Assembly (NCBI GenBank): GCA_034437815.1
Contig: DAOTTC010000072.1
Location: 15,041-79,040, forward strand
Source of the DNA: Chloroflexia bacterium
Lineage (GTDB): Bacteria > Chloroflexota > Chloroflexia > QHBQ01 > JADMIH01
Length of the DNA: 64,000 bases
Direction: 5' to 3'
Part shown: in pieces, positions 1 to 64,000 of the stretch
Position numbering within the stretch: position 1 is the first letter of the stretch
Layout: each line of letters opens with the position of its first letter
Program-made: the position numbers and the translations under genes
Notes under the pieces: generated by a model
The model's database searches: none
What the model was told of the DNA's origin: nothing
What the model saw: the letters and a program-made list of their open reading frames with translations, nothing else

Positions 1-772
1 CGCCGGGGGCGAAGGCGGCGTGGGTGGCACATGCGTACACCACACGAGCGCCCCGTTCCAGCAGCATCTGGGCCGCGGCCACCAGCGTTCCCCCCGTCAT
101 AATCACATCATCGATCAACAGGGCGGTCTTGCCACGCACACTGCCCACCATCTCCACAGCGTTGGCCCTGTCCACATCGGGGCGGTGTTTGGCTATGATG
201 GCTAGGTCGGCATGGCCGCCTATGCGCTCCCGGAACTCCATGGCCCAGCCCACTCGGCCCTGATCGGGGGCCACCACCACCGGGTCTGGCAGGTCCAGCT
301 CGCGACAACGGTCGGCCAGCAGGCGGCGAGCCTGCAAGTGGTCCACCGGTATGTTGAAGAAACCCTCGATGGCCGGGGCGTGCAGGTCACAAGCGAGGAT
401 GCGGTTGGCCCCGGCCACCTGAAGCAGGTCGGCCACCAGCTTGGCGGTGATGGGTTCACGCGGACGGCTCTTCTTCTCCTGCTTGGCGTAACCGTAATAG
501 GGAATGACCGCGGTGATGCGCGATGCCGATGCCCTTTTGATGGCGTCAATCATGATGAGCAGTTCCATCAGGTTGTGGTTCACCGGGTGGCAGGTGGGCT
601 GGATGACGAACACGTCGGCCCCACGCACGCTCTCCTCGATGCACACACGGGTTTCGCCGTTCTTATACTCGCTGACCACAGCTTTGCCCAGCGGCCTGCC
701 CAGATGGTTGGCGATGGCCTGCGCCAGCGCCGGGTTGGCCGTGCCTGTGAATACCTGCAAGCGGTCGGTCAT
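1..772 (-). CDS. prs: Ribose-phosphate pyrophosphokinase (PRPP synthetase), 5'-complete, runs off the window start
   Basis: Minus-strand translation from the ATG at 772-770 reads MTDRLQVFTGTANPALAQAIANHLG...VIPYYGYAKQEKK...LIDDVIMTGGTL, the classic Prs N-terminus and PRPP-binding loop. It lies immediately downstream of glmU, as in many bacteria. It is absent from the ORF track because the gene runs off the edge. Confidence 0.85.
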   Translation of the reverse strand, partial: MTDRLQVFTGTANPALAQAIANHLGRPLGKAVVSEYKNGETRVCIEESVRGADVFVIQPTCHPVNHNLMELLIMIDAIKRASASRITAVIPYYGYAKQEKKSRPREPITAKLVADLLQVAGANRILACDLHAPAIEGFFNIPVDHLQARRLLADRCRELDLPDPVVVAPDQGRVGWAMEFRERIGGHADLAIIAKHRPDVDRANAVEMVGSVRGKTALLIDDVIMTGGTLVAAAQMLLERGARVVYACATHAAFAPG

Positions 773-777
773 GGCTG

Positions 778-2259
778 TCACTCCCCTCCCTGTGATGGTT
801 GGCCTCCATCGCCTTCATCGCCTTCATGGTCATGGTCTTCATGGCTGGCCTTTTCCAGCCGGCGGATTACACGGGCCGGCACGCCCACGGCCACTGAATA
901 GGGGGGCACGTCTTTGGTCACCACACTGCCCGCCCCCGTCACCGCGCCCTCCCCCACTTCCACCGGTGCGCGCAATATGGTATCACTGCCTATGAAGGCA
1001 CGTTTGCCGATCTTGGTGGGATGCTTCTTCACGCCGTCGTAGTTAGCCGTGATGGTGCCCGCGCCTATGTTGGTGTGCTCGCCCACCTGAGAGTCCCCTA
1101 TGTAGGAGAAGTGGCCCATCGCCACGCCCCGCTCCAATGTGGAGCGCACCACCTCGGCGAAATTGCCCACGCGCACTTCCTCTTTTAGATGTGCGCCGGG
1201 GCGCAGATGGCTGTACGGGCCGATGGTCACCCCGCGCTCCACCACACTGCCTTCGATCATCGAGGCGATGATGCGGCAGTCGTCGCCTATAGTCGAGTCG
1301 ATCACATGGGTGTTGGGGCCGAGCAGGCAGTTGGAGCCGACCACCGTGCGTCCTTCCAGTATCACACCCGGATAGAGCACGGTGTCCGGTCCGATCTGCA
1401 CGTCCATACCCAGATACACCGTCTCCGGCAGGAGCATGGTCACGCCGGACTCCATCCATTTGTGGCGCAGGCGGCGCTGCACTATCTGTTCGGCGTGGCC
1501 TAACTGCACCCGGCTGTTGATGCCCATGGCCTCGTCCAACTCAGGCAGGGTGAAGGTAACCACCGCCTGCCTGCCCCGGCGCGCCGCACCCGGTATGGCC
1601 CGCTCCTCTCGGATAGCCATGCCTATCAGGTCGGTCAGGTAGTATTCGCCCTGTACGTTCATCTCCACCCTGCGCAGGTGGGGCCACAGCCATTCCGAGT
1701 CGAATACCATGACACCGGTGTTCACCTCGGATATGGCGCGCTGGGCGAGGGTAGCGTTGCGTTCTTCGACCACTTCAAGCACGTTCTGGTCTTGATCGCG
1801 CAGCACCCGCCCGTAGCCGGTGGGATCGGATGCTATACAGGTTAGCAGGGTAAGGTTGGCACGCGCCTGCCGGTGCCTGTGCAGAAGGGAGCTGAGGGTG
1901 GAAGTGCGTAGCAGGGGGGTGTCGCCGTACACTACCAGCACCGGCCCCCGGTAGTTGTGCAGGAGAGGCTCGGCCATGAGCACCGCGTGGCCGGTGCCCA
2001 ACTGCTCTTCCTGCACCACGTATTCGATAGGGATGCTGTTGTCGGGACCGTAGCCGTCGCCTAGCGCGGTCCGTACCTGATCGGCCCCATGGCCCACAAC
2101 CATTACGGTGCGCGAGGGTTGGAGGGGGGCGATTGCGCGCAGCACATGAACGGCAAGAGGTAAGCCCGCCAACCGATGCAAAGCCTTAGGTTGCCTCGAC
2201 ACCATCCTCTTGCCCAGACCTGCCGCCAGAATCACCACCGCGAGCGGCTGGTTGTCCAT
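778..2259 (-). CDS. glmU: Bifunctional UDP-N-acetylglucosamine pyrophosphorylase / glucosamine-1-phosphate N-acetyltransferase, with an acidic His/Asp/Glu-rich C-terminal tail
   Basis: Nucleotidyltransferase motif LAAGLGKRM, a left-handed beta-helix hexapeptide-repeat C-terminal half, and 493 aa. The [12 protein letters not shown] tail is encoded by short direct DNA repeats. Confidence 0.9.
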
Positions 2260-2631
2260 ATTGTGCGTCCGTTCCTTCTAACTTGGTAAGGGGAGCGATT
2301 TGAGGTAGCCGTATACTAACTTATCCACAACCCGCTGTCAAGTAGGCACTGGCCAGCGCTTCCACCAATAATCTCAGGTTACCGGTAGCGGTGGCCAGTA
2401 GGCAGGAGCAGGATATCAACCACAGAAAAACCACAGAGAAACCACAGAGACACAAAGAAACACAGAGAACACAGAGTAATCGCTATGTTCCGTGCTGCAT
2501 AACCACACCTTACCCTCACCCTTTACCCCTCTTCTCTTGTGGGAAAGGGGTAAAAGGTGAGGGTCCCGGGGAGAGGCGGGCTTGGTGGCTCGGCCATCAT
2601 GCCACGTGCATCACACACTGCGCTGTGTGCT

Positions 2632-3138
2632 TTACCCCTCTTCCTCTTCTTCGCGCTTGCCCAGTTCCACATCCAACATGAGCAGAGCACCCCGGTCGTC
2701 GCCGGCCATCCTCAGCCTGTCCACGAGCAGGGTAGCGTTCTTCTCTTCTTCCACCTGCTCGGTGATGAACCATTGCATGAGGGCCTGAGTGGCATAGTCG
2801 TTTTCTTTGACGGCCAGATTGTACACCTGCTCTATCAGGCTGGTGACCCGCCGCTCGTGCTCCAGAGCCTTCTCCGCAATCTGCAGCGGGGTGCCGAAGT
2901 CTGTGCCCGGCTGGTTGATGGTCTGCAATACCACGCGCCCGCCACGGTCGTTCACAAAATCGAATATTTTCAGGGCGTGGCCCAACTCTTCCTTTGCCTG
3001 CACGCGCATCCAGTGGGCGAACCCGGGCAGGCCGGTGCGTTCGCAGTAGGCCGAGACGGCCAGATAAATGTAGGCCGAAAATAGCTCTTCTTTGATCTGG
3101 TTGTTCAGTGCATCTTGCACCGATTGTTTCAGTTCCAT
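2632..3138 (-). CDS. Ferritin-like iron storage protein (non-heme ferritin)
   Basis: 168 aa with ferritin di-iron site residues (E..EEL.HA, QWF..EQ.EEE). Ends in a poly-Glu tail. Confidence 0.8.
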   Translation of the reverse strand: MELKQSVQDALNNQIKEELFSAYIYLAVSAYCERTGLPGFAHWMRVQAKEELGHALKIFDFVNDRGGRVVLQTINQPGTDFGTPLQIAEKALEHERRVTSLIEQVYNLAVKENDYATQALMQWFITEQVEEEKNATLLVDRLRMAGDDRGALLMLDVELGKREEEEEG

Positions 3139-3229
3139 TGCTTGCTCTCCTTATGAGTGTAATGGTTGTAGTAGCCCTAAACCCCGGCGCAGGCGTGAAG
3201 AAGCGGGTAACGGGTTTTTATCTTGCCGT

Positions 3230-4633
3230 TCACTCCACTCTGGGCGGGGGCATCTGGGGACCCTGTGCCGGGCCTATCCACACGGTCTGGATGTTCACAA
3301 ACTCGCGTATGCCAAACACCGACAACTCACGCCCGTAGCCGCTCATCTTCACCCCACCGAAGGGCAGTCGCGGGTCGGAAGCTACCATGCCGTTGATGAA
3401 CACCGAGCCAGCCTGAATGCGGCGGGCGAGCCTGCGTGCCTGCTCGATGTCGCGGGTCCACAGGTTGGCGCCCAGCCCGTACACCGTGTCGTTGGCGACC
3501 CGAATGGCTTGGTCCGGGTCTTCCACCCTGATCACGGCGGCCACCGGCCCAAAGGTCTCTTCACATGCCGCAACCATGTCGGGCGACACATGAGTGAGCA
3601 CCGTGGGGGCGTAGAAGTAGCCCCGGTTGCCTATGCGGGTTGCGCCCAGCGCCACGCGTGCGCCCTGCTCTACCGTGCGCTTCACCTGTGCGTCCAGTGC
3701 GTCGCGCAGGTCGGCGCGCGCCAGCGGCCCGACCTTGGTGTCGCGGTCTAGGGGGCTACCCACTTTGTAGGTGGACGCCTCTTCCACGAACAGCCGCTCG
3801 AACTCTTCGGCCACTTCTTCGACCACGATGAAGCGCTTGGCCGCGATGCAACTCTGCCCAGAGTTGATGAAGCGTGCGCGGGCCGCCATGGAGGCCGCGG
3901 CGGGCAGGTCGGCATCGGCCAGCACGATAAACGGGTCGGACCCGCCCAGTTCCAGCACCGTCTTCTTGATGGCCCGCCCGCTCAGCCCGGCCACCTCGGC
4001 TCCTGTGGTCGAACTGCCGGTGAGCGACACCGCCCGCACCCGTCGGTCTTCGATGATAGAGGCCACGGCCTTGCCGCCTACCAGCAGACTGCGGAACGCG
4101 CCTTCGGGCAGGCCGCTCTCTCTGAACACCTGTTCCACGGCCAGCGAGCACTGGGGCACGTTGGAAGCATGTTTGAGCAACACTGTATTGCCCGCTGCCA
4201 GCGTGGGCACGGCAAACCTAAACACCTGCCAGAACGGGAAGTTCCACGGCATGATGCCCAGCACCACGCCCAATGGCTCATAGGCCACGTAGCTCTCGCG
4301 GGCGTTGGTAGACACCGGCTCCGGCGACAGAAAGCGCTCCACGTTCTCGGCGTAGTATTCGCACACCCACGCACACTTGTCTACCTCGGCTTCGGATTCC
4401 ACTATGGGTTTGCCCATTTCGAGGGTCATGAGACGCGCGAAGCGGTCTCGGTTCCGCCTCAGGTAGCGCGCCGCCTGCAACAGCATATCGGCCCGTCGGT
4501 TGAACGACGAAGCGGCCCACTCCTCGAATGTCTCGTGGGCGCCGGCCACAGCCCGCTCTATTTGCTCGGGGGTGAACTCTTCAAAGGCCGCTAGTTGCTC
4601 TTCGGTTGCTGGATTAATGGAGAGTATAGCCAT
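3230..4633 (-). CDS. NAD(P)-dependent succinate-semialdehyde dehydrogenase / aldehyde dehydrogenase family
   Basis: 467 aa. ALDH motifs ELGGSDP (Glu active site), SGQSCIAAKR (catalytic Cys) and GPxxA; GabD-like. Confidence 0.8.
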   Translation of the reverse strand: MAILSINPATEEQLAAFEEFTPEQIERAVAGAHETFEEWAASSFNRRADMLLQAARYLRRNRDRFARLMTLEMGKPIVESEAEVDKCAWVCEYYAENVERFLSPEPVSTNARESYVAYEPLGVVLGIMPWNFPFWQVFRFAVPTLAAGNTVLLKHASNVPQCSLAVEQVFRESGLPEGAFRSLLVGGKAVASIIEDRRVRAVSLTGSSTTGAEVAGLSGRAIKKTVLELGGSDPFIVLADADLPAAASMAARARFINSGQSCIAAKRFIVVEEVAEEFERLFVEEASTYKVGSPLDRDTKVGPLARADLRDALDAQVKRTVEQGARVALGATRIGNRGYFYAPTVLTHVSPDMVAACEETFGPVAAVIRVEDPDQAIRVANDTVYGLGANLWTRDIEQARRLARRIQAGSVFINGMVASDPRLPFGGVKMSGYGRELSVFGIREFVNIQTVWIGPAQGPQMPPPRVE

Positions 4634-4848
4634 CTTGTGCCTCCAACCCCCGGGTCTGCCGGGACGACTCTATTATATAACCAATGGTGCCAGCTCATAC
4701 CCATTATCCCAAGAGAGGCATGAATTTGGAAGGGAGAGATGGGAGACGCCGACGCCCCCGCACCCACACGGTACCCGCCGGCAGGGGAACACCCTCTGCT
4801 ACTTTTACCGATGCATGGCGGGGGGACGCCCGTGCTTCAATATATCAC

Positions 4849-5250
4849 CTAGTCTTCTTCTTCGACGTACTTGGATATGGGCACCCCGGCCTCGGCGAGG
4901 GCCAGCCTCAGCAGGCCGAGGGACAGGGTGGCGCACTTCATACGGGCGTAGCTGATGGGCACACCCAGCATGTCCAGAATGTCCTGACGGGTGGTGCGGG
5001 CCAGCTCTTCCAGCGGCCTGCCTATCATTTCCTCGGTGAGCATGGAAGCCGAGGCCTGACTGATGGCGCACCCCTTGCCGCTGAAGCGCACGTCCTCCAC
5101 CACCCCGTTTCGGACTTTGAGGTCCATGGACAGCCGGTCACCACACAGGGGGTTGTTGGCCTCCACGTGGATGTCGGGCTGTTCCAGATGGCCGTAGTTG
5201 CGGGGGTTTTTGTAGTGGTCCAGTATTTCTTCTGCGTACAGGGGGTCCAT
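4849..5250 (-). CDS. sufU: SufU/IscU-like Fe-S cluster assembly scaffold / sulfurtransferase
   Basis: 133 aa. NifU-like N-terminal domain with conserved Cys residues (NPLCGD, GKGCAIS, MKCATL). Immediately downstream of sufS. Confidence 0.75.
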   Translation of the reverse strand: MDPLYAEEILDHYKNPRNYGHLEQPDIHVEANNPLCGDRLSMDLKVRNGVVEDVRFSGKGCAISQASASMLTEEMIGRPLEELARTTRQDILDMLGVPISYARMKCATLSLGLLRLALAEAGVPISKYVEEED

Positions 5251-5345
5251 GTGGTCAGTCGTCAGTCGTCAATCGTCAGTTATCATAAGGTTATGGATGC
5301 GGGCGAGATGTCCACGCTCCCAAACCCAGTACCATTAATTATACT

Positions 5346-6722
5346 TTACTCTGCGAAGATGGCCTGCACCTTTTCTATGCCTTCGACCAGCGCGTCAACC
5401 TCGTCCTTCCTGTTGTAGATATAGAAGGATGCGCGGCACAGGGCGGGCACGTTCAGGTGGTGCATGAGCGGCTGGGCGCAGTGGTGCCCGGCGCGTATGG
5501 CGATGCCCTCGCGGTCCAGAATGGTGGCCGCGTCGTGCGGGTGCACGCCCTCCACCGAGAAGGCTACCACCCCGCCCTTGTGCTCGGCGTCGGGGCCGTA
5601 CACAGTCACGCCGGGCATGGCGTGCAGTCGGTCGAGGGCGTAGGCCGTCAGCTCCTGCTCGTGGGCGTGCACGTTGTGCATGCCAATGGCCGACAGGTAG
5701 TCCACCGCTGCCCCCAGCCCGATGGCCTCGGCGATGGCCGGGGTACCCGCCTCGAACTTCCACGGCAGTTCGTTGGTGGTGAAGCCCTCCAGTGTGACGG
5801 TGCTTATCATGTCGCCTCCGCCGAGGAAGGGGGGCATCTCTTCGAGCAGGTGGCGCTTACCGTACAGCACGCCGATGCCGGTTGGCCCGCACATCTTGTG
5901 GCCGGAGAAGGCGAGGAAGCCCACGTCCAGCGCCTGCACATCTACGGGCAGGTGGGGCACACTCTGTGCGCCGTCCAGCAGTACCAGCGCACCTGCCTCG
6001 TGGGCCTGCGCTATGATATCTGCCACCGGGTTGATGGTGCCCAGCACGTTGCTCATGTGGGTGATGCTCACCAGCTTCACGCCCCTGAGCAGTTCGCGCA
6101 GGTCTTTGAGCACCAGCAGGCCATGGGCATTCACGTCGAGCCAGCGCACTTTGATGCCCCGCTCGGCGGCCAGCATGTGCCACGGCACGATGTTGGAGTG
6201 GTGCTCCATCTTGCTGAGCAGTACCACGTCGCCGGGTTGCAGGTTGGCGCGGCCCCACGCATAGGCCACCAGATTGATAGCCTCGGTGGCGTTGCGGGTG
6301 AAGATTATCTCACGACTGCTCTTCGCGTTGATGAAGCGGGCTATGCGGGCGCGGGCCTTTTCATAGCGGTCGGTGGCCGACTCGCTCAGCAGGTACACGC
6401 CGCGGTGGATGTTGGCATTGGTGGTGAGGTAGTACTCGTCCATGGCGTCCAGCACCACCTGCGGCTTCTGCGAGGTGGCCGTGCTGTCCAGATATATAAG
6501 GGGCTTGCCGTGCACAGTGCGCGACAGGATAGGGAAGTCGGCGCGCACCCGGTCCCAATCCACTTCGGCGGCTGTGGACTGGGGCTTCGATTCCACCTCT
6601 ACGGACGTAGACGGGTTGGCGCTGGCCGTGTCCGCCCCATGCGGACTCGCGCCCGTGCCTGTACCTGTACCTGTGCCCGCCCTCACGTCCAGAAGTATCT
6701 TGTTGTCAGACCCGGTAATCAT
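5346..6722 (-). CDS. sufS: Cysteine desulfurase SufS (class II); the N-terminal ~50 aa are likely over-called
   Basis: PLP-lysine motif SGHKMCGPTGIGVLYGK, HHSNIVPW, and a C-terminal catalytic Cys region. The canonical SufS N-terminus (VDWDRVRADFPIL) starts ~50 codons into the ORF. The upstream part encodes a (Thr-Gly)n stretch from an (ACAGGT)n microsatellite, so the true start is probably downstream of 6722. Confidence 0.85.
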   Translation of the reverse strand: MITGSDNKILLDVRAGTGTGTGTGASPHGADTASANPSTSVEVESKPQSTAAEVDWDRVRADFPILSRTVHGKPLIYLDSTATSQKPQVVLDAMDEYYLTTNANIHRGVYLLSESATDRYEKARARIARFINAKSSREIIFTRNATEAINLVAYAWGRANLQPGDVVLLSKMEHHSNIVPWHMLAAERGIKVRWLDVNAHGLLVLKDLRELLRGVKLVSITHMSNVLGTINPVADIIAQAHEAGALVLLDGAQSVPHLPVDVQALDVGFLAFSGHKMCGPTGIGVLYGKRHLLEEMPPFLGGGDMISTVTLEGFTTNELPWKFEAGTPAIAEAIGLGAAVDYLSAIGMHNVHAHEQELTAYALDRLHAMPGVTVYGPDAEHKGGVVAFSVEGVHPHDAATILDREGIAIRAGHHCAQPLMHHLNVPALCRASFYIYNRKDEVDALVEGIEKVQAIFAE

Positions 6723-6969
6723 ATCTCACCGTCCTATGCTTATTGCGCCTCTGTCAGCATCTCCAGTGCTCTACGCACATCTTTCCTGATAAGGTTTAGC
6801 GCCGTCTTCATCGCCGCCGGCCAGTAACTCTTGCATCGGGGTGAGGGGGTGCTCCCATACGGTTTGACTGCCTTTTCCGGGCCGTATGATAATCCAGCCT
6901 TTCGCAACTGTGCCCTTCAGGTCGCGGATTCTGGGGGGCATAAGCGGTCCCTCACAGGCATTACGGGCG

Positions 6970-7010
6970 ATGGTAATGGTAATGGTAATGGTAATGGTGA
7001 TAGTGATAGA
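6970..7010. repeat. Hexanucleotide microsatellite (GGTAAT)5-(GGTGAT)(AGTGAT)
   Basis: Read directly; sits in the unusually long (350-bp) sufB/D-sufS intergenic region. Confidence 0.9.
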
Positions 7011-7073
7011 TGGGGGGAGAAAATGCAGGGGCGCCCTGACCTGCTCCGCGCCCCTGCCCTACCCTGCAACCTG

Positions 7074-8477
7074 CTACTGTGCCTCGTGTGCTTCGCCCGG
7101 CCTCTCCGCGCCCTTGCCGATGCGCGGCAGAGCCACCTTGTGCTGGATGACCTCCCTCAGCCTCTCGCGCACCGATTCGAGGGGCATCTCCTCGATCACC
7201 GGCTCGAAGAAGCCTCCCACTATCAGCTTTTCGGCCTCCACGCGGTCAATGCCCCGGCTCATCAGGTAGAATACCTGCTCTTCGGGGATGGTGCCCACGG
7301 TTGCGCCGTGCGAACACTTCACGTCGTCGGCCAGTATCTCCAGCCCGGGGATGGAGTTGGCGCGCGCCCCCTCACTCAGGAACAGGGTGTGCATCGAAAG
7401 GTAAGAGTCGGTACGCTGAGCGCCATGGTCCACCTTGATGATGCCCTCGAAGCCCAGACGCGACACGTCGCGCAGTGCGCCCTTGAACAGGATGTCGCCG
7501 TAGGTGTCCTCGGCCACGTGGTGGGTGTTGGAAGTGTTGTCGAAGTGCTGGTCGCCGTCGGTGAAGCATATACCGCGGGTGAGGGTTTTGGCGTGTCTGC
7601 CGAGGAGTTGGGTCTCGGCGTGGGCCTTGAGCAGTTTGCCGCCCATTTCCCCGATCACCCAGTGCATCAGGCCGCCCGCCTGCACGGTGGCGTAGCGGGT
7701 GGCGAACGAATACACGTTGCGGCCCCACTCTTGCAGTGACGTGAACTCCACAGTGGCCTCTTCGCCCACCGCCACCTCTACCACGCCGGAGTGCAGACCC
7801 TGCCACGGCGCATCGTCCGAGTGGAACTCTTCGATGTAGCGCACGGTGGAGCCTTTATCGGCCACGATGAGGGTGTGGCCGAGGGCCATGGCACCCCGAC
7901 CTTCCAGCCTGTACACCACGTGCACCGGCAGTTCCACGGTCACCCCTTGGGGCACGTACAGGAACACCCCGCCGGTCCACAGCGCGGTGTGCAGGGCGGC
8001 GAATTTGTCGCGGTTGGGCTTCACCAGCTGGTGCAGATACTGGCGCACGAGGTCGGGGTGATCGCGCACGGCCTCCTGAAGCGAGGTGAAGATCACGCCC
8101 TGCGAGCGCACGCTTTCGGGTATATGCAGATATGCCGGTTCGGAGTTGATCTGCACCAGCAGACTGCCCTGTCGTTCAGCTTCGCCCACCAGTGTGACGA
8201 GGTCGCGGGCGGCCTCGCCCCGGCGGGTGGCGGGCACGTAGGGGCGCATCTGCGTCAGGTCCAGCGTGCTCACATCGGTGGTCCACCACTGGGCGATGCC
8301 CTTGGTCCATTTGGGCAGGGGCAATTCCTCGAACGCCCGCCAGCCCTCAAGGCGCGACTGCCTGAGCCAGTCCGGCTCGCCGAGGCTGTCGGACAGGGCC
8401 AGCACGGCGTTGTCCCCCAGACCGGGCAGTTGCACCAGCAGGTCGGTGCGCGCTTCGGTGGCTCTAAGCGTGGTCAT
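7074..8477 (-). CDS. SufB/SufD-family Fe-S cluster assembly protein (single paralog in this locus)
   Basis: C-terminal SufBD beta-helix domain with the [11 protein letters not shown]...[12 protein letters not shown] motif. Start placed at [10 protein letters not shown] (ATG 8477-8475), overlapping the sufC stop. The track ORF extends to 8630, which is probably an upstream over-call. Confidence 0.75.
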
Positions 8478-9474
8478 GCCCTGCCACCTCCGCTTCCGCT
8501 TCCACTTCTCCCTCGGTCTGTCCCTCGGCCTCGGTCTCGTCCATGTAGTCGGTCTTGAGCCAGTCGTAGCCCTGAGCCTCCAGTTCCTGAGCCAACTCAG
8601 GGCCGCCGGAGCGCACGATGCGCCCATCAATCATCACATGCACAAAGTCGGGTTTGACGTAGTTCAGGATGCGCTGGTAGTGGGTGACCAGCAGGATGCC
8701 CCGCTCAGGCCCGCGCAGGCGATTGATGCCCTCGGCCACCACGCGCACCGCGTCAATGTCCAGACCGGAGTCCGGCTCGTCCAGCATGGCGATCTTGGGT
8801 TTGAGCATGGCCATCTGCAAAATCTCCAGCCTCTTCTTCTCGCCGCCGGAGAAGCCGTCGTTCACGTAACGGGTGGCGAAGCTCTCGTCCATCTTAAGCA
8901 TAGCGAGGGCCTCGCGCAGCTGTTTGCGGAACTCGCGCAGGGCGGGATTGGCGCGCGCCGTGCCGCCGCGGCCCACGTAGGTGGGCTGGGCCAGCGCATG
9001 CCCGTCGCCAGTGGTGCCCGCTTCACCCACCTCACGTTTCACCTCGCCAGTCTCGGTGAGCAGTTCCTGCTCGGAGCGGGCGCGGGGTTTGGTGAGCGAT
9101 ACCAGCGCGGTGCGGATGAAGTTGGCTACGGTCACGCCGGGGATGGCCGATGGGTACTGGAAGCCGAGGAACAGGCCCAGTCTGGCCCGCTCGTCCGGCG
9201 ACAGCTCCAGCAGGTCCTCGCCGTCGAGGGTGGCCGTGCCCTCGGTGATCTCGTACAATGGGTGGCCCATGAGGGCATTGACCAGTGTGGACTTGCCCGA
9301 ACCGTTAGGCCCCATCAGGGCGTGCACCTCGCCCCGACGCACGGTCAGGTCCACTCCCTTGAGTATCTCGCGGCCTTCCACGGCCACGTGCAAGTTGCGG
9401 ATGACCAGCCCTTCGCCTGTGCTGGGCCGGTCGGCTACAGCTATATTCAGGTCGGTCTCAGCTTGGTTTGCCAT
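8464..9474 (-). CDS. sufC: Fe-S cluster assembly ATPase SufC, with an internal ~45-aa insertion and an acidic C-terminal extension
   Basis: Walker A (GPNGSGKST), ABC signature (FSGGEKKR) and Walker B (ILLVTHY..). Start chosen at MANQAETD (ATG 9474-9472). Tail [22 protein letters not shown]. Confidence 0.85.
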
Positions 9475-9566
9475 GATTGTGTTGTGTTCCTCCTCGCGTT
9501 CAGTCGTCGGTAGTCGCATTGGGGTTTTGGGTTGCTCTCTGTATGTCAGGCATCACATCTTTACTC

Positions 9567-10325
9567 TCACTCCGGTATGCCTACCGAAGTGACATCTTTC
9601 TTCTTCTCGACCAGCCGGACGGGTGCGCTGGTGATGTGGAACTCGCAGGCGCATTGCCCGTCCACGATGCGCCCCGCCTCAGACAGTTTGACCCCCACGC
9701 CGGGGCCGAGCAGTTCGGCCAGCATCTCCTGCTCCATCTCGCATACCTCGTAGTGGCTCTTAGCCACGTCGAAGTAGGGGCAGGTGTGGGTCTTGAGCAC
9801 GTAGCTCTCGGCATGCCGGCCCTCTTGCTCTTCTGAACCGGAAGGCATCGCAGATGGCATCATGGATATCTCCATACCCGACTGGCCGAGGGCGCCCACC
9901 AGCCCCAGCAGCTTCTGGGACAACTCCTTGCCCTGCGCCTGCCCGGCGAACTTGTCGGCCATGCGCCTGCTCACGCGGTTGAGCAGCGCCTTCAGCCCTT
10001 CGGGACCGTGCAAGGCCAGCGTCTCTTCGAGCAGCAGCAGGGCCAGCGTGCCATAGTCCTTTGGGAAAAGCTCCTGCGCCTTAGGGGTGAGAGAGTACAC
10101 GTAGTAGGGGCGGCCTATCTCACCGCGCACGCGCGTGGCCTGAATGAAGCCTTCGTGCAGAAGGTGGGCCACCTGCTCGCGCACGGCGGTAGTGGTCACG
10201 CCCATCTCGGCCTCAAGGTCTTTGATGGAGGCCGAGCCAAGGCGCTGGATGATACGCAACACCTCGCCTCGCGGCGAGCCTCCGACCTGTTTGGGATCAA
10301 CCATAGTCAACAATCCTCCACTCAA
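9567..10325 (-). CDS. SufR-like transcriptional regulator (N-terminal winged-HTH, C-terminal Cys-rich putative Fe-S sensing domain)
   Basis: First gene upstream of sufCBDSU on the same strand. The HTH region is RIIQRLGSASIKDLEAEMGVTTTAVREQVAHL. The C-terminal cysteines are TCPYFDVAKSHYEVCEM...DGQCACEFH, resembling the cyanobacterial SufR Cys-X12-Cys motif. Confidence 0.5.
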   Translation of the reverse strand: MSGGLLTMVDPKQVGGSPRGEVLRIIQRLGSASIKDLEAEMGVTTTAVREQVAHLLHEGFIQATRVRGEIGRPYYVYSLTPKAQELFPKDYGTLALLLLEETLALHGPEGLKALLNRVSRRMADKFAGQAQGKELSQKLLGLVGALGQSGMEISMMPSAMPSGSEEQEGRHAESYVLKTHTCPYFDVAKSHYEVCEMEQEMLAELLGPGVGVKLSEAGRIVDGQCACEFHITSAPVRLVEKKKDVTSVGIPE

Positions 10326-10464
10326 GCGGCGCCCGGCATGCCGCCGGCACCCTGCACCGGTATGCCGGCACTACCGTCCATTATAGCATGAGAAGGCCAT
10401 CGAAGTCAATTTATACAGGGAAAACTGTGTAAAATTCGCCCCCGGCATATTTCTTGCTCTGCTG

Positions 10465-10550
10465 CTTTATACCAATTATCCATGGAAAGGCTATAAATTG
10501 AGATGAGACGCGGTCTTGTCTTGATCGCCTTTGCTCGGATAACTGGTTAG
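10465..10550. repeat. MITE-like dispersed repeat, family 1, minimal ~85-bp copy with imperfect terminal inverted repeats and an internal TATAAAT
   Basis: CTTTATACCAATTATCCATGGAAAGGCTATAAATTG...GATCGCCTTTGCTCGGATAACTGGTTAG. Related copies occur at 4671-4815, 12348-12460, 22360-22480, 31693-31760, 32610-32760, 41758-41870 and 46447-46590, in both orientations. Confidence 0.7.
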
Positions 10551-10596
10551 AAGGCCGGTCACTCTATCATCGTGGGAGGATAGCCAAAGATAGCCG

Positions 10597-11133
10597 ATGC
10601 GCGTGGAAAAAGACATCACCGTGAACGCCCCGGTTGACCGGGTGTATGCACTGTGGACCGACTTCGAGAATTTCCCTGCCTTCATGAAGCATGTGGAGTC
10701 GGTGCGGCGGGTGGGAGATAACATACTGCACTGGAAGGCCAAGATAGGGCCTGTCGAGAAGGAATGGGACGCTGAGATAAAGGGCATGGTGCCTAACCGC
10801 TCGGTTACGTGGCACTCCACGACAGGAGCGCGCAACGCCGGAGCCGTCACCCTCTCTCAACGGGGCAATATCACAGAGGTGCATGTGGTCATCGAATACG
10901 ACCCCACATGGTTTGAGGCACTGGGCGATGCCATCACCCGGTCTATGTCGCGCAGTGTGGAAGAGGACTTGGAACGCTTCAAGAGGCTGGCCGAAGGCAC
11001 CGACCCCCAACTGGCGGATCGAGAGGCCGGCCCGCACAAAGGTCAGCACGGCGTTCAGGGCACTGACCTGACCTATTCCAGAGATTGGAAAGAGCACCCC
11101 AACCCCACCCGGCAAGACCAAGGCCAAGCCTAG
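10597..11133 (+). CDS. SRPBCC-superfamily protein (polyketide cyclase/dehydrase-like, START/Bet v1 fold)
   Basis: 178 aa. Typical SRPBCC N-terminus (VNAPVDRVYALWTDFENFPAFMKHVESV). Confidence 0.6.
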   Translation: MRVEKDITVNAPVDRVYALWTDFENFPAFMKHVESVRRVGDNILHWKAKIGPVEKEWDAEIKGMVPNRSVTWHSTTGARNAGAVTLSQRGNITEVHVVIEYDPTWFEALGDAITRSMSRSVEEDLERFKRLAEGTDPQLADREAGPHKGQHGVQGTDLTYSRDWKEHPNPTRQDQGQA

Positions 11134-11274
11134 TGCTGTGCAACAGCGCATAGCGTGCAGTAGATGGGGGCCAAGCCCATTCCCTTTCATGCAAAATGCT
11201 GGGGAAGGCAAAGCCGGGGAGGGCACAGCCCCCTAAACCCATCCTCTTATTGCACACAAAGTGCCGCGAAGTAA

Positions 11275-12327
11275 CTAGGGCGAAGGCTCTTGCCTGTCCC
11301 CGGCCGGTTGATGCGGTGCCTGCTCGGCCATCTGCCGGTCCAACCCCTGATCGGCCCACGACAGCGGGTCTTCGATAGGCTCCAGATGGGTGAATACGGT
11401 GGTTTTGGGCAGGGCGCTTATCAGGTCACGCTCTATTTGCTCGCACAGGTTGTGGCCGCGCATCACGCTCCAGCTACCCGGCACCAGCACGTGCATGGAG
11501 ATGAAGCGGCGCTGCCCGGCCATGCGGGTGCGCAGGGCGTGGAACCGGATGCCGAGGGCCTTGTAGGGTTCGAGCACGCGGGTGATGGTCTCGCGGTCGG
11601 CGGGCGGCAGGGCGGTATCGAGCAGGCCATGCGCGCTGGCGCTCATCAGCCTGATGCCGATCCATGCGATGTTGGCGGCCACGGCCAGCGCAATCAGCGG
11701 GTCGAGCACCCACCAGCCGGTGAGTTGAACGAGCAGTACTGCCGCCACCACTCCCAGTGAAGTCCATACGTCGGTGAGCAGGTGGTGAGCACCGGCGATC
11801 AGCGTAATGGAGGACAGGCGCTTGCCGGTGCTCAAGAGCACCAGCGCCACACCCCCGTTGATGGCCGTGGCCGCCATCGAAGCCAGCACTCCTAAACCTA
11901 CGTTCTCCAGCTGGCGTGGGTGCATCAGTCGGTCTATGGCCGCCCATGCGATTCCACCTGCCGCGATCAGAATCAGCGCGCTCTCCAGCCCGCTGGAGAA
12001 GTATTCCGCTTTGGTGTGGCCGTAGGCGTGCTCTTCATCGGGGGGGCGTTCGGCTATGGTGAGCATCCAGAAGGCCACCAGCGCGGCCAGCAGGTTGGTG
12101 AGCGATTCGGCGGCATCGGACAGCAGGCCTATGGAGCCTGTGAGCGCATAAGCCAGCAGTTTGAGGCCGATGGTGGCTATGGCGGCGATGATCGAGAGGA
12201 CGGTGAAGTCGCGGGCAGACCTCCCAAGCCCGTCCTTGAAGGTAGGCACGTGACCTTCGTGGGTATGCAGGTGCATATGCTCGGCGCTTTCCTCGATGGC
12301 TCGACCGCCCTGCCTCTTTTCACCCAT
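11275..12327 (-). CDS. Cation diffusion facilitator (CDF) family divalent-metal efflux transporter
   Basis: Six TM helices with HxxxD metal-site motifs ([16 protein letters not shown]), a cytoplasmic C-terminal domain and a His-rich N-terminus. Confidence 0.8.
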
Positions 12328-12347
12328 ACCTGCCTCTACAAGCTAAC

Positions 12348-12460
12348 CTTATACCAATTCTCCATAGAAAGGCTATAAATTGTGGAGAAGACAAGTGGCG
12401 ACTGGGGAGCACCCCTGCACCCCCGGAATTCATCGCCTTTACTCGAATAAGTGGTATTAC
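12348..12460. repeat. Family-1 MITE-like repeat copy that includes the GGGGAGCACCCCTGC hairpin module
   Basis: CTTATACCAATTCTCCATAGAAAGGCTATAAATTGTGG...CATCGCCTTTACTCGAATAAGTGGTAT; aligns with the copies at 10465, 41758 (reverse complement) and 46447. Confidence 0.7.
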
Positions 12461-12552
12461 ACTGATTTCGTGGCACCTACAGGATAGTATACGACATCAG
12501 CACAGGGGTCTCGTCTCGGCGGCTAACACCAATTACCCGAGCAAACGTAGGG

Positions 12553-12652
12553 GCAGGCCCCCGTGCCTGCCCCGTTCGCAGGCCCCCGTGCCTGCCCCGT
12601 TCGCAGGCCCCCGTGCCTGCCCCGTTCGCAGGCCCCCGTACCTGCCCCATTC
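12553..12652. repeat. Tandem repeat, 25-bp unit GCAGGCCCCCGTGCCTGCCCCGTTC x4 (last copy degenerate); each unit contains its own 6-bp inverted repeat (GCAGGC...GCCTGC)
   Basis: Read directly: unit starts at 12553, 12578, 12603 and 12628. It lies 30 bp downstream of the DnaI-like gene stop. Confidence 0.85.
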
Positions 12653-12681
12653 TCCTCTCGTGGTCGCCTCGTCTAGGCGGT

Positions 12682-13638
12682 CTACTTCCTCTGCAACTTG
12701 CCGGAAGCGTACTGGCCCGGCACACGGACCTTTTGTGTGAAGGAAGGGTTCATTTTCCTCATGCGATAGTCGCCTGCGGTCATGAACACGTGCCGGCACA
12801 GGTCGGGATCGCACAGGCGGGAGCGGATGCGCGGATCGAGAGCGTCCAGATCGCAATTGGATGTGACCACTGTAGGCAGGCGGTTGTTATACCGGTAGTT
12901 GAATATCTGATACAGCTTCTCCACGGCCCACGGGGTGGACTGCTCGGCGCCGAGGTCGTCAATGATGAGCAAATACACCGAGCGTATCTGCTCGAAGCGT
13001 TCGTCGTATGTCACTTCGCTGTTTGGGGCATAAGCGGCACGCAGTTGATGCAACAGGTCGGGGGCCACAGCGAAATATACCTGCATGTGGTGGTCCTGCA
13101 CCACGTAGTTGGCTATGGCGGCGGCCAGATGGGTCTTGCCACACCCATAACCGCCCAACAGCACCAGCCAGCCTTCAGGGTGGGTGGCGAATTCCACGGC
13201 AGCGCGATAGGCCTCGGCCACGCCGGGCACCTCGGGGTCGAAGTTGGCGAATATCTTGGTCTGGAAGGCATCGAGGTTGCTCAGGCGGTACAGCTCTTCT
13301 AGGTTGCGCAACTCGGTAGCGTGGGTGCGACACACACATGGGATGAGCTTGCCAAAGCGCGGGTCGTGCACCGGCACGTCCATGCGCAGCCAGCCCGCGC
13401 CTAGACATTGGGGGCACACCTTGCCTGTGCCGTGGCGGGGTTCAGGTGCCTGCTCCGGTTGTGCTTTGGGCATGGGTGCCGGTGTTGATGTTGGTGTTGG
13501 TGTTGGTGTACCCTGTTGCCGCCCGCCCACCGATGGCTTGTCGCTACCGGCCTTCTGGCCTGAAGAGGAAGGCGTATTTGCCCTTCGTGTATTTGTCGGG
13601 ATCGAGAGCTCGCTCAGCACGTCTCCTATCCTGTCCAC
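12682..13638 (-). CDS. DnaI/DnaC-like AAA+ helicase loader (primosomal protein DnaI-like) with an N-terminal zinc-binding region
   Basis: Walker A (GGYGCGKTHLAAAIAN), Walker B (LLIIDDLGAE) and sensor (TSN). N-terminal Cys cluster KVCPQCLGAGW...CVCR. The start is uncertain: the track ORF overlaps the upstream DnaD-like gene by 95 nt, and an alternative ATG lies at 13473. The low-complexity TPTPTPTSTP linker is encoded by a (TGTTGG)n microsatellite. Confidence 0.65.
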   Translation of the reverse strand: MDRIGDVLSELSIPTNTRRANTPSSSGQKAGSDKPSVGGRQQGTPTPTPTSTPAPMPKAQPEQAPEPRHGTGKVCPQCLGAGWLRMDVPVHDPRFGKLIPCVCRTHATELRNLEELYRLSNLDAFQTKIFANFDPEVPGVAEAYRAAVEFATHPEGWLVLLGGYGCGKTHLAAAIANYVVQDHHMQVYFAVAPDLLHQLRAAYAPNSEVTYDERFEQIRSVYLLIIDDLGAEQSTPWAVEKLYQIFNYRYNNRLPTVVTSNCDLDALDPRIRSRLCDPDLCRHVFMTAGDYRMRKMNPSFTQKVRVPGQYASGKLQRK

Positions 13639-14452
13639 TATGTTTGCCCTCCGCTGCCCATCTTTCGAGTATGCGTTCTATGTAGCGCCAACTCCTCTTG
13701 TTGTTGGCTACGGCCTCTTCAAAGGCCTGTTCTATCCATTCCAAGGGGTAGCGAGCCTCGGCATCCTGCAACCGTTCGGCCAGCAGTGGAGTGAGCAGGC
13801 CAATGTTCTGCTCGTACAGTGTGTAAATGCTGGGGCGCTCCACCACTACGCGCAGGGATCTGGATTTCGACCTGTCGCCCGGACCGGTGCCACCGTTGTG
13901 CCCTCCATGACCGGCGGCGAGGGGCGTGCGGGTCACGTCGATTTTGCCCCCGGCCACGGCCTCCAGCCATGCGCGATTGTCTCGGGTGTTGAGCAGGTAC
14001 CAGCGGGCACTTGCACCCTGTTGGCCGTGCTCCTTGGCGGTGCCCCCCCTGTCCCTGTCCGATTGGTACGTCGAGCCGACCCCGCCTGCCCGCACATGCA
14101 CCTCCAACAGAGTACCGCGCGCCACGGCCAGCTCCAATCCTTCGCGGAGTGCTTCCGCGAACGGGCGTGGGCCCTTGCACTGGGCTAGTGCCGCCCGCAG
14201 GCGCTCGTCCGATTCGAGTTCTTCAAGGCTAACCATGCGCGGGTAAGGCCTGTCCGCGCCGGCCTCGCCGCCTGTGCTTGTGTTTGCCGGGTTTGCGGCC
14301 CCGCTCGCGCCTCTGGCCAGCCGCCACAGCATGAAGAGTGTGACTTTCATCTCCAACATAGAGTTGACGGCGGGCAGCAGGTCTTCGAAGAACCCCTCCG
14401 GCACGCGGACGGTCTTGTGCCTGTCTGACGAAAATCCCACGAACGGTTTCAT
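13544..14452 (-). CDS. DnaD-domain replication initiation/primosome protein (DnaD/DnaB_2 family)
   Basis: C-terminal DnaD-like domain signature (SWRYIERILERWAAEG). Positioned between dnaB (helicase) and the DnaI-like loader. Confidence 0.55.
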   Translation of the reverse strand: MKPFVGFSSDRHKTVRVPEGFFEDLLPAVNSMLEMKVTLFMLWRLARGASGAANPANTSTGGEAGADRPYPRMVSLEELESDERLRAALAQCKGPRPFAEALREGLELAVARGTLLEVHVRAGGVGSTYQSDRDRGGTAKEHGQQGASARWYLLNTRDNRAWLEAVAGGKIDVTRTPLAAGHGGHNGGTGPGDRSKSRSLRVVVERPSIYTLYEQNIGLLTPLLAERLQDAEARYPLEWIEQAFEEAVANNKRSWRYIERILERWAAEGKHSGQDRRRAERALDPDKYTKGKYAFLFRPEGR

Positions 14453-14460
14453 AACCTCGG

Positions 14461-14503
14461 TCTCATACTCATGCTCATACTCATACTCATGCTCATGCCC
14501 ATA
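14461..14503. repeat. Hexanucleotide microsatellite (CTCATA/CTCATG)7, on the minus strand (TATGAG/CATGAG)n, immediately upstream of the DnaD-like gene start
   Basis: Read directly. Confidence 0.9.
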
Positions 14504-14549
14504 CCTGTCTCAAATCTCTTGGGAAAAGCCATCTTATTTGGAATCGGCG

Positions 14550-15917
14550 TCATGAGGGTTCTTGTCTGTACACTTCCAGATCAGCGAATTTGGTGGTGCG
14601 GTTGAAGAAGCGCAATGGTATCGTGGCGAGCGGCCCGTTGCGGTGCTTGGCTATGTGCAGTTCGGCAATACCCTTTTTCTCGGTCTCCGGGTTGTACATC
14701 TCTTCGCGGTGGATGAACATGACGATGTCCGCGTCCTGCTCCAGACTGCCCGACTCGCGCAGGTCGGAGAGGATGGGCACATGGTTGGTGCGGCTCTCCA
14801 CTGCCCTTGAGAGTTGGGCGCAGGCCAGCACTGGCACGTTCAGCTCGCGTGCCAGCATCTTAAGGCCCCGGCTTATCTCCGACACCTCTTGCACGCGGTT
14901 GACGTCTCGCCGGGGCGTGCCCTGCATGAGCTGCAAGTAATCAATGATGAGCAGGTCCACCCCCGTCTCGGCTTGCAGGCGGCGGGACTTAGAGCGCACC
15001 TCGTGTATAGACAAGCCAGCGCTGTCGTCTATGAAGATGGGCATCTGCGCCAGCCGGCCTATGGCATCGGACACCAGATGCCATTCGTCGTCGGTCAGGT
15101 AGCCGAGGCGCAACGACTGGCTGTCCACGCCGGTCTCCACGGCCAGCAGGCGTTGCACCAGTTGCTCGCGGCTCATCTCCAGCGAAAAGATCCCCACCTT
15201 GCGCCCCCGTAGCGCGGCGTTATGGGCGATGCCCAGTGCCAGCGAGGTTTTGCCCACGCCGGGCCGCGCCGCGAGGATGATGAGGTCGCTGCGTTGCAGG
15301 CCGCCCGTGGCCTCGTCCAGATCGTGGTAGCCGGTGGGCACGCCCACCACCGTGCCCGGACTGTGCTGGATGGCCTCGATGCGGTCGTAGTACTCGTTGA
15401 GCACCTGTTCGATCGAGGCGAAGTCGGTGTTGATGGTGCGCTGGGATACGTTGAACAATATCTGCTCAGCTTTGTCCAGCACCTGATCCACTTCGCTCTC
15501 TTCGGTGTAGCCGAGGGCTGCGATCTCACCTCCCGCCGATATGAGACGCCGCAGGATGGCGGTGCGCTCCACGATATGAGCGTAATATTCGATGTGCACG
15601 GCGGTGGGCGTGCGGTTGATCAGGCCGATCAGGTAGCTATAACCACCCACTTTGTCGAGCCTGCCTGTGCGCTCCAGTTCGGCGGCCAGCGTCACGGGGT
15701 CGGGCGGCTCGCGCCGTGCGTACAGGTCGAGCACCGCCTGATACACCCACCCGTGCACCTCACGGTAAAAGTCTTCGGGCCGCAGGAAGGGCGCGACCTT
15801 GATGATGGCATCCCTGTCTAGCAGAAGGGAGCCTAGCACTGCTTCCTCGGCGGCAAGGTCATAGGGTACAGGGCGCTCGACGCCTACGCCTGTAACATCG
15901 GTCGGTGCGATTGCCAT
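14550..15917 (-). CDS. dnaB: Replicative DNA helicase DnaB
   Basis: 455 aa. An N-terminal DnaB domain (LAAEEAVLGSLLLD) and a RecA-like C-terminus with Walker A GVGKTSLALGIA and Walker B LIIDYLQLM. Confidence 0.9.
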   Translation of the reverse strand: MAIAPTDVTGVGVERPVPYDLAAEEAVLGSLLLDRDAIIKVAPFLRPEDFYREVHGWVYQAVLDLYARREPPDPVTLAAELERTGRLDKVGGYSYLIGLINRTPTAVHIEYYAHIVERTAILRRLISAGGEIAALGYTEESEVDQVLDKAEQILFNVSQRTINTDFASIEQVLNEYYDRIEAIQHSPGTVVGVPTGYHDLDEATGGLQRSDLIILAARPGVGKTSLALGIAHNAALRGRKVGIFSLEMSREQLVQRLLAVETGVDSQSLRLGYLTDDEWHLVSDAIGRLAQMPIFIDDSAGLSIHEVRSKSRRLQAETGVDLLIIDYLQLMQGTPRRDVNRVQEVSEISRGLKMLARELNVPVLACAQLSRAVESRTNHVPILSDLRESGSLEQDADIVMFIHREEMYNPETEKKGIAELHIAKHRNGPLATIPLRFFNRTTKFADLEVYRQEPS

Positions 15918-16097
15918 GTGTCGGTTACCTCAATTTGTGAGACTCCCCAACGGCAGTCCATATCGCCTTATAGCTTATAGAGCGTTTGCCCGTGTTCAAG
16001 CTGTGTCCTGCCCCAGCTTTCAGTGTGTTCCGGTGCGTCCCGGTGCAGCAGTGTGGTGTGGACCTGAGCCTGAAGTCTGTTAGTCTATTCTATTACC

Positions 16098-16197
16098 CCT
16101 CATATTCCAGTATGAGGTTCTCCACAGATATGTGCAAATCCCCTGCAAATTCCCCCTTTAATCAACCCCTTCTCCCACGAGGGAGTTGATTAAAGGG
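16098..16197. promoter_or_regulatory. Two hairpin-forming inverted repeats in the dnaB/pdxS divergent intergenic region. One is CCTCATA-N6-TATGAGG at 16098-16117. The other is a 13-bp perfect IR CCCTTTAATCAAC-N18-GTTGATTAAAGGG at 16154-16197, whose loop is itself palindromic (TCCCACGAGGGA).
   Basis: Read directly from the sequence; ~160 bp upstream of the pdxS ATG. Confidence 0.6.
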
Positions 16198-16359
16198 AAA
16201 GGGGAATACGTGGGCGACCACCGGGCTTTTCGTATCCTTGCTATCTCGCCCTGTAAGGGGTACAATTAGGTATACTGGTGCAACAGTGCTGCGGGGCCGG
16301 CATGCTGTTGGCCCAATGGCCCTACAGGCTCCGCCGATATTCGGAGGTTTCCTTAAGTT

Positions 16360-17241
16360 ATGGAGAAATCCACTTTCACGACCAAGAAAGGCCTTGCGCA
16401 GATGCTCAAGGGTGGGGTGATCATGGACGTGGTGACGCCGGAGCAGGCGCGCATCGCAGAGGACGCCGGGGCTGTGGCGGTAATGGCCCTCGAGAAGGTG
16501 CCCGCCGATATCCGCGCCGCAGGAGGCGTGGCCCGCATGGCCGACCCCGAGAACATCATCCGCATCATGGATGCGGTCACCATCCCGGTGATGGCTAAGT
16601 GCCGCATCGGCCATTTCATGGAAGCGCGCATTCTAGAGGCGATCGGCGTGGACTACATTGATGAGAGCGAGGTGCTCACCCCCGCCGACGAGCGCTTCCA
16701 CATCAACAAGCACGAGTTCAAGGTACCCTTCGTGTGCGGTTGCCGCGACTTGGGCGAAGCCCTGCGTCGCATCGGTGAGGGTGCGGCCATGATCCGCACC
16801 AAAGGCGAAGCGGGCACCGGCAACGTGGTGGAGGCGGTGCGCCATATGCGCGCCGTGCAAGATGGCATCCGCCGCCTGCAAAGCCTGCCCCGTGAAGAGT
16901 TGATGACCGAGGCCAAAGAGCTGGGTGCACCCTATGAACTGGTAGTGTGGGTGGCCGAAAACGGCAAGCTGCCCGTGGTGAACTTCGCGGCGGGCGGGGT
17001 GGCAACCCCCGCGGATGCCGCCCTGATGATGGCGTTGGGCGCGGACGGCGTGTTCGTAGGCTCAGGCATATTCAAGTCGGGCGATCCAGAGCGGCGGGCC
17101 AGAGCCATCGTGCAGGCCGTCACCCACTGGCAGGACCCGCAGATTCTGGCCGAGGTCAGCCGCAATCTGGGCGAGCCCATGGTGGGCATCAATGTCACCA
17201 CCCTTCGCGAAGAGGAATTGCTGTCGGTGCGTGGTTGGTGA
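16360..17241 (+). CDS. pdxS: Pyridoxal 5'-phosphate synthase lyase subunit PdxS
   Basis: 293 aa. [11 protein letters not shown]...[13 protein letters not shown]; (beta/alpha)8 PdxS/SNZ family, highly conserved. Confidence 0.9.
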
Positions 17242-17246
17242 GGAAG

Positions 17247-17870
17247 ATGAAGATCGGCGTGTTGGCCCTGCAAGGGGCTTTCAAGGAGCATATAGAAGCC
17301 CTGCGAAAACTGGGCGTGGAGGCCGTGGAGGTGCGCCTGCCTGAGCAGTTGGAGGGGTTGGACGGGCTTATCATCCCCGGCGGGGAGAGCACGGCCATAG
17401 GGCGGCTGGCGAGGAAGTACGGCCTTGATGAGGCCATCCGGCGCTTCGCCCTTGAGCGTAAGCCCGTGTACGGCACCTGCGCGGGCATGATACTGCTATC
17501 GGCAGACGTGGGCCGCGACCAGCCACTGCTCGGTTTGATGAACGTCAGCGTGCAACGCAATGCCTTCGGCCGCCAACTCGACAGCTTCGAGACCCGGTTG
17601 GACATACCCGCTCTGGGCGACCAACCCTTCCCGGGGGTGTTCATCCGCGCCCCCAAGATAGAGCGCTTGGGTGAAGACGTGGAAGTGCTGGCGAGGTTGC
17701 CCGACGGCTCTCCGGTGGCGGCCCGTCAGCGCAACTTGCTGGTTACCGCTTTTCACCCCGAACTGACCGACGATCTGCGCTTCCACAGATACTTTCTGGC
17801 GATGGTAGAAGAGTATCGCAACCAGAGCTTGTCCGCGAGCATGGAACGTGGGTCGGTAGTTGGCGCTTAG
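17247..17870 (+). CDS. pdxT: Pyridoxal 5'-phosphate synthase glutaminase subunit PdxT
   Basis: Class I glutamine amidotransferase with the catalytic Cys in GTCAGMILL. The ATG at 17247 is preceded by AGGAAG, 5 nt after the pdxS stop. The track ORF is extended upstream in-frame across pdxS. Confidence 0.85.
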
Positions 17871-17931
17871 AACCGTCAGTCGAGCGGTCGGGCGAAGCAG
17901 GTCGCCGGTCGCTCAATTCCGCATAAAATAT

Positions 17932-18957
17932 ATGGCAAGCATGCGCCACGCTAACCTACTCGACCTGTTGAGCATAGCCACAACACGCAAGCGGCAGCGA
18001 GTGTTACGCCTGAACCCGCCGTACACACTGGTGCAACCGAACGCCCTGATACGCGATCTGGTTCGCTCGCAGATACCTTTTAGGCCCCAATCCAGCTTTG
18101 TATATGTATGCGTGGAGCGAGGCGGTGTGCTGGGCTACGTGCAGGCGCGGTGCCGGTGGCGCAGGCGAGATGCGTGGGCCATCACCACCGTGGCGGTGAT
18201 GGATAAAGCCCCGGCACGGGTGTGGGAAGAGTTGATAGAGGCTACCTGCCGGGCGGCCGGCGAGGCGGGGGTGACCCGCGTGTTCGTCAAGGTGCCTCAC
18301 GACGAGCCGAGGCTGGCGTTGTTTCATCGTCTGGGCTTCACCAGATATGCCAACGAGACTATCTGGGGCAACCTGTATTTCTCATCGAGCGGCCCGTCGG
18401 ACGAGCCACCCCGGGGCCCGCTCCGCCGCCAGCGCAATCAGCACGCATGGGACTTGATGCGCCTGTACGCCGCCGTGACCCCACCGGTGGTGCAACACGC
18501 CGAAGACCTCACCACGCGCCAGTGGCAAGCGGACCACATCCCCACGCTGTGGTTTCTGTCGGACGGTCTGCTCGAAAACTCCTATGTGTGGCCTGATGAG
18601 AGCGGCCAGAATCAAGGGCTGGGCGGCTACATACGCTTGCTCACCGGCCCCGCCGGGCACTGGATACACATGCTGTTTCGAAGCGACCCAGCCAACCGAG
18701 CCATCTGCCCATCAGCGATAGATTATGTGTTGTGGAAAGCCGCGCGCGTTGGTAGCAGACCTGTATATTGTGGCGTCAGGGAATATCAGGTGGAGATAGG
18801 CGGGTTGCTGGAGGAAAGGGGTTTCCACCCGTTGAGCGAACAAGCACTGCTCGTCAAATATCTGGCAGAACCGCTGAAAGAGCGCCAGCCCGCCCTTGTT
18901 CGCCTGCTGGTGCCCGAAGGCGGCGACATGGCCGCAGGCAGACTTCCGCGCTATTGA
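17932..18957 (+). CDS. GNAT-family N-acetyltransferase-like protein (probably two tandem GNAT-like halves)
   Basis: GNAT motif-A-like region ([29 protein letters not shown]). Start chosen at [10 protein letters not shown]; the track start at 17860 overlaps pdxT. Confidence 0.4.
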
Positions 18958-19121
18958 TGCCGTTGGTGCCGTGGGGTGAGCTGGCACCGAGTTTGCAAGA
19001 TAAAAGGCAAAGGCAAAGGCAAAGACAAAGGTTTCAACTTCCGGCTTGCAAGAGGCCGGGACCATGTAAAGGGGTGATATTAGCAGTGGTACACACCCGA
19101 AGGGACACAGAGCATACAGAT

Positions 19122-21035
19122 ATGACAGCAGAATATAAAGATAGAGCGCCCGTGCATGCGCCCGCGCAGGCCGGTGCGGAAGCGGGCACTCATACGGACA
19201 ACCCGAATGAGGTGGTGCGCGAAGGCGGCGAGCACGTGCTCACCGACGATCTGGACGCCTTGCTGGCGGCCCTGCCCCCCCACATCGTCAAGCCCCTCAG
19301 AGCCTTCAACGACCGCAATAATCTGCTGGAGGTGGTGATGGATCTGGGGCGTAAGCCCGAAGCCCGTTACCGTGACGGCGAGCGCATCCTCAGCGAGGAC
19401 GAGGTGACCAAGGCCGAAATTGACTACGTGATAAGCCGCATAGGCGAGTTTGGCGGGGATAACCGCGCGGGCATCGAGCGCACACTGCACCGTATCTCCT
19501 GCATCCGCAACCGCAGAGGCGAGGTGGTGGGGCTGACCTGCCGCATCGGGCGTGCGGTGTTCGGCACCATCAACATCATCAAAGATCTGGTGGAGACGGG
19601 CAAGAGCATATTGCTCGTTGGCCCGCCGGGCGTGGGCAAAACCACGCTGTTGCGCGAGTGCGCCAGAGTGCTGGCCGATGAGTTGGGCAAGCGTGTGGTG
19701 GTTGTAGACACGTCTAATGAGATAGCGGGCGATGGTGATATCCCCCACCCGTCCATCGGGCGTGCACGCCGCATGCAGGTGCCGGTGCCTGAGCGCCAGC
19801 ACGCAGTGATGATTGAGGCTGTGGAAAATCACATGCCCGAAGTGATTATCATTGACGAGATAGGCACCGAACTGGAGGCGGCGGCCGCTCGCACCATCGC
19901 TGAACGCGGCGTACAGTTGGTTGGCACCGCGCACGGCACCAGCCTCGAAAACCTGATGCTCAACCCCACCTTGTCCGACCTGCTGGGCGGCATCCAGACG
20001 GTGACGCTGAGCGACGAAGAGGCGAGGCGGCGCGGCACCCAGAAGTCGGTGCTGGAGCGCAAGGCTCCCCCCACCTTCGACATCGTCGTGGAGATACTGG
20101 ACCGCGAGCGGGTGGCCGTGCACCGAGACGTAGCCGAGGTGGTAGACTCGCTGTTGCGTGGCGAGATAATACCCCCTGAGATCAGGACTCGCCGTGCCGA
20201 CGGCAGTATCCATGCCGAGATCGCGCATATCGGGCGTGTCAGGCGTGGGCGCGAGGGTAGCCCGCCCACCAGAAGGGATGGGCGCAGGGGCTACTTCGAA
20301 GCCGCCGTGGGCGGGTTGCCGAGCGCTCCCAGACGGCAGATGCCCTCTCTTCGCCCCGAGCGAATGTCCGGCACTGCACTGCACGGCCAGTACCGGGCTG
20401 AGTGGCCACGCCCTTTTGAGCGAGGGCGGCAGGAAGAAGGCGAGGTGAGGCCGACGCATGGCCACATGTACGAGGAGCACACCCCCACACCCGGTGAGGC
20501 CACCGGCTTACAGGAGCGCGACGAAACTGTAGCCGGCACGAGAGCCATGGGCGTGGCCGCGCGGGCCACAACCAGCAGGCCGCTGCGCGTCTACCCGTTT
20601 GGCGTGAACCGCGACAGGCTGGAGGATGCGATCAAACATTTGCGTGTGCCAGTAAGCATCGTGCGCAACATGGACGACGCCGATATCGTTATGACGCTCA
20701 AGAACTACTACCGCAAAAGCCCGCAGGCGCTGAGGGAAGCCGAAGACCGCCACTTGCCCGTATACGTGCTCAAGAGCAACACGCTGGCACAGGTGGAATC
20801 GGCTCTCGCCGGCATGTTTGATGTAAGCACCCCACCCGACCCGGTGACCGCCGCCCTCGAAGAGACCGAAGACGCGATCCACGAGGTGATGGAGACCGCG
20901 CGCCCTGTGGACCTTTCGCCGCAGGCTTCGCATATACGCAAGCTCCAGCACCAGATGGCCGAGCGCTACAACCTTGGCTCGGTCAGCCGTGGCAAAGAGC
21001 CGTTCAGACGGGTGAGGATTTTCAGGCAGGACTAG
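19122..21035 (+). CDS. Ycf45/SpoIIIAA-like AAA ATPase (R3H-domain ATPase family) with a long Arg-rich low-complexity region and a conserved C-terminal domain
   Basis: Family-typical [16 protein letters not shown], Walker [15 protein letters not shown] and Walker [10 protein letters not shown]. Start chosen at [10 protein letters not shown] (ATG 19122); the track start at 18768 overlaps the upstream gene. Confidence 0.6.
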
Positions 21036-21418
21036 TGCTGCTTCATGGCACTTTGTGTGCGATACAAGCAGCACTTGGGGAGGGCACAGCTCTTTGCCAA
21101 CATAACACCTTGACATCTTGCATGGATATGCACCGGGCAGACAGCAGGCGGCTTGACATCAGCCGGTCTCATCCTCTAACATGGCGGCGTGGACAGCGTG
21201 CGCTTTGAGGGCCGGGCACAGCGGTAGAACGGCGATGGAAGGCGATAGGGGGCGATGGAGGTGGTGGTCTACCACTTCTGCCGATCCTATTTGCGCCTGT
21301 TGACACCCATGCCTCAGATGCGGGGGCCTCGACCACGAGGACCACGAGGTCGAACTTGCGGTAGGGGTGCGGCCATCCCATCCACGGGTCCATACAGCAC
21401 GGTCCATGGTGGAAGGTT

Positions 21419-21748
21419 ATGAAAGCTATTGTTGCTGTAGTGCAGGGCGAAGACACCGTCAGGTTGGGCAATGCGCTCCGTGACAAGGGTATCCGCTTCG
21501 TCACTATTGACAGCACGGGCGGCTTCCTGCGTGAACGCAACACTACCTTCCTGATCGCCATCCCTGATGAGCAGGTCGAATTCGTGCTGGACATCATCAA
21601 GGCCAACTGCCAGACACGCTCCGAGTATGTGTCATCCTATCCATCGGCTTTTGACCCCACCGAATTCTACATGCCCCGTCCCATAGAAGTGCAGGTGGGT
21701 GGGGCTTCGGTATGGATAGTGGACGTGGAGCGGTTTGAGCCGTTGTAG
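21419..21748 (+). CDS. darA: PII-like c-di-AMP receptor protein DarA/PstA (DUF970, YaaQ family)
   Basis: 109 aa: MKAIVAVVQGED...TGGFL...NTTFLIAI...PIEVQVGGASVWIVDVERFEPL. Matches the B. subtilis DarA pattern essentially end-to-end. Confidence 0.75.
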   Translation: MKAIVAVVQGEDTVRLGNALRDKGIRFVTIDSTGGFLRERNTTFLIAIPDEQVEFVLDIIKANCQTRSEYVSSYPSAFDPTEFYMPRPIEVQVGGASVWIVDVERFEPL

Positions 21749-21890
21749 TTTTCAGGAGGCACAGCGTGCAGTGCGGCACATCACACCCCGCAACACAACA
21801 TGGGACAGGGCGATACGCGCTGTCGGTGAGAGAGCCGGGCAGCGCAACCACCACACACGCCACCGACTACATGCCGAGGACAACTGACTG

Positions 21891-22322
21891 ATGGAAGCTT
21901 TTCTTGATTGGGCGAGCAGGGTATTGCCGTTTGTGCTGGCCTGTGTAGCCTCTTACCTGCTGGCCCTTTATTTTGCCACCATTATATGGACGTTTCGCGA
22001 CATTACTGCCCGTACTCGCGATATATTCACAATAGCCATGGCCATGGTGCTTGCGGTGCTTGTGCCTTTTGCCGGGTTGCTCCTCTACCTAATCCTGCGT
22101 CCTAAAGAAACCCTTTCCGAAGCTTATGAGCGCGCTCTAGAAGAGGAATACCTGCTTCAGGACATAGAGGACGCCGAAATCTGCCCTTCTTGCAAGCGCA
22201 GGGTGATGGCCGACTTTGTGTACTGCCCGCACTGTCGCACGAAACTGCGCGACGAGTGCGAGAACTGTGGTCGTCCCATCAATGTGCGTTGGGCTGCCTG
22301 CCCCTATTGTGGCAAGCAGTAG
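21891..22322 (+). CDS. Membrane protein with two N-terminal TM helices and a C-terminal double zinc-ribbon (CxxC x4)
   Basis: CPSCKRR...YCPHCRT...CENCGRP...CPYCGK. The stop codon lies inside a (CAGTAG)n microsatellite. Confidence 0.5.
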   Translation: MEAFLDWASRVLPFVLACVASYLLALYFATIIWTFRDITARTRDIFTIAMAMVLAVLVPFAGLLLYLILRPKETLSEAYERALEEEYLLQDIEDAEICPSCKRRVMADFVYCPHCRTKLRDECENCGRPINVRWAACPYCGKQ

Positions 22323-22597
22323 CAGTAGCAGTAGCAATGGCTCACAGCGGCTCCACACCCCTTATACGGATCATAAATACCGGGGGTGCAGGGGTGCTCC
22401 CCTGCCAGCGGGTACCCTCTGGATGAGGGGTGTCTCTCACTTCCCAATAGGTTATAGCCTTTCTATGAAGGATTGGCATTAGCTCTAGAACGGAGCGTGG
22501 GCGCCCTGCCCACAAATGGCCCAAAGACCGGGTTGGGCATGGTTATTGGGTATGGGTATGGGCATGCCGCCTGCGCTCCGGAAACTGGCCCTTGGTA

Positions 22598-23512
22598 TTA
22601 CCACCTTGGGAAGGTCTCTTCCGCCTCGGCCCGCAGGCGCACGTAGCTCTCGTAGCGAGAACGGTAGATATGGCCTTGCTGCACGGCTTCGCGCACGGCG
22701 CATCCCGGCTCGGCGATGTGGGCGCAATCGTTGAAGCGGCACTGGCCGATGTATGACCGGAACTCGGGGAAGCATTCGGGCAGTTCTTCAGGGGGTACCA
22801 TCCACAGGCCGACCTCTCGTAGGCCCGCAGTGTCCGCAACTGTTATGTCGCCGGGCAACTTTATCAGGTAACCGCCCACGGTGGTGTGGCGGCCCCTGCC
22901 ATAGGCCTGACTTACCTGCCCCACCTTGAGGTTGAGGCCCGGGAAGAGCGCATTGAGCAAACTGGACTTGCCCACCCCCGACGGCCCGACGAACACCGAC
23001 TCTTTGCCCTTTAACGCCGAGCGCAGTTCTTCCAACCCCTCGCCGGTGTACACGCTGGTGAAATGCACCGGATAGCCGGCTGTGATATACGGTTCGAATA
23101 TCGGCTCGATGGCTTTGCGGTCAACGAGGTCCATTTTGTTGACCACGATATGCGCATCCAGTTCGTTGGCCTCGGCTACTACCAGAAACCTATCGAGCAT
23201 ACCGGGCACCGGATCGGGCTGGGCCGCCGCAAATACCACAATGACCTGATCTATGTTGGCGATCAGCACTTGACGGCGAGCAGTGGTGCCCGGCTGGCGG
23301 CGAGCCAGCACGCTCTTGCGGGGCAGGACTTCAACGATAACATACTGGCCGCCCCGCTTTTCCAGCCTCACCCAGTCGCCCACGGCGGGCGGCTCAGCCT
23401 TAAAGAGCTTGCCCCTGATGGGCGATTGTACGGTTTGTCCGTCGAACTGCACGGTGGCAACATCCGCGTACAGGCGGATCACCCTTGCGGTGAGTGCAGA
23501 AGAGTGAGACAT
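22598..23512 (-). CDS. rsgA: Ribosome small-subunit-dependent GTPase A (RsgA/YjeQ)
   Basis: Circularly permuted GTPase motifs (VNKMDL, GPSGVGKSSLLNAL, DTAGLRE) and a C-terminal zinc knuckle (CRFNDCAHIAEPGCAV). Start chosen at the ATG at 23512; the track start at 23548 is a TTG. Confidence 0.85.
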   Translation of the reverse strand: MSHSSALTARVIRLYADVATVQFDGQTVQSPIRGKLFKAEPPAVGDWVRLEKRGGQYVIVEVLPRKSVLARRQPGTTARRQVLIANIDQVIVVFAAAQPDPVPGMLDRFLVVAEANELDAHIVVNKMDLVDRKAIEPIFEPYITAGYPVHFTSVYTGEGLEELRSALKGKESVFVGPSGVGKSSLLNALFPGLNLKVGQVSQAYGRGRHTTVGGYLIKLPGDITVADTAGLREVGLWMVPPEELPECFPEFRSYIGQCRFNDCAHIAEPGCAVREAVQQGHIYRSRYESYVRLRAEAEETFPRW

Positions 23513-23637
23513 CGGCAAGATTATAGGCCGGGCACCTGCCTGCGTCAAGTGATCTGCGATCTGCCGCCGAGGTCACGGCGGGTTACCCAACTAATGGTGC
23601 AGGTTTACGGGGCGCAGGCGGGGACGCCTGCACCGAA

Positions 23638-24753
23638 CTACGCTGGCTGTTCGATAGTACCGCCGCCGAGCACCTCATCCCCCACATACACCACAGCAGA
23701 CTGGCCGGGGGTGATGGCCCGTTGTGGGGTATCGAAATCCACACGCATACGGTTGCCGGGCAAGGGCGTGACCGTTGCGGGCACTTCGGGGGCGCGGTAG
23801 CGGATCTTGACGTTGGCGCGGAAAGGCTCGGCGGGCGTCTGGCGGGATACCCAGTGCACATCGCTTGCCGTAAGGCCGGGCGAGAGGAGTTCCTCCTGAG
23901 TGCCAACCACCACCACGTTGTCGGCGGGGCGCAGGGCAACCACATAGTGTGGCTGTGTGCCCAGCGCGCCCAGACCCTTGCGCTGGCCTATGGTGTAGTG
24001 GGGCACGCCCGTGTGCTGGCCCACGGGGTTGCCTTGTGTGTCCACCATGACGCCCGGTCTAGCCAGACCCGGGGCGGCCTTGTCGAGGAAGGAGCGGTAG
24101 TCATTGTTGGGGATGAAGCATATCTCCTGACTGTCGGGCTTGTCAGCGGTGACCAACCCGCGCTGCGCGGCCAGTTCGCGCACCTGTGCCTTGGTGAGGT
24201 CGCCCAGAGGGAACAGCAGCCTGCTCAGTTCGTCCTGCCCCAGATGGTAAAGCACATATGACTGGTCTTTGGACGGGTCGAGCGCCTTGCGCAGGCGATA
24301 GGTGCTCGACCGCTCGTCGAAGGTGACGCGCGCGTAGTGGCCGGTAGCCAGATAGTCGGCCTCGAGTTGAGAGGCCTTTCTGAGCAGGGCATCGAACTTA
24401 ACGTAGCGGTTGCACATCAGGCAGGGGTATGGGGTGCGGCCCCTGCTGTACTCTTCGATGAAGTTGTCAATGACGGTCTTGCGGAAGTCGCCTTCGAAGT
24501 CCAGCACGTAGAAGGGGATGCCCAGTTCATAGCACACCATGCGTGCGTCGTCCACATCATCCGCCGAACAGCACCCTTTGTTCAGCCTGCCGGAGGCGCC
24601 GGCCGCGCGGCTCTGTGCGTACAGGTGGTGCAGGCGCATATGAACGCCTATCACGTCGTACCCGCGCTCAAGCAACAGAGCCGCAGTGAACGAGCTGTCC
24701 ACGCCGCCGCTCATAGCTACGACCACTCTTTTCTTGTGTGTGTTGTCTACCAT
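23638..24753 (-). CDS. mnmA: tRNA-specific 2-thiouridylase MnmA
   Basis: PP-loop SGGVDSS, catalytic cysteines, and 371 aa. Confidence 0.9.
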   Translation of the reverse strand: MVDNTHKKRVVVAMSGGVDSSFTAALLLERGYDVIGVHMRLHHLYAQSRAAGASGRLNKGCCSADDVDDARMVCYELGIPFYVLDFEGDFRKTVIDNFIEEYSRGRTPYPCLMCNRYVKFDALLRKASQLEADYLATGHYARVTFDERSSTYRLRKALDPSKDQSYVLYHLGQDELSRLLFPLGDLTKAQVRELAAQRGLVTADKPDSQEICFIPNNDYRSFLDKAAPGLARPGVMVDTQGNPVGQHTGVPHYTIGQRKGLGALGTQPHYVVALRPADNVVVVGTQEELLSPGLTASDVHWVSRQTPAEPFRANVKIRYRAPEVPATVTPLPGNRMRVDFDTPQRAITPGQSAVVYVGDEVLGGGTIEQPA

Positions 24754-24831
24754 CTATCTTCTATCTTCTATCTTCCTAGCTTCCTTCGGACGTATACGGT
24801 TAAGTATACCAGATTTCGGCATGCTGTGCTC

Positions 24832-24935
24832 TGATGCTGCTTCATGGCACTTTATGCCACTTTGTGTGCAATAAAGGAGGGGCTTGGGGGCGCAGCCATC
24901 CCCGGCCTTCCCCCATATGGTGCATGAATATGCGC
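24832..24935. repeat. Family-2 palindromic repeat copy
   Basis: TGCTGCTTCATGGCACTTTATGCCACTTTGTGTGCAATAAAGGAGGGGCTTGGGGGCGCAGCCATCCCCGGCCTTCCCCC; the same left end as 21036-21065 and the same core as 26905-26960 and 54178-54225. Confidence 0.7.
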
Positions 24936-24990
24936 TGGGGTTGCGTGGGCATGGGCATGCCCTGGACAATCGAGGCGGGGTCGAGTGCGT

Positions 24991-26811
24991 TTACGGAAGT
25001 AGATAGTAACGGATTGGCCGTCTGCAAATTGTGTCGTGCCGGGCGAGCATATCGGCAAACTGTGCTTCTACGACCGGCGTGATTAGGTATATATTGTCGC
25101 ACAAATGTGGCATCGAGTCCGGCTGTCTCAGGCGACTGAGCACGCCACCAAAATAAAGCGGTGGACGGCTATCGTTTGGGTCAAGGGGCGGGGTGTGCCC
25201 CTCGCTCAGGTTCACGAATCTGTACGCGCCATCCAATTCGAGGCGATAAGCGCCCGCGAAAATAACCTCACCTTCCACATAGGCGCTGTCGTCGTCCACA
25301 AGGGCCACGCCCGCGCCCGGCACAACTTCGGGCAGGCGGTCTTTGAGCAGGGCCGTGACCTGTGCTTCTCGGGTAGGTGATGGCCGCACGGTGTAATCTA
25401 CCCAAGTAGACAGGCCTGTCACAGCGATTAGGATGAGAGGGGCTGTAGCCGCCACATACCGGGATAAGCCTAGCCTCTCCTTCCCCGGCCACCACCTAGC
25501 TATGTGTGCCGCCAGCAAGTGCACCACCCATATATAACCGCACGCCGTGATAATCATGAGCAGGGGCAGGGAGAAGATCAGCCTGCCCACGTGCACGCGC
25601 GAGGTGAGCAGGATAGGCAGGCTAAGACCGAAGAACATGATCAGGAGTGTCTGCTCTTGCAGGCTGTGTAGCCTGCGGCGCAATGCGCGCCACAGCACCA
25701 ATCCAAGCCCCACGATGAAGAACGGCACCAGCACCCCCACATACAGCCTGCCATGCGCGTTCCAGTGGTCGGTGATGGTGGGACGGGTGTCCACATTGAG
25801 CAACAGTCTGGCATAATCTCCGGCGTTCTGGGCAATGAGCCTGAGCATCAGGTCTGTGGGTGTGCCCGGCAGCTTGCCCTGTTGTATCTGCTGCTGTTCC
25901 TCCGGACTGAGCCGGATGTAGTCGGCGTAAGCGCGCGGGTCGGTGTTGAGGGCGGCCACCTGCTCTCCACGTGCGTAATAATAGCTGTTGATAATGCCGG
26001 CGAAGTCGGGCTTTGCGTTGTAGAAGAGCACGCTGACGGCCAAGGGCAGGAACAGGGCAGTCACCGCCAACCCGGCCAGCAGAGCTTTGCGCCGGCCCCG
26101 ACGCACAGCCAACTGCATGCTTATGAGCAGCAGGCTCAGGGGCCACAGGAAGCGAACAGGGGCATAGCCGTAAGCGCCCACCAACAGCAGGCATTGCAGG
26201 GCCGCTAGCCACCGAGGGTTGTCCGGCCGGCTCAGGTAGCGCACGAGCACATAGATGCCGGCCAGCGCAGGCACCAGCGAGATGCCCACCAGCGTGGCCG
26301 AGCGCCCGTAGAGCAGGAAGGATGGCGTCAGCGCCAGCAACACCGCCGCCAGCACACCCTGCCGGTGCCCTGCCAGTTGCCTGCCCACCAGCCAGCACAG
26401 CGGCACGGCCAGTGCGGCCACCAGCGCCACGCTCACGCGCATGGAGGTGAGGCTCACCCCACCCGCCTGAAAACCCAGCCACACCGGCAGGGCTACCAGC
26501 GGGGATTGCCCGCTGTCGGTCATCAGCCCTTCGGTCAGGCGAAAGATGTCCGGAGAAGGGCGGTCCCAGAACTTAAAGAAACGCCATGCCGTGTAGGTCT
26601 CCCAGTTGTACGCGTAGGGAGGCCAGTCGCCGATCCGATAGAGCAGCACAGCCGCCGACAGCAGATAGAGACCCACACCTGTCAGGTGGTCGCTCCACGC
26701 GGCGGCCATGGCTTGCACTTTGTTCCATATAACCGCGCCTGCGGGCCCGGCAGAGGCCACCATCTTTCCGGGGTTGGGCGTTGGTGTTGATACAGGTTTG
26801 GTCTCGTTCAT
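24991..26811 (-). CDS. Polytopic GT-C membrane glycosyltransferase (ArnT/PMT-like, GT39/GT83 family)
   Basis: 606 aa with about 12 predicted TM helices and ArnT/PMT_2-like topology, including a short first periplasmic loop and a large C-terminal soluble domain. Confidence 0.45.
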   Translation of the reverse strand: MNETKPVSTPTPNPGKMVASAGPAGAVIWNKVQAMAAAWSDHLTGVGLYLLSAAVLLYRIGDWPPYAYNWETYTAWRFFKFWDRPSPDIFRLTEGLMTDSGQSPLVALPVWLGFQAGGVSLTSMRVSVALVAALAVPLCWLVGRQLAGHRQGVLAAVLLALTPSFLLYGRSATLVGISLVPALAGIYVLVRYLSRPDNPRWLAALQCLLLVGAYGYAPVRFLWPLSLLLISMQLAVRRGRRKALLAGLAVTALFLPLAVSVLFYNAKPDFAGIINSYYYARGEQVAALNTDPRAYADYIRLSPEEQQQIQQGKLPGTPTDLMLRLIAQNAGDYARLLLNVDTRPTITDHWNAHGRLYVGVLVPFFIVGLGLVLWRALRRRLHSLQEQTLLIMFFGLSLPILLTSRVHVGRLIFSLPLLMIITACGYIWVVHLLAAHIARWWPGKERLGLSRYVAATAPLILIAVTGLSTWVDYTVRPSPTREAQVTALLKDRLPEVVPGAGVALVDDDSAYVEGEVIFAGAYRLELDGAYRFVNLSEGHTPPLDPNDSRPPLYFGGVLSRLRQPDSMPHLCDNIYLITPVVEAQFADMLARHDTICRRPIRYYLLP

Positions 26812-27143
26812 GGGCGTTGGGTTCGTCGCTTGATGACACCCATATTATGCCACGTAACGCCCCGCATCGTAACCCTCACCCCCCACTCTCTCCCCTTCCC
26901 CGGATAGGAGGGGCTTGGGGAGTGCATAGCCCTCCCGGCTCTCTCCTTTCCCCCAAACATCGTGCATGAACGTGCGGCAGTTATGACCGGATGTCAGCCA
27001 CGCGCCTTGACAAAGTGCGATAAGATTGATTACAATGCGCTGTTACCGTGCCATTTCCGACGGCATGAATTGACCCATTCCTGAAGCCAGATCCTAAGAA
27101 GCAAACCGCGACCTGATAACACCCTGAAAGTGAGGGCATCTCT

Positions 27144-28298
27144 ATGATAGAGGTGGAGCACCTGACTAAGTATTACGGTGCCTTTCCCGCCCTGCGCGAC
27201 ATAACATTCAGCGTCGAAAAGGGCGAAATACTGGGCTTTCTCGGACCGAACGGTGCGGGCAAAACCACCACAATGCGTATCATCACAGGATACATCCCTC
27301 CCACTTCAGGCACCGTTCGGGTGGCAGGTTTCGACGTCGTAGAAAAATCTCTGGAAGCCCGCCAGCGGCTGGGCTACCTGCCCGAAAGCGTTCCCCTGTA
27401 CACGGAGCTTACCGTATTCGAATACTTAGACTTCAAAGGTCGCATCTGCGGCATGCACAACGTGCGTGAGCGCAAAGCGCGTATCTACGAGGTCATGGAC
27501 CAACTCAATATCGGTGATGTGGCGGGCAAAGTGATCGGCACCCTGTCCAGAGGCTACCGCCAGCGTGTGGGTCTGGCACAGGCCATCCTGCACAACCCTG
27601 AAGTGCTCATACTGGACGAGCCGACCGTGGGCCTCGACCCCATGCAGATCACCGAGGTGCGCGCCCTGATCAAAGAGCTGGGCCGCAACCACACCATTAT
27701 CCTCAGCACCCACCTCTTGCCCGAAGTGAGCATGGTGTGCGATCGGGTAATCATCATAAACCGCGGGCGGTTGGTGGCGCTGGACACGCCCATCCATCTT
27801 GCGGAAGGAGTGGCGGCCAGTCAGGCAATACAGCTCGAAATCGGGGGCGAGCCTAAAGAAGTGCTAAAGGTGCTGCGCTCGGTCGGTGGGGTGACATCGG
27901 CCAGAGTGGTGCCCCAGCAAACCGGCACACAGATCGCCTACGGTCTAACAGCAGAGCGCGAGATCACCCTGCCCGTGTCCGAAGAGGTGCTCCCCGCTGG
28001 GGTGCACACATACCACATTGACGGCCAGCCGGGCGCCGACCTGCGCCCCAGACTTGCGGCAGCCATCGTGGGCGCAGGCTACGAATTACTCGAACTCAAG
28101 AGCGTGCGCCCCACTCTGGAAGACGTGTTCATCAGCGTCATCTCTCGCGAAGAGGAGTTGGCCGCCGAAGAGGAAGAAGAGGAACTGCTGGCCGCCGAGC
28201 CATCGGCGGCTGTAGAAGAGGAATTTGAGGCGGAGGAAGAAGTGACCACGGCTCCTGTACGCACCCGAATATCAACCAGACGGAGGGTACGTAAGTGA
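27144..28298 (+). CDS. ABC transporter ATP-binding protein (GldA/ABC-2 type) with a poly-Glu acidic C-terminal extension
   Basis: Walker A GPNGAGKTT, ABC signature LSRGYRQR and Walker B LILDEPT. Tail EEELAAEEEEEELLAAE...EEEFEAEEE. Confidence 0.8.
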   Translation: MIEVEHLTKYYGAFPALRDITFSVEKGEILGFLGPNGAGKTTTMRIITGYIPPTSGTVRVAGFDVVEKSLEARQRLGYLPESVPLYTELTVFEYLDFKGRICGMHNVRERKARIYEVMDQLNIGDVAGKVIGTLSRGYRQRVGLAQAILHNPEVLILDEPTVGLDPMQITEVRALIKELGRNHTIILSTHLLPEVSMVCDRVIIINRGRLVALDTPIHLAEGVAASQAIQLEIGGEPKEVLKVLRSVGGVTSARVVPQQTGTQIAYGLTAEREITLPVSEEVLPAGVHTYHIDGQPGADLRPRLAAAIVGAGYELLELKSVRPTLEDVFISVISREEELAAEEEEEELLAAEPSAAVEEEFEAEEEVTTAPVRTRISTRRRVRK

Positions 28299-29008
28299 GG
28301 AATACGTTGTACATCGCAGCTAAAGAACTGCGCTCCTATTTCGTCACACCCATAGCCTATGTGATAGTGGCTTTCTGGCTGGTGGGCACAGGCTTCTTCT
28401 TCTGGTTGTCGGTGACTTTCAACGACCCCAGCCTGCGCAACGTGTTCGGGGTGATCATCGTGTTGCTGCTGTTGATAGCGCCCGCACTGACCATGCGCTT
28501 GCTGGCGGAAGAGGCACGCACCGGCACGTTGGAACTGTTGCTCACCTCGCCGGTACAGGACTGGGCAGTGGTGCTCGGCAAATTTCTGGGTGCCCTTGCC
28601 CTGTACATGAGCATGATCGGCCTCACCCTGTTCTACCCGCTGATCATCGTCATCTTTCGTGGGAACCCCGACTGGGGGCCTGTATGGAGCGGCTATATAG
28701 GGCTGGTACTCGTGGGGATGGCCTTCCTGTCGGTGGGGCTGTTTGCTTCGGCCCTTACCTCTAACCAGATGGTTTCGGCGGTGATCGGCTTTGTGATCCT
28801 GCTGGTGCTGTTCATCATAGGTCAGGTGGCCGGCAACGTTGGGGCAGGTGTGAGCGACTTCCTCGCTAAGCTGTCCCTCAGCGACCGGTTCGACTCGTTC
28901 CCCAGAGGCATCATTGACCTGAAGGATGTGGTGTTTTACCTGTCATTTACGGCGGCGGTGCTGTTCATAACGGTGCAGGTGCTGGAGGCAAGGAGGTATC
29001 GGGCATGA
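28295..29008 (+). CDS. ABC-2 family permease (GldF-like)
   Basis: 237 aa with six TM helices. Its GTG start overlaps the ATPase stop and its stop overlaps the next gene's start (ATGA). Confidence 0.6.
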   Translation: MRNTLYIAAKELRSYFVTPIAYVIVAFWLVGTGFFFWLSVTFNDPSLRNVFGVIIVLLLLIAPALTMRLLAEEARTGTLELLLTSPVQDWAVVLGKFLGALALYMSMIGLTLFYPLIIVIFRGNPDWGPVWSGYIGLVLVGMAFLSVGLFASALTSNQMVSAVIGFVILLVLFIIGQVAGNVGAGVSDFLAKLSLSDRFDSFPRGIIDLKDVVFYLSFTAAVLFITVQVLEARRYRA

Positions 29009-30645
29009 ACGTCCGTCGCACAAATTCCACCAAGGCTCTCATATCCACGATAGCTGGGTTCTCGGCGCTGGGCTTTTTCATCATGGCGCTGGTCTACTGG
29101 GCGGTGCTTGCCACCCCCACGTTCAGCTTCAATATCTCGCAATGGGACTGGACCCTGCGCACTCTGGTGATCGCCACCATCATCAGCTTCAGCATATTCC
29201 TGCTGGTCTCGCCTGAGGCCATAGGGCAGGCCGCAACAAGGCGCTCCACGCGTCTCACCGCCAACGCCTTCGTGGCCTCGCTCATCGCAGTAGCCATCGC
29301 AATCGTGGTAAACGTAATCGTGGAGGGCGTGCCCACAGCGCGGGCCGACCTCACCGCCGACCAGCAGTTCACCCTATCCGAGCAAACCAAGAAAGTGCTG
29401 CGCAGTCTGGACGAACAGAACCGCAGTGTCAACGTTCTGGTGTTCGCCAATCCCACCAGTGCCCAGAGCAGGCAGGAAGCGGAAGATTTGCTGAAGGAGT
29501 ACCGCGCCCACACCTCGCGCCTGTCCTATGAATTCGTGGACGCCATCAGGGAAAGAGCACGGGCTGCCCAGTACGGCGTCAACCGTCTGGACGTTGCGGT
29601 GTTCGTGGAAGGCACCAAGCGCGAAATCGCCAACAGCTACACCGAGCGCGAGTTCACCAGCGCGCTGGTGCGCCTCGGTCAGACCAAGCCCAAGCGGGTG
29701 GCCTTCCTGACCGGGCACGGTGAACGGGACCCCAATGGGTTCGACCAGTTCGCTTACGGTCAGGTAAGGCAGTCCTTGCAGGACAATAACTACGTAACAT
29801 TGTCGTGGAGCCTCGTGACATCGCCCACGCTGACGCTGGAGCAGGCCGATGTGATAGTTATAGCGGCCCCCATGCGCCCCTACACCGACAAAGAGCTCCA
29901 AGCCGTAAAATCATACCTTGAAAACGGAGGGCACGCCTTGATCCTGCTCGATCCGGCTATGCCCGCAAACGTGCTCCAGCAGATGGCCAACCTGCTCGCC
30001 CCATACGGCGTGGTGCCTGTGCATGGTGCCGTGGTGGACCTCAACAGCAACCTCAGCCCACAGGAGCCTACCTTCCTTTACGTCACGACCTACCCCGGCT
30101 CGGAGATAACCACCGACTTCTCGCAGAACAACCTGCCCACCGGCTTCCCTCTCTCCTTGGGCTTGAATATCTCCACTACAGTAACCACCTACACGATAAG
30201 CCCGGTGGTGCGTACTTCTACGGGCATACCTCAGAGCTGGCTGGAGACCGAGCCTAACAGTCAGGTGTGGCAGTACACCGAGGGCAAAGACGTGGCCGGG
30301 CCGGTAAATATCGCGGTGAGCATCGCCCCGGCGGATGCGTCCACTCCGGTCACCGATACCACCAAGCCCCGGACCCGCATTGTGGTGTTCGGCGATGCCG
30401 ATTTCGCCGCCAACCTGTTTGTGTCCGAGCAATTCCCCCTCCTGAACACAGACCTGTTTGGCAATGCGGTGTCGTGGCTGGCCGGAGCCAACGAACTGGT
30501 GTCCATCCGACCCAAGGACCCCGGCACACCGCGCACTATCAGTCTCAGCACCGGCGAGCGCGGCATGGTGTTCGTTACCACGGTGCTGGGCCTACCCCTA
30601 CTCGTACTGCTCATCGGAGCTTACAACTGGTGGAGGCGCAGGTAG
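29005..30645 (+). CDS. GldG-like ABC transporter auxiliary component (ABC_transp_aux family)
   Basis: 546 aa with an N-terminal TM, a large extracytoplasmic domain and a C-terminal TM (VLGLPLLVLLIGAYNWWRRR). This is the typical GldG architecture, found directly after the GldA/GldF-like genes. Confidence 0.6.
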   Translation: MNVRRTNSTKALISTIAGFSALGFFIMALVYWAVLATPTFSFNISQWDWTLRTLVIATIISFSIFLLVSPEAIGQAATRRSTRLTANAFVASLIAVAIAIVVNVIVEGVPTARADLTADQQFTLSEQTKKVLRSLDEQNRSVNVLVFANPTSAQSRQEAEDLLKEYRAHTSRLSYEFVDAIRERARAAQYGVNRLDVAVFVEGTKREIANSYTEREFTSALVRLGQTKPKRVAFLTGHGERDPNGFDQFAYGQVRQSLQDNNYVTLSWSLVTSPTLTLEQADVIVIAAPMRPYTDKELQAVKSYLENGGHALILLDPAMPANVLQQMANLLAPYGVVPVHGAVVDLNSNLSPQEPTFLYVTTYPGSEITTDFSQNNLPTGFPLSLGLNISTTVTTYTISPVVRTSTGIPQSWLETEPNSQVWQYTEGKDVAGPVNIAVSIAPADASTPVTDTTKPRTRIVVFGDADFAANLFVSEQFPLLNTDLFGNAVSWLAGANELVSIRPKDPGTPRTISLSTGERGMVFVTTVLGLPLLVLLIGAYNWWRRR

Positions 30646-30648
30646 CAG

Positions 30649-31404
30649 ATGGAACGCTACAGAACAACGCTTATTCTGCTGGCGGTGTTGGTAGTTCTGG
30701 GGGCGCTGGCATTCTTCTTGAACAACCAAAGCACAGCCACCAATGTTACACCCACACCCGAACCCACACAATACGTGTGGCGAGATGACAACCAAGTGAT
30801 AGGCATTGACGTGCTGAGCGGTACCCAGAAGGTGGCGCTTCGCAAGAACGTCACAACCACTATCTGGTCTATCATCGAGCCGGTGCAGGCAGAAGCCGAT
30901 GGCTTCGCGGTGGGTAGTGTGGCGGACCGGCTCAAGGAACTGGAGGCCACGGCCATCATCAGCAATGTAACCGACCTGAGCCAGTACGAACTGGCCGCGC
31001 CGGGTCTGACTGTAACGGCTACTTTCAGCGATACCCAGAACACCCGGCGCACCATCCAGATAGGGGGCACTACGATTGATGGCGCGGGCTATTATGCGAA
31101 ACAACCCGACTCCAATGTCGTGTACGTGGTGAGCAACGCACTGATCGAGCCGCTGAAGAGTTGGCTCACCACACCGCCTGAAAGGCAACCGACGCCCACG
31201 CCATTGCCGCAGGCCACCATCGTGCCACCCCCGACCAACACGCCGCTGGGTGCGGGTACACCTACAGGGGCCACGACGACCACGCCGGTCACTGGCACCG
31301 TCACTATCACGAGCACGGCCATAGTCACTGGCACAACAACCGTCACGGGCACAGCCACGCCGGGCACCCCTGCCACAAACACAACGCCGACCGGCACGCC
31401 GTGA
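30649..31404 (+). CDS. DUF4340-like protein with an N-terminal TM and a Thr/Pro/Gly-rich C-terminal tail
   Basis: Position immediately after a GldG-like gene, a short N-terminal anchor (TLILLAVLVVLGALAFFL), and a low-complexity T/P-rich C-terminus. Confidence 0.45.
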   Translation: MERYRTTLILLAVLVVLGALAFFLNNQSTATNVTPTPEPTQYVWRDDNQVIGIDVLSGTQKVALRKNVTTTIWSIIEPVQAEADGFAVGSVADRLKELEATAIISNVTDLSQYELAAPGLTVTATFSDTQNTRRTIQIGGTTIDGAGYYAKQPDSNVVYVVSNALIEPLKSWLTTPPERQPTPTPLPQATIVPPPTNTPLGAGTPTGATTTTPVTGTVTITSTAIVTGTTTVTGTATPGTPATNTTPTGTP

Positions 31405-31858
31405 GGTGCACACGAGCAACTATGTCATGTGGTTGAAGGGGTGGGGGTATTCTCCAATTCTCCCCACCCCACCCCACCCCACCCACTGCTCATAGCAATG
31501 CTATGGACAGTGGGTTATGCGGTGCCTACAGCTTTGGCTATGCGCTTTTGGAACCGGCCCTGCCCCTGCCCCTGCTCCTGCTCATGCACGTGCAGTAAAG
31601 TAAACGAGCTGAAGCCCAACCGGCATCGGGAGGACATGGATGCGGGCGGGACGCCTGCGCTCCGTACACCGCATGGCTGCCCGGCCAAGGCCTTATGCCA
31701 ATTCACCATGAAAAGGCTATAAATCTGAGGGGATGGGAAACCGGGTTATACCCCTTCACCCCGGGACTATCCGCCCGCGGAAACGCGCCCACTGCCCGAC
31801 CACTAAGTCCCAACCCGCGACGTTCGCGCTCCTGATCCTGTATGCGGTCGTCGAAGGG

Positions 31859-32596
31859 TCAGCTCTGCCGACGGCGCGACTGGTCGTACAACAGATACAC
31901 GCCAAGCGCGATAAGCGCCACAGGCCACAGTTTGCCGATTATCCACGCCTCAGATATGCTGGACACGATCAGAATGCCCCCCGGGATGAGCGACCACCAG
32001 TGCCGGCGCTCCAACAGCCATATCAGGCAGAAGCCGAGGCCCAGTGTGAAAGCGCTCAGGTCGCCCATGCCCCACAGCCTCAGGAACTCGAGGTTCTCCA
32101 GAGCCTCGCCCACACCTATGCCGAGCAGTATCGCGCCGGGGATCAGAAAGCCTATGCGATAGCCTGCTCTGGTGTTGAAGTAAGCATACATGAGCAGCCC
32201 GCCCACCAGCGGGGGTATAAGGTTGCCTATATTTTGAAAGATGGCGAGCTGTTGCAGCAGGAAGATCAGGCCCCCGCCTATCAGAATGATGCCCAGTATC
32301 GTCCGGTCGCGGTAACGGCGGTTCACGACCGCACCCGCCTGTGTGGGTGGTGTGTGGGTAGCGCCGGGGGGCGAGTATGGGGAAGACGCTGAAGAAGACA
32401 CGGGCGCATATGCCTGCCCGGCATAGGGGTTGTGGTACGCGCCCTGTGTCGACCCCTGCTGCCCTGCCGGGGTTGAGGCCGGCGCGGACTGTGTGCTGCC
32501 GGGGCCTTGCTCCTGCCGGGGCGGCAAGTATCGCGTGGCGTTGGGGTCAATGCCATATGGTGGCGTATCGCCACTATCCGGTGTATACGAAGCCAT
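31859..32596 (-). CDS. Membrane protein with a Pro/Tyr/Gly/Ser-rich N-terminal region and a LiaF-N/DUF5668-like TM domain
   Basis: Repeated W/LIPGG...LWPVALIALGVYLL motifs. Confidence 0.35.
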   Translation of the reverse strand: MASYTPDSGDTPPYGIDPNATRYLPPRQEQGPGSTQSAPASTPAGQQGSTQGAYHNPYAGQAYAPVSSSASSPYSPPGATHTPPTQAGAVVNRRYRDRTILGIILIGGGLIFLLQQLAIFQNIGNLIPPLVGGLLMYAYFNTRAGYRIGFLIPGAILLGIGVGEALENLEFLRLWGMGDLSAFTLGLGFCLIWLLERRHWWSLIPGGILIVSSISEAWIIGKLWPVALIALGVYLLYDQSRRRQS

Positions 32597-32848
32597 ATTG
32601 CCTCCCTGTTATCACGGCTGTGCTTATCGCTTATACGTTACACCAGCTCTTTTTGAAAGGCTGTAAAAAGGAGCGAATACTATCGGAGGACGCATATACC
32701 CGCCGGCAGGGGTGCTCCCCTGCCCCCCGATATTTATCGCATGACGATTTGGCATTACGTGTTAGCACTCATAATCTTCACAACCCATGTACGCACAATG
32801 CAGGCTGTGAGTTGCAGTTTGGTTTGAGATTGCAGGTCGCTAGTCTGC

Positions 32849-33469
32849 TTATTTCTGGTACAGTCTGTGGGCTTCGATGTAGTGGCGCACCGCTTCGGGC
32901 ACGCGGTAGCGTATAGAGCGGCCTTCGGCCACCCGGCGGCGCAGGTCTCTGGACGATATCTGGATCAGGGGCGCATCCACCCAGTCTATGGCGTTGGACA
33001 GTGGGGGCAGTTGGGCTTGCAGCAGGTCCATGTCCGGCTCGACGCCGGGCCGGCGCGCCACGGCCAGCCGCGTGAGCGCAAGGATGCGCTCTGGGTCGCG
33101 CCACTGCGGGAATGTGGACAGCGAATCGCTGCCCAGTATGAACCACATCTGCACCTCGTCCGGCTCGCCCCACTGCCGGCGCAGGTGCTCCATCGTGTCC
33201 ACCGTGTAAGATGGGCCGGGGCGGTCCAAGTCCACGCGCGACACGGCAAAGTAGGGGTTGCCTTCCACAGCCAGATACAGCATAGCCAGCCGGTGGGAGG
33301 CCGAGGCTACAGGCTTATCGGGTTTGAGGGGTTGGGCGGCCACCGGCACGAACAGCACCAGATCGAGGTGCAGGGCCTCGCGCACCGTGTCGGCCACGAT
33401 GAGGTGGGCCATGTGCACTGGGTCGAACGACCCGCCCATCACGCCCAGCCGCCGTACTGTAACAGCCAT
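32849..33469 (-). CDS. nadD: Nicotinate-nucleotide adenylyltransferase NadD
   Basis: The (H/T)xGH-type motif GGSFDPVHMAHL, 206 aa. Confidence 0.8.
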   Translation of the reverse strand: MAVTVRRLGVMGGSFDPVHMAHLIVADTVREALHLDLVLFVPVAAQPLKPDKPVASASHRLAMLYLAVEGNPYFAVSRVDLDRPGPSYTVDTMEHLRRQWGEPDEVQMWFILGSDSLSTFPQWRDPERILALTRLAVARRPGVEPDMDLLQAQLPPLSNAIDWVDAPLIQISSRDLRRRVAEGRSIRYRVPEAVRHYIEAHRLYQK

Positions 33470-33523
33470 AGAAAAAATACCCCCTTCAAGGTTGAGGGTC
33501 GAGGGCCGGCAACCGGGGCGACC

Positions 33524-34297
33524 TCAACCCTGCACCGTCACGTCGGCGTCCGAAAACCGGGTGCGCAGGGCTTCCACCACCTGAGAGGTGACCTGAGCGC
33601 GTGCAGTGGCCGGCACCCAGAACTCCAACCGTAAATTAGCAACGCCATCCTTCACACTTTCCAGCGCCACCACGGGGGCCGGTGTGTGCGCTATGTCCTC
33701 GAAGTTCCTGAGCAGTTCGTTTATCTGCTGGCCGGTGCCGGTCACACTGCCCTGCCTGATGCCCACCACCAGCACCTGACGCCTGAGCTTGAACGCCGAG
33801 CGGTTGGTCACTACCTCAGTGAGCACCGTGTTGTTGGGTACCACTACCTGCAAGTTGTCGTCGGTGCGCAGGATGGTGGTACGCAGTTCTATGCCCTCCA
33901 CCGTGCCCGTCACTTCCTTGACGGTGATGCGGTCGCCGATGCGGAAGGGCTGTTCCATCAAAATGTAGGTGCCTGCGATCACGTTTTTAAGCAGGTCCTG
34001 CATGGACAGGGAGATCGCCAGCCCGGCCACTCCCAGCACCGTGACGATGGCCGCAGGCTCCACCCCGAATATGGGCAGGATGGTCAGCACGCCCAGCGCC
34101 ACGATCGCCACCTGCAAGATGTTGCCTATCAGGTTTGCAAGGTTCAGGCTGACCCGTGCCCGGCTGAAGAAGCGGATAGCCCATATCTTGGCGAAGCGGG
34201 CCAACGTCAACGCCACCACCAGCACCAGCATGGCGCGTATCACGTTCAGCAGGCCCTGAACCACGGGGTCGTTGAAATCGAGGGTGGGGATCAGCAT
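33524..34297 (-). CDS. Small-conductance mechanosensitive channel (MscS family)
   Basis: Three TM helices plus the MscS beta-domain (FRIGDRITV...GTVEGIELRTTILRT). Confidence 0.8.
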   Translation of the reverse strand: MLIPTLDFNDPVVQGLLNVIRAMLVLVVALTLARFAKIWAIRFFSRARVSLNLANLIGNILQVAIVALGVLTILPIFGVEPAAIVTVLGVAGLAISLSMQDLLKNVIAGTYILMEQPFRIGDRITVKEVTGTVEGIELRTTILRTDDNLQVVVPNNTVLTEVVTNRSAFKLRRQVLVVGIRQGSVTGTGQQINELLRNFEDIAHTPAPVVALESVKDGVANLRLEFWVPATARAQVTSQVVEALRTRFSDADVTVQG

Positions 34298-34325
34298 TGC
34301 ATCGCGTCCGTTTTGATCTTCCGGT

Positions 34326-35432
34326 TCACATGCCGATGTAGCGGGCCACCAGACTGCGCGCCTGCACCACGTCCTGCGTGCCCTTGACTATCACGCGCCC
34401 ATCGGGGAAGATAGTGAGTTCGTGGCGTCCATCGTCATCGCGTGGGCGCAGGCGGATCAGGTAGTCGCCGACCAGCATATCTCCTACTCCCCCGGCGCGC
34501 AGGCGCTCGCCCAGCGCGGTCAGGTCCACCCCTACCTCACTCTCTACATTGGACAGGCGCACCTGCACGGCGTCGCGCCCGCACAACCTCGCGGCGTCGC
34601 GACCCCACGCCTCGCCTCTGAGGAAATCCAGCCTGTGCTGGCCGCACGCCGGGCACAGGGGGTTGCGGGGCACCTCGATGCGGTCCCACGTGCCCGCCCA
34701 CAGGTCGGCTGTGAGTATGCCCTGCGTGGCATTTGGCCGCCCGCCCACCAGCAGTTTGATTGCCTCGGCGACAGCGATGGAGGCGATGGCGTGGGCCGCA
34801 GAACCCAGCACGCCCGCCACGTCGCACGTCTCGACACTGCCCGCAGGTGGGGGGTCAGGGAACAGGCAGCGCAGGCAGGCCGTATCGCCCGGCACCACCG
34901 GCATGACCACCCCGCTCGTGCCTATCACTGCCGAGTATACCCACGGCACGCCCAGTTCGATGGAGAGGTCGTTGAGCAGGTAGCGCGTTTGCAGGTTGTC
35001 GGTGCCGTCCAGCACCAACATCAGCGCCGGTCCGCGAGCGTCGGAGGGGGCAAGCAGGTCGAGGGCGTTTTCAGGGGTGAGGTCGGCCACGCACGGCTCG
35101 ACCGCCACGTCCGAGTTGATGGCCTCGATGTGGCGGGCGGCAGCCACAGCCTTGGGCAGGCCCTCACGCACGTCGGCCTCGGTGTACAGCGACTGGCGCT
35201 GGAGGTTGTGCAGTTCTAGGTAATCGCGGTCAATCAGGCGCAGGGTGCCCACGCCCGCCCGCGCCAGCAGTTCGGCCATCACCGAGCCGAGCGCCCCCAC
35301 GCCCACTACCACTACACGGGCCGAGCGCAGTTTCTCCTGCCCCTCGTGGCCTATCGCAGGCAGGACGACCTGCCGGGAGTACCGAGACTCCCCACCCTCT
35401 TCCACTACCTTTTCAGAGAAGCCGAACATCAC
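34326..35432 (-). CDS. ThiF/MoeB/HesA-family E1-like adenylyltransferase with a ~100-aa C-terminal extension
   Basis: Rossmann nucleotide motif VVVVGVGALGS, RQ..L, CxxC...CxxC zinc sites, and an extra C-terminal region. Confidence 0.7.
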   Translation of the reverse strand: MMFGFSEKVVEEGGESRYSRQVVLPAIGHEGQEKLRSARVVVVGVGALGSVMAELLARAGVGTLRLIDRDYLELHNLQRQSLYTEADVREGLPKAVAAARHIEAINSDVAVEPCVADLTPENALDLLAPSDARGPALMLVLDGTDNLQTRYLLNDLSIELGVPWVYSAVIGTSGVVMPVVPGDTACLRCLFPDPPPAGSVETCDVAGVLGSAAHAIASIAVAEAIKLLVGGRPNATQGILTADLWAGTWDRIEVPRNPLCPACGQHRLDFLRGEAWGRDAARLCGRDAVQVRLSNVESEVGVDLTALGERLRAGGVGDMLVGDYLIRLRPRDDDGRHELTIFPDGRVIVKGTQDVVQARSLVARYIGM

Positions 35433-35433
35433 C

Positions 35434-36828
<1,395 letters not shown>

Positions 36829-37159
36829 GCAGGCTCTTTCTAGAGCAGATGAACATCTTTTCCGCTCGTTCTGCTTGTACTTAAAGTATACCACGACGTG
36901 CCGAGAAGCGCCTGCTGTGAGAGGGCCTGAGGCACATCGGCGAAACCCCTATACCCACACCACAAACCCCACATCGCTTCGTGCAGAAGGAGGGGTAAGA
37001 CCTTGCCCTCCCGCCCCACCCCAGACCTCCGCCCTCTCTTCTTTGGCCCGGGCCACCGGCACATGTGGATATGCGCACCCCCCAAGCCGCTACCGGCTAC
37101 AATAGCCTACGCTATAACAGTGCAGTAGCTTGCCCACCTGATGTGTACCGGAGGGTGAC

Positions 37160-37711
37160 ATGACGTTCAACTGGCGATTGGCGGGATTGCTCATCTGCGA
37201 AGCGGCAGGGCTGGGGGCGCTGGCTCTGCTGGTCAGCTATTTACCGGCACTTAACCCTGCCGATATGTGGTCTCCGAACAATTTAGTGGCATATGGATTA
37301 TTGTTTGCAGGGCCACTGTTGGTGTTCCTACCTCTCAGCCTCGTTCTGCGGTTGGGACCGGTGTGGCTGTTGGGAGCGGGGTCTTGGGCACTGCTGGGTT
37401 ATGTGCTCATTTTCGTGCCCGCCCCCGATCGGGATAGCGCCGATTTTCTCACCTACGTGGCCTTGCTGGCGCTCATCTTCGCGGCCCTGACATCGTTGCT
37501 GGCTCTGCCGATGGGCTTGCTCGGCAAAAGATTGTTGCCCATCGCCGGTCCGGCGGAGGTCATGCGCGCCCTGCGGCAGGGCGGCCTGCTGGCGCTGTTC
37601 GTGGTCGGCCTGCTGGCTATGTCCCCCCTCGGACTGCTCAACTGGCTTAATGCGTTTCTGCTGTTCACCATAGTTGCCCTCACCGAGTTCTTCTTCCTTG
37701 CGCGAGATTGA
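37160..37711 (+). CDS. Hypothetical integral membrane protein (4-5 TM helices)
   Basis: Hydrophobic composition; no recognizable motif. Confidence 0.35.
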   Translation: MTFNWRLAGLLICEAAGLGALALLVSYLPALNPADMWSPNNLVAYGLLFAGPLLVFLPLSLVLRLGPVWLLGAGSWALLGYVLIFVPAPDRDSADFLTYVALLALIFAALTSLLALPMGLLGKRLLPIAGPAEVMRALRQGGLLALFVVGLLAMSPLGLLNWLNAFLLFTIVALTEFFFLARD

Positions 37712-37719
37712 ACCATAAC

Positions 37720-37795
37720 GGCACCTTGTGCACAATAAGAGGATGAGTTTAGGGAGGGCCAAGCCCCCTCCCTCTTTTATTGCGCACAAAACGCC
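37720..37795. repeat. Palindromic dispersed repeat, family 2 (~75-bp complete copy): GGCACCTTGTGCACAATAAGAGG...GGGAGGGCCAAGCCCCCTCCC...CCTCTTTTATTGCGCACAAAACGCC
   Basis: Nested inverted repeats. Related copies occur at 11160-11265, 21036-21100, 24832-24935, 26885-26975 and 54178-54230, sharing TGCTGCTTCATGGCACTTTGTGTGCAATAAAGGAGGGGCTTGGGG / GCATAGCCCTCCCGGC modules. Confidence 0.7.
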
Positions 37796-38001
37796 ATAAC
37801 GCCATGAAGTAGTGTTAGGAGCCGATGTGGGCGTGCGCCCGAATCGGGTATAATTTATTGTGCGGGATGAGCACGCCATGGGCACCCCGCACCCCATGAA
37901 CAGCGAATGTGGAACAGTGCAGTAGAGACATTACTGCCGGTATGGAGCCAGCACGGGCACATGCGCTGGCTACCAACCACATCATTGGAGTATCAACCGG
38001 C

Positions 38002-38769
38002 ATGAGCGCAGCAGTTAGAGAGCATCTGTATAAAACCGAGGCCATCATCATCAAGCGCATTGACCTCGGCGAGGCCGACCGCATATTGACCATCTTCACG
38101 CCACACCTCGGCAAATTGCGCGTGGTAGCCAAAGGTGTGCGTAAGATCACCAGCCGCCTCGCCGGGCACGTGGAGTTGTTCACCCGCAGCCAGATGCTGC
38201 TCGCCAAGGCCCGCAATCTGGATATTGTGACCCAGAGCGAGACAATTGACCCCTACCGTCTCTTGCATGAGGACCTGTCGCGCCTTGCTCATGCCTCTTA
38301 TGCTGCCGAATTGCTGGATGCGTTGACGCCGGATGAACTGGAGAACTATCCGGTGTACAGACTTGTGGTAGAGACCTTCCGGTTGTTGTGCGAAGACCCC
38401 GACCCGGACCGGGTGTTGCGCTGGTACGAGCTGCAACTGCTCGGTTACATGGGCTACGCACCTGAATTGACCCGGTGTCTGGAATGCCACAAGGACCTTA
38501 CGCCTACCGTGAACGGCTTCAGCCCCGCGCTTGGGGGTGTGATATGCTCGTTGTGCCGCCGCACGGGCGTGGGACGCGATGTATCGGTGAATGCCCTCAA
38601 GATATTGCGCTTGATGCAGCGCAACCCTTACAGCGTGGTGAGCCGGGTGCGTATCAGTCGAGCCCTGCATGATGAGTTGCAGGCGCTTACCCAGACATAC
38701 ATCACCTATATCTTGGAGCGCGAGCTTCGTTCTGCCCAATTCATCAAAGGGGTGAGGGCTGAGGCGTAA
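38002..38769 (+). CDS. recO: DNA repair protein RecO
   Basis: An N-terminal OB fold (EAIIIKRIDLGEADRILTIFT...GKLRVVAKG) and a C-terminal zinc site (CLEC...CSLC). Confidence 0.75.
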   Translation: MSAAVREHLYKTEAIIIKRIDLGEADRILTIFTPHLGKLRVVAKGVRKITSRLAGHVELFTRSQMLLAKARNLDIVTQSETIDPYRLLHEDLSRLAHASYAAELLDALTPDELENYPVYRLVVETFRLLCEDPDPDRVLRWYELQLLGYMGYAPELTRCLECHKDLTPTVNGFSPALGGVICSLCRRTGVGRDVSVNALKILRLMQRNPYSVVSRVRISRALHDELQALTQTYITYILERELRSAQFIKGVRAEA

Positions 38770-38904
38770 ATCGGCGGCTTTTGGCCCGGCACCCATCCAG
38801 CTTGCGTAGAGCAGGCTCCGCTTTATGCCCGCACGTGATGAGCACAACCCTGCCGAGTTTATGGGGCGCGGTGGTCGTCGTCCCCCGAAGCACCATATTA
38901 CATC

Positions 38905-39690
38905 TCAAGTCTGGCCGATGGCGGCTTCTATTTCCTCGATATCGAGTACTTTGCCGTTCACATCGCCCGCGCGGTCGGTACACAGGTAGGCTATCACGCG
39001 GGCAGGGCGTTCGGGTGGGGCCAGCCAGCCACGCTGTTTGTAGGCCAGAAACATGCTGCGTAATTCGGCGGGCATGCTTTCGGGGGGTCTGCCGCGCAGT
39101 TCCTGCTGCATTGGTGTGTCTACTACCCCCGGGCGCACCGCCACCGCGGTCACGCCTGCAGGACCTCCTTCTGCGGCCAAGATGCGCGTGAAGTGCTCAA
39201 GCGCGGCCTTTGCCACGCTATAAGGGGCCATGGCAGGCACGGCAACCGCCGCCGACCCCGATGAAACGTTGATAATGCGGCCCCAACGCCGCCGCACCAT
39301 GTCTTTCAATGCCTCGCGCGAGCACAGGAAGGCCCCGGTCAGGTTCACGTCAATGGCCTGTTGCCATTCGGCCAGCGTGAGGGCCACGATGGGTCGGGTG
39401 GCTCCACTCACCCCGGCGTTGTTCACCAGAATATCCACCCCACCCCAGCGCCTGCGCACGACCTCGAAAGCGTTGACTACGTCTCGTTCCCGGGCGACGT
39501 CCGCACCGATGGCCATAGAGCGTGCTATGCCATAATGCTCGCGGATCAGCAGGGCGGTCTCCTCTACTTCTTTGAGCGTGCGGGCAACCGCCACCACTCT
39601 GGCACCCAGCTCTGCAAGCGCAAGTGCCGTAGCCCTGCCCAACCCGCGCCCGCCGCCCGTCACAAGGGCCACTTTGCCCTCTAGCTCCAT
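38905..39690 (-). CDS. SDR-family oxidoreductase (short-chain dehydrogenase/reductase)
   Basis: TGGGRGLG Rossmann motif, NNAG, and the S..Y...K catalytic triad. Confidence 0.8.
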   Translation of the reverse strand: MELEGKVALVTGGGRGLGRATALALAELGARVVAVARTLKEVEETALLIREHYGIARSMAIGADVARERDVVNAFEVVRRRWGGVDILVNNAGVSGATRPIVALTLAEWQQAIDVNLTGAFLCSREALKDMVRRRWGRIINVSSGSAAVAVPAMAPYSVAKAALEHFTRILAAEGGPAGVTAVAVRPGVVDTPMQQELRGRPPESMPAELRSMFLAYKQRGWLAPPERPARVIAYLCTDRAGDVNGKVLDIEEIEAAIGQT

Positions 39691-39871
39691 TGCTTTCCCC
39701 TCTCATATCATCGAATTGAACGCAGCCATGCGCCTGTGGACGCTTGCATGTGCATGCTCCCGCGAACATCTTAGCATGCTCGCCTATCGCTGTCCAGTGT
39801 GCATAGCTGACATCCGGTCATGAATGCCTCGTCATGCGTGACGGCAAGGGCGTGGAGGTACACGCAGGGCC

Positions 39872-41704
39872 ATGGGCCTCTGGTGCTTTGTGCCGCAATA
39901 CAGGGAAACCCGCACCCCGGACAGGAACTCAGTCTCCTGTCAGTCCCCTTGGGGACCTGCACACGCACATGGCCCCAACGTGAGGCAACATGAGGCAGCA
40001 GAGGAAGAGTATGTTATACTTGACTCGATGTCCTATCGCCCTCACGGAACAGAAAAGACAGACAGACCCGGATCCCAAGCCGAGGATCCAGAGGCCAAGC
40101 GCACGCAACAACTACCCTTGGTGACACCGGCCAACGGCACAGCTAACGCGCCGGCCTCCACGGAAGCGGGGGCTGAAGCCTTGCCCGGACCTGCTCCTTC
40201 AACAGCCCATGCACCCACACCCGCGCTCGCTCCCGAAGCTGAAACAGGCCCAACGACCGGTTCGCAGCCGACGATCCAGCCAGAAGTTCCGCCGGAGTCC
40301 ACGCACGAGCTTAGGGAGAGCGAGGAGGGCGTGCCGCAGGAAACGGTACCGGTGCCTGTGGGGTCTTGGACCTCGAGCGTGGCCGGTGTGTCTGCTCCTT
40401 CTGCTCCGCCGCCACTGCGCGGCACGCGGCCGGCCGAGGTGGTGGGCACGCAAGTGGTGGTGCCCCAGCCCCCGGGTCTGTTCACGCGCGAGTTTAGACG
40501 TGCCCTGCCACCGTGGGCACTGCCCTTCCTGACATTTCAGCCGTTCAGTGTGTGGCTGGGAGCGCGCATCGGGCTGACGGTGCTGGCCCTGCTTGCCGGG
40601 CTGATGTTGCCGGGTCTGCCGCCCAAAGGCACTGCTAACTGGTACGACTCGCCGGGCGGGCCGCCCCTCAATGCCTTTGTGGACCGCGTTGCAGGCGTGT
40701 GGACCCGCTGGGACGGCCAGTGGTACCTCAAGATAGCCACCGAAGGCTACCGCACCGACGACGGCTCGGCGGCTTTCTTCCCCCTGTACCCGTGGGTTTT
40801 GAAGGTGGTGGGCTGGCTGGCCGGCGAGCGTTACATCTGGGCGGGCACTCTCATCTCCTCGTTGTTCTTCCTAGCGGCGCTCATACTGCTTCACCGTCTG
40901 GTGCGGCTCGATTTCCACCCGGAGGACGCCGGTCGCACGGTGTTTTACATCGCAGCGTTCCCCATGGCTTTCTTTTTCTGGGCCGTGTACAGCGAGTCGT
41001 TGTTTCTGTTTCTAGCGGTGGGGGCGGTGCTGGCGGCGCGTACCCAGCACTGGTGGTGGTCGGCGGTAGCCATAGCCTTCGCCGTATGGACGCGCACCAC
41101 CGGTCTGTTGTTGCTGCTGCCGCTTGCTTGGGAGTTGTGGCGAGCCTACCACCCGCCCCCGCCCACCGACCCTACCGCCATGCCCCCGCCCAGACCCCGC
41201 CCTTGGAGCGCGGCTTCGCTGGCGTTGCCTGTGCTGTCGCTGCTGGGCCTGATGGGGTGGGCGGCTTTTCGGTTCGGCGACCCGCTGGCCCAATTGAACG
41301 CCCAGACTGGCTGGAACCGCCAGTTCTCTTGGCCGTGGGAGACGGTGATTAACGGGGTACGGGTGGCTTTGCAGATGCCTTTCCAGTACCAGCCGGAGAA
41401 CCAGAGCTGGACCTATCTGGGTGCGCTTATCTTTGCGTTTGTAGTGGGCGTGCTGTCGCTCCGATGGCTGCGGGGTAGCTACAGCCTGTACCTGTGGGCA
41501 GGCATACTGTTCCCCCTGTTTTCGGCCACTCCACGCAACCCCCTGCTGTCCTACCCGCGCTTCCTTATAGTGCTCTTCCCGGCCTTCATCGTGCTGGCTC
41601 TTATAGGTCGCAACCGCTACGCCCATCAGATAATCACGTGGGTTAGCCTGCTCCTGCTGGCCCTGTACACGATCAGGTTCGCCAACTGGTACTGGGTGGC
41701 CTGA
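39872..41704 (+). CDS. Polytopic membrane glycosyltransferase, PIG-V/Mannosyl_trans2 (GT76)-like, with a Pro/Ala-rich N-terminal region
   Basis: WTRWDGQWYLKIATEGY...AFFPLYPW matches the PIG-V family WD..yfl.IA..GY...AFFPLfP motif. More than 8 TM helices. The start is uncertain; the internal M at ~40030 is an alternative. Confidence 0.45.
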   Translation: MGLWCFVPQYRETRTPDRNSVSCQSPWGPAHAHGPNVRQHEAAEEEYVILDSMSYRPHGTEKTDRPGSQAEDPEAKRTQQLPLVTPANGTANAPASTEAGAEALPGPAPSTAHAPTPALAPEAETGPTTGSQPTIQPEVPPESTHELRESEEGVPQETVPVPVGSWTSSVAGVSAPSAPPPLRGTRPAEVVGTQVVVPQPPGLFTREFRRALPPWALPFLTFQPFSVWLGARIGLTVLALLAGLMLPGLPPKGTANWYDSPGGPPLNAFVDRVAGVWTRWDGQWYLKIATEGYRTDDGSAAFFPLYPWVLKVVGWLAGERYIWAGTLISSLFFLAALILLHRLVRLDFHPEDAGRTVFYIAAFPMAFFFWAVYSESLFLFLAVGAVLAARTQHWWWSAVAIAFAVWTRTTGLLLLLPLAWELWRAYHPPPPTDPTAMPPPRPRPWSAASLALPVLSLLGLMGWAAFRFGDPLAQLNAQTGWNRQFSWPWETVINGVRVALQMPFQYQPENQSWTYLGALIFAFVVGVLSLRWLRGSYSLYLWAGILFPLFSATPRNPLLSYPRFLIVLFPAFIVLALIGRNRYAHQIITWVSLLLLALYTIRFANWYWVA

Positions 41705-41916
41705 TGGCGTGAGCATAAGCATGAGCATATGAGCATAAGTGTGTAAGTGAGCTTGGGGCTTATACCACTTATCCTAGCAAAGGCGATAAAGCAGTGGATG
41801 CAGGGGTGTTCCCCTGTCTGCGGGTACCCTCTGGGTGTGGGGGTACAAGTGTCCCCCACTCCTCCCCGCCTTAATTCATAAGCATGCCCGTAGTTTCTCA
41901 AAAGCAAGGAGGGTGA

Positions 41917-42477
41917 TTGACCGTGTACGCACAGCGTCTGGGTACGGGTGACGACGGATATACCGATCTGCTGGGGCCTGAGCGGGTGCCCAAGTACGAC
42001 CTGCGCCCCACAACATGCGGCACGCTGGACGAGGCCAGCAGCGCGCTCGGTTTGGCCCGCTCCCTCACCTTACAACACAGGGTGCGTGATATCCTGCGCC
42101 GCGTCCAACACGACCTGTATTTGTTGATGGCCGAGATAGCCACGCCTGCGGCCCAGCTTGATAAACTGCCCTACAGAGTAAGCGCCGAACAGGTCGCGTG
42201 GCTGGACGGCCTCATAGCCGAGTTGGAGCGCGAAGTGCAACTGCCCAAGCAGTTCATCTTGCCGGGGGCCAGCCCCGCGTCGGCGGCCATAGACCTTGGC
42301 CGAACCATCGTGCGACGCGCCGAGCGCCATGCCGTGCAGTTGGTGCACGAAGGCCATATGCCCGCCGGCGAGGTGTTGCGCTATCTGAACCGCCTCTCTT
42401 CGCTCCTATTCATCTTGGCCCGCTACGAGGAGCACGTCTCCGGGGTGCCGTTTGACATAGCCAAGAGGGGTGGGTAA
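41917..42477 (+). CDS. PduO-type ATP:cob(I)alamin adenosyltransferase
   Basis: 186 aa: MTVYAQRLGTGDDGYTDLLG...K.D.R......LDEASSALGLAR. Helical-bundle family. Confidence 0.7.
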   Translation: MTVYAQRLGTGDDGYTDLLGPERVPKYDLRPTTCGTLDEASSALGLARSLTLQHRVRDILRRVQHDLYLLMAEIATPAAQLDKLPYRVSAEQVAWLDGLIAELEREVQLPKQFILPGASPASAAIDLGRTIVRRAERHAVQLVHEGHMPAGEVLRYLNRLSSLLFILARYEEHVSGVPFDIAKRGG

Positions 42478-42500
42478 GTAAAGCGCAGGCAGATGCCTGT

Positions 42501-43922
42501 TCACACTTTGTGTCTGGTCCTCAGCCACAGCACAGACAGCAGGGCTACCATGCCCAGCAACATCGTGCCGATGATAATGCCGTTGAAACCCTGATTGAGG
42601 TTCTTCACGAAGAAGCCGCCGCCGCCACTACCGATGAGTTGGCCTATGCCCAGAAACACCGAGTACAGACCCATGACCGCGCCACGGTGCTCCACCCTTG
42701 TGCCTGATATCTCGGCTAGATAAGCCAAGGCCACCGGTGTGAAACCGCTCACCGAAAAGATGCTCAGCACCAAGAGGGGTACCAGCACCCACCCGCCCCA
42801 CGGACCGCTAATCCAGTGGTTGTTGATACCCGCCAACGCCACGCACAGCGTGAACAGGCCGCCTGTGGCGATCAACATCACCGTGGTTTTGCGAATGCGC
42901 GCGTAGGCTAGGCTCCACAGGTAAATGCCCACCATGAACACCAACCCGAAGCCCCCGATGATGAAGCCCGCCTCGCTGCTGCTGAACTTGCCGTACAGCA
43001 ATTGGTTGGGGAACTCATCCGAGCCTACTTTGCCCTCGATAAGCATGGGTAGCACCAGATTGCCCATCAACCCCACCACGGCGTTCACGGCCAGCCACGC
43101 CGGCACGAAACTGCGCAGGGCTGGCTCTTTGAGCACTTCCACGTAAATCTTCAGGCGGTGCTTCAGCAGGCTGCGCACGGGGTGGGGGTCGTTCGCCGCC
43201 ACTTGCGCTATGGCCCTGTGGTGCCTGTGAGCTTCTGCGGGCAGCGACTCCGGCACGAAGAAGAACAACATCAGCGTGGCTACTACATATACCAGCGAGA
43301 TCATAAGGAAGCTGGCTACGTGCAGCGCCTCCCACAGCACGCCGCCCATCATAAAGCCGCTGACAAAGCCCACCAGAAAGCTGATTTCATAAAGGCCCAT
43401 CACACGCCCGCGCAATGCCGCACGCTCCACGCCTTCCCCTTCGGTGGCATCGGCCAGATATCCGAGGGCGCTCGGCACTTTGGCCGCCGTGGATACGCCC
43501 TCCAGCAAGCGCGTAACTCCCAGTATACCCACGCTCAGCGCCACAACCGAGGTGAGGGCGCTGAGTGGGTACAGGAGCATGGCAATTGCCCCCAACAGCG
43601 GGCCAAGCACCAATATCGGCCGCCTGCCACGCAGGTCGCTGATCGCGCCGAACACCGGCGACAGCGTCAATTCGGTGACGTAGAACAGGGCAGACAACGA
43701 GCCTATTAGGTCCGGTCCCGCGTTTATAGCCTGCCTCAAGTACGAACCCAGCACACTCGCAGTCAAAGCCCCTGCCACCCTCAGCACGAGGCTGGAAGCG
43801 ATAACTACCTTGAGAGGGGTGCTTATATGCGATTGCGAACGTTGAGGTGGTTGTGGCGCGTGGGGGTGAAGCTCATGTTCCGCGAGTGTGGTCAGGTCTT
43901 CGGGCGTAATGATCGAGGACAT
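42501..43922 (-). CDS. MFS transporter
   Basis: Twelve TM helices with the MFS loop motif GAISDLRGRR. Start chosen at MSSIITPEDL (ATG 43922). Confidence 0.7.
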   Translation of the reverse strand: MSSIITPEDLTTLAEHELHPHAPQPPQRSQSHISTPLKVVIASSLVLRVAGALTASVLGSYLRQAINAGPDLIGSLSALFYVTELTLSPVFGAISDLRGRRPILVLGPLLGAIAMLLYPLSALTSVVALSVGILGVTRLLEGVSTAAKVPSALGYLADATEGEGVERAALRGRVMGLYEISFLVGFVSGFMMGGVLWEALHVASFLMISLVYVVATLMLFFFVPESLPAEAHRHHRAIAQVAANDPHPVRSLLKHRLKIYVEVLKEPALRSFVPAWLAVNAVVGLMGNLVLPMLIEGKVGSDEFPNQLLYGKFSSSEAGFIIGGFGLVFMVGIYLWSLAYARIRKTTVMLIATGGLFTLCVALAGINNHWISGPWGGWVLVPLLVLSIFSVSGFTPVALAYLAEISGTRVEHRGAVMGLYSVFLGIGQLIGSGGGGFFVKNLNQGFNGIIIGTMLLGMVALLSVLWLRTRHKV

Positions 43923-44208
43923 CAGCGCTCCTGATCTGTGGCATGGGATTATAAATGCCGGGTCGCCTCGTATATGGCAGCAATACACGTATGATACTCA
44001 GTAGATAAGTATAACACATACTCGGTTTGAGACTACGGGTGCCAGTCGCCGATTCTTCCCGGTGCCCCATAGTACTCTTTTCCACCATATCCACTTTTTG
44101 GTCGCACTCAGGCAATATGGTACAATGACATTCTGTGATGCTTTCTGATTCCGCATGGCTGGAAACTGTAAGCGGGAATAAGCGATTTAGAGTTAAGAGG
44201 TTAGCGCT

Positions 44209-46287
44209 ATGTCGTACCACCCCCACAACCCCCTGATTGTGCAGAGCGACCGCTCGCTTCTCCTCGAAGTGGACAACCCGCTGTACGAAGCGGCACGCGA
44301 CGAACTTGCGCGGTTCGCCGAACTGGAGAAAAGCCCGGAGCATATCCATACCTATCGAGTGACGCCGCTGTCGCTGTGGAACGCGGCCTCGGCTGGCATC
44401 ACGGTCGAAGAGGTGCTCGCCACGCTTGAGCGATACAGCAAGTTCGACCTGCCAGCCAATGTGCTGACCGACATCCGCGACTACATCTCGCGCTTCGGCA
44501 GGCTCAAGTTGGTGCGTTCCGAAGGGGGCGACCTGCTCCTGCGGTCCGAGGACCCCATGCTGGTTGCCGAGGTGGCACACCACAAGCACATCCAGCCTTA
44601 CGTGCTGGCCCGGCCCGACCGCAACACCTTGGTGATAGACCCACGCATGCGTGGGCATGTCAAGCAGGCGCTGGTGCAGTTCGGCTACCCGGCGGAAGAC
44701 CTCGCAGGCTACACCGAAGGTGACTATCTGCCTGTCACCCTGCGCCATACCAGCATGGCAGGCGCACCGTTCAGCCTGCGCCCCTACCAGTTGAACGCCG
44801 TAGCTGCTTTCTGGGCCGGAGGCACGGTGCACGGGGGGAGCGGCGTGGTGGTGCTGCCCTGTGGGGCTGGCAAGACCGTAGTGGGCATGGGTGTGATGGC
44901 TCAGGCGCATACCCATACCCTCATCCTCACCCCATCCACCACTGCCGTGCGCCAGTGGATATCTGAACTGCTGGACAAGACCTCGTTGACCGCCGAACAG
45001 GTGGGCGAATACACCGGCGACAGGAAAGAGGTGCGCCCAGTGACCGTCACCACCTACCAGATGCTCACCTACCGCCCATCGGTGAGTGCGGTTAACGAGG
45101 AGACCGGCGAGATCGGCGAGTTCCCACACTTCGAGCTGTTTACGAAGTACAACTGGGGGCTGATCATCTATGACGAAGTACACCTGCTGCCCGCGCCCGT
45201 CTTCCGCATCACCGCCGAGATACAGGCGCGGCGTCGGTTGGGCCTGACCGCCACCCTCGTGCGCGAGGACGGGCGCGAGACAGACGTGTTCTCGTTGATC
45301 GGCCCGAAGAAGTACGACGTGCCATGGAAAGATCTGGAGCGGCAGGGCTGGATCGCCACCGCCGAATGCACCGAAATACGCCTGCCCCTCACCCCTGAAG
45401 AACGCATGGAGTACATGCTCGCCGATGACAGCCGCATCAAGTACCGCATCGCCGCCGAGAACCCCCTGAAGATGGACGTGCTGTCGGCCCTGATAGAGCG
45501 GCACCGCGACGACTGCGTGCTGGTCATAGGCCAGTATCTGGGCCAACTCCAACACATCGCCCGTGAGTTCGGTGCGCCCCTCGTCACCGGTAAGACCCCT
45601 AACGCCGAGCGCGACCGCCTGTATGCCGACTTTCGAGAGGGCAGGCTGAAACTGCTGGTGGTGAGCAAGGTGGCGAACTTCGCCATAGACCTGCCCGATG
45701 CTAACGTAGCCATTCAGGTATCGGGCACATTCGGCTCGCGGCAGGAAGAGGCCCAGCGCCTTGGTCGTATATTGCGCCCCAAGAAAGATGGATCGGTAGC
45801 CAACTTCTACACTCTTGTGACCCATGACACCAAAGATCAGGACTTTTCTACTAATCGCCAACTCTTCCTGACCGAGCAGGGCTACAGGTATAATATCGTT
45901 GATGCGGCCGGCATCCTGCCCGACTTGCCCGCCCGCCTAGCCCGTATGCAAGCTGAATTCGACCGAAAGAAGCTGTCAGGCGAGTTCGATGTAGAGGCCC
46001 TGCTGGCGAAGCGCGGCCTCGATGGCGAGGACGGCAGCGCAGGCAAGAAGGGCACCCGAAGCGAGGCAAAGGTTCAACAGCAACAGCAAGCACAGGAGCC
46101 ACAGCGGCGTCGAAAGGCGCGCCCCGGCCATGGGAGAGGGCAAGCTGAGCAAGAGGCGCAGGCACACCTGCCCGAACTTGAGGCCGACATGGCAGCAGGT
46201 GCGGAGGACCGGCAGTCTGCCACGCGCCGCAGGGGGCGCCCACCCGGACGGCAATCCGGGCGCGACCACCTGCGCCTGATCAAATAG
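44209..46287 (+). CDS. XPB/Ssl2 (ERCC3)-type SF2 DNA helicase with a ~110-aa basic low-complexity C-terminal tail containing an AT-hook-like RGRPPGR
   Basis: N-terminal damage-recognition-like domain; helicase motifs LRPYQ (Q-motif), GAGKT (I), DEVH (II) and TATLVRED (III); motif VI region QRLGRILR. Tail KKGTRSEAKVQQQQQAQEPQRRRKARPGHGRGQ...RRRGRPPGRQSGRD. Confidence 0.8.
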   Translation: MSYHPHNPLIVQSDRSLLLEVDNPLYEAARDELARFAELEKSPEHIHTYRVTPLSLWNAASAGITVEEVLATLERYSKFDLPANVLTDIRDYISRFGRLKLVRSEGGDLLLRSEDPMLVAEVAHHKHIQPYVLARPDRNTLVIDPRMRGHVKQALVQFGYPAEDLAGYTEGDYLPVTLRHTSMAGAPFSLRPYQLNAVAAFWAGGTVHGGSGVVVLPCGAGKTVVGMGVMAQAHTHTLILTPSTTAVRQWISELLDKTSLTAEQVGEYTGDRKEVRPVTVTTYQMLTYRPSVSAVNEETGEIGEFPHFELFTKYNWGLIIYDEVHLLPAPVFRITAEIQARRRLGLTATLVREDGRETDVFSLIGPKKYDVPWKDLERQGWIATAECTEIRLPLTPEERMEYMLADDSRIKYRIAAENPLKMDVLSALIERHRDDCVLVIGQYLGQLQHIAREFGAPLVTGKTPNAERDRLYADFREGRLKLLVVSKVANFAIDLPDANVAIQVSGTFGSRQEEAQRLGRILRPKKDGSVANFYTLVTHDTKDQDFSTNRQLFLTEQGYRYNIVDAAGILPDLPARLARMQAEFDRKKLSGEFDVEALLAKRGLDGEDGSAGKKGTRSEAKVQQQQQAQEPQRRRKARPGHGRGQAEQEAQAHLPELEADMAAGAEDRQSATRRRGRPPGRQSGRDHLRLIK

Positions 46288-46446
46288 CGCAAAACAAAAC
46301 GGGGTACAGGGGAATATACAGCCTCTTGCCACAGCAGGGGTGATGTGCCCCAATGCTATTCTCTGTTCACGGTTGTTTCGACAGGGCTTTCGCCCGCAAC
46401 ACAGATATCATGCCGGTGTAGGGTTGGGCCTTGTGCCCGCCCGTGC

Positions 46447-46590
46447 TCCGGAAACTGGCACCATTGGTTATAAATTGTGGGGGAAGGGAGAATTTGGAGC
46501 GCCCTCGCACCCAGAGGGTACCCGCAGGCAGGGGAGCGCCCCTGCACCCCCAGTATTTATCGCCTTTGCTAGGATAACCGATATTACGTA
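46447..46590. repeat. Family-1 MITE-like repeat copy (long form: GCTCCGGAAACTGGC, TTATAAATTGTGG, CGGGTACCC, GCAGGGGAGCGCCCCTGC, TATTTATCGCCTTTGCTAGGATAAC)
   Basis: Shares all modules with the copy at 22360-22590 (reverse orientation) and with 41758-41870 and 32610-32760. Confidence 0.7.
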
Positions 46591-46597
46591 TTTTTGA

Positions 46598-47965
<1,368 letters not shown>

Positions 47966-47973
47966 GGCCCCGG

Positions 47974-49449
47974 TCAGGGCAGGCTCAGCCATGGCACCCC
48001 GGTCCACGCACCCAGCATGCCCACCACATGGCCGGACGCGACGAACAGGATTATCTGCACCGCAATCAGCACAAGCACCTGCAAGCGCACAGGGGCGCGC
48101 AACCACCCCTTAAGTTGAAAACCATAAAGATAAGGGGGTGCGCTTGGCTGGCGTGGCCGCGCGCCGAACAGGCCCAACCACGCGATGGCCGTGAGCGTCG
48201 AGCCTGACAGGAGCACCGCCAACCATGCACCGCCCGCACCCGCGGCTGCCTGCGATACCATCAAGGTTCCGGCGAAGCCCCCGAAGGGCGGCAACCCCAA
48301 CATAGAAGCCACTCCTACCAGCAGGCCCACCCCCCTCCAGTTGCCGGCCACATCGGCGGCATTGGGCTTGCCGCACATTACCAGCAGGGGCACGGTCGCC
48401 GCCATGTTCAGCGCAAGCAGCACCGCGCCGATCGCTCCTGATTCAGACCCTGACAACACGCCGAACAGTGCCCACGCCGTCTGAAGCGCGGCGCTCGCGG
48501 CGATAAGGGTTGGTATCGCATGATCGGCGTTTCGGGTGCGAGCCGTATCCACCACCGCCAGCGCGCGCACGCCCGCGAGCACCGCGCCCAGCGCCCCCAG
48601 CCAGCTTGCCCCCCCGCCCGTCAGGCTGCCCTCCAATGGGGCAAGCATGAGCAGCCCTGACAGCACCACCGCCGGGACGACCGCGCCCAGCACCATCATG
48701 GCGACGCCGGGTGCGGCCCGCACCAGATCGGCCATTGCCATCGAAAAGGGCGTGGCCTCGGCTCTCATCATCAACCCTACTGAAAGCAACCCCGTGCCGA
48801 GTTGCAGCAAGGCCCTGTTCTCCAGACTGAAGGCATAACGGCTTATCAGCAACGCACCCGCAACCAGCAATGCCGTGCCCAACACAGCGATCGCCAGATG
48901 TTTGATTGCGCCCGCCATGCGTCTGGCGAGCAAAGCCCTCTCCGCATCATCGTAACCGTGCCGCAGAACCACCCCCGGCCTGCTCACCGCCACAGCCGAT
49001 GCGGTTAGCGCCGCCCCAAACAAGCAGAGGGCTGTGATTATGCGGTCCTGTGCCATGAGCGCAGCGCCCAACAGAGTGGAGGTCAGCAGGGCCGCCAGCA
49101 ACGTCCAGAACGGCTGGACGCTGTAGCCGGGCGTGTCTGCGCCTTCGGCCCAACTCGACAGTACCGAAGCCAGCAATGCGATGTTGGCGGCAAGCAACCC
49201 CAGTCTGGATGGCGGGGGTAGCGCGAGGTCAAGCCCCAACACAGACAGGGCGGCGTCGCCCTGCGCGAATCCCACCAGCAGTATTTCGAGCAGCAACCCG
49301 GCACACACAACCGCCGGCACCAACCTGTCCAGCCAGATCGCTGGTCGCTGTGGAATTCGTGTAGAGCGCGCAACCGCCGCCATCAGGGATGTCAGAGCGG
49401 CGGTGAGCAGTGGCACCAACAGCGCCCATGCGACTGCGTGCTCAATCAT
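47974..49449 (-). CDS. Complex-I antiporter-like membrane subunit (NuoN/NuoM/MrpD-like, Proton_antipo_M family), divergent and Ala-rich
   Basis: 491 aa with ~14 TM helices. A remnant of the family motif G.PP..GF appears as LGLPPFGGFAG. Last gene of the 5-gene module. Confidence 0.45.
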   Translation of the reverse strand: MIEHAVAWALLVPLLTAALTSLMAAVARSTRIPQRPAIWLDRLVPAVVCAGLLLEILLVGFAQGDAALSVLGLDLALPPPSRLGLLAANIALLASVLSSWAEGADTPGYSVQPFWTLLAALLTSTLLGAALMAQDRIITALCLFGAALTASAVAVSRPGVVLRHGYDDAERALLARRMAGAIKHLAIAVLGTALLVAGALLISRYAFSLENRALLQLGTGLLSVGLMMRAEATPFSMAMADLVRAAPGVAMMVLGAVVPAVVLSGLLMLAPLEGSLTGGGASWLGALGAVLAGVRALAVVDTARTRNADHAIPTLIAASAALQTAWALFGVLSGSESGAIGAVLLALNMAATVPLLVMCGKPNAADVAGNWRGVGLLVGVASMLGLPPFGGFAGTLMVSQAAAGAGGAWLAVLLSGSTLTAIAWLGLFGARPRQPSAPPYLYGFQLKGWLRAPVRLQVLVLIAVQIILFVASGHVVGMLGAWTGVPWLSLP

Positions 49450-50323
49450 CGGTTGCCGGAACCTCCGTCGTTGTTGTGGGCATCTTTTCTAACCCTTCGA
49501 CCTGCCGCTCGGTCCGCAAGCCCTCGTGCGCCGAAGGTGTATGCCTGTCTGCGTCTTCAGTTATGGGAACGAGGGACGTGTCTGTGGGGAAGATGCCTTC
49601 CCGAGCGTCGAACAGCGCATCGAGATCGAACCTGACGAAAGCCAGCCTGAGCATGAGCCAGCCGTAAGACATTATGGCGGCGAAGGCCAATCTACCCGCG
49701 GCCAGCAGGGCGAGGAACATCGGCCCCGGCTCGACCGCGCTCAGGTTGACCGTGAGCAATATGAGGCCGTTTATCAGCGCCAGCAACCCACCGGCCAGCT
49801 TCACCGGATTGCGCGCCCCATCCACCACCAGCGCGAGCACTCCAGCCAGCACCAACCAGTACAGTGCCAGCTCGGTCTGCTCGTCCCCACCTAAGGGGTA
49901 CAACCGCGCCAGTCCAACCCCGGCCACCCCGCCCGCGAGCACTATGGCCCACAACCAGAGCTGGTCTGTGAGCTTTGCCGGCCTCTGGCCCCGCCCCACT
50001 TGCTGTTCCTGCTCCTCGCTGCGCCGCAGGGTTGCCAACTGTGCCGGTTCCAGCCCCGGCAGTTGTTCCGGTCGGATGCGTTTCAGGGCGTACAGGGTGA
50101 AAGCCATGACGGCTACGCTGGCCGCGGCGGTCACCATCTCTACGACCACCACGGCACTCGCCCCACCCGATCCCGCCTGCACACCCTGCGCTTCGCCTGC
50201 CACCAGCGCCACGCCCACCCACTGCACGAGCAGCGCGCCGAGCAGCGCCCGTCCACCCTTCAGCGTTACGAGCGCAATGCTCCCCACTACCAGCAGAATC
50301 AGCGAAATAGACATGGCATGCAT
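49442..50323 (-). CDS. NuoK/MrpC-like small membrane subunit, fused or extended with a NuoJ/MrpB-like region and an acidic C-terminal tail
   Basis: The first ~100 aa align with the NuoK pattern (SISLILLVVGSIALVTLKGGRALLGALLV...VVVEMVTAAASVAV). The middle contains an NPV...GxL segment reminiscent of NuoJ. Overlaps the downstream gene by 8 nt. Confidence 0.4.
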   Translation of the reverse strand: MHAMSISLILLVVGSIALVTLKGGRALLGALLVQWVGVALVAGEAQGVQAGSGGASAVVVVEMVTAAASVAVMAFTLYALKRIRPEQLPGLEPAQLATLRRSEEQEQQVGRGQRPAKLTDQLWLWAIVLAGGVAGVGLARLYPLGGDEQTELALYWLVLAGVLALVVDGARNPVKLAGGLLALINGLILLTVNLSAVEPGPMFLALLAAGRLAFAAIMSYGWLMLRLAFVRFDLDALFDAREGIFPTDTSLVPITEDADRHTPSAHEGLRTERQVEGLEKMPTTTTEVPATDD

Positions 50324-50388
50324 ATCAACGAATCGGTGGGCCGTTGGGGTTTGCTTTGTGCAGAGCCGGGTTCAAACGGGTAGCGCCC

Positions 50389-50418
50389 TCTATCTGGTCT
50401 ATCTGGTCTATCTGATAG
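50389..50418. repeat. 9-bp tandem repeat (TATCTGGTC)3 spanning the stop codon of the NuoL-like gene
   Basis: Read directly. On the minus strand it reads AGA TAG ACC x3, giving three consecutive in-frame TAG stops. Confidence 0.9.
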
Positions 50419-52228
50419 CGGCCAAAATGGCGAGCAATGCGGCGATCAACGCCAGTGGCAAGTAATACCGCCCTTCCAGCCTGCCGAGCAGGTGCCCGGC
50501 CCTGATGCCGAGCCGCCCGAGCAGTGCCCCGGCACCCCATATGCCCGCCTCCATCCACGCCAGCGACAGCCACCACAACAGGGCAGGCGGGTGGCCGGGC
50601 AGCCCATCGCCCGTGCCTTGCGCCGTGCCGGTAGGCCGGTGTGCGGTCAGCGACAGCCTGCCTGTTCTGTGCAGCGCGGGCGGCAACAGTATGCCGCTTG
50701 GCACCACGCCAGCACCTGCCCACGCGACCACGAGCCGGCCCACAGCGCCGACGACCAGCGCCCCGACCGCCATGAGCAGCAGCGGCACCAGCAGCCCGCC
50801 GCTTTGCACGCCAACCCATGGCAGGGCGAGGTCGGGTCTGCCGCCCGCTATACCCGACGCTGCTGCTAGCCGGGGCAGCCATACCGCGGGCAACACCCCG
50901 CCCAGCACGAGTATGCCGGCTGCGGCCACACCCAGCGCGGTGAGCGCGCGGGGCTGCGGCACCTGCGGGGCCTCGTTCGTCATATAACCCAGTATTGCTC
51001 CACCCGCCGCGAGGATCGCCACTGCCACAACCCCGATAGCCAGCAGGGGGCGCTGTGTGCCGCTGAGAGCCGATGCCAGCAGCCATATGCCCACGAACCC
51101 CGAAGTCAGGGGCGCAGCGATAAGCGAAGCGAGGGCTGTACCCGCCGACAGCCGGTCCAGAGGGTGGGCGCTCATTGCCCCGCCCGCCAGCTCCAGCGCC
51201 ACCCGGCCGGCGCTAAAAGCGGTCAGGATGGCTACTGCCGCCAGCCTCCCGGTCGGGTTGTCGAGGGCCAGTGCCCACAGGGCAAGGCCCATAGCATGGG
51301 CCGTGAGGAGCGCGGTCCACCGGCCGGTGCCCGCCCATACCGGCAGTCCCGCCGCCGCGACCAGCGCAGTTAGCCCGCCCGCCCACATCAGGCCGGTTGT
51401 GAATGCAGTCCAGCCCGCAGGCACGGTGCCCCCAAGCGCCTGAGAGGTGATCAGGGCTTGCAACCGCAGTAGGAGCACCAGCGCCGGAATTCCGAGCACA
51501 AGCGCCTGCACGAGTGCGGTGGAAGCCCCTGCTGGCCCCTGCGCACTCCAGCCTGTGAAAGGCGACAGACCCAACCACAAGACCACGAACAGCGCCACCA
51601 GCACCAGCGGCCACGTAGCTATCGCCGACAGCGATACCTCCGAGAGATCGTACGCCCCTCCGGTGGCTCGCCCGACCAACAGCACAGCGGCCCACAGGCT
51701 GAGGGCGCCCAGCCCCAGTGTCAACGGTTGCCGCTTGCTATCCGTGTTGCCCGGCCCAGTCCTCCGGGCTGCGTCGGGTGTCTCACCCAGATTCGCCATG
51801 CCCCACGCGAGCACGGCGAGAAAGAGCACATGCCCGGCATAAGCCATCAGGTCGGAAATGTGAACCATGCTGTACAGGGTGGCAATGGTGAGCACACCCG
51901 TGCCTAGTTGCCATGGCGCACCGGCTCCGCGGCCCAGCTTGGTGAGGCACAACCCGCCCACGCACAGGCACCACACCCCTGCCCACGCTGACAGCGCATC
52001 GCTTCTGTAGTCTGGGGCATTGACCCACGCAAGCGCAGGGGGCCATGCAACACTGGTGCCTGCGATCCCCCCGCCGTTCGGCCCCTCAGTGGCAAGGGCT
52101 GTTGCCACCGCCAGCGCCGTGCCCCACACTGCGGATACTCTGGCAAGCAATTGTCCGTTGCGTGACAACCCCACCACGGGGCAGAGCGCGGCCGTTGCTA
52201 TGAGTATCAGTAAGGTTGCTACCACCAC
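50408..52228 (-). CDS. Complex-I antiporter-like large subunit (NuoL/MrpA-like, Proton_antipo_M family)
   Basis: 606 aa, NuoL-like length and N-terminus. Family motif remnants SDLMAYAGHVLFL (cf. K.LLAYSSI.HMG) and GLSPFTGW. The stop codon lies inside a 9-bp tandem repeat. Confidence 0.5.
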   Translation of the reverse strand: MVVATLLILIATAALCPVVGLSRNGQLLARVSAVWGTALAVATALATEGPNGGGIAGTSVAWPPALAWVNAPDYRSDALSAWAGVWCLCVGGLCLTKLGRGAGAPWQLGTGVLTIATLYSMVHISDLMAYAGHVLFLAVLAWGMANLGETPDAARRTGPGNTDSKRQPLTLGLGALSLWAAVLLVGRATGGAYDLSEVSLSAIATWPLVLVALFVVLWLGLSPFTGWSAQGPAGASTALVQALVLGIPALVLLLRLQALITSQALGGTVPAGWTAFTTGLMWAGGLTALVAAAGLPVWAGTGRWTALLTAHAMGLALWALALDNPTGRLAAVAILTAFSAGRVALELAGGAMSAHPLDRLSAGTALASLIAAPLTSGFVGIWLLASALSGTQRPLLAIGVVAVAILAAGGAILGYMTNEAPQVPQPRALTALGVAAAGILVLGGVLPAVWLPRLAAASGIAGGRPDLALPWVGVQSGGLLVPLLLMAVGALVVGAVGRLVVAWAGAGVVPSGILLPPALHRTGRLSLTAHRPTGTAQGTGDGLPGHPPALLWWLSLAWMEAGIWGAGALLGRLGIRAGHLLGRLEGRYYLPLALIAALLAILAAIR

Positions 52229-52332
52229 TTGCTGGTGTTGCCTCCTATGTCATCTGTCAGGTCCTGCCGGCGCAGGGGCACGGGCAGAATTCATTTCACG
52301 CCACCATGCCTCATACCGCCATGTCGCCGGGT

Positions 52333-53523
52333 TCACCGCTCGGCTGATGAGATGCACAGGTCCAGCGACAGCAGTAACAGGTGGATATCTTCGAACTTCC
52401 GTCCGCGCATCAAGCCGGCTACCACCCCCAGATTGGGCAAGGATGGCGCGCTGAGATGCAGTGCGCGTGGTCCATCGGGTCCCCCCCGCACCCAGCAGAA
52501 CACCTCGCCGCGCGGTCCTTCGACCCTGCCGATACCACTCCCTTCGCGTAGCTCTGGGCTGCCCCTAGCCTTCACCGAGCCTCCGGGCAGGTCGTCCAGC
52601 GCCTGTTCGATTATGCGCAGGCTTTCCAGACACTCCAGCAACCGCACCATCAGGCGGGCGAAAGCATCGCCGGCGCGCTGGGTCACTATAGTTACGCCTT
52701 CTTCCTCGTATGCGCCGGTGGGCCAGCTGGCCCTGATGTCAAACGGTATGCCCGATGCCCTCAGCACCGGCCCGCGCAACCCGGCGATCACCGCCTCCTG
52801 CGCCGTGATGACGCCTAGGCCCACCAGTCTGGCGGCAAGCTCGCGATTGGCTGTGGCAGCGATCACATGGGCGCGCAACGCCCTCTCTATATGGCGAACC
52901 GCCAGCGCCAGCGCTCGGCACAGCGCATCATCAATATTGCGGACCAGCCCTCCGTATGTGATAAGCGCGGGCCGGGTGCGCGCTCCACTCCAGTCGGCCA
53001 CGGCCTGCACCAGCCGCTCTCGCAGGTCGCGCAGCACCGTCTCTATGTGGGTGAGGCCCAGCGCCTGCATCGTTGCGGCGGCGTTTGACAGGTGCGAGAT
53101 GACGCGCTCGATCTCGGCCAGCACCATCCGCAGGTATGCGGCTCTGGGCGGTACGATGAACTTGGCCATAGCTTCGACCGCGTGCACGAGGGCCAGCGTG
53201 TTGGCCTGCGAGCAACACGCGCATATGCCTTCCACCAATTCAAGGGCGCGGCCCCATTCCAGCCTGCCCTCGGCTACGCGCTCTTCCAGACCGATGCGGC
53301 TGTATCCCAGCTCCACCTGTGCGCTCGCTATCTCTACCCCCCAACCGGGCAACCCGCCATCGCTCGATGGGCGCAGAGACAGGCTCAGGCGCATGGGCAC
53401 AGGCAGCATGGGGTGGTATGGCCCGATGACACAGGAATGGCCGGTGGTCTGCAAGTGCGCCGGTGGTGAGCCGGCCTCGGTTGAAGCCGACTGATTTCGC
53501 GAGGGGTGTAAATCTGTCGTCAT
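52333..53523 (-). CDS. NuoD / [NiFe]-hydrogenase large-subunit family protein (complex I 49-kDa-like) retaining 3 of the 4 hydrogenase Ni-ligand cysteine positions
   Basis: Alignable to NuoD along the whole length: GPYHPML..MRLSLSL vs GPQHP..LRLVLEL; VPPRAAYLRMVLAEIERVISHL vs VPDRVDVIRVMMAEFFRITSHL; C-terminal SLDLCISSAER vs hydrogenase DPCxSCTDR. The N-terminal CxxC (EGICACC) is present. Confidence 0.7.
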   Translation of the reverse strand: MTTDLHPSRNQSASTEAGSPPAHLQTTGHSCVIGPYHPMLPVPMRLSLSLRPSSDGGLPGWGVEIASAQVELGYSRIGLEERVAEGRLEWGRALELVEGICACCSQANTLALVHAVEAMAKFIVPPRAAYLRMVLAEIERVISHLSNAAATMQALGLTHIETVLRDLRERLVQAVADWSGARTRPALITYGGLVRNIDDALCRALALAVRHIERALRAHVIAATANRELAARLVGLGVITAQEAVIAGLRGPVLRASGIPFDIRASWPTGAYEEEGVTIVTQRAGDAFARLMVRLLECLESLRIIEQALDDLPGGSVKARGSPELREGSGIGRVEGPRGEVFCWVRGGPDGPRALHLSAPSLPNLGVVAGLMRGRKFEDIHLLLLSLDLCISSAER

Positions 53524-53538
53524 GTCGCCTGCTGGCCG

Positions 53539-54063
53539 CTAAATCTCGATGTTGCGGAACACTACTGACAGCCTGCTTTGCACCTCGCTCTCCAGCAGAG
53601 CCGCCACGGGGTATATCCCCGCCACCGACCTCACAGCCCATGGGGGCGAGGTTATGCTCACAGTGTACACGATGTCGTCCTGTGCATAGAAATAGAGCAT
53701 GGTCACTTCATCTGCCTGCCCGGCGGCGTGGGCGGCCCTTCCGAGGGAAGCGGTGCGCTTTGGCCTGCTTTTATCAGTAGGGGCTGGGGGCGGGGTATGG
53801 CGTGCCGAGGTTGGCGCGAGCAGGGCGGCCCTCTCGCCCGTCATGGTGATCAGCGATGCGCCCGCCGACCTGAAAACCATGGCTATCTGGTCGGCCGGCA
53901 CATCTCGAAAGTGCAGGCGCACCTCACGCTCGTGCTCTTCCCGCATGAAGGTAAAGTGCGCGAGTTGCCTTTCGACGCCCGCCGGCCCGGCTTCGCTGGG
54001 TGGCTCTTGTTCGGGTTCGTGTTCGGGATGGGAGCCATGGAAGTGCGTGTCGTTGCCGTGCAT
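53539..54063 (-). CDS. NuoC / hydrogenase 30-kDa-subunit-like protein with a His/Glu-rich N-terminal extension
   Basis: The C-terminal core IVYTVSITSPPWAVRSVAGIYPVAALLESEVQSRLSVVF follows the NuoC pattern (P..P.SVT.I.p.A.W.EREV.D.FGI.F). N-terminus MHGNDTHFHGSHPEHEPEQEPP. First gene of the module. Confidence 0.45.
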   Translation of the reverse strand: MHGNDTHFHGSHPEHEPEQEPPSEAGPAGVERQLAHFTFMREEHEREVRLHFRDVPADQIAMVFRSAGASLITMTGERAALLAPTSARHTPPPAPTDKSRPKRTASLGRAAHAAGQADEVTMLYFYAQDDIVYTVSITSPPWAVRSVAGIYPVAALLESEVQSRLSVVFRNIEI

Positions 54064-54246
54064 CTCTGTTCACCAAAGGTAAGTTGACACCAGCGGCTAC
54101 TATACCAGCATACCCCATGGCCGTCAAGCGAGGTGACCCGACAGGCTTCCACCAACAATCGGGGTTACCAGTGGTCAAGAGGGGCTTGGAGAGGGCATAG
54201 CCCTCCCGGCCTTCCTTTGTGCCGTTTATTATTGGAGCCGTGCTAT

Positions 54247-55506
54247 AATAGCACCATGCGCATAGCGTTCAATGGGTATTTCTGGGACAGGCCTCGCACC
54301 GGCTCCGGCCAGTATCTGCGCCATCTATGGATCACCCTCTCTGATATCTACTGCGCCACTAGCTCTGGCTCTGATGGTGAGCATCTGGTCATGCTACTGC
54401 CGCCGGGTGCCTCCCCGGCTGAGCCGGTGCCCACCGGCGCTTGCTCTTACGCCGTAGCCGCAAGGCCAACATTGATGACCGGTAGAAGCGCAAAACTCGA
54501 TAAGCTGATATGGGAGCAGACGGTGAGCCAGATGGAGGCTCGGCGGCAGCGCGCCCACCTGCTGCACGTGCCTTACCTGTCGGCCCCGATCCTCAGGTCC
54601 TTGCCTGTGGTGGTGACCGCACACGATATGATACCGTGGGTGCTGCCCGGTTACGCGGGCAACCCGGCGTTCAGGCTGTATCTTATGGTAGTGGCGGCAG
54701 GGGTAAAGCGGGCCAACCTGATCGTGACCGATTCCGATGCTTCGCGGCGCGACGTGTTGAGAATACTGAAGATGCCTGCGCATAAAGTGCATACCGTCTA
54801 TCTGGGCGTGACACCGCCACCTGCCTTTACTCCCGCTCAACTGGAGGAAGTCCGGGCGCGCTATGGACTGCCCCCTCACTTCGCTTTTTACATGGGCGGT
54901 TTTGACCGCCGCAAGAACGTGCCCCTGCTGCTCAGGGCGTGGCGTCGGGTGCTGGATTCTATGGCGGCTGATGCGCCCCCTCGTTCGGATGAGAGCACGC
55001 CCGTGCTGGCAATCGGGGGGAGCGTGCCTGTGCCGGGCGGCATATTCCCTGACGTTATCGGCGAGGCCACAGCTCTGGGCCTGATGGGCGGCCCCGGCGC
55101 ACCGGTGCGCTTTCTGGGCGCAGTTGGCGAGGGTGACAAGTTCGCGCTCATGTCCGCCGCAAGGCTGTTCGTCTATCCGTCGGCCTACGAGGGCTTCGGG
55201 CTGGACCCTCTAACGGCCATGGCCTGCGGGTGTGCCGTTGTATCGTCGTTGGGCGGGTCGCTGGCCGAGGTGGTGGGCGATGCCGGCGTGCTGGTGCCCC
55301 CACAGGACGAAGACGCCCTGTGCGGGGCTATACGACGGGTGTGGGCCGATGGCGATCTGAGGGCCGAGCTTGCCTGCCGTGGGCAGCAACGCGCCCGTCT
55401 CTTTACATGGGAGCGCACCGCCCGCCAGACCCACGACCTATACCTGCTGGCGCTCAGGCAGGCTCGCCGCCGGCGCGGATCGAGAGGAGGGCGCACACAA
55501 CCTTGA
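54247..55506 (+). CDS. GT4-family glycosyltransferase (glycosyl transferase group 1)
   Basis: GT-B architecture; C-terminal EX7E-like region (AYEGFGLDPLTAMACGCAVVSS). ATG at 54247. Confidence 0.7.
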   Translation, partial: NSTMRIAFNGYFWDRPRTGSGQYLRHLWITLSDIYCATSSGSDGEHLVMLLPPGASPAEPVPTGACSYAVAARPTLMTGRSAKLDKLIWEQTVSQMEARRQRAHLLHVPYLSAPILRSLPVVVTAHDMIPWVLPGYAGNPAFRLYLMVVAAGVKRANLIVTDSDASRRDVLRILKMPAHKVHTVYLGVTPPPAFTPAQLEEVRARYGLPPHFAFYMGGFDRRKNVPLLLRAWRRVLDSMAADAPPRSDESTPVLAIGGSVPVPGGIFPDVIGEATALGLMGGPGAPVRFLGAVGEGDKFALMSAARLFVYPSAYEGFGLDPLTAMACGCAVVSSLGGSLAEVVGDAGVLVPPQDEDALCGAIRRVWADGDLRAELACRGQQRARLFTWERTARQTHDLYLLALRQARRRRGSRGGRTQP

Positions 55507-55523
55507 GCGCGACCGACCGTGTG

Positions 55524-56765
55524 ATGGAGCCGATTGAGCAAGCGAGGGCCACCCGCCATGCAAAGCACACCCCGCTTGACCCTGACTGTGGCCTGGCTGA
55601 GCGGCGTGAGCGCTTACGCGTTATGTGGCTGTGGCATGCGGCCGTGGTTGCCGAGTACCAGAAGCCCTTGGCCGTGCTGGCCGAATGCCCCGGCATAGAA
55701 GCTGTGCTGTTGGTGCCCCACCGCTGGCCTGAGCGGCCCGGCCAGATGGTGCACACCGAGAGGTTGCCCGGCGCGCGTTTCCGGCTCGTCAGAGCGCGCA
55801 CGGTGTTCACCGGTTTGTATTTCATCTATTTCTTCCCCAGCCTGCTCTATCATCTGCTCCGCTGGCGGCCCGATATCCTCTACTGCTACGAAGAGGCGCA
55901 TGCCTTCATCTCGGCGTGCGTGCTGATGATACGAAAGGTGCTCTTGCCTGATATGCGGGTGTTGCTGTATGCCGCACAGAACATAAGGAAGCGATATCCA
56001 CCGCCATTCAGCATGTTCGAGCGTTTCTGCTTCCGCAACGCTGACGCGATTATGGCCTGTGGGATTACGGTCGCCCGCACCCTGCGCTCCAAGGGATACA
56101 GAGGAGAGTTATACGTGGTGCCCTTACCTGTGGACACGCATGCTTTCGCCCCCGACCCCGACAAGCGCGCATACGTCAGAGAGCGGTTGGGCATCCCCAA
56201 CGACGCGCTGGTGATCGGCTATGCGGGCAAGCTGGTCGAAGCGAAAGGCATACGCACTCTGTGGCGGGCCTTTGTGGGCATAGCGCGCCAGCACCCTCAG
56301 GCTCATCTGGTGATGGCGGGGGCAGGTCCATTGCAAGAAGAACTGCTGGGGGCCGCCCGCGCCGCTGGGCTGGCAGATAGGCTGCATCTGGTTGGGGTGG
56401 TGCACAACGCTGACCTTCCGGCCTTCATGAACGCGCTGGACGTGTTCGTGCTCCCCTCGGAGACGCGGCCAAACTGGCGCGAGCAGTTCGGCCGGGTTGC
56501 GGTCGAAGCGATGGCCTGCGGCGTGCCCGTGGTCGGCTCCGACTCGGGCGAGATACCGCATGTGCTGGACGGGGTGGGTCTGCTGTTCCCGGAAGGGGAT
56601 GCTTCAGCGCTCGGTACCTGCCTGCGCGCACTGCTGACCGATCGAACGATGCGCGAGGAGCTTGGCCATATGGGCAGAAGGCGGGTGCTGGAGCTGTTCA
56701 CTACGGAAAGGGTGGCTGCTTGCCACTATTCGGTGTACAAGGATTTGATGCGTGGCTCTGAGTGA
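55524..56765 (+). CDS. GT4-family glycosyltransferase (second paralog)
   Basis: GYAGKLVEAKG, ETRPNWREQFGRVAVEAMACGVPVVGSDSGE (EX7E). Start uncertain: an alternative is the M of VMWLWHAAV at ~55623. Confidence 0.7.
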   Translation: MEPIEQARATRHAKHTPLDPDCGLAERRERLRVMWLWHAAVVAEYQKPLAVLAECPGIEAVLLVPHRWPERPGQMVHTERLPGARFRLVRARTVFTGLYFIYFFPSLLYHLLRWRPDILYCYEEAHAFISACVLMIRKVLLPDMRVLLYAAQNIRKRYPPPFSMFERFCFRNADAIMACGITVARTLRSKGYRGELYVVPLPVDTHAFAPDPDKRAYVRERLGIPNDALVIGYAGKLVEAKGIRTLWRAFVGIARQHPQAHLVMAGAGPLQEELLGAARAAGLADRLHLVGVVHNADLPAFMNALDVFVLPSETRPNWREQFGRVAVEAMACGVPVVGSDSGEIPHVLDGVGLLFPEGDASALGTCLRALLTDRTMREELGHMGRRRVLELFTTERVAACHYSVYKDLMRGSE

Positions 56766-56785
56766 CGCATGCCACCGATGACAGA

Positions 56786-58477
56786 ATGCGTACGACGCTC
56801 GAACAATATAAGCTAAACACCCCCACACCTGCCACCTCTACAGGCACTGTCATTCGTCAGGGTCAGGCGTTTCATCTTACCGCAGACCTGTGGTCCGCGC
56901 TGGGCGGACTGCTGCTGGTGGCGGCGCTGGCCTTTGCCATCATCTGGTCTGCCAGCAACCCATCGGTGGCCGGGCGAGAGGCCACCCGCACGGCGGCTGC
57001 CCTGCTGCGCGAAGGCAGATATTCGCAGGCCGTGGCTCTGCTTGAGCGCACCCTGCTCGATTATGACTCCCCGCAATTGCGCATCTGGTTGTCCTATGGC
57101 TATCTGGCCCGGCGGGATGCGGAGCGCGCCGGACGGCAGGCCCAGATAGCCATCTCCAAGTCGCCACCCCATCTGTTGCCTGAGGCGTGGTCGCAACTCG
57201 GCAGGGTGCTGGCCTTTGAGGGGAACCACGATCGGGCACTGGAGGCTTGGTCTCAAGCTATCGCCCACGCCCAACCCCTCACCGCCAACAAGGCGGTAGA
57301 GGCACACTTGCGCTCTGCCCTGTGGCACAGCGCGATGACCTTCTGGCGGCGTGGCGACTGGGACCCCTCTCGACGGATGCTGGAGCGGCTGTTGGAGAAA
57401 AGGGATTTGTACGGCGATTCGGCACGCCTGAAATTGGCTCAGTTGGTGGCACCGGACGACCAAGCCCGGTCCCTGCAACTGCTTGCCGAACTGGAGGCCG
57501 GTTGGCAGAGCCACTCGCAGGACGGTGCGCAATGGTTGGCCGGCAGTGCGGTGCCCGACCTGCGAGTGCCGGGCCTACGCGAAGGCATGCCATTGCAGGC
57601 ACTCCGTCGTGATGCACAGACCCTGCGCCGCGCCCTTGAACAGGCGTCGCAGGCGCAGCGGGCCGGGGGCGATGAAGCCACCATCGCTATCATCTGGGGC
57701 AATGCCTACCTGCAACAGGACGAGGCCCGGCTGGCAAAACGTTATCTGGAGAGGGCGGTTGCCCTCAACCCCCGCTCGGCGGAGGCGCACACAGGCCTCG
57801 GCATCGCCCTGATGCAACTGGGCGATGCCGACCGCGCCATATCTCACTTGCAGACGGCGGCCCGTCTGGACCGCAGCCAGCCTTTGCCGCACCACGCGCT
57901 AGTCGAGGTGTACATTCAACGCAAGCAGTGGGCGTCGGCCGCGCACGAGCTTGGCGTGCTGAGCGACTTGCAGCCCGCCAGCGTCATAGTGCGCATGCAA
58001 AGGGCCGAGTATTACGTTCAGACCGGATATTATGCGGATGCCGAAAACGAGTACATCGGCGCGGTGAACCTACAGCGTGGTGGGGCGCCGGACGCGGGCA
58101 AGGTGGACGCCATGCTGGCCCTTGCCCGGTTTTATACAGACGTGCGCGGTATGGGTTGTGAGAAGGGCCTGTCGCCGGCCCAAGAGTCTCTGGCCCGCAA
58201 CCCCGATGATCCTGCCTCGCTGGATGCTGTCGGCTGGTCGTTGGTGCTGTGCAACAGACCTGCCGAGGCCCTGCCCCATCTGGAGCGCGCCGTGTCGCTG
58301 GCCCCAGACGTGCCCCGTTATCGCTATCATCTGGCTAAGGCATATGCCGCCCTCAGGCGTTACACAGACGCACGCGACCAATATATCCGCGTCATGGATT
58401 TCGACCCCGGCGGCCCATGGGAGCGGATGGCTCGGTCGGACCTCGCCCAGTTGCCTCAGATGCACGGCCAGCCATGA
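56786..58477 (+). CDS. Tetratricopeptide-repeat (TPR) protein with an N-terminal TM anchor
   Basis: Multiple TPR-like helix pairs (W..LG......A...Y..A) and a TM segment (LWSALGGLLLVAALAFAIIW). A GTG at 56762 overlapping the upstream stop is an alternative start. Confidence 0.6.
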   Translation: MRTTLEQYKLNTPTPATSTGTVIRQGQAFHLTADLWSALGGLLLVAALAFAIIWSASNPSVAGREATRTAAALLREGRYSQAVALLERTLLDYDSPQLRIWLSYGYLARRDAERAGRQAQIAISKSPPHLLPEAWSQLGRVLAFEGNHDRALEAWSQAIAHAQPLTANKAVEAHLRSALWHSAMTFWRRGDWDPSRRMLERLLEKRDLYGDSARLKLAQLVAPDDQARSLQLLAELEAGWQSHSQDGAQWLAGSAVPDLRVPGLREGMPLQALRRDAQTLRRALEQASQAQRAGGDEATIAIIWGNAYLQQDEARLAKRYLERAVALNPRSAEAHTGLGIALMQLGDADRAISHLQTAARLDRSQPLPHHALVEVYIQRKQWASAAHELGVLSDLQPASVIVRMQRAEYYVQTGYYADAENEYIGAVNLQRGGAPDAGKVDAMLALARFYTDVRGMGCEKGLSPAQESLARNPDDPASLDAVGWSLVLCNRPAEALPHLERAVSLAPDVPRYRYHLAKAYAALRRYTDARDQYIRVMDFDPGGPWERMARSDLAQLPQMHGQP

Positions 58478-58754
58478 GTTGGACCAAAAGTGGGGGTTCG
58501 GTTTGAGGGGGGAGCCTCTAGAGGCTCCCCCCTCCTCTTGTGTGAGAGGGCCGCGGGGGAGGGGTTCCTGTGAAAGCCACTAGCAAAAAGTGGCTAGTAT
58601 GCTACACCACTATGGGCTATGGAGTACGGCTTTTGCCTGCTGTATAGTTGACTGGGAACTATTGCAATGCCCCGATCCCGGCATCTCTCGGAGTCCCATA
58701 ATCTACTGCATTCTGTAGGTTGTCATAAACATTCATTACCGGAGGCAAGTCACA

Positions 58755-59675
58755 ATGAAATCACGTGGAGGTCGTTTCCTGCTAGTTCTGGGCGCTCTGC
58801 TGGCGGCCATGGCGTTTGTAGTCGTGTACGTGGTTATGTCCAAGACTACATCAGACATCGAAGCCGCCACGGTGCCCACACCTGCGCCGATGAAGGCGGT
58901 GGTCGTGGCCACGGGCGATCTGCCTGCTTACACCATGCTCAGCGCGAGCAATGTGGTGTTGCAGGAGGTGGAGGCCACCACAGTCACATCCAACACCGTT
59001 ACCGACCCGAGCGCCGTTTACGGCAAAATGACCCTCGTACCCCTCACCAAGGGCCAGCAGCTCCAGCAGAACTATGTGACCCAGTCGGGCTTCTCCACAG
59101 TGCTGGCTAAGGGCGAGAAGGCGTTTGCGCTGGCGGTCACCGAGCGCAACACTTTTGGTGGGGCCGTCACAGAGAACGACCGGGTTGACGTGCTGTGGAC
59201 CACCACCTTCCGCACGTGGGTTGCCAAGCCCGGCCCACAGGGGCAGGTAGAGTATGTGGAATCCGTGTTCACGAGCACCAAAACCCTGCTTCAGGACATC
59301 CACGTGCTGCGCGTAATTGACCTGCGTCCGCCCGTGCCCACAGAGGGTCAAGAGAGTCAGGCTCAACCCGCGTCCACCACCAATGGCAGCCCTACCCAGA
59401 GTAATGCCCCTTCACCTGAGATGTATGCGGAAGACGCTCCCTATCAGGCGGTGCTCATTCTGGGCGTTACCGACCAGCAGGCAGAGGTGCTCAAGTTTGC
59501 GCGCGAAAACGGTATCTTGGACCTGACCCTGCGCTCGTCGGCCACCTTCAAGGCTGCCGATGGTCAAGAGATGAAGGGTGACCGCGAGGCCGAGAAGACC
59601 ACCGGTATCACCATTGATAAGTTGATAACCGATTACGGCCTGCCCACACCGAAGATAGTGGAAATAGGCAGGTAA
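58755..59675 (+). CDS. cpaB: Flp pilus assembly protein CpaB/RcpC
   Basis: N-terminal TM; SAF-like domain; KGEKAFALAV...GGAV..NDRVDVL. Confidence 0.8.
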   Translation: MKSRGGRFLLVLGALLAAMAFVVVYVVMSKTTSDIEAATVPTPAPMKAVVVATGDLPAYTMLSASNVVLQEVEATTVTSNTVTDPSAVYGKMTLVPLTKGQQLQQNYVTQSGFSTVLAKGEKAFALAVTERNTFGGAVTENDRVDVLWTTTFRTWVAKPGPQGQVEYVESVFTSTKTLLQDIHVLRVIDLRPPVPTEGQESQAQPASTTNGSPTQSNAPSPEMYAEDAPYQAVLILGVTDQQAEVLKFARENGILDLTLRSSATFKAADGQEMKGDREAEKTTGITIDKLITDYGLPTPKIVEIGR

Positions 59676-59743
59676 AGCGAAAGCGCTACATGGGGTATGG
59701 GGTATGTGACATGTGGTATGGGGCACGTGCAACATGCGCTAAC

Positions 59744-59818
59744 CGTGCACGTTTCACATATCACGCAACAGGCGGCTACCACACGTCACGTTTTACCCGT
59801 CACGCATCACGTTTCATG
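59744..59818. promoter_or_regulatory. Cluster of direct repeats of CACGTTTCA / TCACG(C/T)(A/T)TCAC in the cpaB-cpaE intergenic region
   Basis: gtgCACGTTTCACatATCACGcaac ... CACGTCACGTTTtacccGTCACGcATCACGTTTCAtg, read directly 25-100 bp upstream of the cpaE start. Confidence 0.5.
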
Positions 59819-59841
59819 AAAGGACGAATCAGGAGCTCATC

Positions 59842-61161
59842 ATGGACAATCAGGCAGTGAACGGCAGCATGCCGAAAATAGGCGTGCTCATCGTTGACGA
59901 CATAGCCGATACGCGCGATAACCTGAGCAAACTGCTGTTGTTTGAGCGCGACATCGAGGTCGTGGGCACGGCGGGCAGTGGGCCGGAAGCCATAGAGATG
60001 TGCCGCCGCGCCAACCCCGACGTAGTGCTCATGGACATCAATATGCCCGAGATGGACGGCATTAAGGCCGCCGAGATCATCAGCAGCGAATTCCCGGGCA
60101 TGGGCCTGATCATGATGTCGGTGCAGGGCGAGCAGGACTACCTGCGCCGCGCCATGCTGGCCGGGGCCAGAGAGTTTCTGGTCAAGCCCTTCTCAAGCGA
60201 TGAGTTGGTGCGCTCCATCCGCCATGTGTACAGGCTGGAATCCACCAAGCGGGCTATGGCCGCCGCGGCGGCTGTGCCGGGCACCGGCATGCTCACCCCT
60301 CAGGGGCAGGCCGGGGGCGACGGCGAGCCACGCCACGGTAAGATCTTGACCGTGGTAAGCCCCAAAGGTGGGGTAGGCAGGACCACCGTCGCGGTGAACC
60401 TCGCCGTGGCACTCAAGCTGTCCACTCAGAAGAAGGTGGCCCTTGTGGATGGCTCGCTGTATTTCGGCGATGTCGGGGTCATGATGAACCTGCTGTCCAA
60501 TAAGACGTTGATTGATGCTGTGGAGCATATAGACGGGTTGGACGAGGACCTGCTGAACGACCTGATGTCCACCCACTCATCGGGGGTGAAGGTGCTGCTG
60601 GGACCACCCCAACCCGAACAGGCCGAACTGGTGACCGCCGAGCACATCCGCCGGATTCTGGTGGGCCTCACCGCCGGCTATGACTATGTGGTCGTGGATA
60701 CGTGGCCGTCCTTTGCCGAGACGGTGCTCACCGCTATGGATCTGGCCGACCACATCCTGCTCGTCATGACCCTCGAGATGACGGCCATCAAAGACGTCAA
60801 GCTGTATCTGGAGGTCGTGGAGAAGCTCAACTACCCGGCGGAGAAGGTCAAGCTCATCCTCAACCGGTCAGGCAGTTCGGGCGGCATCAAAGTGGAAGCG
60901 GTGGAGGAAACCCTGCGTCACAAGGTGATGGTGGGGTTGAGCAACGACTTCGTGGCTATGCAAACTGCCATCAATCAGGGTGTGCCGCTGGTTATTTCGG
61001 CCAGAGAGCACCCGTTCTCTCGAGATATCTATCGGTTGGCCCGGCTGTTGACCGCCACAACCGTTGAGGACAAGGCTCTGGCGCAGGCCACGGCGGCTGT
61101 GCGTGCCGAGGAAGCTAACCGCACCAAGCTCATGTCCAAGCTCAAAGCGGCGTTCAGATGA
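59842..61161 (+). CDS. cpaE: CpaE/TadZ pilus-assembly ParA/MinD-family ATPase with an N-terminal response-regulator receiver (REC) domain
   Basis: REC motifs (IVDDIADTR, acceptor Asp in VLMDINMPEMDG, LVKPF) and a deviant Walker A (SPKGGVGRTTVAVN). Confidence 0.8.
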   Translation: MDNQAVNGSMPKIGVLIVDDIADTRDNLSKLLLFERDIEVVGTAGSGPEAIEMCRRANPDVVLMDINMPEMDGIKAAEIISSEFPGMGLIMMSVQGEQDYLRRAMLAGAREFLVKPFSSDELVRSIRHVYRLESTKRAMAAAAAVPGTGMLTPQGQAGGDGEPRHGKILTVVSPKGGVGRTTVAVNLAVALKLSTQKKVALVDGSLYFGDVGVMMNLLSNKTLIDAVEHIDGLDEDLLNDLMSTHSSGVKVLLGPPQPEQAELVTAEHIRRILVGLTAGYDYVVVDTWPSFAETVLTAMDLADHILLVMTLEMTAIKDVKLYLEVVEKLNYPAEKVKLILNRSGSSGGIKVEAVEETLRHKVMVGLSNDFVAMQTAINQGVPLVISAREHPFSRDIYRLARLLTATTVEDKALAQATAAVRAEEANRTKLMSKLKAAFR

Positions 61162-61220
61162 TCTGATTTGGCGCATGACATGAATGGTGTAATCCAAACC
61201 CCATAGCGTGAGGTAAAGCG

Positions 61221-62684
61221 ATGTCTCTGCTCAAACGAATAGGCACTACCGATCCGATGCCGGGCAACAGGGAAGGCGGCCCGGTCAAGACCTCCGGCCC
61301 TCTAGGCAACGGGGGCATGAACCAGCCGCCGGGCACCAACGCCATGCCCCGGCCCAACACCAGCCGCCTCACCGGCCCCCCAGATGACAGCCAGAGGCGT
61401 TCCGGGCTTACCAGCAACAGCGACTTCATTGACCTGAAGAACCGTGTGCAGCAGAAGCTGATCGCCGAGCTGGACCCCAAGCTGGACCTCACCAAGACCG
61501 ATGAGGTGCGCCGTAATGTCGAGGAGATATTCAACGAAATCCTCGACTCCGAGAACATCGTGCTGACCAGAGTGGACCGCGCCCGATTGTTCGAAGCGGT
61601 AGCCGCCGAGATTCTGGGCTTCGGTCCCATCGAGCCGCTGCTCAAGGACCATACGATAAACGAAATCATGGTCAACGGCCCCAAGCTGGTGTACATCGAG
61701 CGCCACGGGCGTCTGGAGAAGACCAACATCCAGTTCCAGAACGACGAGCACGTAATGCGCGTCATAGACCGCATAGTGGCTCCGCTGGGCAGGCGCATTG
61801 ACGAAAGCTCGCCTTATGTGGACGCCCGCTTGCCCGACGGGTCCCGCGTGAACGCCATCATACCGCCGCTGTGCCTCAACGGGCCGACTATCACCATACG
61901 TAAGTTCTCTAAAGACCCGTTCACCGTGGATGACCTGATCCGCTTCGGTACCATGACCCCGGAGATGGCGACCTTCCTCAAAGCGTGCGTGGAAGCGCGG
62001 TTGAACATCGTGGTATCGGGCGGCACGGGCACCGGTAAGACCACGACCCTCAACGTGCTCTCAAGCTGGATCCCGGCGGACGAGCGCATCATCACCATCG
62101 AGAACGCTGCGGAGCTTCAGCTCCGTCAGGAGCACGTGATCACGCTGGAGTCCCGACCGCCCAACATCGAAGGCCGGGGCGAAGTGACTATACGCGACCT
62201 CGTGATCAACGCCCTGCGTATGCGCCCCGACCGCATAGTGGTCGGGGAGTGCCGCGGCGGCGAGGCGCTGGACATGCTTCAGGCCATGAACACCGGCCAC
62301 GACGGCTCTATGACCACCCTGCACGCCAACTCGCCGAGGGACGCCACCTCCCGTCTGGAGACTATGGTGCTGATGGCCGGCATGGAACTGCCCATGAAGG
62401 CCATACGCGAGCAGATAGCCGCCGCCATCGACCTGATCGTCCAGCTCGAGCGCCTGAAGGATGGTTCCCGCAAGATCACCAGCATCACTGAAGTGCAGGG
62501 TATGGAAGGCGATGTGATCGTTATGCAGGACATCTTCGTGTTCGAGCAGACCGGCGTGGAGGGCGGCAAGATAGTGGGCCGCATGAAGCCCACCGGCATC
62601 CGCCCCAAGTTCATCGAGAAGTTCGAAGCGGCCAACATCTACCTGCCGCCCAACATCTTTGGCTATAACGAGCGGTTCTTCTAG
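61221..62684 (+). CDS. cpaF: CpaF/TadA secretion ATPase (VirB11/GspE family)
   Basis: Walker [44 protein letters not shown], and 487 aa. Confidence 0.9.
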
Positions 62685-62861
62685 AGCGTAGTGTAGTGGG
62701 CAATAGGTGAGGCTATGCCCTATGGCAGATGGTCATGACGAGCCAAAAATGGGGGTGCTGGGCTTACTTGGTAGCGTGGGGGTACAGGTGTATCCCGATG
62801 TCATATTCTGTTTTCACAGTCCTTTCGGAAAGGGTTGGTATCACAGGTCAAGGAGGGTGAG

Positions 62862-63848
62862 TTGAATCCCTTATTGTGGGCACTGCTGGTCTCGGTCGGT
62901 GTGATGGGCTTCTTCCTGTTGCTCGCCAGACTGTCCATGGGCAGCACCAATTACAAGGAGCGCCTTGCCCGCTTCGCTGGCGATAGAGGCAAAGAGCAAC
63001 AGGCTGGAGAAGAGAAAAAGAAGCCCTTCAGTCTGGGCATAGGCGAGACGCAACTATCCGTCAAGGTTGAGAAGACCATAGGGCGGCAGAGCTATGGCAA
63101 GACCATCCAGCGCAAGATGGCTCAGGCCGACCTGAAGCTGACTATTCTGGAGTTCATGCTCTTCAAGTTGTTCAGCATGATGATAGGTCTGGCCGCGGGG
63201 TTGTTCTTCGGCAGGGGTGGCGCTGTACAGATGGTGCTGTTCGGGCTGGGCGGCCTTGTGCTGGGCTTCTTCGCGCCCGACTGGTATGTCAAGTTCCGTA
63301 TAGCCCGACGTCTGAAAGCGTTCAACGAACAGTTAGGGGATACTATAGCCCTGCTCGCCAACTCGCTGCGCTCAGGCTATTCGCTGTTGCAGTCTCTGGA
63401 ACTGGTTGCGCGCGAGTCGCCCGACCCCATATCGTCCGAGTTCAAGCGCGTGGTGCGTGAAGTGGGCCTCGGCATCAGCCCACAAGACGCCCTGCAAAAT
63501 CTCTATCGCCGCATGCCTTCCGACGACCTCGACCTGATGATAACGGCGATAAACATCCAGTATGAGGTGGGCGGCAACCTCGCACAGATACTGGACATTC
63601 TGGCACACACGATTCGAGAGCGCGTGCGCATCAAGGGCGAGATACAGGTGCTGACCGCTCAGGGCAGGTTGACAGGCTACCTGATTTCCGCACTGCCCGT
63701 GCTCATAGGTCTGGCGGTGAGCGTAATCAACCCGTCGTACATGAACCCCATGTGGGAGTTCCCGTGGGTGATCATGCCCGTGTGCGGGGGCATATTGCTG
63801 GTGACTGGTTTTCTGATAATCAGAAAGATAGTGAATATAGAGGTGTGA
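62862..63848 (+). CDS. tadB: Tad pilus inner-membrane platform protein TadB (T2SS-F/GspF-domain)
   Basis: GspF-like domain (LANSLRSGYSLLQSLELVA...MITAINIQYEVGGNLAQILD) flanked by TM helices. Start chosen at the TTG at 62862, which is preceded by AAGGAGG; the track start at 62835 is also a TTG. Confidence 0.7.
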   Translation: MNPLLWALLVSVGVMGFFLLLARLSMGSTNYKERLARFAGDRGKEQQAGEEKKKPFSLGIGETQLSVKVEKTIGRQSYGKTIQRKMAQADLKLTILEFMLFKLFSMMIGLAAGLFFGRGGAVQMVLFGLGGLVLGFFAPDWYVKFRIARRLKAFNEQLGDTIALLANSLRSGYSLLQSLELVARESPDPISSEFKRVVREVGLGISPQDALQNLYRRMPSDDLDLMITAINIQYEVGGNLAQILDILAHTIRERVRIKGEIQVLTAQGRLTGYLISALPVLIGLAVSVINPSYMNPMWEFPWVIMPVCGGILLVTGFLIIRKIVNIEV

Positions 63849-64000
63849 CGGTGAGGCATGATGCATAACGCAATGTGTGATGCGTGCACAGGAAAAAGGT
63901 GCCCAAGGGTTGCCAACACCGGTGCACCCACCCGCTGAGGTATCACACTCATGCTTATGCTTATGTGCGCTAACGACCGGCGCTGGAGGTTTGCATGGAC

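Follow-up and report, generated by a model that had tools for sequence, protein, structure and literature searches.

In the structurally characterised forms of complex I and of the energy-converting hydrogenases, the interface of NuoB, NuoD and NuoH is regarded as the site where chemistry is coupled to ion translocation. The group 4 hydrogenase Mbh of Pyrococcus furiosus (PDB 6CFW) has a NuoH-like subunit, MbhM, a NuoI-like one, MbhN, and the MbhA-G/Mrp small subunits. Also pertinent are the Ehr complexes, group 4 hydrogenase relatives with Mrp antiporter-like subunits, whose defining trait is that the NiFe-binding CxxC motifs are lost and which are not believed to be hydrogenases (PMC6349859, PMC10284858); a survey-level report places them in Chloroflexi (bioRxiv 10.1101/2021.08.23.457424). 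The Chloroflexia locus considered here appears, from its sequence, to be a new variant within the group 4 hydrogenase / complex I superfamily.

The window, i.e., the whole stretch of DNA that was analysed, is 64 kb of contig DAOTTC010000072.1, which is 328,739 bp long. The features of the locus are:

54099..54127, minus strand: sigma-70-like promoter candidate (TTGACG, 17 nt spacer, TG-TATAGT), a consensus match only
53539..54063, minus strand: gene 1, NuoC/MbhK-like small cytoplasmic subunit, 174 aa
52333..53523, minus strand: gene 2, group-4 [NiFe]-hydrogenase large-subunit / NuoD-like, 396 aa
50408..52228, minus strand: gene 3, NuoL/MrpA-class antiporter-like subunit, 606 aa
49442..50323, minus strand: gene 4, family-specific membrane subunit, 293 aa, 7 predicted TM
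47974..49449, minus strand: gene 5, MbhH/MrpD/NuoN-class antiporter-like subunit, 491 aa

The five co-oriented ORFs are separated by gaps of 15, 104 and 84 bp and share one 8-nt overlap; coordinates, strand and spacing in the ORF list are exactly those of a preliminary description of this DNA, and the flanks that it gave, convergent purA (PF00709) and divergent GT4 genes, are also as found. The promoter candidate agrees with the consensus at 10 of 12 positions and lies upstream of gene 1, 36 bp from its start codon, and inside the five-gene module no minus-strand promoter-like or terminator-like site was found.

Gene 2, whose product is here called D, had been taken as akin to NuoD or to the large subunit of NiFe hydrogenases. 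It does match Complex1_49kDa (PF00346, E 1.9e-43), and is nearer to the hydrogenase proteins than to NuoD: the clade profile finds MbhL at 3.4e-55, ahead of HycE at 1.5e-44 and NuoD at ~1e-35. Identity to NuoD is ~33% and, at 204 bits, the protein is below every curated NCBIfam cut-off for NuoD/NdhH/FpoD (360 bits or more); it is a member of the PF00346 superfamily and not a NuoD at equivalog level. In alignment its cysteines fall on the NiFe ligands of MbhL, and three of the four are kept: the N-terminal CxxC reads ICACC, and the C-terminal motif, DLCISSAER, indicates that the fourth ligand Cys has been replaced by Ser, so that the two CxxC pairs of a group 4 [NiFe]-hydrogenase large subunit are not both present. 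Among 19 tabulated clade loci the fourth Cys is Ser in four, the window included, and both pairs are kept in 15, as they are in two loci added later and outside that count (L043 and L044). The three cysteines that remain of the earlier NiFe site do not vary across the clade, and the L1 His is Asn family-wide. The conserved three-cysteine site of D may still bind a metal or ligand, and such strict conservation (of four cysteines in most relatives) could mean an unpredicted metal-centre chemistry, a point against the non-redox reading given below. For gene 1, proposed to be NuoC-like, it is the orthologues that carry the assignment, 12 of 18 matching PF00329 (best E 1.6e-7), whereas the window protein itself has no Pfam match; the match to NuoC of MBS (6u8y_K) is weak, E 0.16, and the N-terminus is His/acid-rich and variable.

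What of the membrane arm? The NuoN/M/MrpD-like character claimed for gene 5 is borne out by its family profile, which matches MbhH (6cfw_H) over its full length at 1.6e-6, MrpD (6z16_D) at 4e-5 and the NuoN of MBS at 4e-4; the window protein on its own gives TIGR01770 at E 1e-4 and PF00361 at E 0.26. The NuoL/MrpA-like nature attributed to gene 3 holds by predicted fold and by a widened profile, and not by any sequence match of its own: alone it has no Pfam and no PDB sequence match, and no clade member has a Pfam match. Its AlphaFold (AF2) model (pLDDT 76, pTM 0.77) has, in Foldseek, MrpA (7d3u_A) as best match at 1.2e-12; MrpA, NuoL and HycC are matched at E 1e-12 to 1e-10 with TM scores of 0.61-0.66, a range that includes NuoN. 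When the profile is widened with cousin sequences MBS, NuoN, NuoL and MrpA come up at E 4e-11 to 6e-5, and hhalign of gene 3 with gene 5 gives E 2e-4. A long C-terminal helix followed by a final TM anchor is predicted, and TM7 carries a PF(T/H)xW motif. In both subunits, then, fold or family is that of the complex I antiporter-like subunits and the canonical charges are not: gene 3 has none of TM5 Glu, TM7 Lys and TM12 Lys, and gene 5 has Arg in place of TM7 Lys and has lost TM5 Glu and TM12 Lys.

Gene 4 was described as a NuoK/MrpC-like protein with a NuoJ-like extension, and that assignment is not upheld. Sequence and profile searches gave no significant Pfam or PDB match; a Pfam scan of the family was negative for all 16 members, and in a wider set 1 of 42 matched PF00420, at E 6.7e-4, below the cut-off. 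In hhalign NuoK (E 0.06) and NuoJ (E 0.012) align over just one common RN hairpin, and NuoH gives E 0.76. An exhaustive search of 1.84 billion proteins recovered just 58 representatives of the gene 4 family and did not extend into the families of NuoK or NuoJ. An assignment to NuoK/NuoJ is thus unsupported, sequence and profile similarity staying below cut-off. The protein is homologous to a 253-aa protein at the same position in the cousin loci described below (hhalign probability 98%). The AF2 model, of low confidence at pLDDT 56, lays it out as three TM helices, a charged cytoplasmic linker helix, four more TM helices, a conserved LFDxRxG motif and an acidic tail. Because of that low confidence, a connecting or docking role for gene 4 is a guess.

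The preliminary description also had the module lacking NuoB, NuoH and NuoI. By tblastn, by six-frame HMM search run with positive controls, and by a Pfam survey of the other ORFs, no homologue of any of the three was found in the module or in the whole 64 kb window, and reanalysis found no such gene adjacent to or overlapping the five. The window also has no PF01058 homologue and none of the hyp maturation genes; genes of PF00146 or Fer4 type were found neither in module or window nor in any family locus. For NuoH and NuoI the claim can be extended, as neither has a counterpart in any of ~25 family loci; an archaeal outgroup (L023) and a canonical nuo operon (L042) contain both. For NuoB it has to be narrowed to the module and window, since the family commonly has one: in ~15 related Chloroflexia loci the gene directly after gene 5 is a sixth, B, a homologue of NuoB/MbhJ (6.8e-18 against MbhJ). 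It is a small subunit without its cluster, three or four of the Fe-S cysteines being missing in the clade, where the motifs are HLHMGG, GD[A/C]AINGG and PG[D/S]PP as against GSCNGC, GAC and PGCPP of MbhJ. The five-gene form without B is confined to a small subclade, namely the window, L006, L043 and L044; the last three likewise have no B, H or I homologue. A scan of the metagenome for B used exact peptide patterns, and its coverage of this sample is uncertain; another part of the genome may hold the gene for a NuoB-, NuoH- or NuoI-like partner.

Comparison of gene order in related genomes, which the preliminary description had proposed, recovered a conserved six-gene order, C-D-L-X-N-B (X being gene 4), as the commonest form in the family and presumably the ancestral one of the lineage. 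The architecture had been said not to be a described one, and no published description of C-D-L-X-N(-B) without NuoH and NuoI was found, Ehr literature included. However, it is no one-off, being conserved in ~20 or more uncultured Chloroflexia species, where its neighbours are GT4/TPR genes or purD, and having less diverged cousins. Two of these, L040 and L041 (Logan SRR10278331 and SRR10267473), are C-D-L-X-N-B with all Fe-S and NiFe cysteines intact; immediately upstream, in the same orientation, is a response-regulator gene. In L024 (Ca. Chlorohelix) and L025 the order is D-L-X-N-B, no C-like gene being detected, the four-Cys D is kept and only the ligands of B are gone. NuoH and NuoI are absent from all four. 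Pfam recognises every gene of these cousin modules except gene 4 (five in L040/L041, four in L024), PF00361 genes being at both antiporter positions in L024 and L040, and the cousins keep TM12 Lys with part of the TM5/TM7 charges. The relay residues have thus been lost stepwise across relatives, and in B the Fe-S ligands went first, after which the gene itself was gone from this locus. With B absent, the fourth NiFe Cys replaced by Ser and the relay residues gone, the module in the window would be the furthest reduced stage so far known in a Chloroflexota lineage without NuoH and NuoI.

All module genes are under purifying selection. Each has a dN/dS clearly under 1; six-gene loci range over 0.05-0.27 and five-gene loci over 0.12-0.48, with D the most strongly constrained subunit (0.05-0.12), gene 1 at 0.18-0.29, gene 4 at 0.13-0.35, and the membrane subunits of the five-gene pair, at 0.34-0.48, somewhat above the others. 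The genes are intact in >20 species, gene order and translationally coupled overlaps are conserved, and many residues are invariant.

The module seems to have descended from an Mbh-type energy-converting hydrogenase, and the reading that we favour, with moderate confidence, is that of a membrane complex maintained by selection, the most reduced stage of that lineage and most likely non-redox. The coupling subunits, Fe-S ligands and proton-relay residues have been lost and yet selection persists, which makes redox-driven ion pumping an improbable function. The judgement that this is a compact, strongly diverged complex I / group 4 hydrogenase / Mrp-like module that has probably moved off redox chemistry was, we think, right. 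By synteny and homology a cytoplasmic C-D cap would sit on a membrane arm of genes 3, 4 and 5, the C-terminal helix of gene 3 would clamp neighbouring subunits, and gene 4 might dock or connect where NuoH, NuoJ and NuoK would be. Having neither an Fe-S relay nor an electron-input subunit nor a quinone/NuoH site, the complex should be incapable of redox-driven pumping and of hydrogenase activity alike. Most likely it would be a non-redox device that conducts or exchanges ions, perhaps along a path using Glu62 of gene 4, the TM7 Arg and Asp241 of gene 5 and the TM8 Arg of gene 3, the cap being retained as a structural or regulatory plug. The loss of the canonical Lys/Glu residues speaks against transport of the classical Mrp type, so that ‘ion-conducting’ is the weakest step. 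A more tentative proposal, less likely than not, is that C-D-L-X-N-B is an unrecognised lineage of the superfamily that never had, or very early replaced, the NuoH and NuoI found in all its other members, in which gene 4 would be a new coupling/docking subunit, the ligand-complete L040/L041 minimal membrane-bound hydrogenases with an architecture of their own, and the window’s clade a cofactor-stripped branch, recruited to a new non-redox function, that still needs its D cap and three-Cys site.

Could the complex nevertheless be a working energy-converting [NiFe]-hydrogenase or redox pump, with a NuoB-like partner, and perhaps NuoH- and NuoI-like ones, elsewhere in the genome? The affinity of D for MbhL and HycE, the alignment of its cysteines with NiFe ligands, both CxxC pairs in most relatives and the full set of ligands in L040/L041, of the same architecture, are all compatible with this, and the portion of the genome inspected is 64 kb. 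It is quite unlikely, however, as B, wherever the clade has it, is without three or four Fe-S cysteines, Ser is at the fourth D ligand in the window and three other lineages, the L1 His is Asn throughout, ~25 family loci have neither NuoI-like nor NuoH-like gene, and the relay Lys/Glu residues are gone. The invariance of the three former NiFe-site cysteines despite the loss of electron transfer, and the strength of constraint on D, would also suit a sensor or signal-transducing complex, in which the Cys3(-4) site would bind a gas, a metal or a redox ligand and the antiporter-like arm would relay a membrane or ionic signal. The response-regulator gene next to the L040/L041 modules is in keeping with that idea, which is nonetheless doubtful: it leans on a single neighbour gene of distant cousins, the module in the window’s clade has neither a kinase nor a response regulator nor a transcription factor linked to it, and known sensors are not built like this.

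At the other extreme is a relic, a decaying operon that is still intact. The step-by-step disappearance of cofactor ligands, of relay residues and of the B gene, divergence of the membrane subunits beyond the reach of Pfam and the somewhat higher dN/dS of those subunits in the five-gene pair are what decay would bring, but selection on every gene, and the persistence of intact genes, coupled overlaps, gene order and invariant residues in so many species, make it very improbable. Hardly credible is the notion that only C and D belong to the complex I superfamily and that genes 3-5 are generic diverged membrane proteins in the same operon by chance. Genes 3 and 4 do go without a Pfam match in every clade member; against this are the antiporter-like fold, the widened profile and the PF(T/H)xW motif of gene 3, the matches of the gene 5 profile to MbhH, MrpD and NuoN, the cousin PF00361 genes at both positions and the homology of gene 4, position for position, between clade and cousins.

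In this lineage D, C and two antiporter-like subunits persist and no NuoH or NuoI is recognisable, and living relatives grade from forms with every ligand to forms without cofactors. Together these make it a natural experiment on a machine of this superfamily: which parts does assembly need and which does catalysis, by what means is a peripheral cap joined to a membrane arm without NuoH, and of what are antiporter-like subunits capable once the canonical Lys/Glu chain is lost? The ~60 protein clusters of gene 4, and the gene 3 and gene 5 families, are now annotated ‘hypothetical’.

Of the solved structures, Mbh gives the best matches for D (MbhL), gene 5 (MbhH) and the sixth gene (MbhJ), and the C-like gene 1 corresponds to MbhK. 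Of MbhM, MbhN and the small subunits nothing is recognisable in the module, which therefore has neither the NuoH-like anchor nor the NuoI-like 2x[4Fe-4S] subunit of a group 4 hydrogenase; the four-Cys NuoB/MbhJ small subunit is missing here and cluster-less in relatives, and the fourth NiFe Cys is Ser. In contrast to Mbh the module adds a second, NuoL/MrpA-like antiporter subunit, while the TM5 Glu and TM12 Lys of the relay are gone. With Ehr it has in common the association with Mrp antiporter-like membrane subunits, here genes 3 and 5. However, whereas Ehr has lost the CxxC motifs, the clade keeps the N-terminal one and mostly the C-terminal one too (the window protein is without one of the four Cys), and it is the Fe-S cluster of the small subunit that was lost instead. 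In probably not being a hydrogenase the module is close to the sense of the Ehr definition, though not to its wording. From the 11-subunit complex I (nuoABCDHIJKLMN, as in L042) the module differs in having no NuoB with cluster N2, no A, H, I or M, no recognisable J or K and no quinone-site subunit; the two share homology in their C, D, L-class and N-class subunits, a membrane arm topped by a peripheral cap and, as predicted for gene 3, a C-terminal helix of NuoL type followed by a terminal TM anchor. The Mrp antiporter (PDB 6Z16, 7D3U) likewise has MrpA-class and MrpD-class subunits with small TM protein(s) encoded between them. The full seven-subunit set MrpA-G is not there, as the module is without MrpE/F/G homologues, its operon has no further small TM genes and the canonical Lys/Glu are mostly gone, but it does have what Mrp does not, a hydrogenase-type C-D cap.

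The module is a real and conserved architecture, without NuoH and NuoI, within the complex I and group-4 hydrogenase superfamily, and the window shows its most reduced stage. Its five co-oriented ORFs lie exactly where the preliminary description had placed them:

53539-54063, minus strand: gene 1, NuoC/MbhK-like (C)
52333-53523, minus strand: gene 2, NuoD/MbhL-like (D)
50408-52228, minus strand: gene 3, NuoL/MrpA-like (L)
49442-50323, minus strand: gene 4, a family-specific protein with seven predicted TM segments (X)
47974-49449, minus strand: gene 5, MbhH/MrpD/NuoN-like (N)

The spacing first described (gaps of 15, 104 and 84 bp, with genes 4 and 5 sharing an 8-nt overlap) is also right, as are the flanks, convergent purA beside gene 5 and divergent GT4 glycosyltransferase genes, with a TPR gene, upstream of gene 1. 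The stop codons of purA (plus strand) and gene 5 (minus strand) are 8 bp apart (window 47963-47976), so that an intergenic terminator between these convergent genes has no room. A sigma-70-like promoter candidate, a consensus match only, is 36 bp upstream of gene 1 and, as a search of the minus strand inside the module gave no promoter-like or terminator-like sites, the sequence is consistent with a single transcript. The JGI metagenome contig that contains the window, Ga0400900_000003 (328,739 bp), has gene calls (locus L028) that begin later, giving 327 aa for gene 2 and 495 aa for gene 3. Since the later starts drop N-terminal segments conserved in orthologues, the public start sites of both genes are probably too late and the annotated proteins truncated.

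G+C of the module region (48000-54000) is 0.645-0.68, against typically 0.59-0.64 across the window (34-36 kb also reaches 0.67), and its GC skew is strongly negative; both features probably come from Ala/Gly/Leu-rich membrane proteins being encoded on the minus strand. The divergent GT4-GT4-TPR set adjoins the module in the window (54133-58477) and in the related loci L001 and L002/L003, and a GT4 gene is also upstream of the module in the distant cousin L041, which could reflect either functional linkage or merely conserved gene order. The flanks differ in L043 and L044, two B-less relatives, being purD and a phosphoribosyltransferase gene, not GT4 and purA. Downstream of the GT4-GT4-TPR genes in the window is a Tad/Flp-type pilus set (58755-63848: RcpC/SAF protein, response-regulator/ParA-like protein, T2SSE ATPase and T2SSF platform protein), and at 5346-10325, minus strand, is a cluster of Suf genes for Fe-S assembly (a SufS-like class V aminotransferase, SufB/D and the SufC ABC ATPase), after which comes a weak MarR-like regulator ORF.

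Are NuoB, NuoH and NuoI truly missing, as had been proposed? For NuoH and NuoI the proposal stands, and more widely than envisaged: no such gene is present at the window locus or at any locus of the family, and both are in their expected places in L023, an archaeal outgroup, and in L042, a nuo operon of canonical type from Chloroflexota. (The L023 operon, a canonical hydrogenase operon from a Thermofilaceae archaeon, has the order C-D-(antiporter fragment)-B-H-I, and immediately downstream of it, at 4531-5106, is a protoglobin-domain gene.) For NuoB the answer is divided. Neither tblastn nor an HMM search of six-frame ORFs (controls 2e-70 and 1e-50) found a NuoB-like gene in the whole 64-kb window, the rest of which carries housekeeping genes and none of the nuo, hydrogenase or hyp kind; there is no sixth gene at the locus either in L006, L043 and L044, which are among the window's nearest relatives in the D tree. 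However, the gene 2 clade is represented in reference genomes by 21 MAG loci and, wherever the contig is long enough, a C-like gene, a D-like gene and genes 3, 4 and 5 are followed colinearly by a sixth, of 141-157 aa, whose product is a NuoB/MbhJ homologue (PF01058; MbhJ E 6.8e-18). As the gene is absent only from the window and a small subclade and present in their relatives, its absence, judged from the loci compared, is real there but derived. A stand-alone gene 6 in L033 was considered and rejected, as it is still linked to the gene 5 C-terminus with one small inserted gene between. When the gene 6 alignment was used to scan JGI metagenomes, no Ga0400900 contig came up; the scan used exact peptide patterns, with uncertain sample coverage. 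Where the sixth gene persists in the window's clade its Fe-S ligands have been replaced: the first Cys pair, GSCNGC in MbhJ, is HLHMGG, the third Cys position, GAC in MbhJ, reads GD[A/C]AINGG, and the fourth, in PGCPP, has given way to PG[D/S]PP.

When the five window proteins were compared with Pfam and NCBIfam, gene 2 alone was informative. It is Complex1_49kDa (E 1.9e-43) and scores under every curated NCBIfam NuoD/NdhH/FpoD cut-off. The best matches of its clade profile are hydrogenase large subunits (MbhL 3.4e-55, HycE 1.5e-44; complex I NuoD/NdhH ~1e-35), and in alignment with MbhL its cysteines fall on the NiFe ligands, which bears out its initial assignment as a NuoD or NiFe-hydrogenase large-subunit-like protein. 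Its homologues form a tight clade of ~95 proteins, all from uncultured Chloroflexia/Chloroflexota, with 56-69% identity, which falls to ~33-35% beyond the clade, among other 49-kDa and hydrogenase proteins. The NuoC-like identity of gene 1 comes through its orthologues, 12 of 18 of which match PF00329 (best E 1.6e-7), but the window protein itself has no Pfam match, and the clade-only profile reached E 0.16 at best against PDB sequences.

The antiporter-like subunits are similarly diverged. Gene 5 alone is marginal (TIGR01770 E 1e-4), and its family profile, matching MbhH over the full length (1.6e-6) and also MrpD and the MBS NuoN-like subunit, upholds the antiporter assignment. In L043 (6756-8363) and L044 (9836-11455) its product is ~45 aa longer (535-539 aa), with ~30 residues inserted in a cytoplasmic loop and a C-terminal end that differs and is shorter. 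For gene 3 the NuoL/MrpA-like label is favoured by predicted fold and a widened profile, but not by its own sequence: none of 17 orthologues has a Pfam or PDB sequence match and the clade-only profile found nothing among PDB sequences. Its AlphaFold2 model (22 sequences, pLDDT 76, pTM 0.77) resembles MrpA, NuoL, HycC, NuoN and MrpD (Foldseek E 1e-12 to 1e-9, TM 0.6-0.66), and a profile with two cousin sequences added, which may supply part of the signal, matches MBS, NuoN, NuoL, NdhF and MrpA at E 4e-11 to 6e-5. The conserved C-terminus is predicted, with low model confidence there, as a ~35-residue helix and a final TM helix, resembling the lateral helix of NuoL.

Gene 4 is another matter. 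Its product is predicted to have three TM segments, a charged linker helix and four further TM segments, with a conserved LFDxRxG motif, and no test gave a significant link to NuoK, NuoJ, NuoH or the Mrp or Mbh small subunits. The early characterization as NuoK/MrpC-like with a NuoJ-like extension thus comes down to sub-threshold hints, the sole lead being such a match to PF00420 in 1 of 42 family members, and the gene stays without a family assignment. The clade-only profile gave noise against PDB sequences, and a model from a 4-sequence alignment (pLDDT 56) yielded meaningless Foldseek matches to GPCRs (TM ~0.25). In ech, hyc and coo operons a NuoH-like gene comes after the NuoL-like gene, and NuoH was therefore considered for gene 4; it was rejected at the sequence level (hhalign E 0.76). 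The family is tiny, 58 representatives among 1.84 billion proteins, and includes the X of the cousins, which is homologous to gene 4 (hhalign probability 98%).

These cousins, L040/L041 (Logan SRR10278331 and SRR10267473) and L024/L025, share the architecture with subunits that Pfam recognises, and with the window's clade they form a graded series.

Stages of the module
Ligand-complete, L040/L041: response regulator, then C(PF00329)-D-L(PF00361)-X-N(PF00361)-B(PF01058); B keeps four Fe-S Cys (GSCNAC, GTCAV, GCP), D both CxxC pairs
B cluster lost, L024 (Ca. Chlorohelix) and L025: D-L-X-N-B, no C-like gene detected; B cluster-less; D has four Cys
Window's clade, about 20 MAG loci: C-D-L-X-N-B; B cluster-less; fourth Cys of D is Ser in four lineages, including the window and L016 (91% identical to L002)
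Window's subclade (window, L006, L043, L044): C-D-L-X-N; B gone from the locus; fourth Cys of D is Ser in the window, Cys in the other three

The stepwise loss of ligands from cousins to the window's clade is paralleled by that of relay residues in genes 3 and 5.

Relay residues (canonical; cousins; window's clade)
Gene 3 TM5: Glu; Glu kept; Gln or His
Gene 3 TM7: Lys; Lys or Arg; lost
Gene 3 TM12: Lys; already replaced (Gln in L040, Arg in L024); lost
Gene 5 TM5: Glu; already lost (Gln in L040); lost
Gene 5 TM7: Lys; Arg; Arg
Gene 5 TM12: Lys; Lys kept; Thr

Is the module then a relic on its way to pseudogenes? Comparisons of close orthologues by the Nei-Gojobori method give dN/dS of 0.05-0.27 for every one of the six genes in six-gene loci and 0.12-0.48 for the five genes of the B-less pair L043/L044, where the somewhat higher values of the membrane subunits rest on small divergences and are not to be over-read; gene 2 is the most constrained. 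These values mean that the genes are maintained by selection, and on them the relic reading is rejected.

The ancestor of the module was an Mbh-type hydrogenase/Mrp assembly. Every known electron-input or relay element is missing from it (there is no NuoI or NuoE/F/G, and B, Fe-S-ligandless in relatives, is absent here), as is the NuoH-type substrate and coupling subunit, and most of the canonical proton-relay residues have been lost. We infer that it can neither work as a hydrogenase nor serve as a redox-driven pump. Its five proteins would still assemble as a cap-on-membrane-arm complex, in which gene 4, via its conserved cytoplasmic linker and LFDxRxG motif, could be the docking or connecting element, and the gene 3 C-terminal helix may clamp the membrane arm. 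Taken whole, the most likely reading, held with moderate confidence, is of a device that conducts or exchanges ions without redox chemistry and whose C-D cap is structural or regulatory, the weight being mostly on its being non-redox, assembled and functional, and far less on its transporting ions. Its main rival is that the invariant three-cysteine site of D senses a ligand, at which the response-regulator gene directly upstream of C-D-L-X-N-B in L040 (1316-8021) and L041 (3818-10523) hints; that hint, however, is confined to distant cousins. The module of these cousins, itself without NuoH or NuoI, could, from its sequence, represent a membrane-bound hydrogenase in minimal form, with an architecture not described before.

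How does this compare with known systems? The architecture does not appear in a 2025 survey of complex I variants (PMC12361115), Ehr complexes in Chloroflexi have been reported at survey level only (bioRxiv 10.1101/2021.08.23.457424), and the literature searches gave generic Ehr descriptions and none of this architecture, though an earlier mention may exist. Among characterised systems Mbh is the nearest, and among named categories Ehr, which PMC6349859 and PMC10284858 define by the CxxC motifs having been lost, whereas the module's clade mostly keeps them.

Follow-up and report, generated by a model that had tools for sequence, protein, structure and literature searches.

The gene studied here encodes what is probably the large-subunit-like component (D) of a lineage-specific membrane complex, one derived from the group-4 (Mbh/Ech-type) hydrogenases and standing as a side branch of them, not as a half-way stage to complex I. 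It comes from a Chloroflexia bacterium and lies in a 64-kb stretch of DNA, analyzed here in full and called the window (Table 1). An earlier note, made from the sequence alone, had seen in D a NuoD-like protein with part of the hydrogenase nickel site. We have tried to answer two questions about it: where did this protein come from, and what could its cysteines be doing in so altered a complex?

Table 1. Positions in the window of the operon genes, the cysteine motifs of D, and the 3' end of the operon
Feature	Position	Strand	Description
D-like subunit	52333..53523	-	396 aa; hydrogenase-large-subunit/NuoD fold; PF00346 at 1.9e-43
L1-equivalent cluster C101-A102-C103-C104	53212..53223	-	Codons TGC GCG TGT TGC
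L2-equivalent motif D388-L-C390-I-S-S393-A-E-R396	52336..52362	-	Ligand position 3 is C390; position 4 is Ser
C343 in G-P-R-G-E-V-F-C-W	52495..52497	-	Fifth Cys, invariant across the family
C-like subunit	53539..54063	-	174 aa; truncated NuoC/hydrogenase-3 component-G-like; first gene of the operon
TM1	50408..52228	-	606 aa; NuoL/MrpA/HycC-type antiporter-like, C-terminal extension
TM2	49442..50323	-	293 aa; orphan membrane subunit, not NuoH-like; 7-8 helices, acidic C-terminal tail
TM3	47974..49449	-	491 aa; MrpD/MbhH/NuoN-M-type; overlaps TM2 by 8 nt
Operon 3' end	47966..47973		8 bp between TM3 and convergent purA (46607-47965, +); NuoB-like gene gone

The Cysteines of D

Translation of the 396-aa reading frame confirms the two peptides, EGICACCSQA and SLDLCISSAER, on which the earlier note was built: residues 98-107 read E-G-I-C101-A-C103-C104-S-Q-A, and the C-terminus reads S-L-D-L-C390-I-S-S393-A-E-R, followed by the stop codon. 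A phmmer alignment with Pyrococcus MbhL (6cfw_L; E = 3.4e-42) places EGICACCS opposite ERMCGICS and SLDLCISSAER opposite SIDPCLSCTDR, and in those columns, 70 canonical group-4 large subunits have RxCGxC and DPCxxC, and 21 NuoD proteins have R-L-D-Y and GExDR. Because the columns align with those of MbhL and of the 70 hydrogenases, we take Cys1, Cys2, and Cys3 of D to be true L1/L2 ligand positions, just as had been proposed, with Ser at Cys4; C101 and C104 occupy ligand positions 1 and 2, and C103, two residues past the first ligand (L1+2), is an additional cysteine. To say that D retains three of the four ligands is, then, correct as a count of Cys1-3, but it misleads, as C103 at L1+2 replaces the fourth.

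Around the cysteines, D is less like a hydrogenase. In the L1 motif (R-x-C-G-x-C-x-x-x-H in hydrogenases), both cysteines are present, but the Arg has become Gly and the His has become Asn; the L2 pattern, D-P-C-x-x-C-x-x-[HR], is not matched, the second Cys being Ser and the Pro of DPC being Leu. Of 57 positions with at least 85% conservation among canonical group-4 subunits, D keeps 46; it also has the PRG “canopy” Arg and the L2 Asp, and its C-terminus ends in ...ER, as in the Ech/Mbh types, with no cleavable extension. Gone are the hydrogenase-conserved residues E42, R99, H108, and P389; among canonical hydrogenases, the replaced residues are conserved at 90% (Glu), 100% (L1 Arg), 93% (L1 His), and 100% (L2 Pro). 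Also gone are R77, R99, R358, P360, and N364, although hydrogenases and NuoD alike conserve them. None of the NuoD-specific residues is found in D, where the Tyr position of R-L-D-Y is Ala/Gly; at the position of the hydrogenase Glu, the family has Gly/Val, as NuoD does.

Two further cysteines went unremarked in the earlier note. One is C103, which covaries with the loss of Cys4. The other is C343, a fifth Cys that never varies within the family; canonical group-4 hydrogenases have Tyr or His in its column, but P0147/L106 and L027/L028, the sister lineages, share the Cys. A 421-aa open reading frame on the plus strand (52229-53494) was considered as a gene and set aside as an antisense shadow of D in a region of 64% GC, D itself having ~100 homologues.

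A Ligand That Changes Places

The D family comprises about 100 sequences from uncultured Chloroflexia, ~95 of them homologues at 56-69% identity, beyond which the next relatives fall to 35%. Its members carry JGI labels as varied as NuoD, Ech, and Ni,Fe-hydrogenase III or hydrogenase-3 large subunit. The family consensus keeps all four ligand cysteines (E-x-L-C-G-x-C-S-Q-A-N at L1 and S-L-D-L-C-L-P-C-A-E-R at L2). No member varies at C101, C390, or C343, and at least 90% of members have C104. In most relatives, then, the L2 cysteine pair is intact, although Leu takes the place of the Pro there too.

Cys4, however, is Ser in 22 of 99 members, window D included, and it is here that the extra cysteine matters. 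A Cys at L1+2 is found in 21 of the 22 members that lack Cys4 versus 7 of the 77 that keep it (contingency 21/7/1/70; Fisher p = 1.5e-14); the one exception, L018, has Ser at Cys4 and no compensating Cys, leaving it only three. S393 in the window is encoded by TCA, from which every Cys codon is two changes distant; this Ser is therefore not a single-base error, and as 22 sequences share the state, a sequencing error is ruled out. So is a single shared origin of the CxCC/Ser state: by parsimony, each of 100 bootstrap trees takes at least four changes at Cys4 (median 6). Because the closest relative of window D, P0002 (69% identity), is CARC/CLAC, the swap in the window lineage counts as a separate event.

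In other words, the pattern of replacements indicates that the fourth ligand was swapped to L1+2 repeatedly, at least four times, and that a four-thiolate site is being maintained by the swapping of its ligands. The same trees point to a family ancestor with four ligand cysteines and to a Ser state derived within a four-Cys family.

Rates of substitution tell us how strongly all of this is held in place. In five pairwise comparisons, dN/dS falls between 0.05 and 0.27 over all six genes of the operon; it is lowest in D (0.05-0.10), and in the C-like subunit, it is 0.17-0.27. These ratios point to purifying selection on all six genes, D most of all, and because D has the ratio that it has, we regard it as maintained and not decaying.

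Ancestry

The best NCBIfam match of D is a NuoD model, and the scores fall well below the curated cut-offs (203.6 bits against 360 for NF004739 and 164.9 against 459.35 for TIGR01962). That best match means little because bona fide four-Cys sequences of hydrogenase type also score best on NuoD. NCBIfam was likewise useless for assigning the nearest outgroups to subgroups; it has no models of Ech, Mbh, or Coo large subunits, and all of them go to “NuoD.” Searched against 1.84 billion proteins, D has as its nearest representatives an overwhelming majority of hydrogenases of the ERxCGxCSxxH/DPCxxC kind. Among proteins of solved structure, MbhL is the closest to D, at the E value given above, and MbsL is more distant, at 2.7e-25.

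The earlier note had proposed a phylogeny. In neighbor-joining trees made from a MAFFT alignment without labeled HydDB, Ehr, or Mbx reference sets, all 100 bootstraps recover the D family as a single clade; 97 of them attach it to four-Cys hydrogenases ahead of any NuoD, and in 95 of them, NuoD forms a clade of its own. Together, alignment and trees argue that D descends from group-4 [NiFe]-hydrogenase large subunits and not from ordinary NuoD. The family is also the most reduced tip of a series specific to Chloroflexota and not its basal form: operons of the Chlorohelix type still have the “DEP” Glu, a Lys in TM12 of TM3, and antiporter domains that Pfam can detect, and their small subunit (B) is already without its cysteines.

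The Operon

In relatives, D belongs to a six-gene operon, which runs from a truncated NuoC-like gene through D, a NuoL/MrpA-like gene, an orphan membrane protein, and a MrpD/NuoN-like gene to a NuoB-like gene. Order and content are conserved across lineages that are only 36-69% identical, and the five open reading frames present in the window are intact and of typical length for the family. Its distribution is restricted to Chloroflexota, chiefly to uncultured soil Chloroflexia.

The C-like subunit stops just past the conserved motif YP.A...ERE.Q..L.VVF. PF00329 matches its orthologues faintly and the sister-lineage orthologue clearly; a hidden Markov model (HMM) of the C family finds, in genuine hydrogenase loci, the NuoC-like reading frames that adjoin the large subunit (L025 at 1.2e-6, L024 at 1.2e-4, and L026 at 1.1e-3), and in the PDB, MbsK alone matches, at E = 0.31.

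TM1 has no sequence match in Pfam or the PDB, and a search of 5.8 billion proteins found nothing outside the family; because sequence searches stayed within the family, TM1 is identified by its predicted fold only. The AlphaFold2 model (pLDDT 77, pTM 0.81) was matched by Foldseek to MrpA/MrpD, NuoL (TMq 0.66), HycC, and MbsH' at E of about 1e-11. An hhalign comparison with NuoM (86% probability, E = 4.9e-6) leaves the Lys-bearing GKSAQ segment in a gap and has Val at TM12; in all, the canonical TM5 Glu, TM7 Lys, and TM12 Lys appear to be missing, single positions in so remote a profile alignment being somewhat uncertain. The Chlorohelix orthologue of TM1 still matches PF00361 at 1.1e-15.

TM3 is easier to place. 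Its family profile matches MrpD (6z16_D) at 2.3e-5 and MbhH (6cfw_H) at 2.4e-5, hhalign gives 90% probability against NuoM (E = 1.6e-6), and the NCBIfam NuoN model matches at 9.7e-5. With the same caution about single positions in a remote alignment, the TM7 Lys has become Arg, the TM12 Lys/Glu has become Thr, and the alignment has gaps at the TM5 and TM8 positions. Both TM1 and TM3 have the 14-helix antiporter-like fold.

TM2 is found in every operon, the Chlorohelix ones included (HMM E = 4.7e-18), and among its invariant residues are E62, R171, K175, N185, and R211. Pfam matched neither the window protein nor 12 orthologues nor the Chlorohelix versions, and an AlphaFold2 model from six sequences (pLDDT 59) gave nothing below E = 0.4 in Foldseek. 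A PDB profile match to YidC (E = 0.07) was taken as chance, and comparisons by hhalign with our own profiles of NuoH (probability 0.1%), NuoK (P = 0.035), and NuoJ (P = 0.009) were not significant.

What of the small subunit, which the earlier note had called absent? In relatives, a NuoB-like gene of 143-157 aa (PF01058, without the Fe-S cysteines) follows TM3 at the 3' end of the operon. The protein matches MbhJ at 3.3e-18, with P/A, D/A, D, and D/S/E standing where the four [4Fe-4S] cysteines would be. An HMM of this B family, which detects canonical NuoB and MbhJ homologues elsewhere at 1e-12 to 1e-24, finds nothing in six frames of the 64-kb window. The absence is thus real for the window but not for the relatives. 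The gene is missing from the operon in the window and, separately, in the relative L008; an exact-motif scan of JGI metagenome contigs recovered it at 17 loci, none of them on Ga0400900 contigs, and in the window genome, it may be encoded elsewhere.

HMM searches of the 64-kb window found no NuoB, NuoH, NuoJ, NuoK, NuoL, or NuoM in canonical form, its Pfam annotation contains no nuo genes, and the operons of the window and of the relatives examined have no NuoI-like or NuoH-like gene. Neither the window nor the annotated flanks (+/-10 kb) of seven related loci contain any hyp, nuo, or Ni-transport gene, and no partner gene is conserved beside the operon in the window or in the relatives' flanks.

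Discussion

How might such a complex work? It has no NuoH/MbhM-like anchor and no NuoI/MbhN-like ferredoxin subunit; its antiporter-like subunits are without the canonical Lys/Glu relay, and the four-Cys site of D lies exactly at the place of the NiFe center, the loss of the fourth ligand to Ser being offset by C103 at L1+2. Conservation and covariation of the cysteines suggest that there may be a four-Cys metal site here; one that is not a hydrogenase site is the likeliest. The probable occupant of its four thiolates is one metal ion (Zn, Fe, or Ni) or else a small cofactor, and the center so formed would be structural or would serve in sensing, seated on a remodeled Mrp-like membrane scaffold. 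Because there is no Fe-S wire and because the Glu, Arg, His, and Pro are lost, we infer that D is not a working H2-evolving or H2-oxidizing enzyme nor a quinone reductase. D would be a derived end point of reductive evolution away from hydrogenase and not a step toward complex I. One might go further and suppose, as a speculation that we hold only lightly, that the old hydrogenase pocket has been repurposed as a stand-alone tetrathiolate center without an electron-transfer chain, one that would either sense H2, CO, O2, sulfide, or the redox state or act as a Ni/Fe/Zn-binding switch and so control the relay-less, remodeled Mrp-type membrane module.

Could D still do redox chemistry of its own? 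It might use its four or five cysteines to carry an Fe-S cluster, or some different redox cofactor, and trade electrons directly with a soluble protein (ferredoxin or thioredoxin, for example); in that case, the complex would remain redox-driven or redox-sensing, having moved its only cluster into the large subunit. Five conserved cysteines are available for this (C101, C104, C343, C390, and C393 or C103), D is the most constrained subunit, and tolerance of the swap would suit a cluster or metal wanting four thiolates and not a precise NiFe site; also, with the cluster of B gone, redox chemistry would have to be local. We nevertheless think it unlikely because the ligand cysteines of the NiFe site in known hydrogenase structures are spaced too tightly for a standard cubane, because the operon has no conserved partner gene beside it, and because its membrane subunits have no proton-relay residues for any known use of redox energy. 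We doubt still more that D remains a [NiFe] protein that binds or splits H2, as an unconventional hydrogenase or as an H2 sensor without electron transfer. Most members do keep both Cys pairs, which the literature treats as a strong indicator of hydrogenase (PMC3144371), many bear hydrogenase III or Ech names at JGI, and the canopy Arg, the L2 Asp, and the ...ER C-terminus are all in place; however, every one of the hydrogenase-specific Glu, L1 Arg, L1 His, and L2 Pro is replaced, 22% of members (D of the window among them) have another residue for the bridging Cys4, the small subunit has no Fe-S cluster in relatives and is absent from the window, there is no NuoI-like ferredoxin subunit or NuoH-like subunit, and the window and locus flanks have no hyp genes.

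The two readings that the earlier note had offered fare worse. That D is a degenerating hydrogenase is right in so far as hydrogenase hallmarks have been lost, and a decaying relic, a former operon turning pseudogene with cysteines left by chance, would account for the stepwise loss of ligands, of relay residues, and (in the window) of the B gene as well as for the member with three cysteines. The window reading frames are intact and of typical length, though, dN/dS is low over all six genes and lowest in D, operon order and content have outlasted divergence to 36-69% identity, C101, C390, and C343 do not vary, and the compensating Cys recurs independently, all of which makes decay very improbable. 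Nor can we give more than the slightest credence to D as an evolutionary intermediate between group-4 hydrogenases and the NuoD of complex I. Partial loss of Ni ligands has been reported in Mbx, Fpo, and “ancestral” Nuo too (PMC4758237), the hydrogenase Glu position is Gly/Val as in NuoD, and the top NCBIfam match is a NuoD model, but four-Cys hydrogenase types match it likewise. Against this, the trees join the family to hydrogenases first and keep NuoD apart, E-G-I-C-A stands in D where NuoD has R-L-D-Y and no other NuoD signature is present, residues common to hydrogenases and NuoD have been lost, the Ser state appears to be derived inside a four-Cys family, and there is no NuoH, the partner of NuoD and NuoB in forming the quinone site, nor any NuoI, NuoJ, NuoK, or N2 cluster.

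We return, then, to the side branch with its four-Cys site, probably not a hydrogenase one; targeted literature searches found no description of this Chloroflexia family. The superfamily of complex I and group-4 hydrogenases is normally seen as a set of redox-driven ion pumps with an Fe-S wire, a NuoH-type chamber, and Lys/Glu relays. The Chloroflexia family seems to be without all three, and yet it is under strong purifying selection, with a four-Cys pocket that is conserved even more than the rest and that is apparently rebuilt by a swap when a ligand is lost. It thus offers a natural experiment on the large-subunit pocket acting alone. It is also a warning against annotation by counting cysteines, as HydDB-style rules based on CxxC pairs would call most members hydrogenases, and a reminder that partial ligand loss need not signal an evolutionary intermediate. 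If the pocket is a sensor or a new catalytic center, one of the oldest bioenergetic modules would have gained a new function; if it is only a structural Zn site, a respiratory scaffold would still have been cleanly exapted in an abundant group of soil bacteria. Should the tetrathiolate switch prove true, this would be the first member of the complex I superfamily without any Fe-S wire, its ligand set repeatedly re-engineered from Cys4 to L1+2.

Comparison with Known Systems

With NuoD (Nqo4, the 49-kDa subunit), D shares its fold, its Pfam family, and retained core residues; it differs in scoring below the curated cut-offs, in having no R-L-D-Y, in ending I-S-S-A-E-R where NuoD has G-E-x-D-R, in standing apart in trees, and in having no nuo neighbors. 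The membrane module recalls the Mrp antiporters (MrpA/MrpD; 6Z16, 7D3U), TM1 having the MrpA/NuoL fold and TM3 the MrpD/NuoN fold, but the TM5 Glu, TM7 Lys, TM8 Lys/His, and TM12 Lys/Glu are missing or replaced, no equivalents of MrpB, MrpE, MrpF, or MrpG were recognized, and a hydrogenase-like module caps the membrane module. In Mbx/Mbs (MbsL, 6U8Y chain L), FpoD, and “ancestral” NuoD, only some of the four ligands survive, the first and third by report (PMC4758237), so partial ligand retention is not unusual in itself; those complexes are redox enzymes that keep an Fe-S small subunit and NuoH- and NuoI-like subunits, which the Chloroflexia complex does not have.

With the group-4 hydrogenases themselves (MbhL, 6CFW chain L; EchE, CooH, and HycE types), D shares the fold, alignment over its full length to the C-terminus, cysteines in the same L1/L2 columns, and an ...ER ending without a cleavable extension, and the two complexes have NuoC-like, MbhJ-like, NuoL-like, and MrpD-like partners in common. 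D departs from them in the replaced L1 Arg/His, L2 Pro, and N-terminal proton-relay Glu, in the extra Cys343, and, in the window, in Ser at Cys4 with Cys at L1+2; its complex has no MbhM/NuoH-like or MbhN/NuoI-like subunit and a small subunit without [4Fe-4S] ligands.

The energy-converting-hydrogenase-related (Ehr) complexes, of which the earlier note was reminded, are defined by their lack of Ni/Fe-coordinating residues (PMC6349859, PMC12342949). The resemblance is real in the set of subunits: like the Ehr complex of Geobacter sulfurreducens (GSU0739-45), this is a group-4-related membrane complex, probably not a hydrogenase, with large- and small-subunit-like, NuoL-like, other antiporter-like, and small polytopic membrane subunits. 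The defining absence of ligands does not carry over because the Chloroflexia family keeps four cysteines under strong constraint, and it is by published descriptions that we set it apart from Ehr. The D family is best read as a variant of these hydrogenase-related (Ehr-like) complexes, one that has kept its four thiolates and, where one was lost, has put another in its place.

The D Protein and Its Relatives

D, the NuoD-like and hydrogenase-large-subunit-like protein that is our subject here, is a product of 396 aa whose gene stands second in a cluster on the minus strand. Its N-terminal Ni-ligand region (L1) reads E98-G-I-C101-A-C103-C104-S-Q-A, and its C terminus, where the second such motif (L2) would lie, reads S-L-D-L-C390-I-S-S393-A-E-R. 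The earlier note had claimed from this that cysteine occupies three of the four Ni-ligand positions and serine the fourth, and two alignments confirm it. With Pyrococcus MbhL (6cfw_L), ERMCGICS pairs with EGICACCS of D and SIDPCLSCTDR with SLDLCISSAER; in a MAFFT alignment of 181 sequences, the cysteine columns of D are those of RxCGxC/DPCxxC in 70 canonical group-4 large subunits and those of R-L-D-Y/GExDR in 21 NuoD sequences. The Ser393 codon (TCA) is two substitutions away from Cys.

MbhL is also the closest solved structure (3.4e-42, spanning residue 35 to the final residue), followed by Yarrowia NUCM (1.2e-33), E. coli HycE (4.8e-30), Thermus Nqo4 (1.7e-25), and MbsL (2.7e-25); on sequence grounds, then, the top solved relative of D is a membrane-bound hydrogenase large subunit, not a complex I subunit. 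Pfam reports Complex1_49kDa (1.9e-43) and, sub-threshold, NiFeSe_Hases at residues 93-145, and the NCBIfam NuoD models give 203.6 bits (curated cut-off 360) and 164.9 (459), far under their cut-offs.

The public JGI gene calls are too short (327 aa versus 396 for D and 495 versus 606 for TM1, the gene that follows); the ortholog alignment favors the longer forms. A 421-aa ORF antisense to D exceeds D in length, as shadow ORFs of high-GC DNA typically do, and has no evidence for gene status.

Coordinates of the features discussed (window positions unless a locus is named)
Feature	Location	Strand	Remark
C-like	53539-54063	minus	operon
D	52333-53523	minus	operon
C343 of D	52495-52497	minus	invariant in family
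TM1	50408-52228	minus	operon
TM2	49442-50323	minus	operon
TM3	47974-49449	minus	operon
Antisense ORF	52229-53494	plus	opposite D
Suf cluster	5346-10325	minus
CDF cation-efflux gene	11275-12327
DnaC/IstB to DnaB	12682-15917	minus
XPB/ERCC3-type helicase	44209-46287	plus	adjoins purA
GT4 and TPR genes	54133-58477	plus	divergently upstream of operon
Tad/Flp-type genes	58755-63848	plus
D of locus L018	L018:2209-3357
Chlorohelix-type operon	L027:9983-15664		Ca. Chlorohelix sp. MAG
Chlorohelix-type operon	L028:754-6594		Chloroflexia MAG

A Site of Four Cysteines

A search of 5.8 billion proteins with D returned ~95 homologs at 56-69% identity, after which identity falls abruptly to 35%; the named members are all uncultured Chloroflexia or Chloroflexota MAGs, chiefly from soil collections. 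Their consensus, E-x-L-C-G-x-C-S-Q-A-N ... S-L-D-L-C-L-P-C-A-E-R, keeps all four ligand cysteines; C101 and C390 are invariant among these, as is a fifth cysteine, C343 (in the motif GPRGEVFCW). The C343 equivalent is also Cys in the sister lineages (P0147/L106, L027, and L028); this column holds Tyr or His in canonical group-4 hydrogenases and Tyr, Val, or Phe in NuoD.

What, then, of the serine at ligand 4? Among 99 full-length members of the family, 70 have CxxC/CxxC, and 21, the window's D included, have C-x-C-C with Ser at ligand 4; seven hold both Cys4 and the extra cysteine (position L1+2, C103 in D), making five, and one, from locus L018, has Ser at ligand 4 with no extra Cys. The L1+2 cysteine and the loss of Cys4 are strongly associated across these members (Fisher's exact test, p = 1.5e-14). 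Fitch parsimony on neighbor-joining (NJ) trees built with the motif columns left out gave at least four changes at ligand 4 (median six) and at least five at L1+2 in 100 of 100 bootstrap replicates, and because several changes occur on every replicate tree, the association is not a single inherited event. P0002, the nearest relative of the window's D (69% identity), has CARC/CLAC. Several swapped clades have five-Cys forms as neighbors, which suggests that the extra cysteine was gained first and Cys4 lost later. We read this as selection that maintains four thiolates, i.e., a probable metal or cofactor site, and we infer a spatial geometry in which L1+2 could take over from Cys4.

The L018 protein has CLSS at ligand 4 and CGSC, with no compensating Cys, at L1; its close relatives L016 and L017 are four-Cys forms. 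Recent loss or an assembly variant could explain this state, or it may show that three cysteines suffice.

The Other Subunits

In the 15 related loci long enough to judge, TM3 is followed by a sixth gene, B, for a PF01058 (NuoB/hydrogenase small subunit) protein of 143-157 aa that, among solved structures, is closest to MbhJ (3.3e-18). In place of the four [4Fe-4S] cysteines it has P/A/S, D/A, an invariant D, and D/S/E, and with all four gone, the small subunit of this family is unable to hold the proximal/N2 cluster. In the window, convergent purA lies 8 bp past TM3, and an HMM of the B protein, which does detect canonical NuoB and MbhJ homologs elsewhere, finds no match in its six frames; the small subunit is indeed absent there, as the earlier note had remarked. 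In L008, TM3 is followed by a convergent trigger factor, and L087, of the same subclade as the window, has B, so that the gene must have left the operon at least twice. An exact-motif scan of metagenome contigs found no B on Ga0400900, the window's sample, which the collection may not include. Among the Chloroflexia genomes with the operon are GCA_036386675.1, GCA_036399775.1, and two MFD contigs of 1.06 Mb and 0.64 Mb. Independent Logan/ENA assemblies hold, on contigs of up to 8.3 kb, a counterpart of TM2 (P0292) that matches it at 100% identity across 99% of its length, and thus the window's organism, or one nearly identical to it, has been sampled elsewhere.

C-like is a truncated NuoC/component-G-like protein: its orthologs have faint or clear PF00329 matches, its family HMM picks up (1e-3 to 1e-6) the NuoC-like ORFs that adjoin the large-subunit genes of real hydrogenases, and its sole PDB match is MbsK (0.31). 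TM1 has no sequence-level relatives beyond the family in Pfam, a PDB profile search, or the 5.8 billion proteins; its AlphaFold2 model (pLDDT 77, pTM 0.81) matches MrpA/MrpD, NuoL, HycC, MbsH', and NdhF at E ~1e-11, with a TMq of 0.66 over ~680 columns for NuoL. TM3 matches MrpD and MbhH at 2.3e-5 and NuoM with an hhalign probability of 90%. TM2 is an orphan membrane subunit: like its orthologs and Chlorohelix versions it gave no Pfam match, and it had no significant PDB profile or Foldseek match and no significant hhalign match to NuoH, NuoJ, or NuoK. Neither in the operon nor in the window did we find homologs of NuoH, NuoI, NuoJ, or NuoK. In profile alignments, the TM7 Lys of TM3 is Arg and its TM12 Lys/Glu is Thr, and TM1 has a gap opposite the Lys-bearing segment and Val at the TM12 position, changes that indicate a probable loss of the canonical proton-relay residues from both.

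Is the operon decaying? It is not. By the Nei-Gojobori method, five pairwise comparisons (dS 0.19-1.3) place dN/dS at 0.05-0.27 for every one of the six genes, with D lowest (0.05-0.10), and the five window ORFs are intact, with lengths typical of the family.

Evolutionary Position

When 1.84 billion cluster representatives were searched exhaustively with a profile, the D family came down to one full-length representative plus fragments, and the next-best proteins were overwhelmingly of the ERxCGxCSxxH/DPCxxCxxR type. In NJ trees (359 columns, 100 bootstrap replicates), the D family is monophyletic in all 100, R-L-D-Y NuoD forms a separate clade in 95, the D family and at least five four-Cys hydrogenases join ahead of any NuoD in 97, and the D family groups with P0147 (a C-D pair with CEGC/CLAC) in 69. 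The hydrogenase origin implied in the earlier note is upheld by these trees and by MbhL, and D does not fall within ordinary NuoD. Canonical group-4 enzymes share 57 positions with conservation of 85% or more, and D keeps 46 of these. Among those lost are the hydrogenase-specific E42, R99, H108, and P389 as well as R77, R358, P360, and N364, which hydrogenases and NuoD have in common; no change is toward NuoD signatures save Gly/Val at the Glu position.

A D-TM1-TM2-TM3-B operon that lacks an upstream C-like gene occurs, at 36-37% identity, in "Ca. Chlorohelix" (L027) and in a further Chloroflexia MAG (L028). The D of this operon retains four Cys, C343, and the hydrogenase "DEP" Glu; the B is Cys-less, the antiporter domains are Pfam-detectable, and TM3 keeps the TM12 Lys. 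With these retained features, the operon seems to represent an earlier step in one and the same reductive series, which would run from canonical group-4 hydrogenase through the Chlorohelix type and the soil Chloroflexia family to the window, with Cys4 swapped and B out of the operon. The window's D is the tip of that series.

Neighboring Genes

The operon has two GT4 glycosyltransferase genes and one TPR-repeat gene upstream of it both here and in L001, L002/L003, and L004, and lacks them there in L005 and L087; they may reflect conserved synteny or a functional tie to the cell envelope. The window's Suf iron-sulfur assembly cluster (SufS, SufB/D, and SufC, with an adjoining weak MarR-like regulator) serves housekeeping Fe-S biogenesis and is unconnected with the operon; the window also has a CDF cation-efflux gene. 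A DnaC/IstB-like ATPase, a DnaD/DnaB_2-domain protein, and the replicative DnaB helicase stand in a row, the Firmicutes-style helicase-loader arrangement, here in a Chloroflexia genome. Elsewhere are Tad/Flp-type pilus assembly genes (an RcpC/SAF-domain protein, a CpaE-like response-regulator-ParA fusion, CpaF ATPase, and a TadB-like membrane protein) and an XPB/ERCC3-type helicase (Helicase_C_3, ResIII, ERCC3_RAD25_C) whose C-terminal tail is long, basic, and of low complexity.

Discussion

What might such a complex do? We have a four-Cys pocket conserved in a hydrogenase-fold subunit, a partner without Fe-S ligands, no NuoH or NuoI, degenerate antiporter-like subunits, and six genes under purifying selection. 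We favor, as reasonably probable (the identities assigned to the subunits included), a D pocket that would bind a metal ion or small cofactor through its four thiolates and that would have a structural or sensing role on a remodeled Mrp-like scaffold.

The main rival, a local Fe-S or redox cofactor on D, would draw on the same conserved pocket, beside a partner that has no Fe-S ligands, and we think it unlikely. That a NiFe site still functions is less likely again. Neither the window nor the flanks of related loci contain hyp, nickel-transport, or nuo genes. Both cysteine pairs, where present, have been taken in the literature to point strongly to hydrogenase function (PMC3144371); the D family is a counterexample to this cysteine-pair rule, because the Fe-S wire is missing. 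Of the two readings that the earlier note had offered, a degenerating hydrogenase, or decaying relic, is largely excluded by purifying selection on all six genes and by the intact ORFs, and we give it very little credence. The other reading, that D stands midway from hydrogenase to complex I and has three of four ligands, is likewise largely excluded and scarcely credible to us; the family keeps four Cys, and the lost residues, the Glu position apart, do not lead toward NuoD.

Mbx, Fpo, and "ancestral" Nuo are already known to retain the first and third Ni ligands (PMC4758237), so partial retention alone is not remarkable. The D family departs from group-4 hydrogenases in its small subunit, its L2 motif, and its lack of NuoH/NuoI, and it departs from NuoD by every criterion tested. 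The Ehr complexes are group-4 relatives of unknown function defined by missing Ni/Fe ligands (PMC6349859, PMC12342949, PMC7894505); the resemblance that the earlier note saw to them holds for subunit make-up but not for that defining feature, since the D family keeps its cysteine ligands. The literature searched holds no description of this Chloroflexia family. What is new, we believe, is a variant of the hydrogenase-related membrane complexes in which a tetrathiolate site, with no electron wire, has been kept by recurrent ligand swapping.
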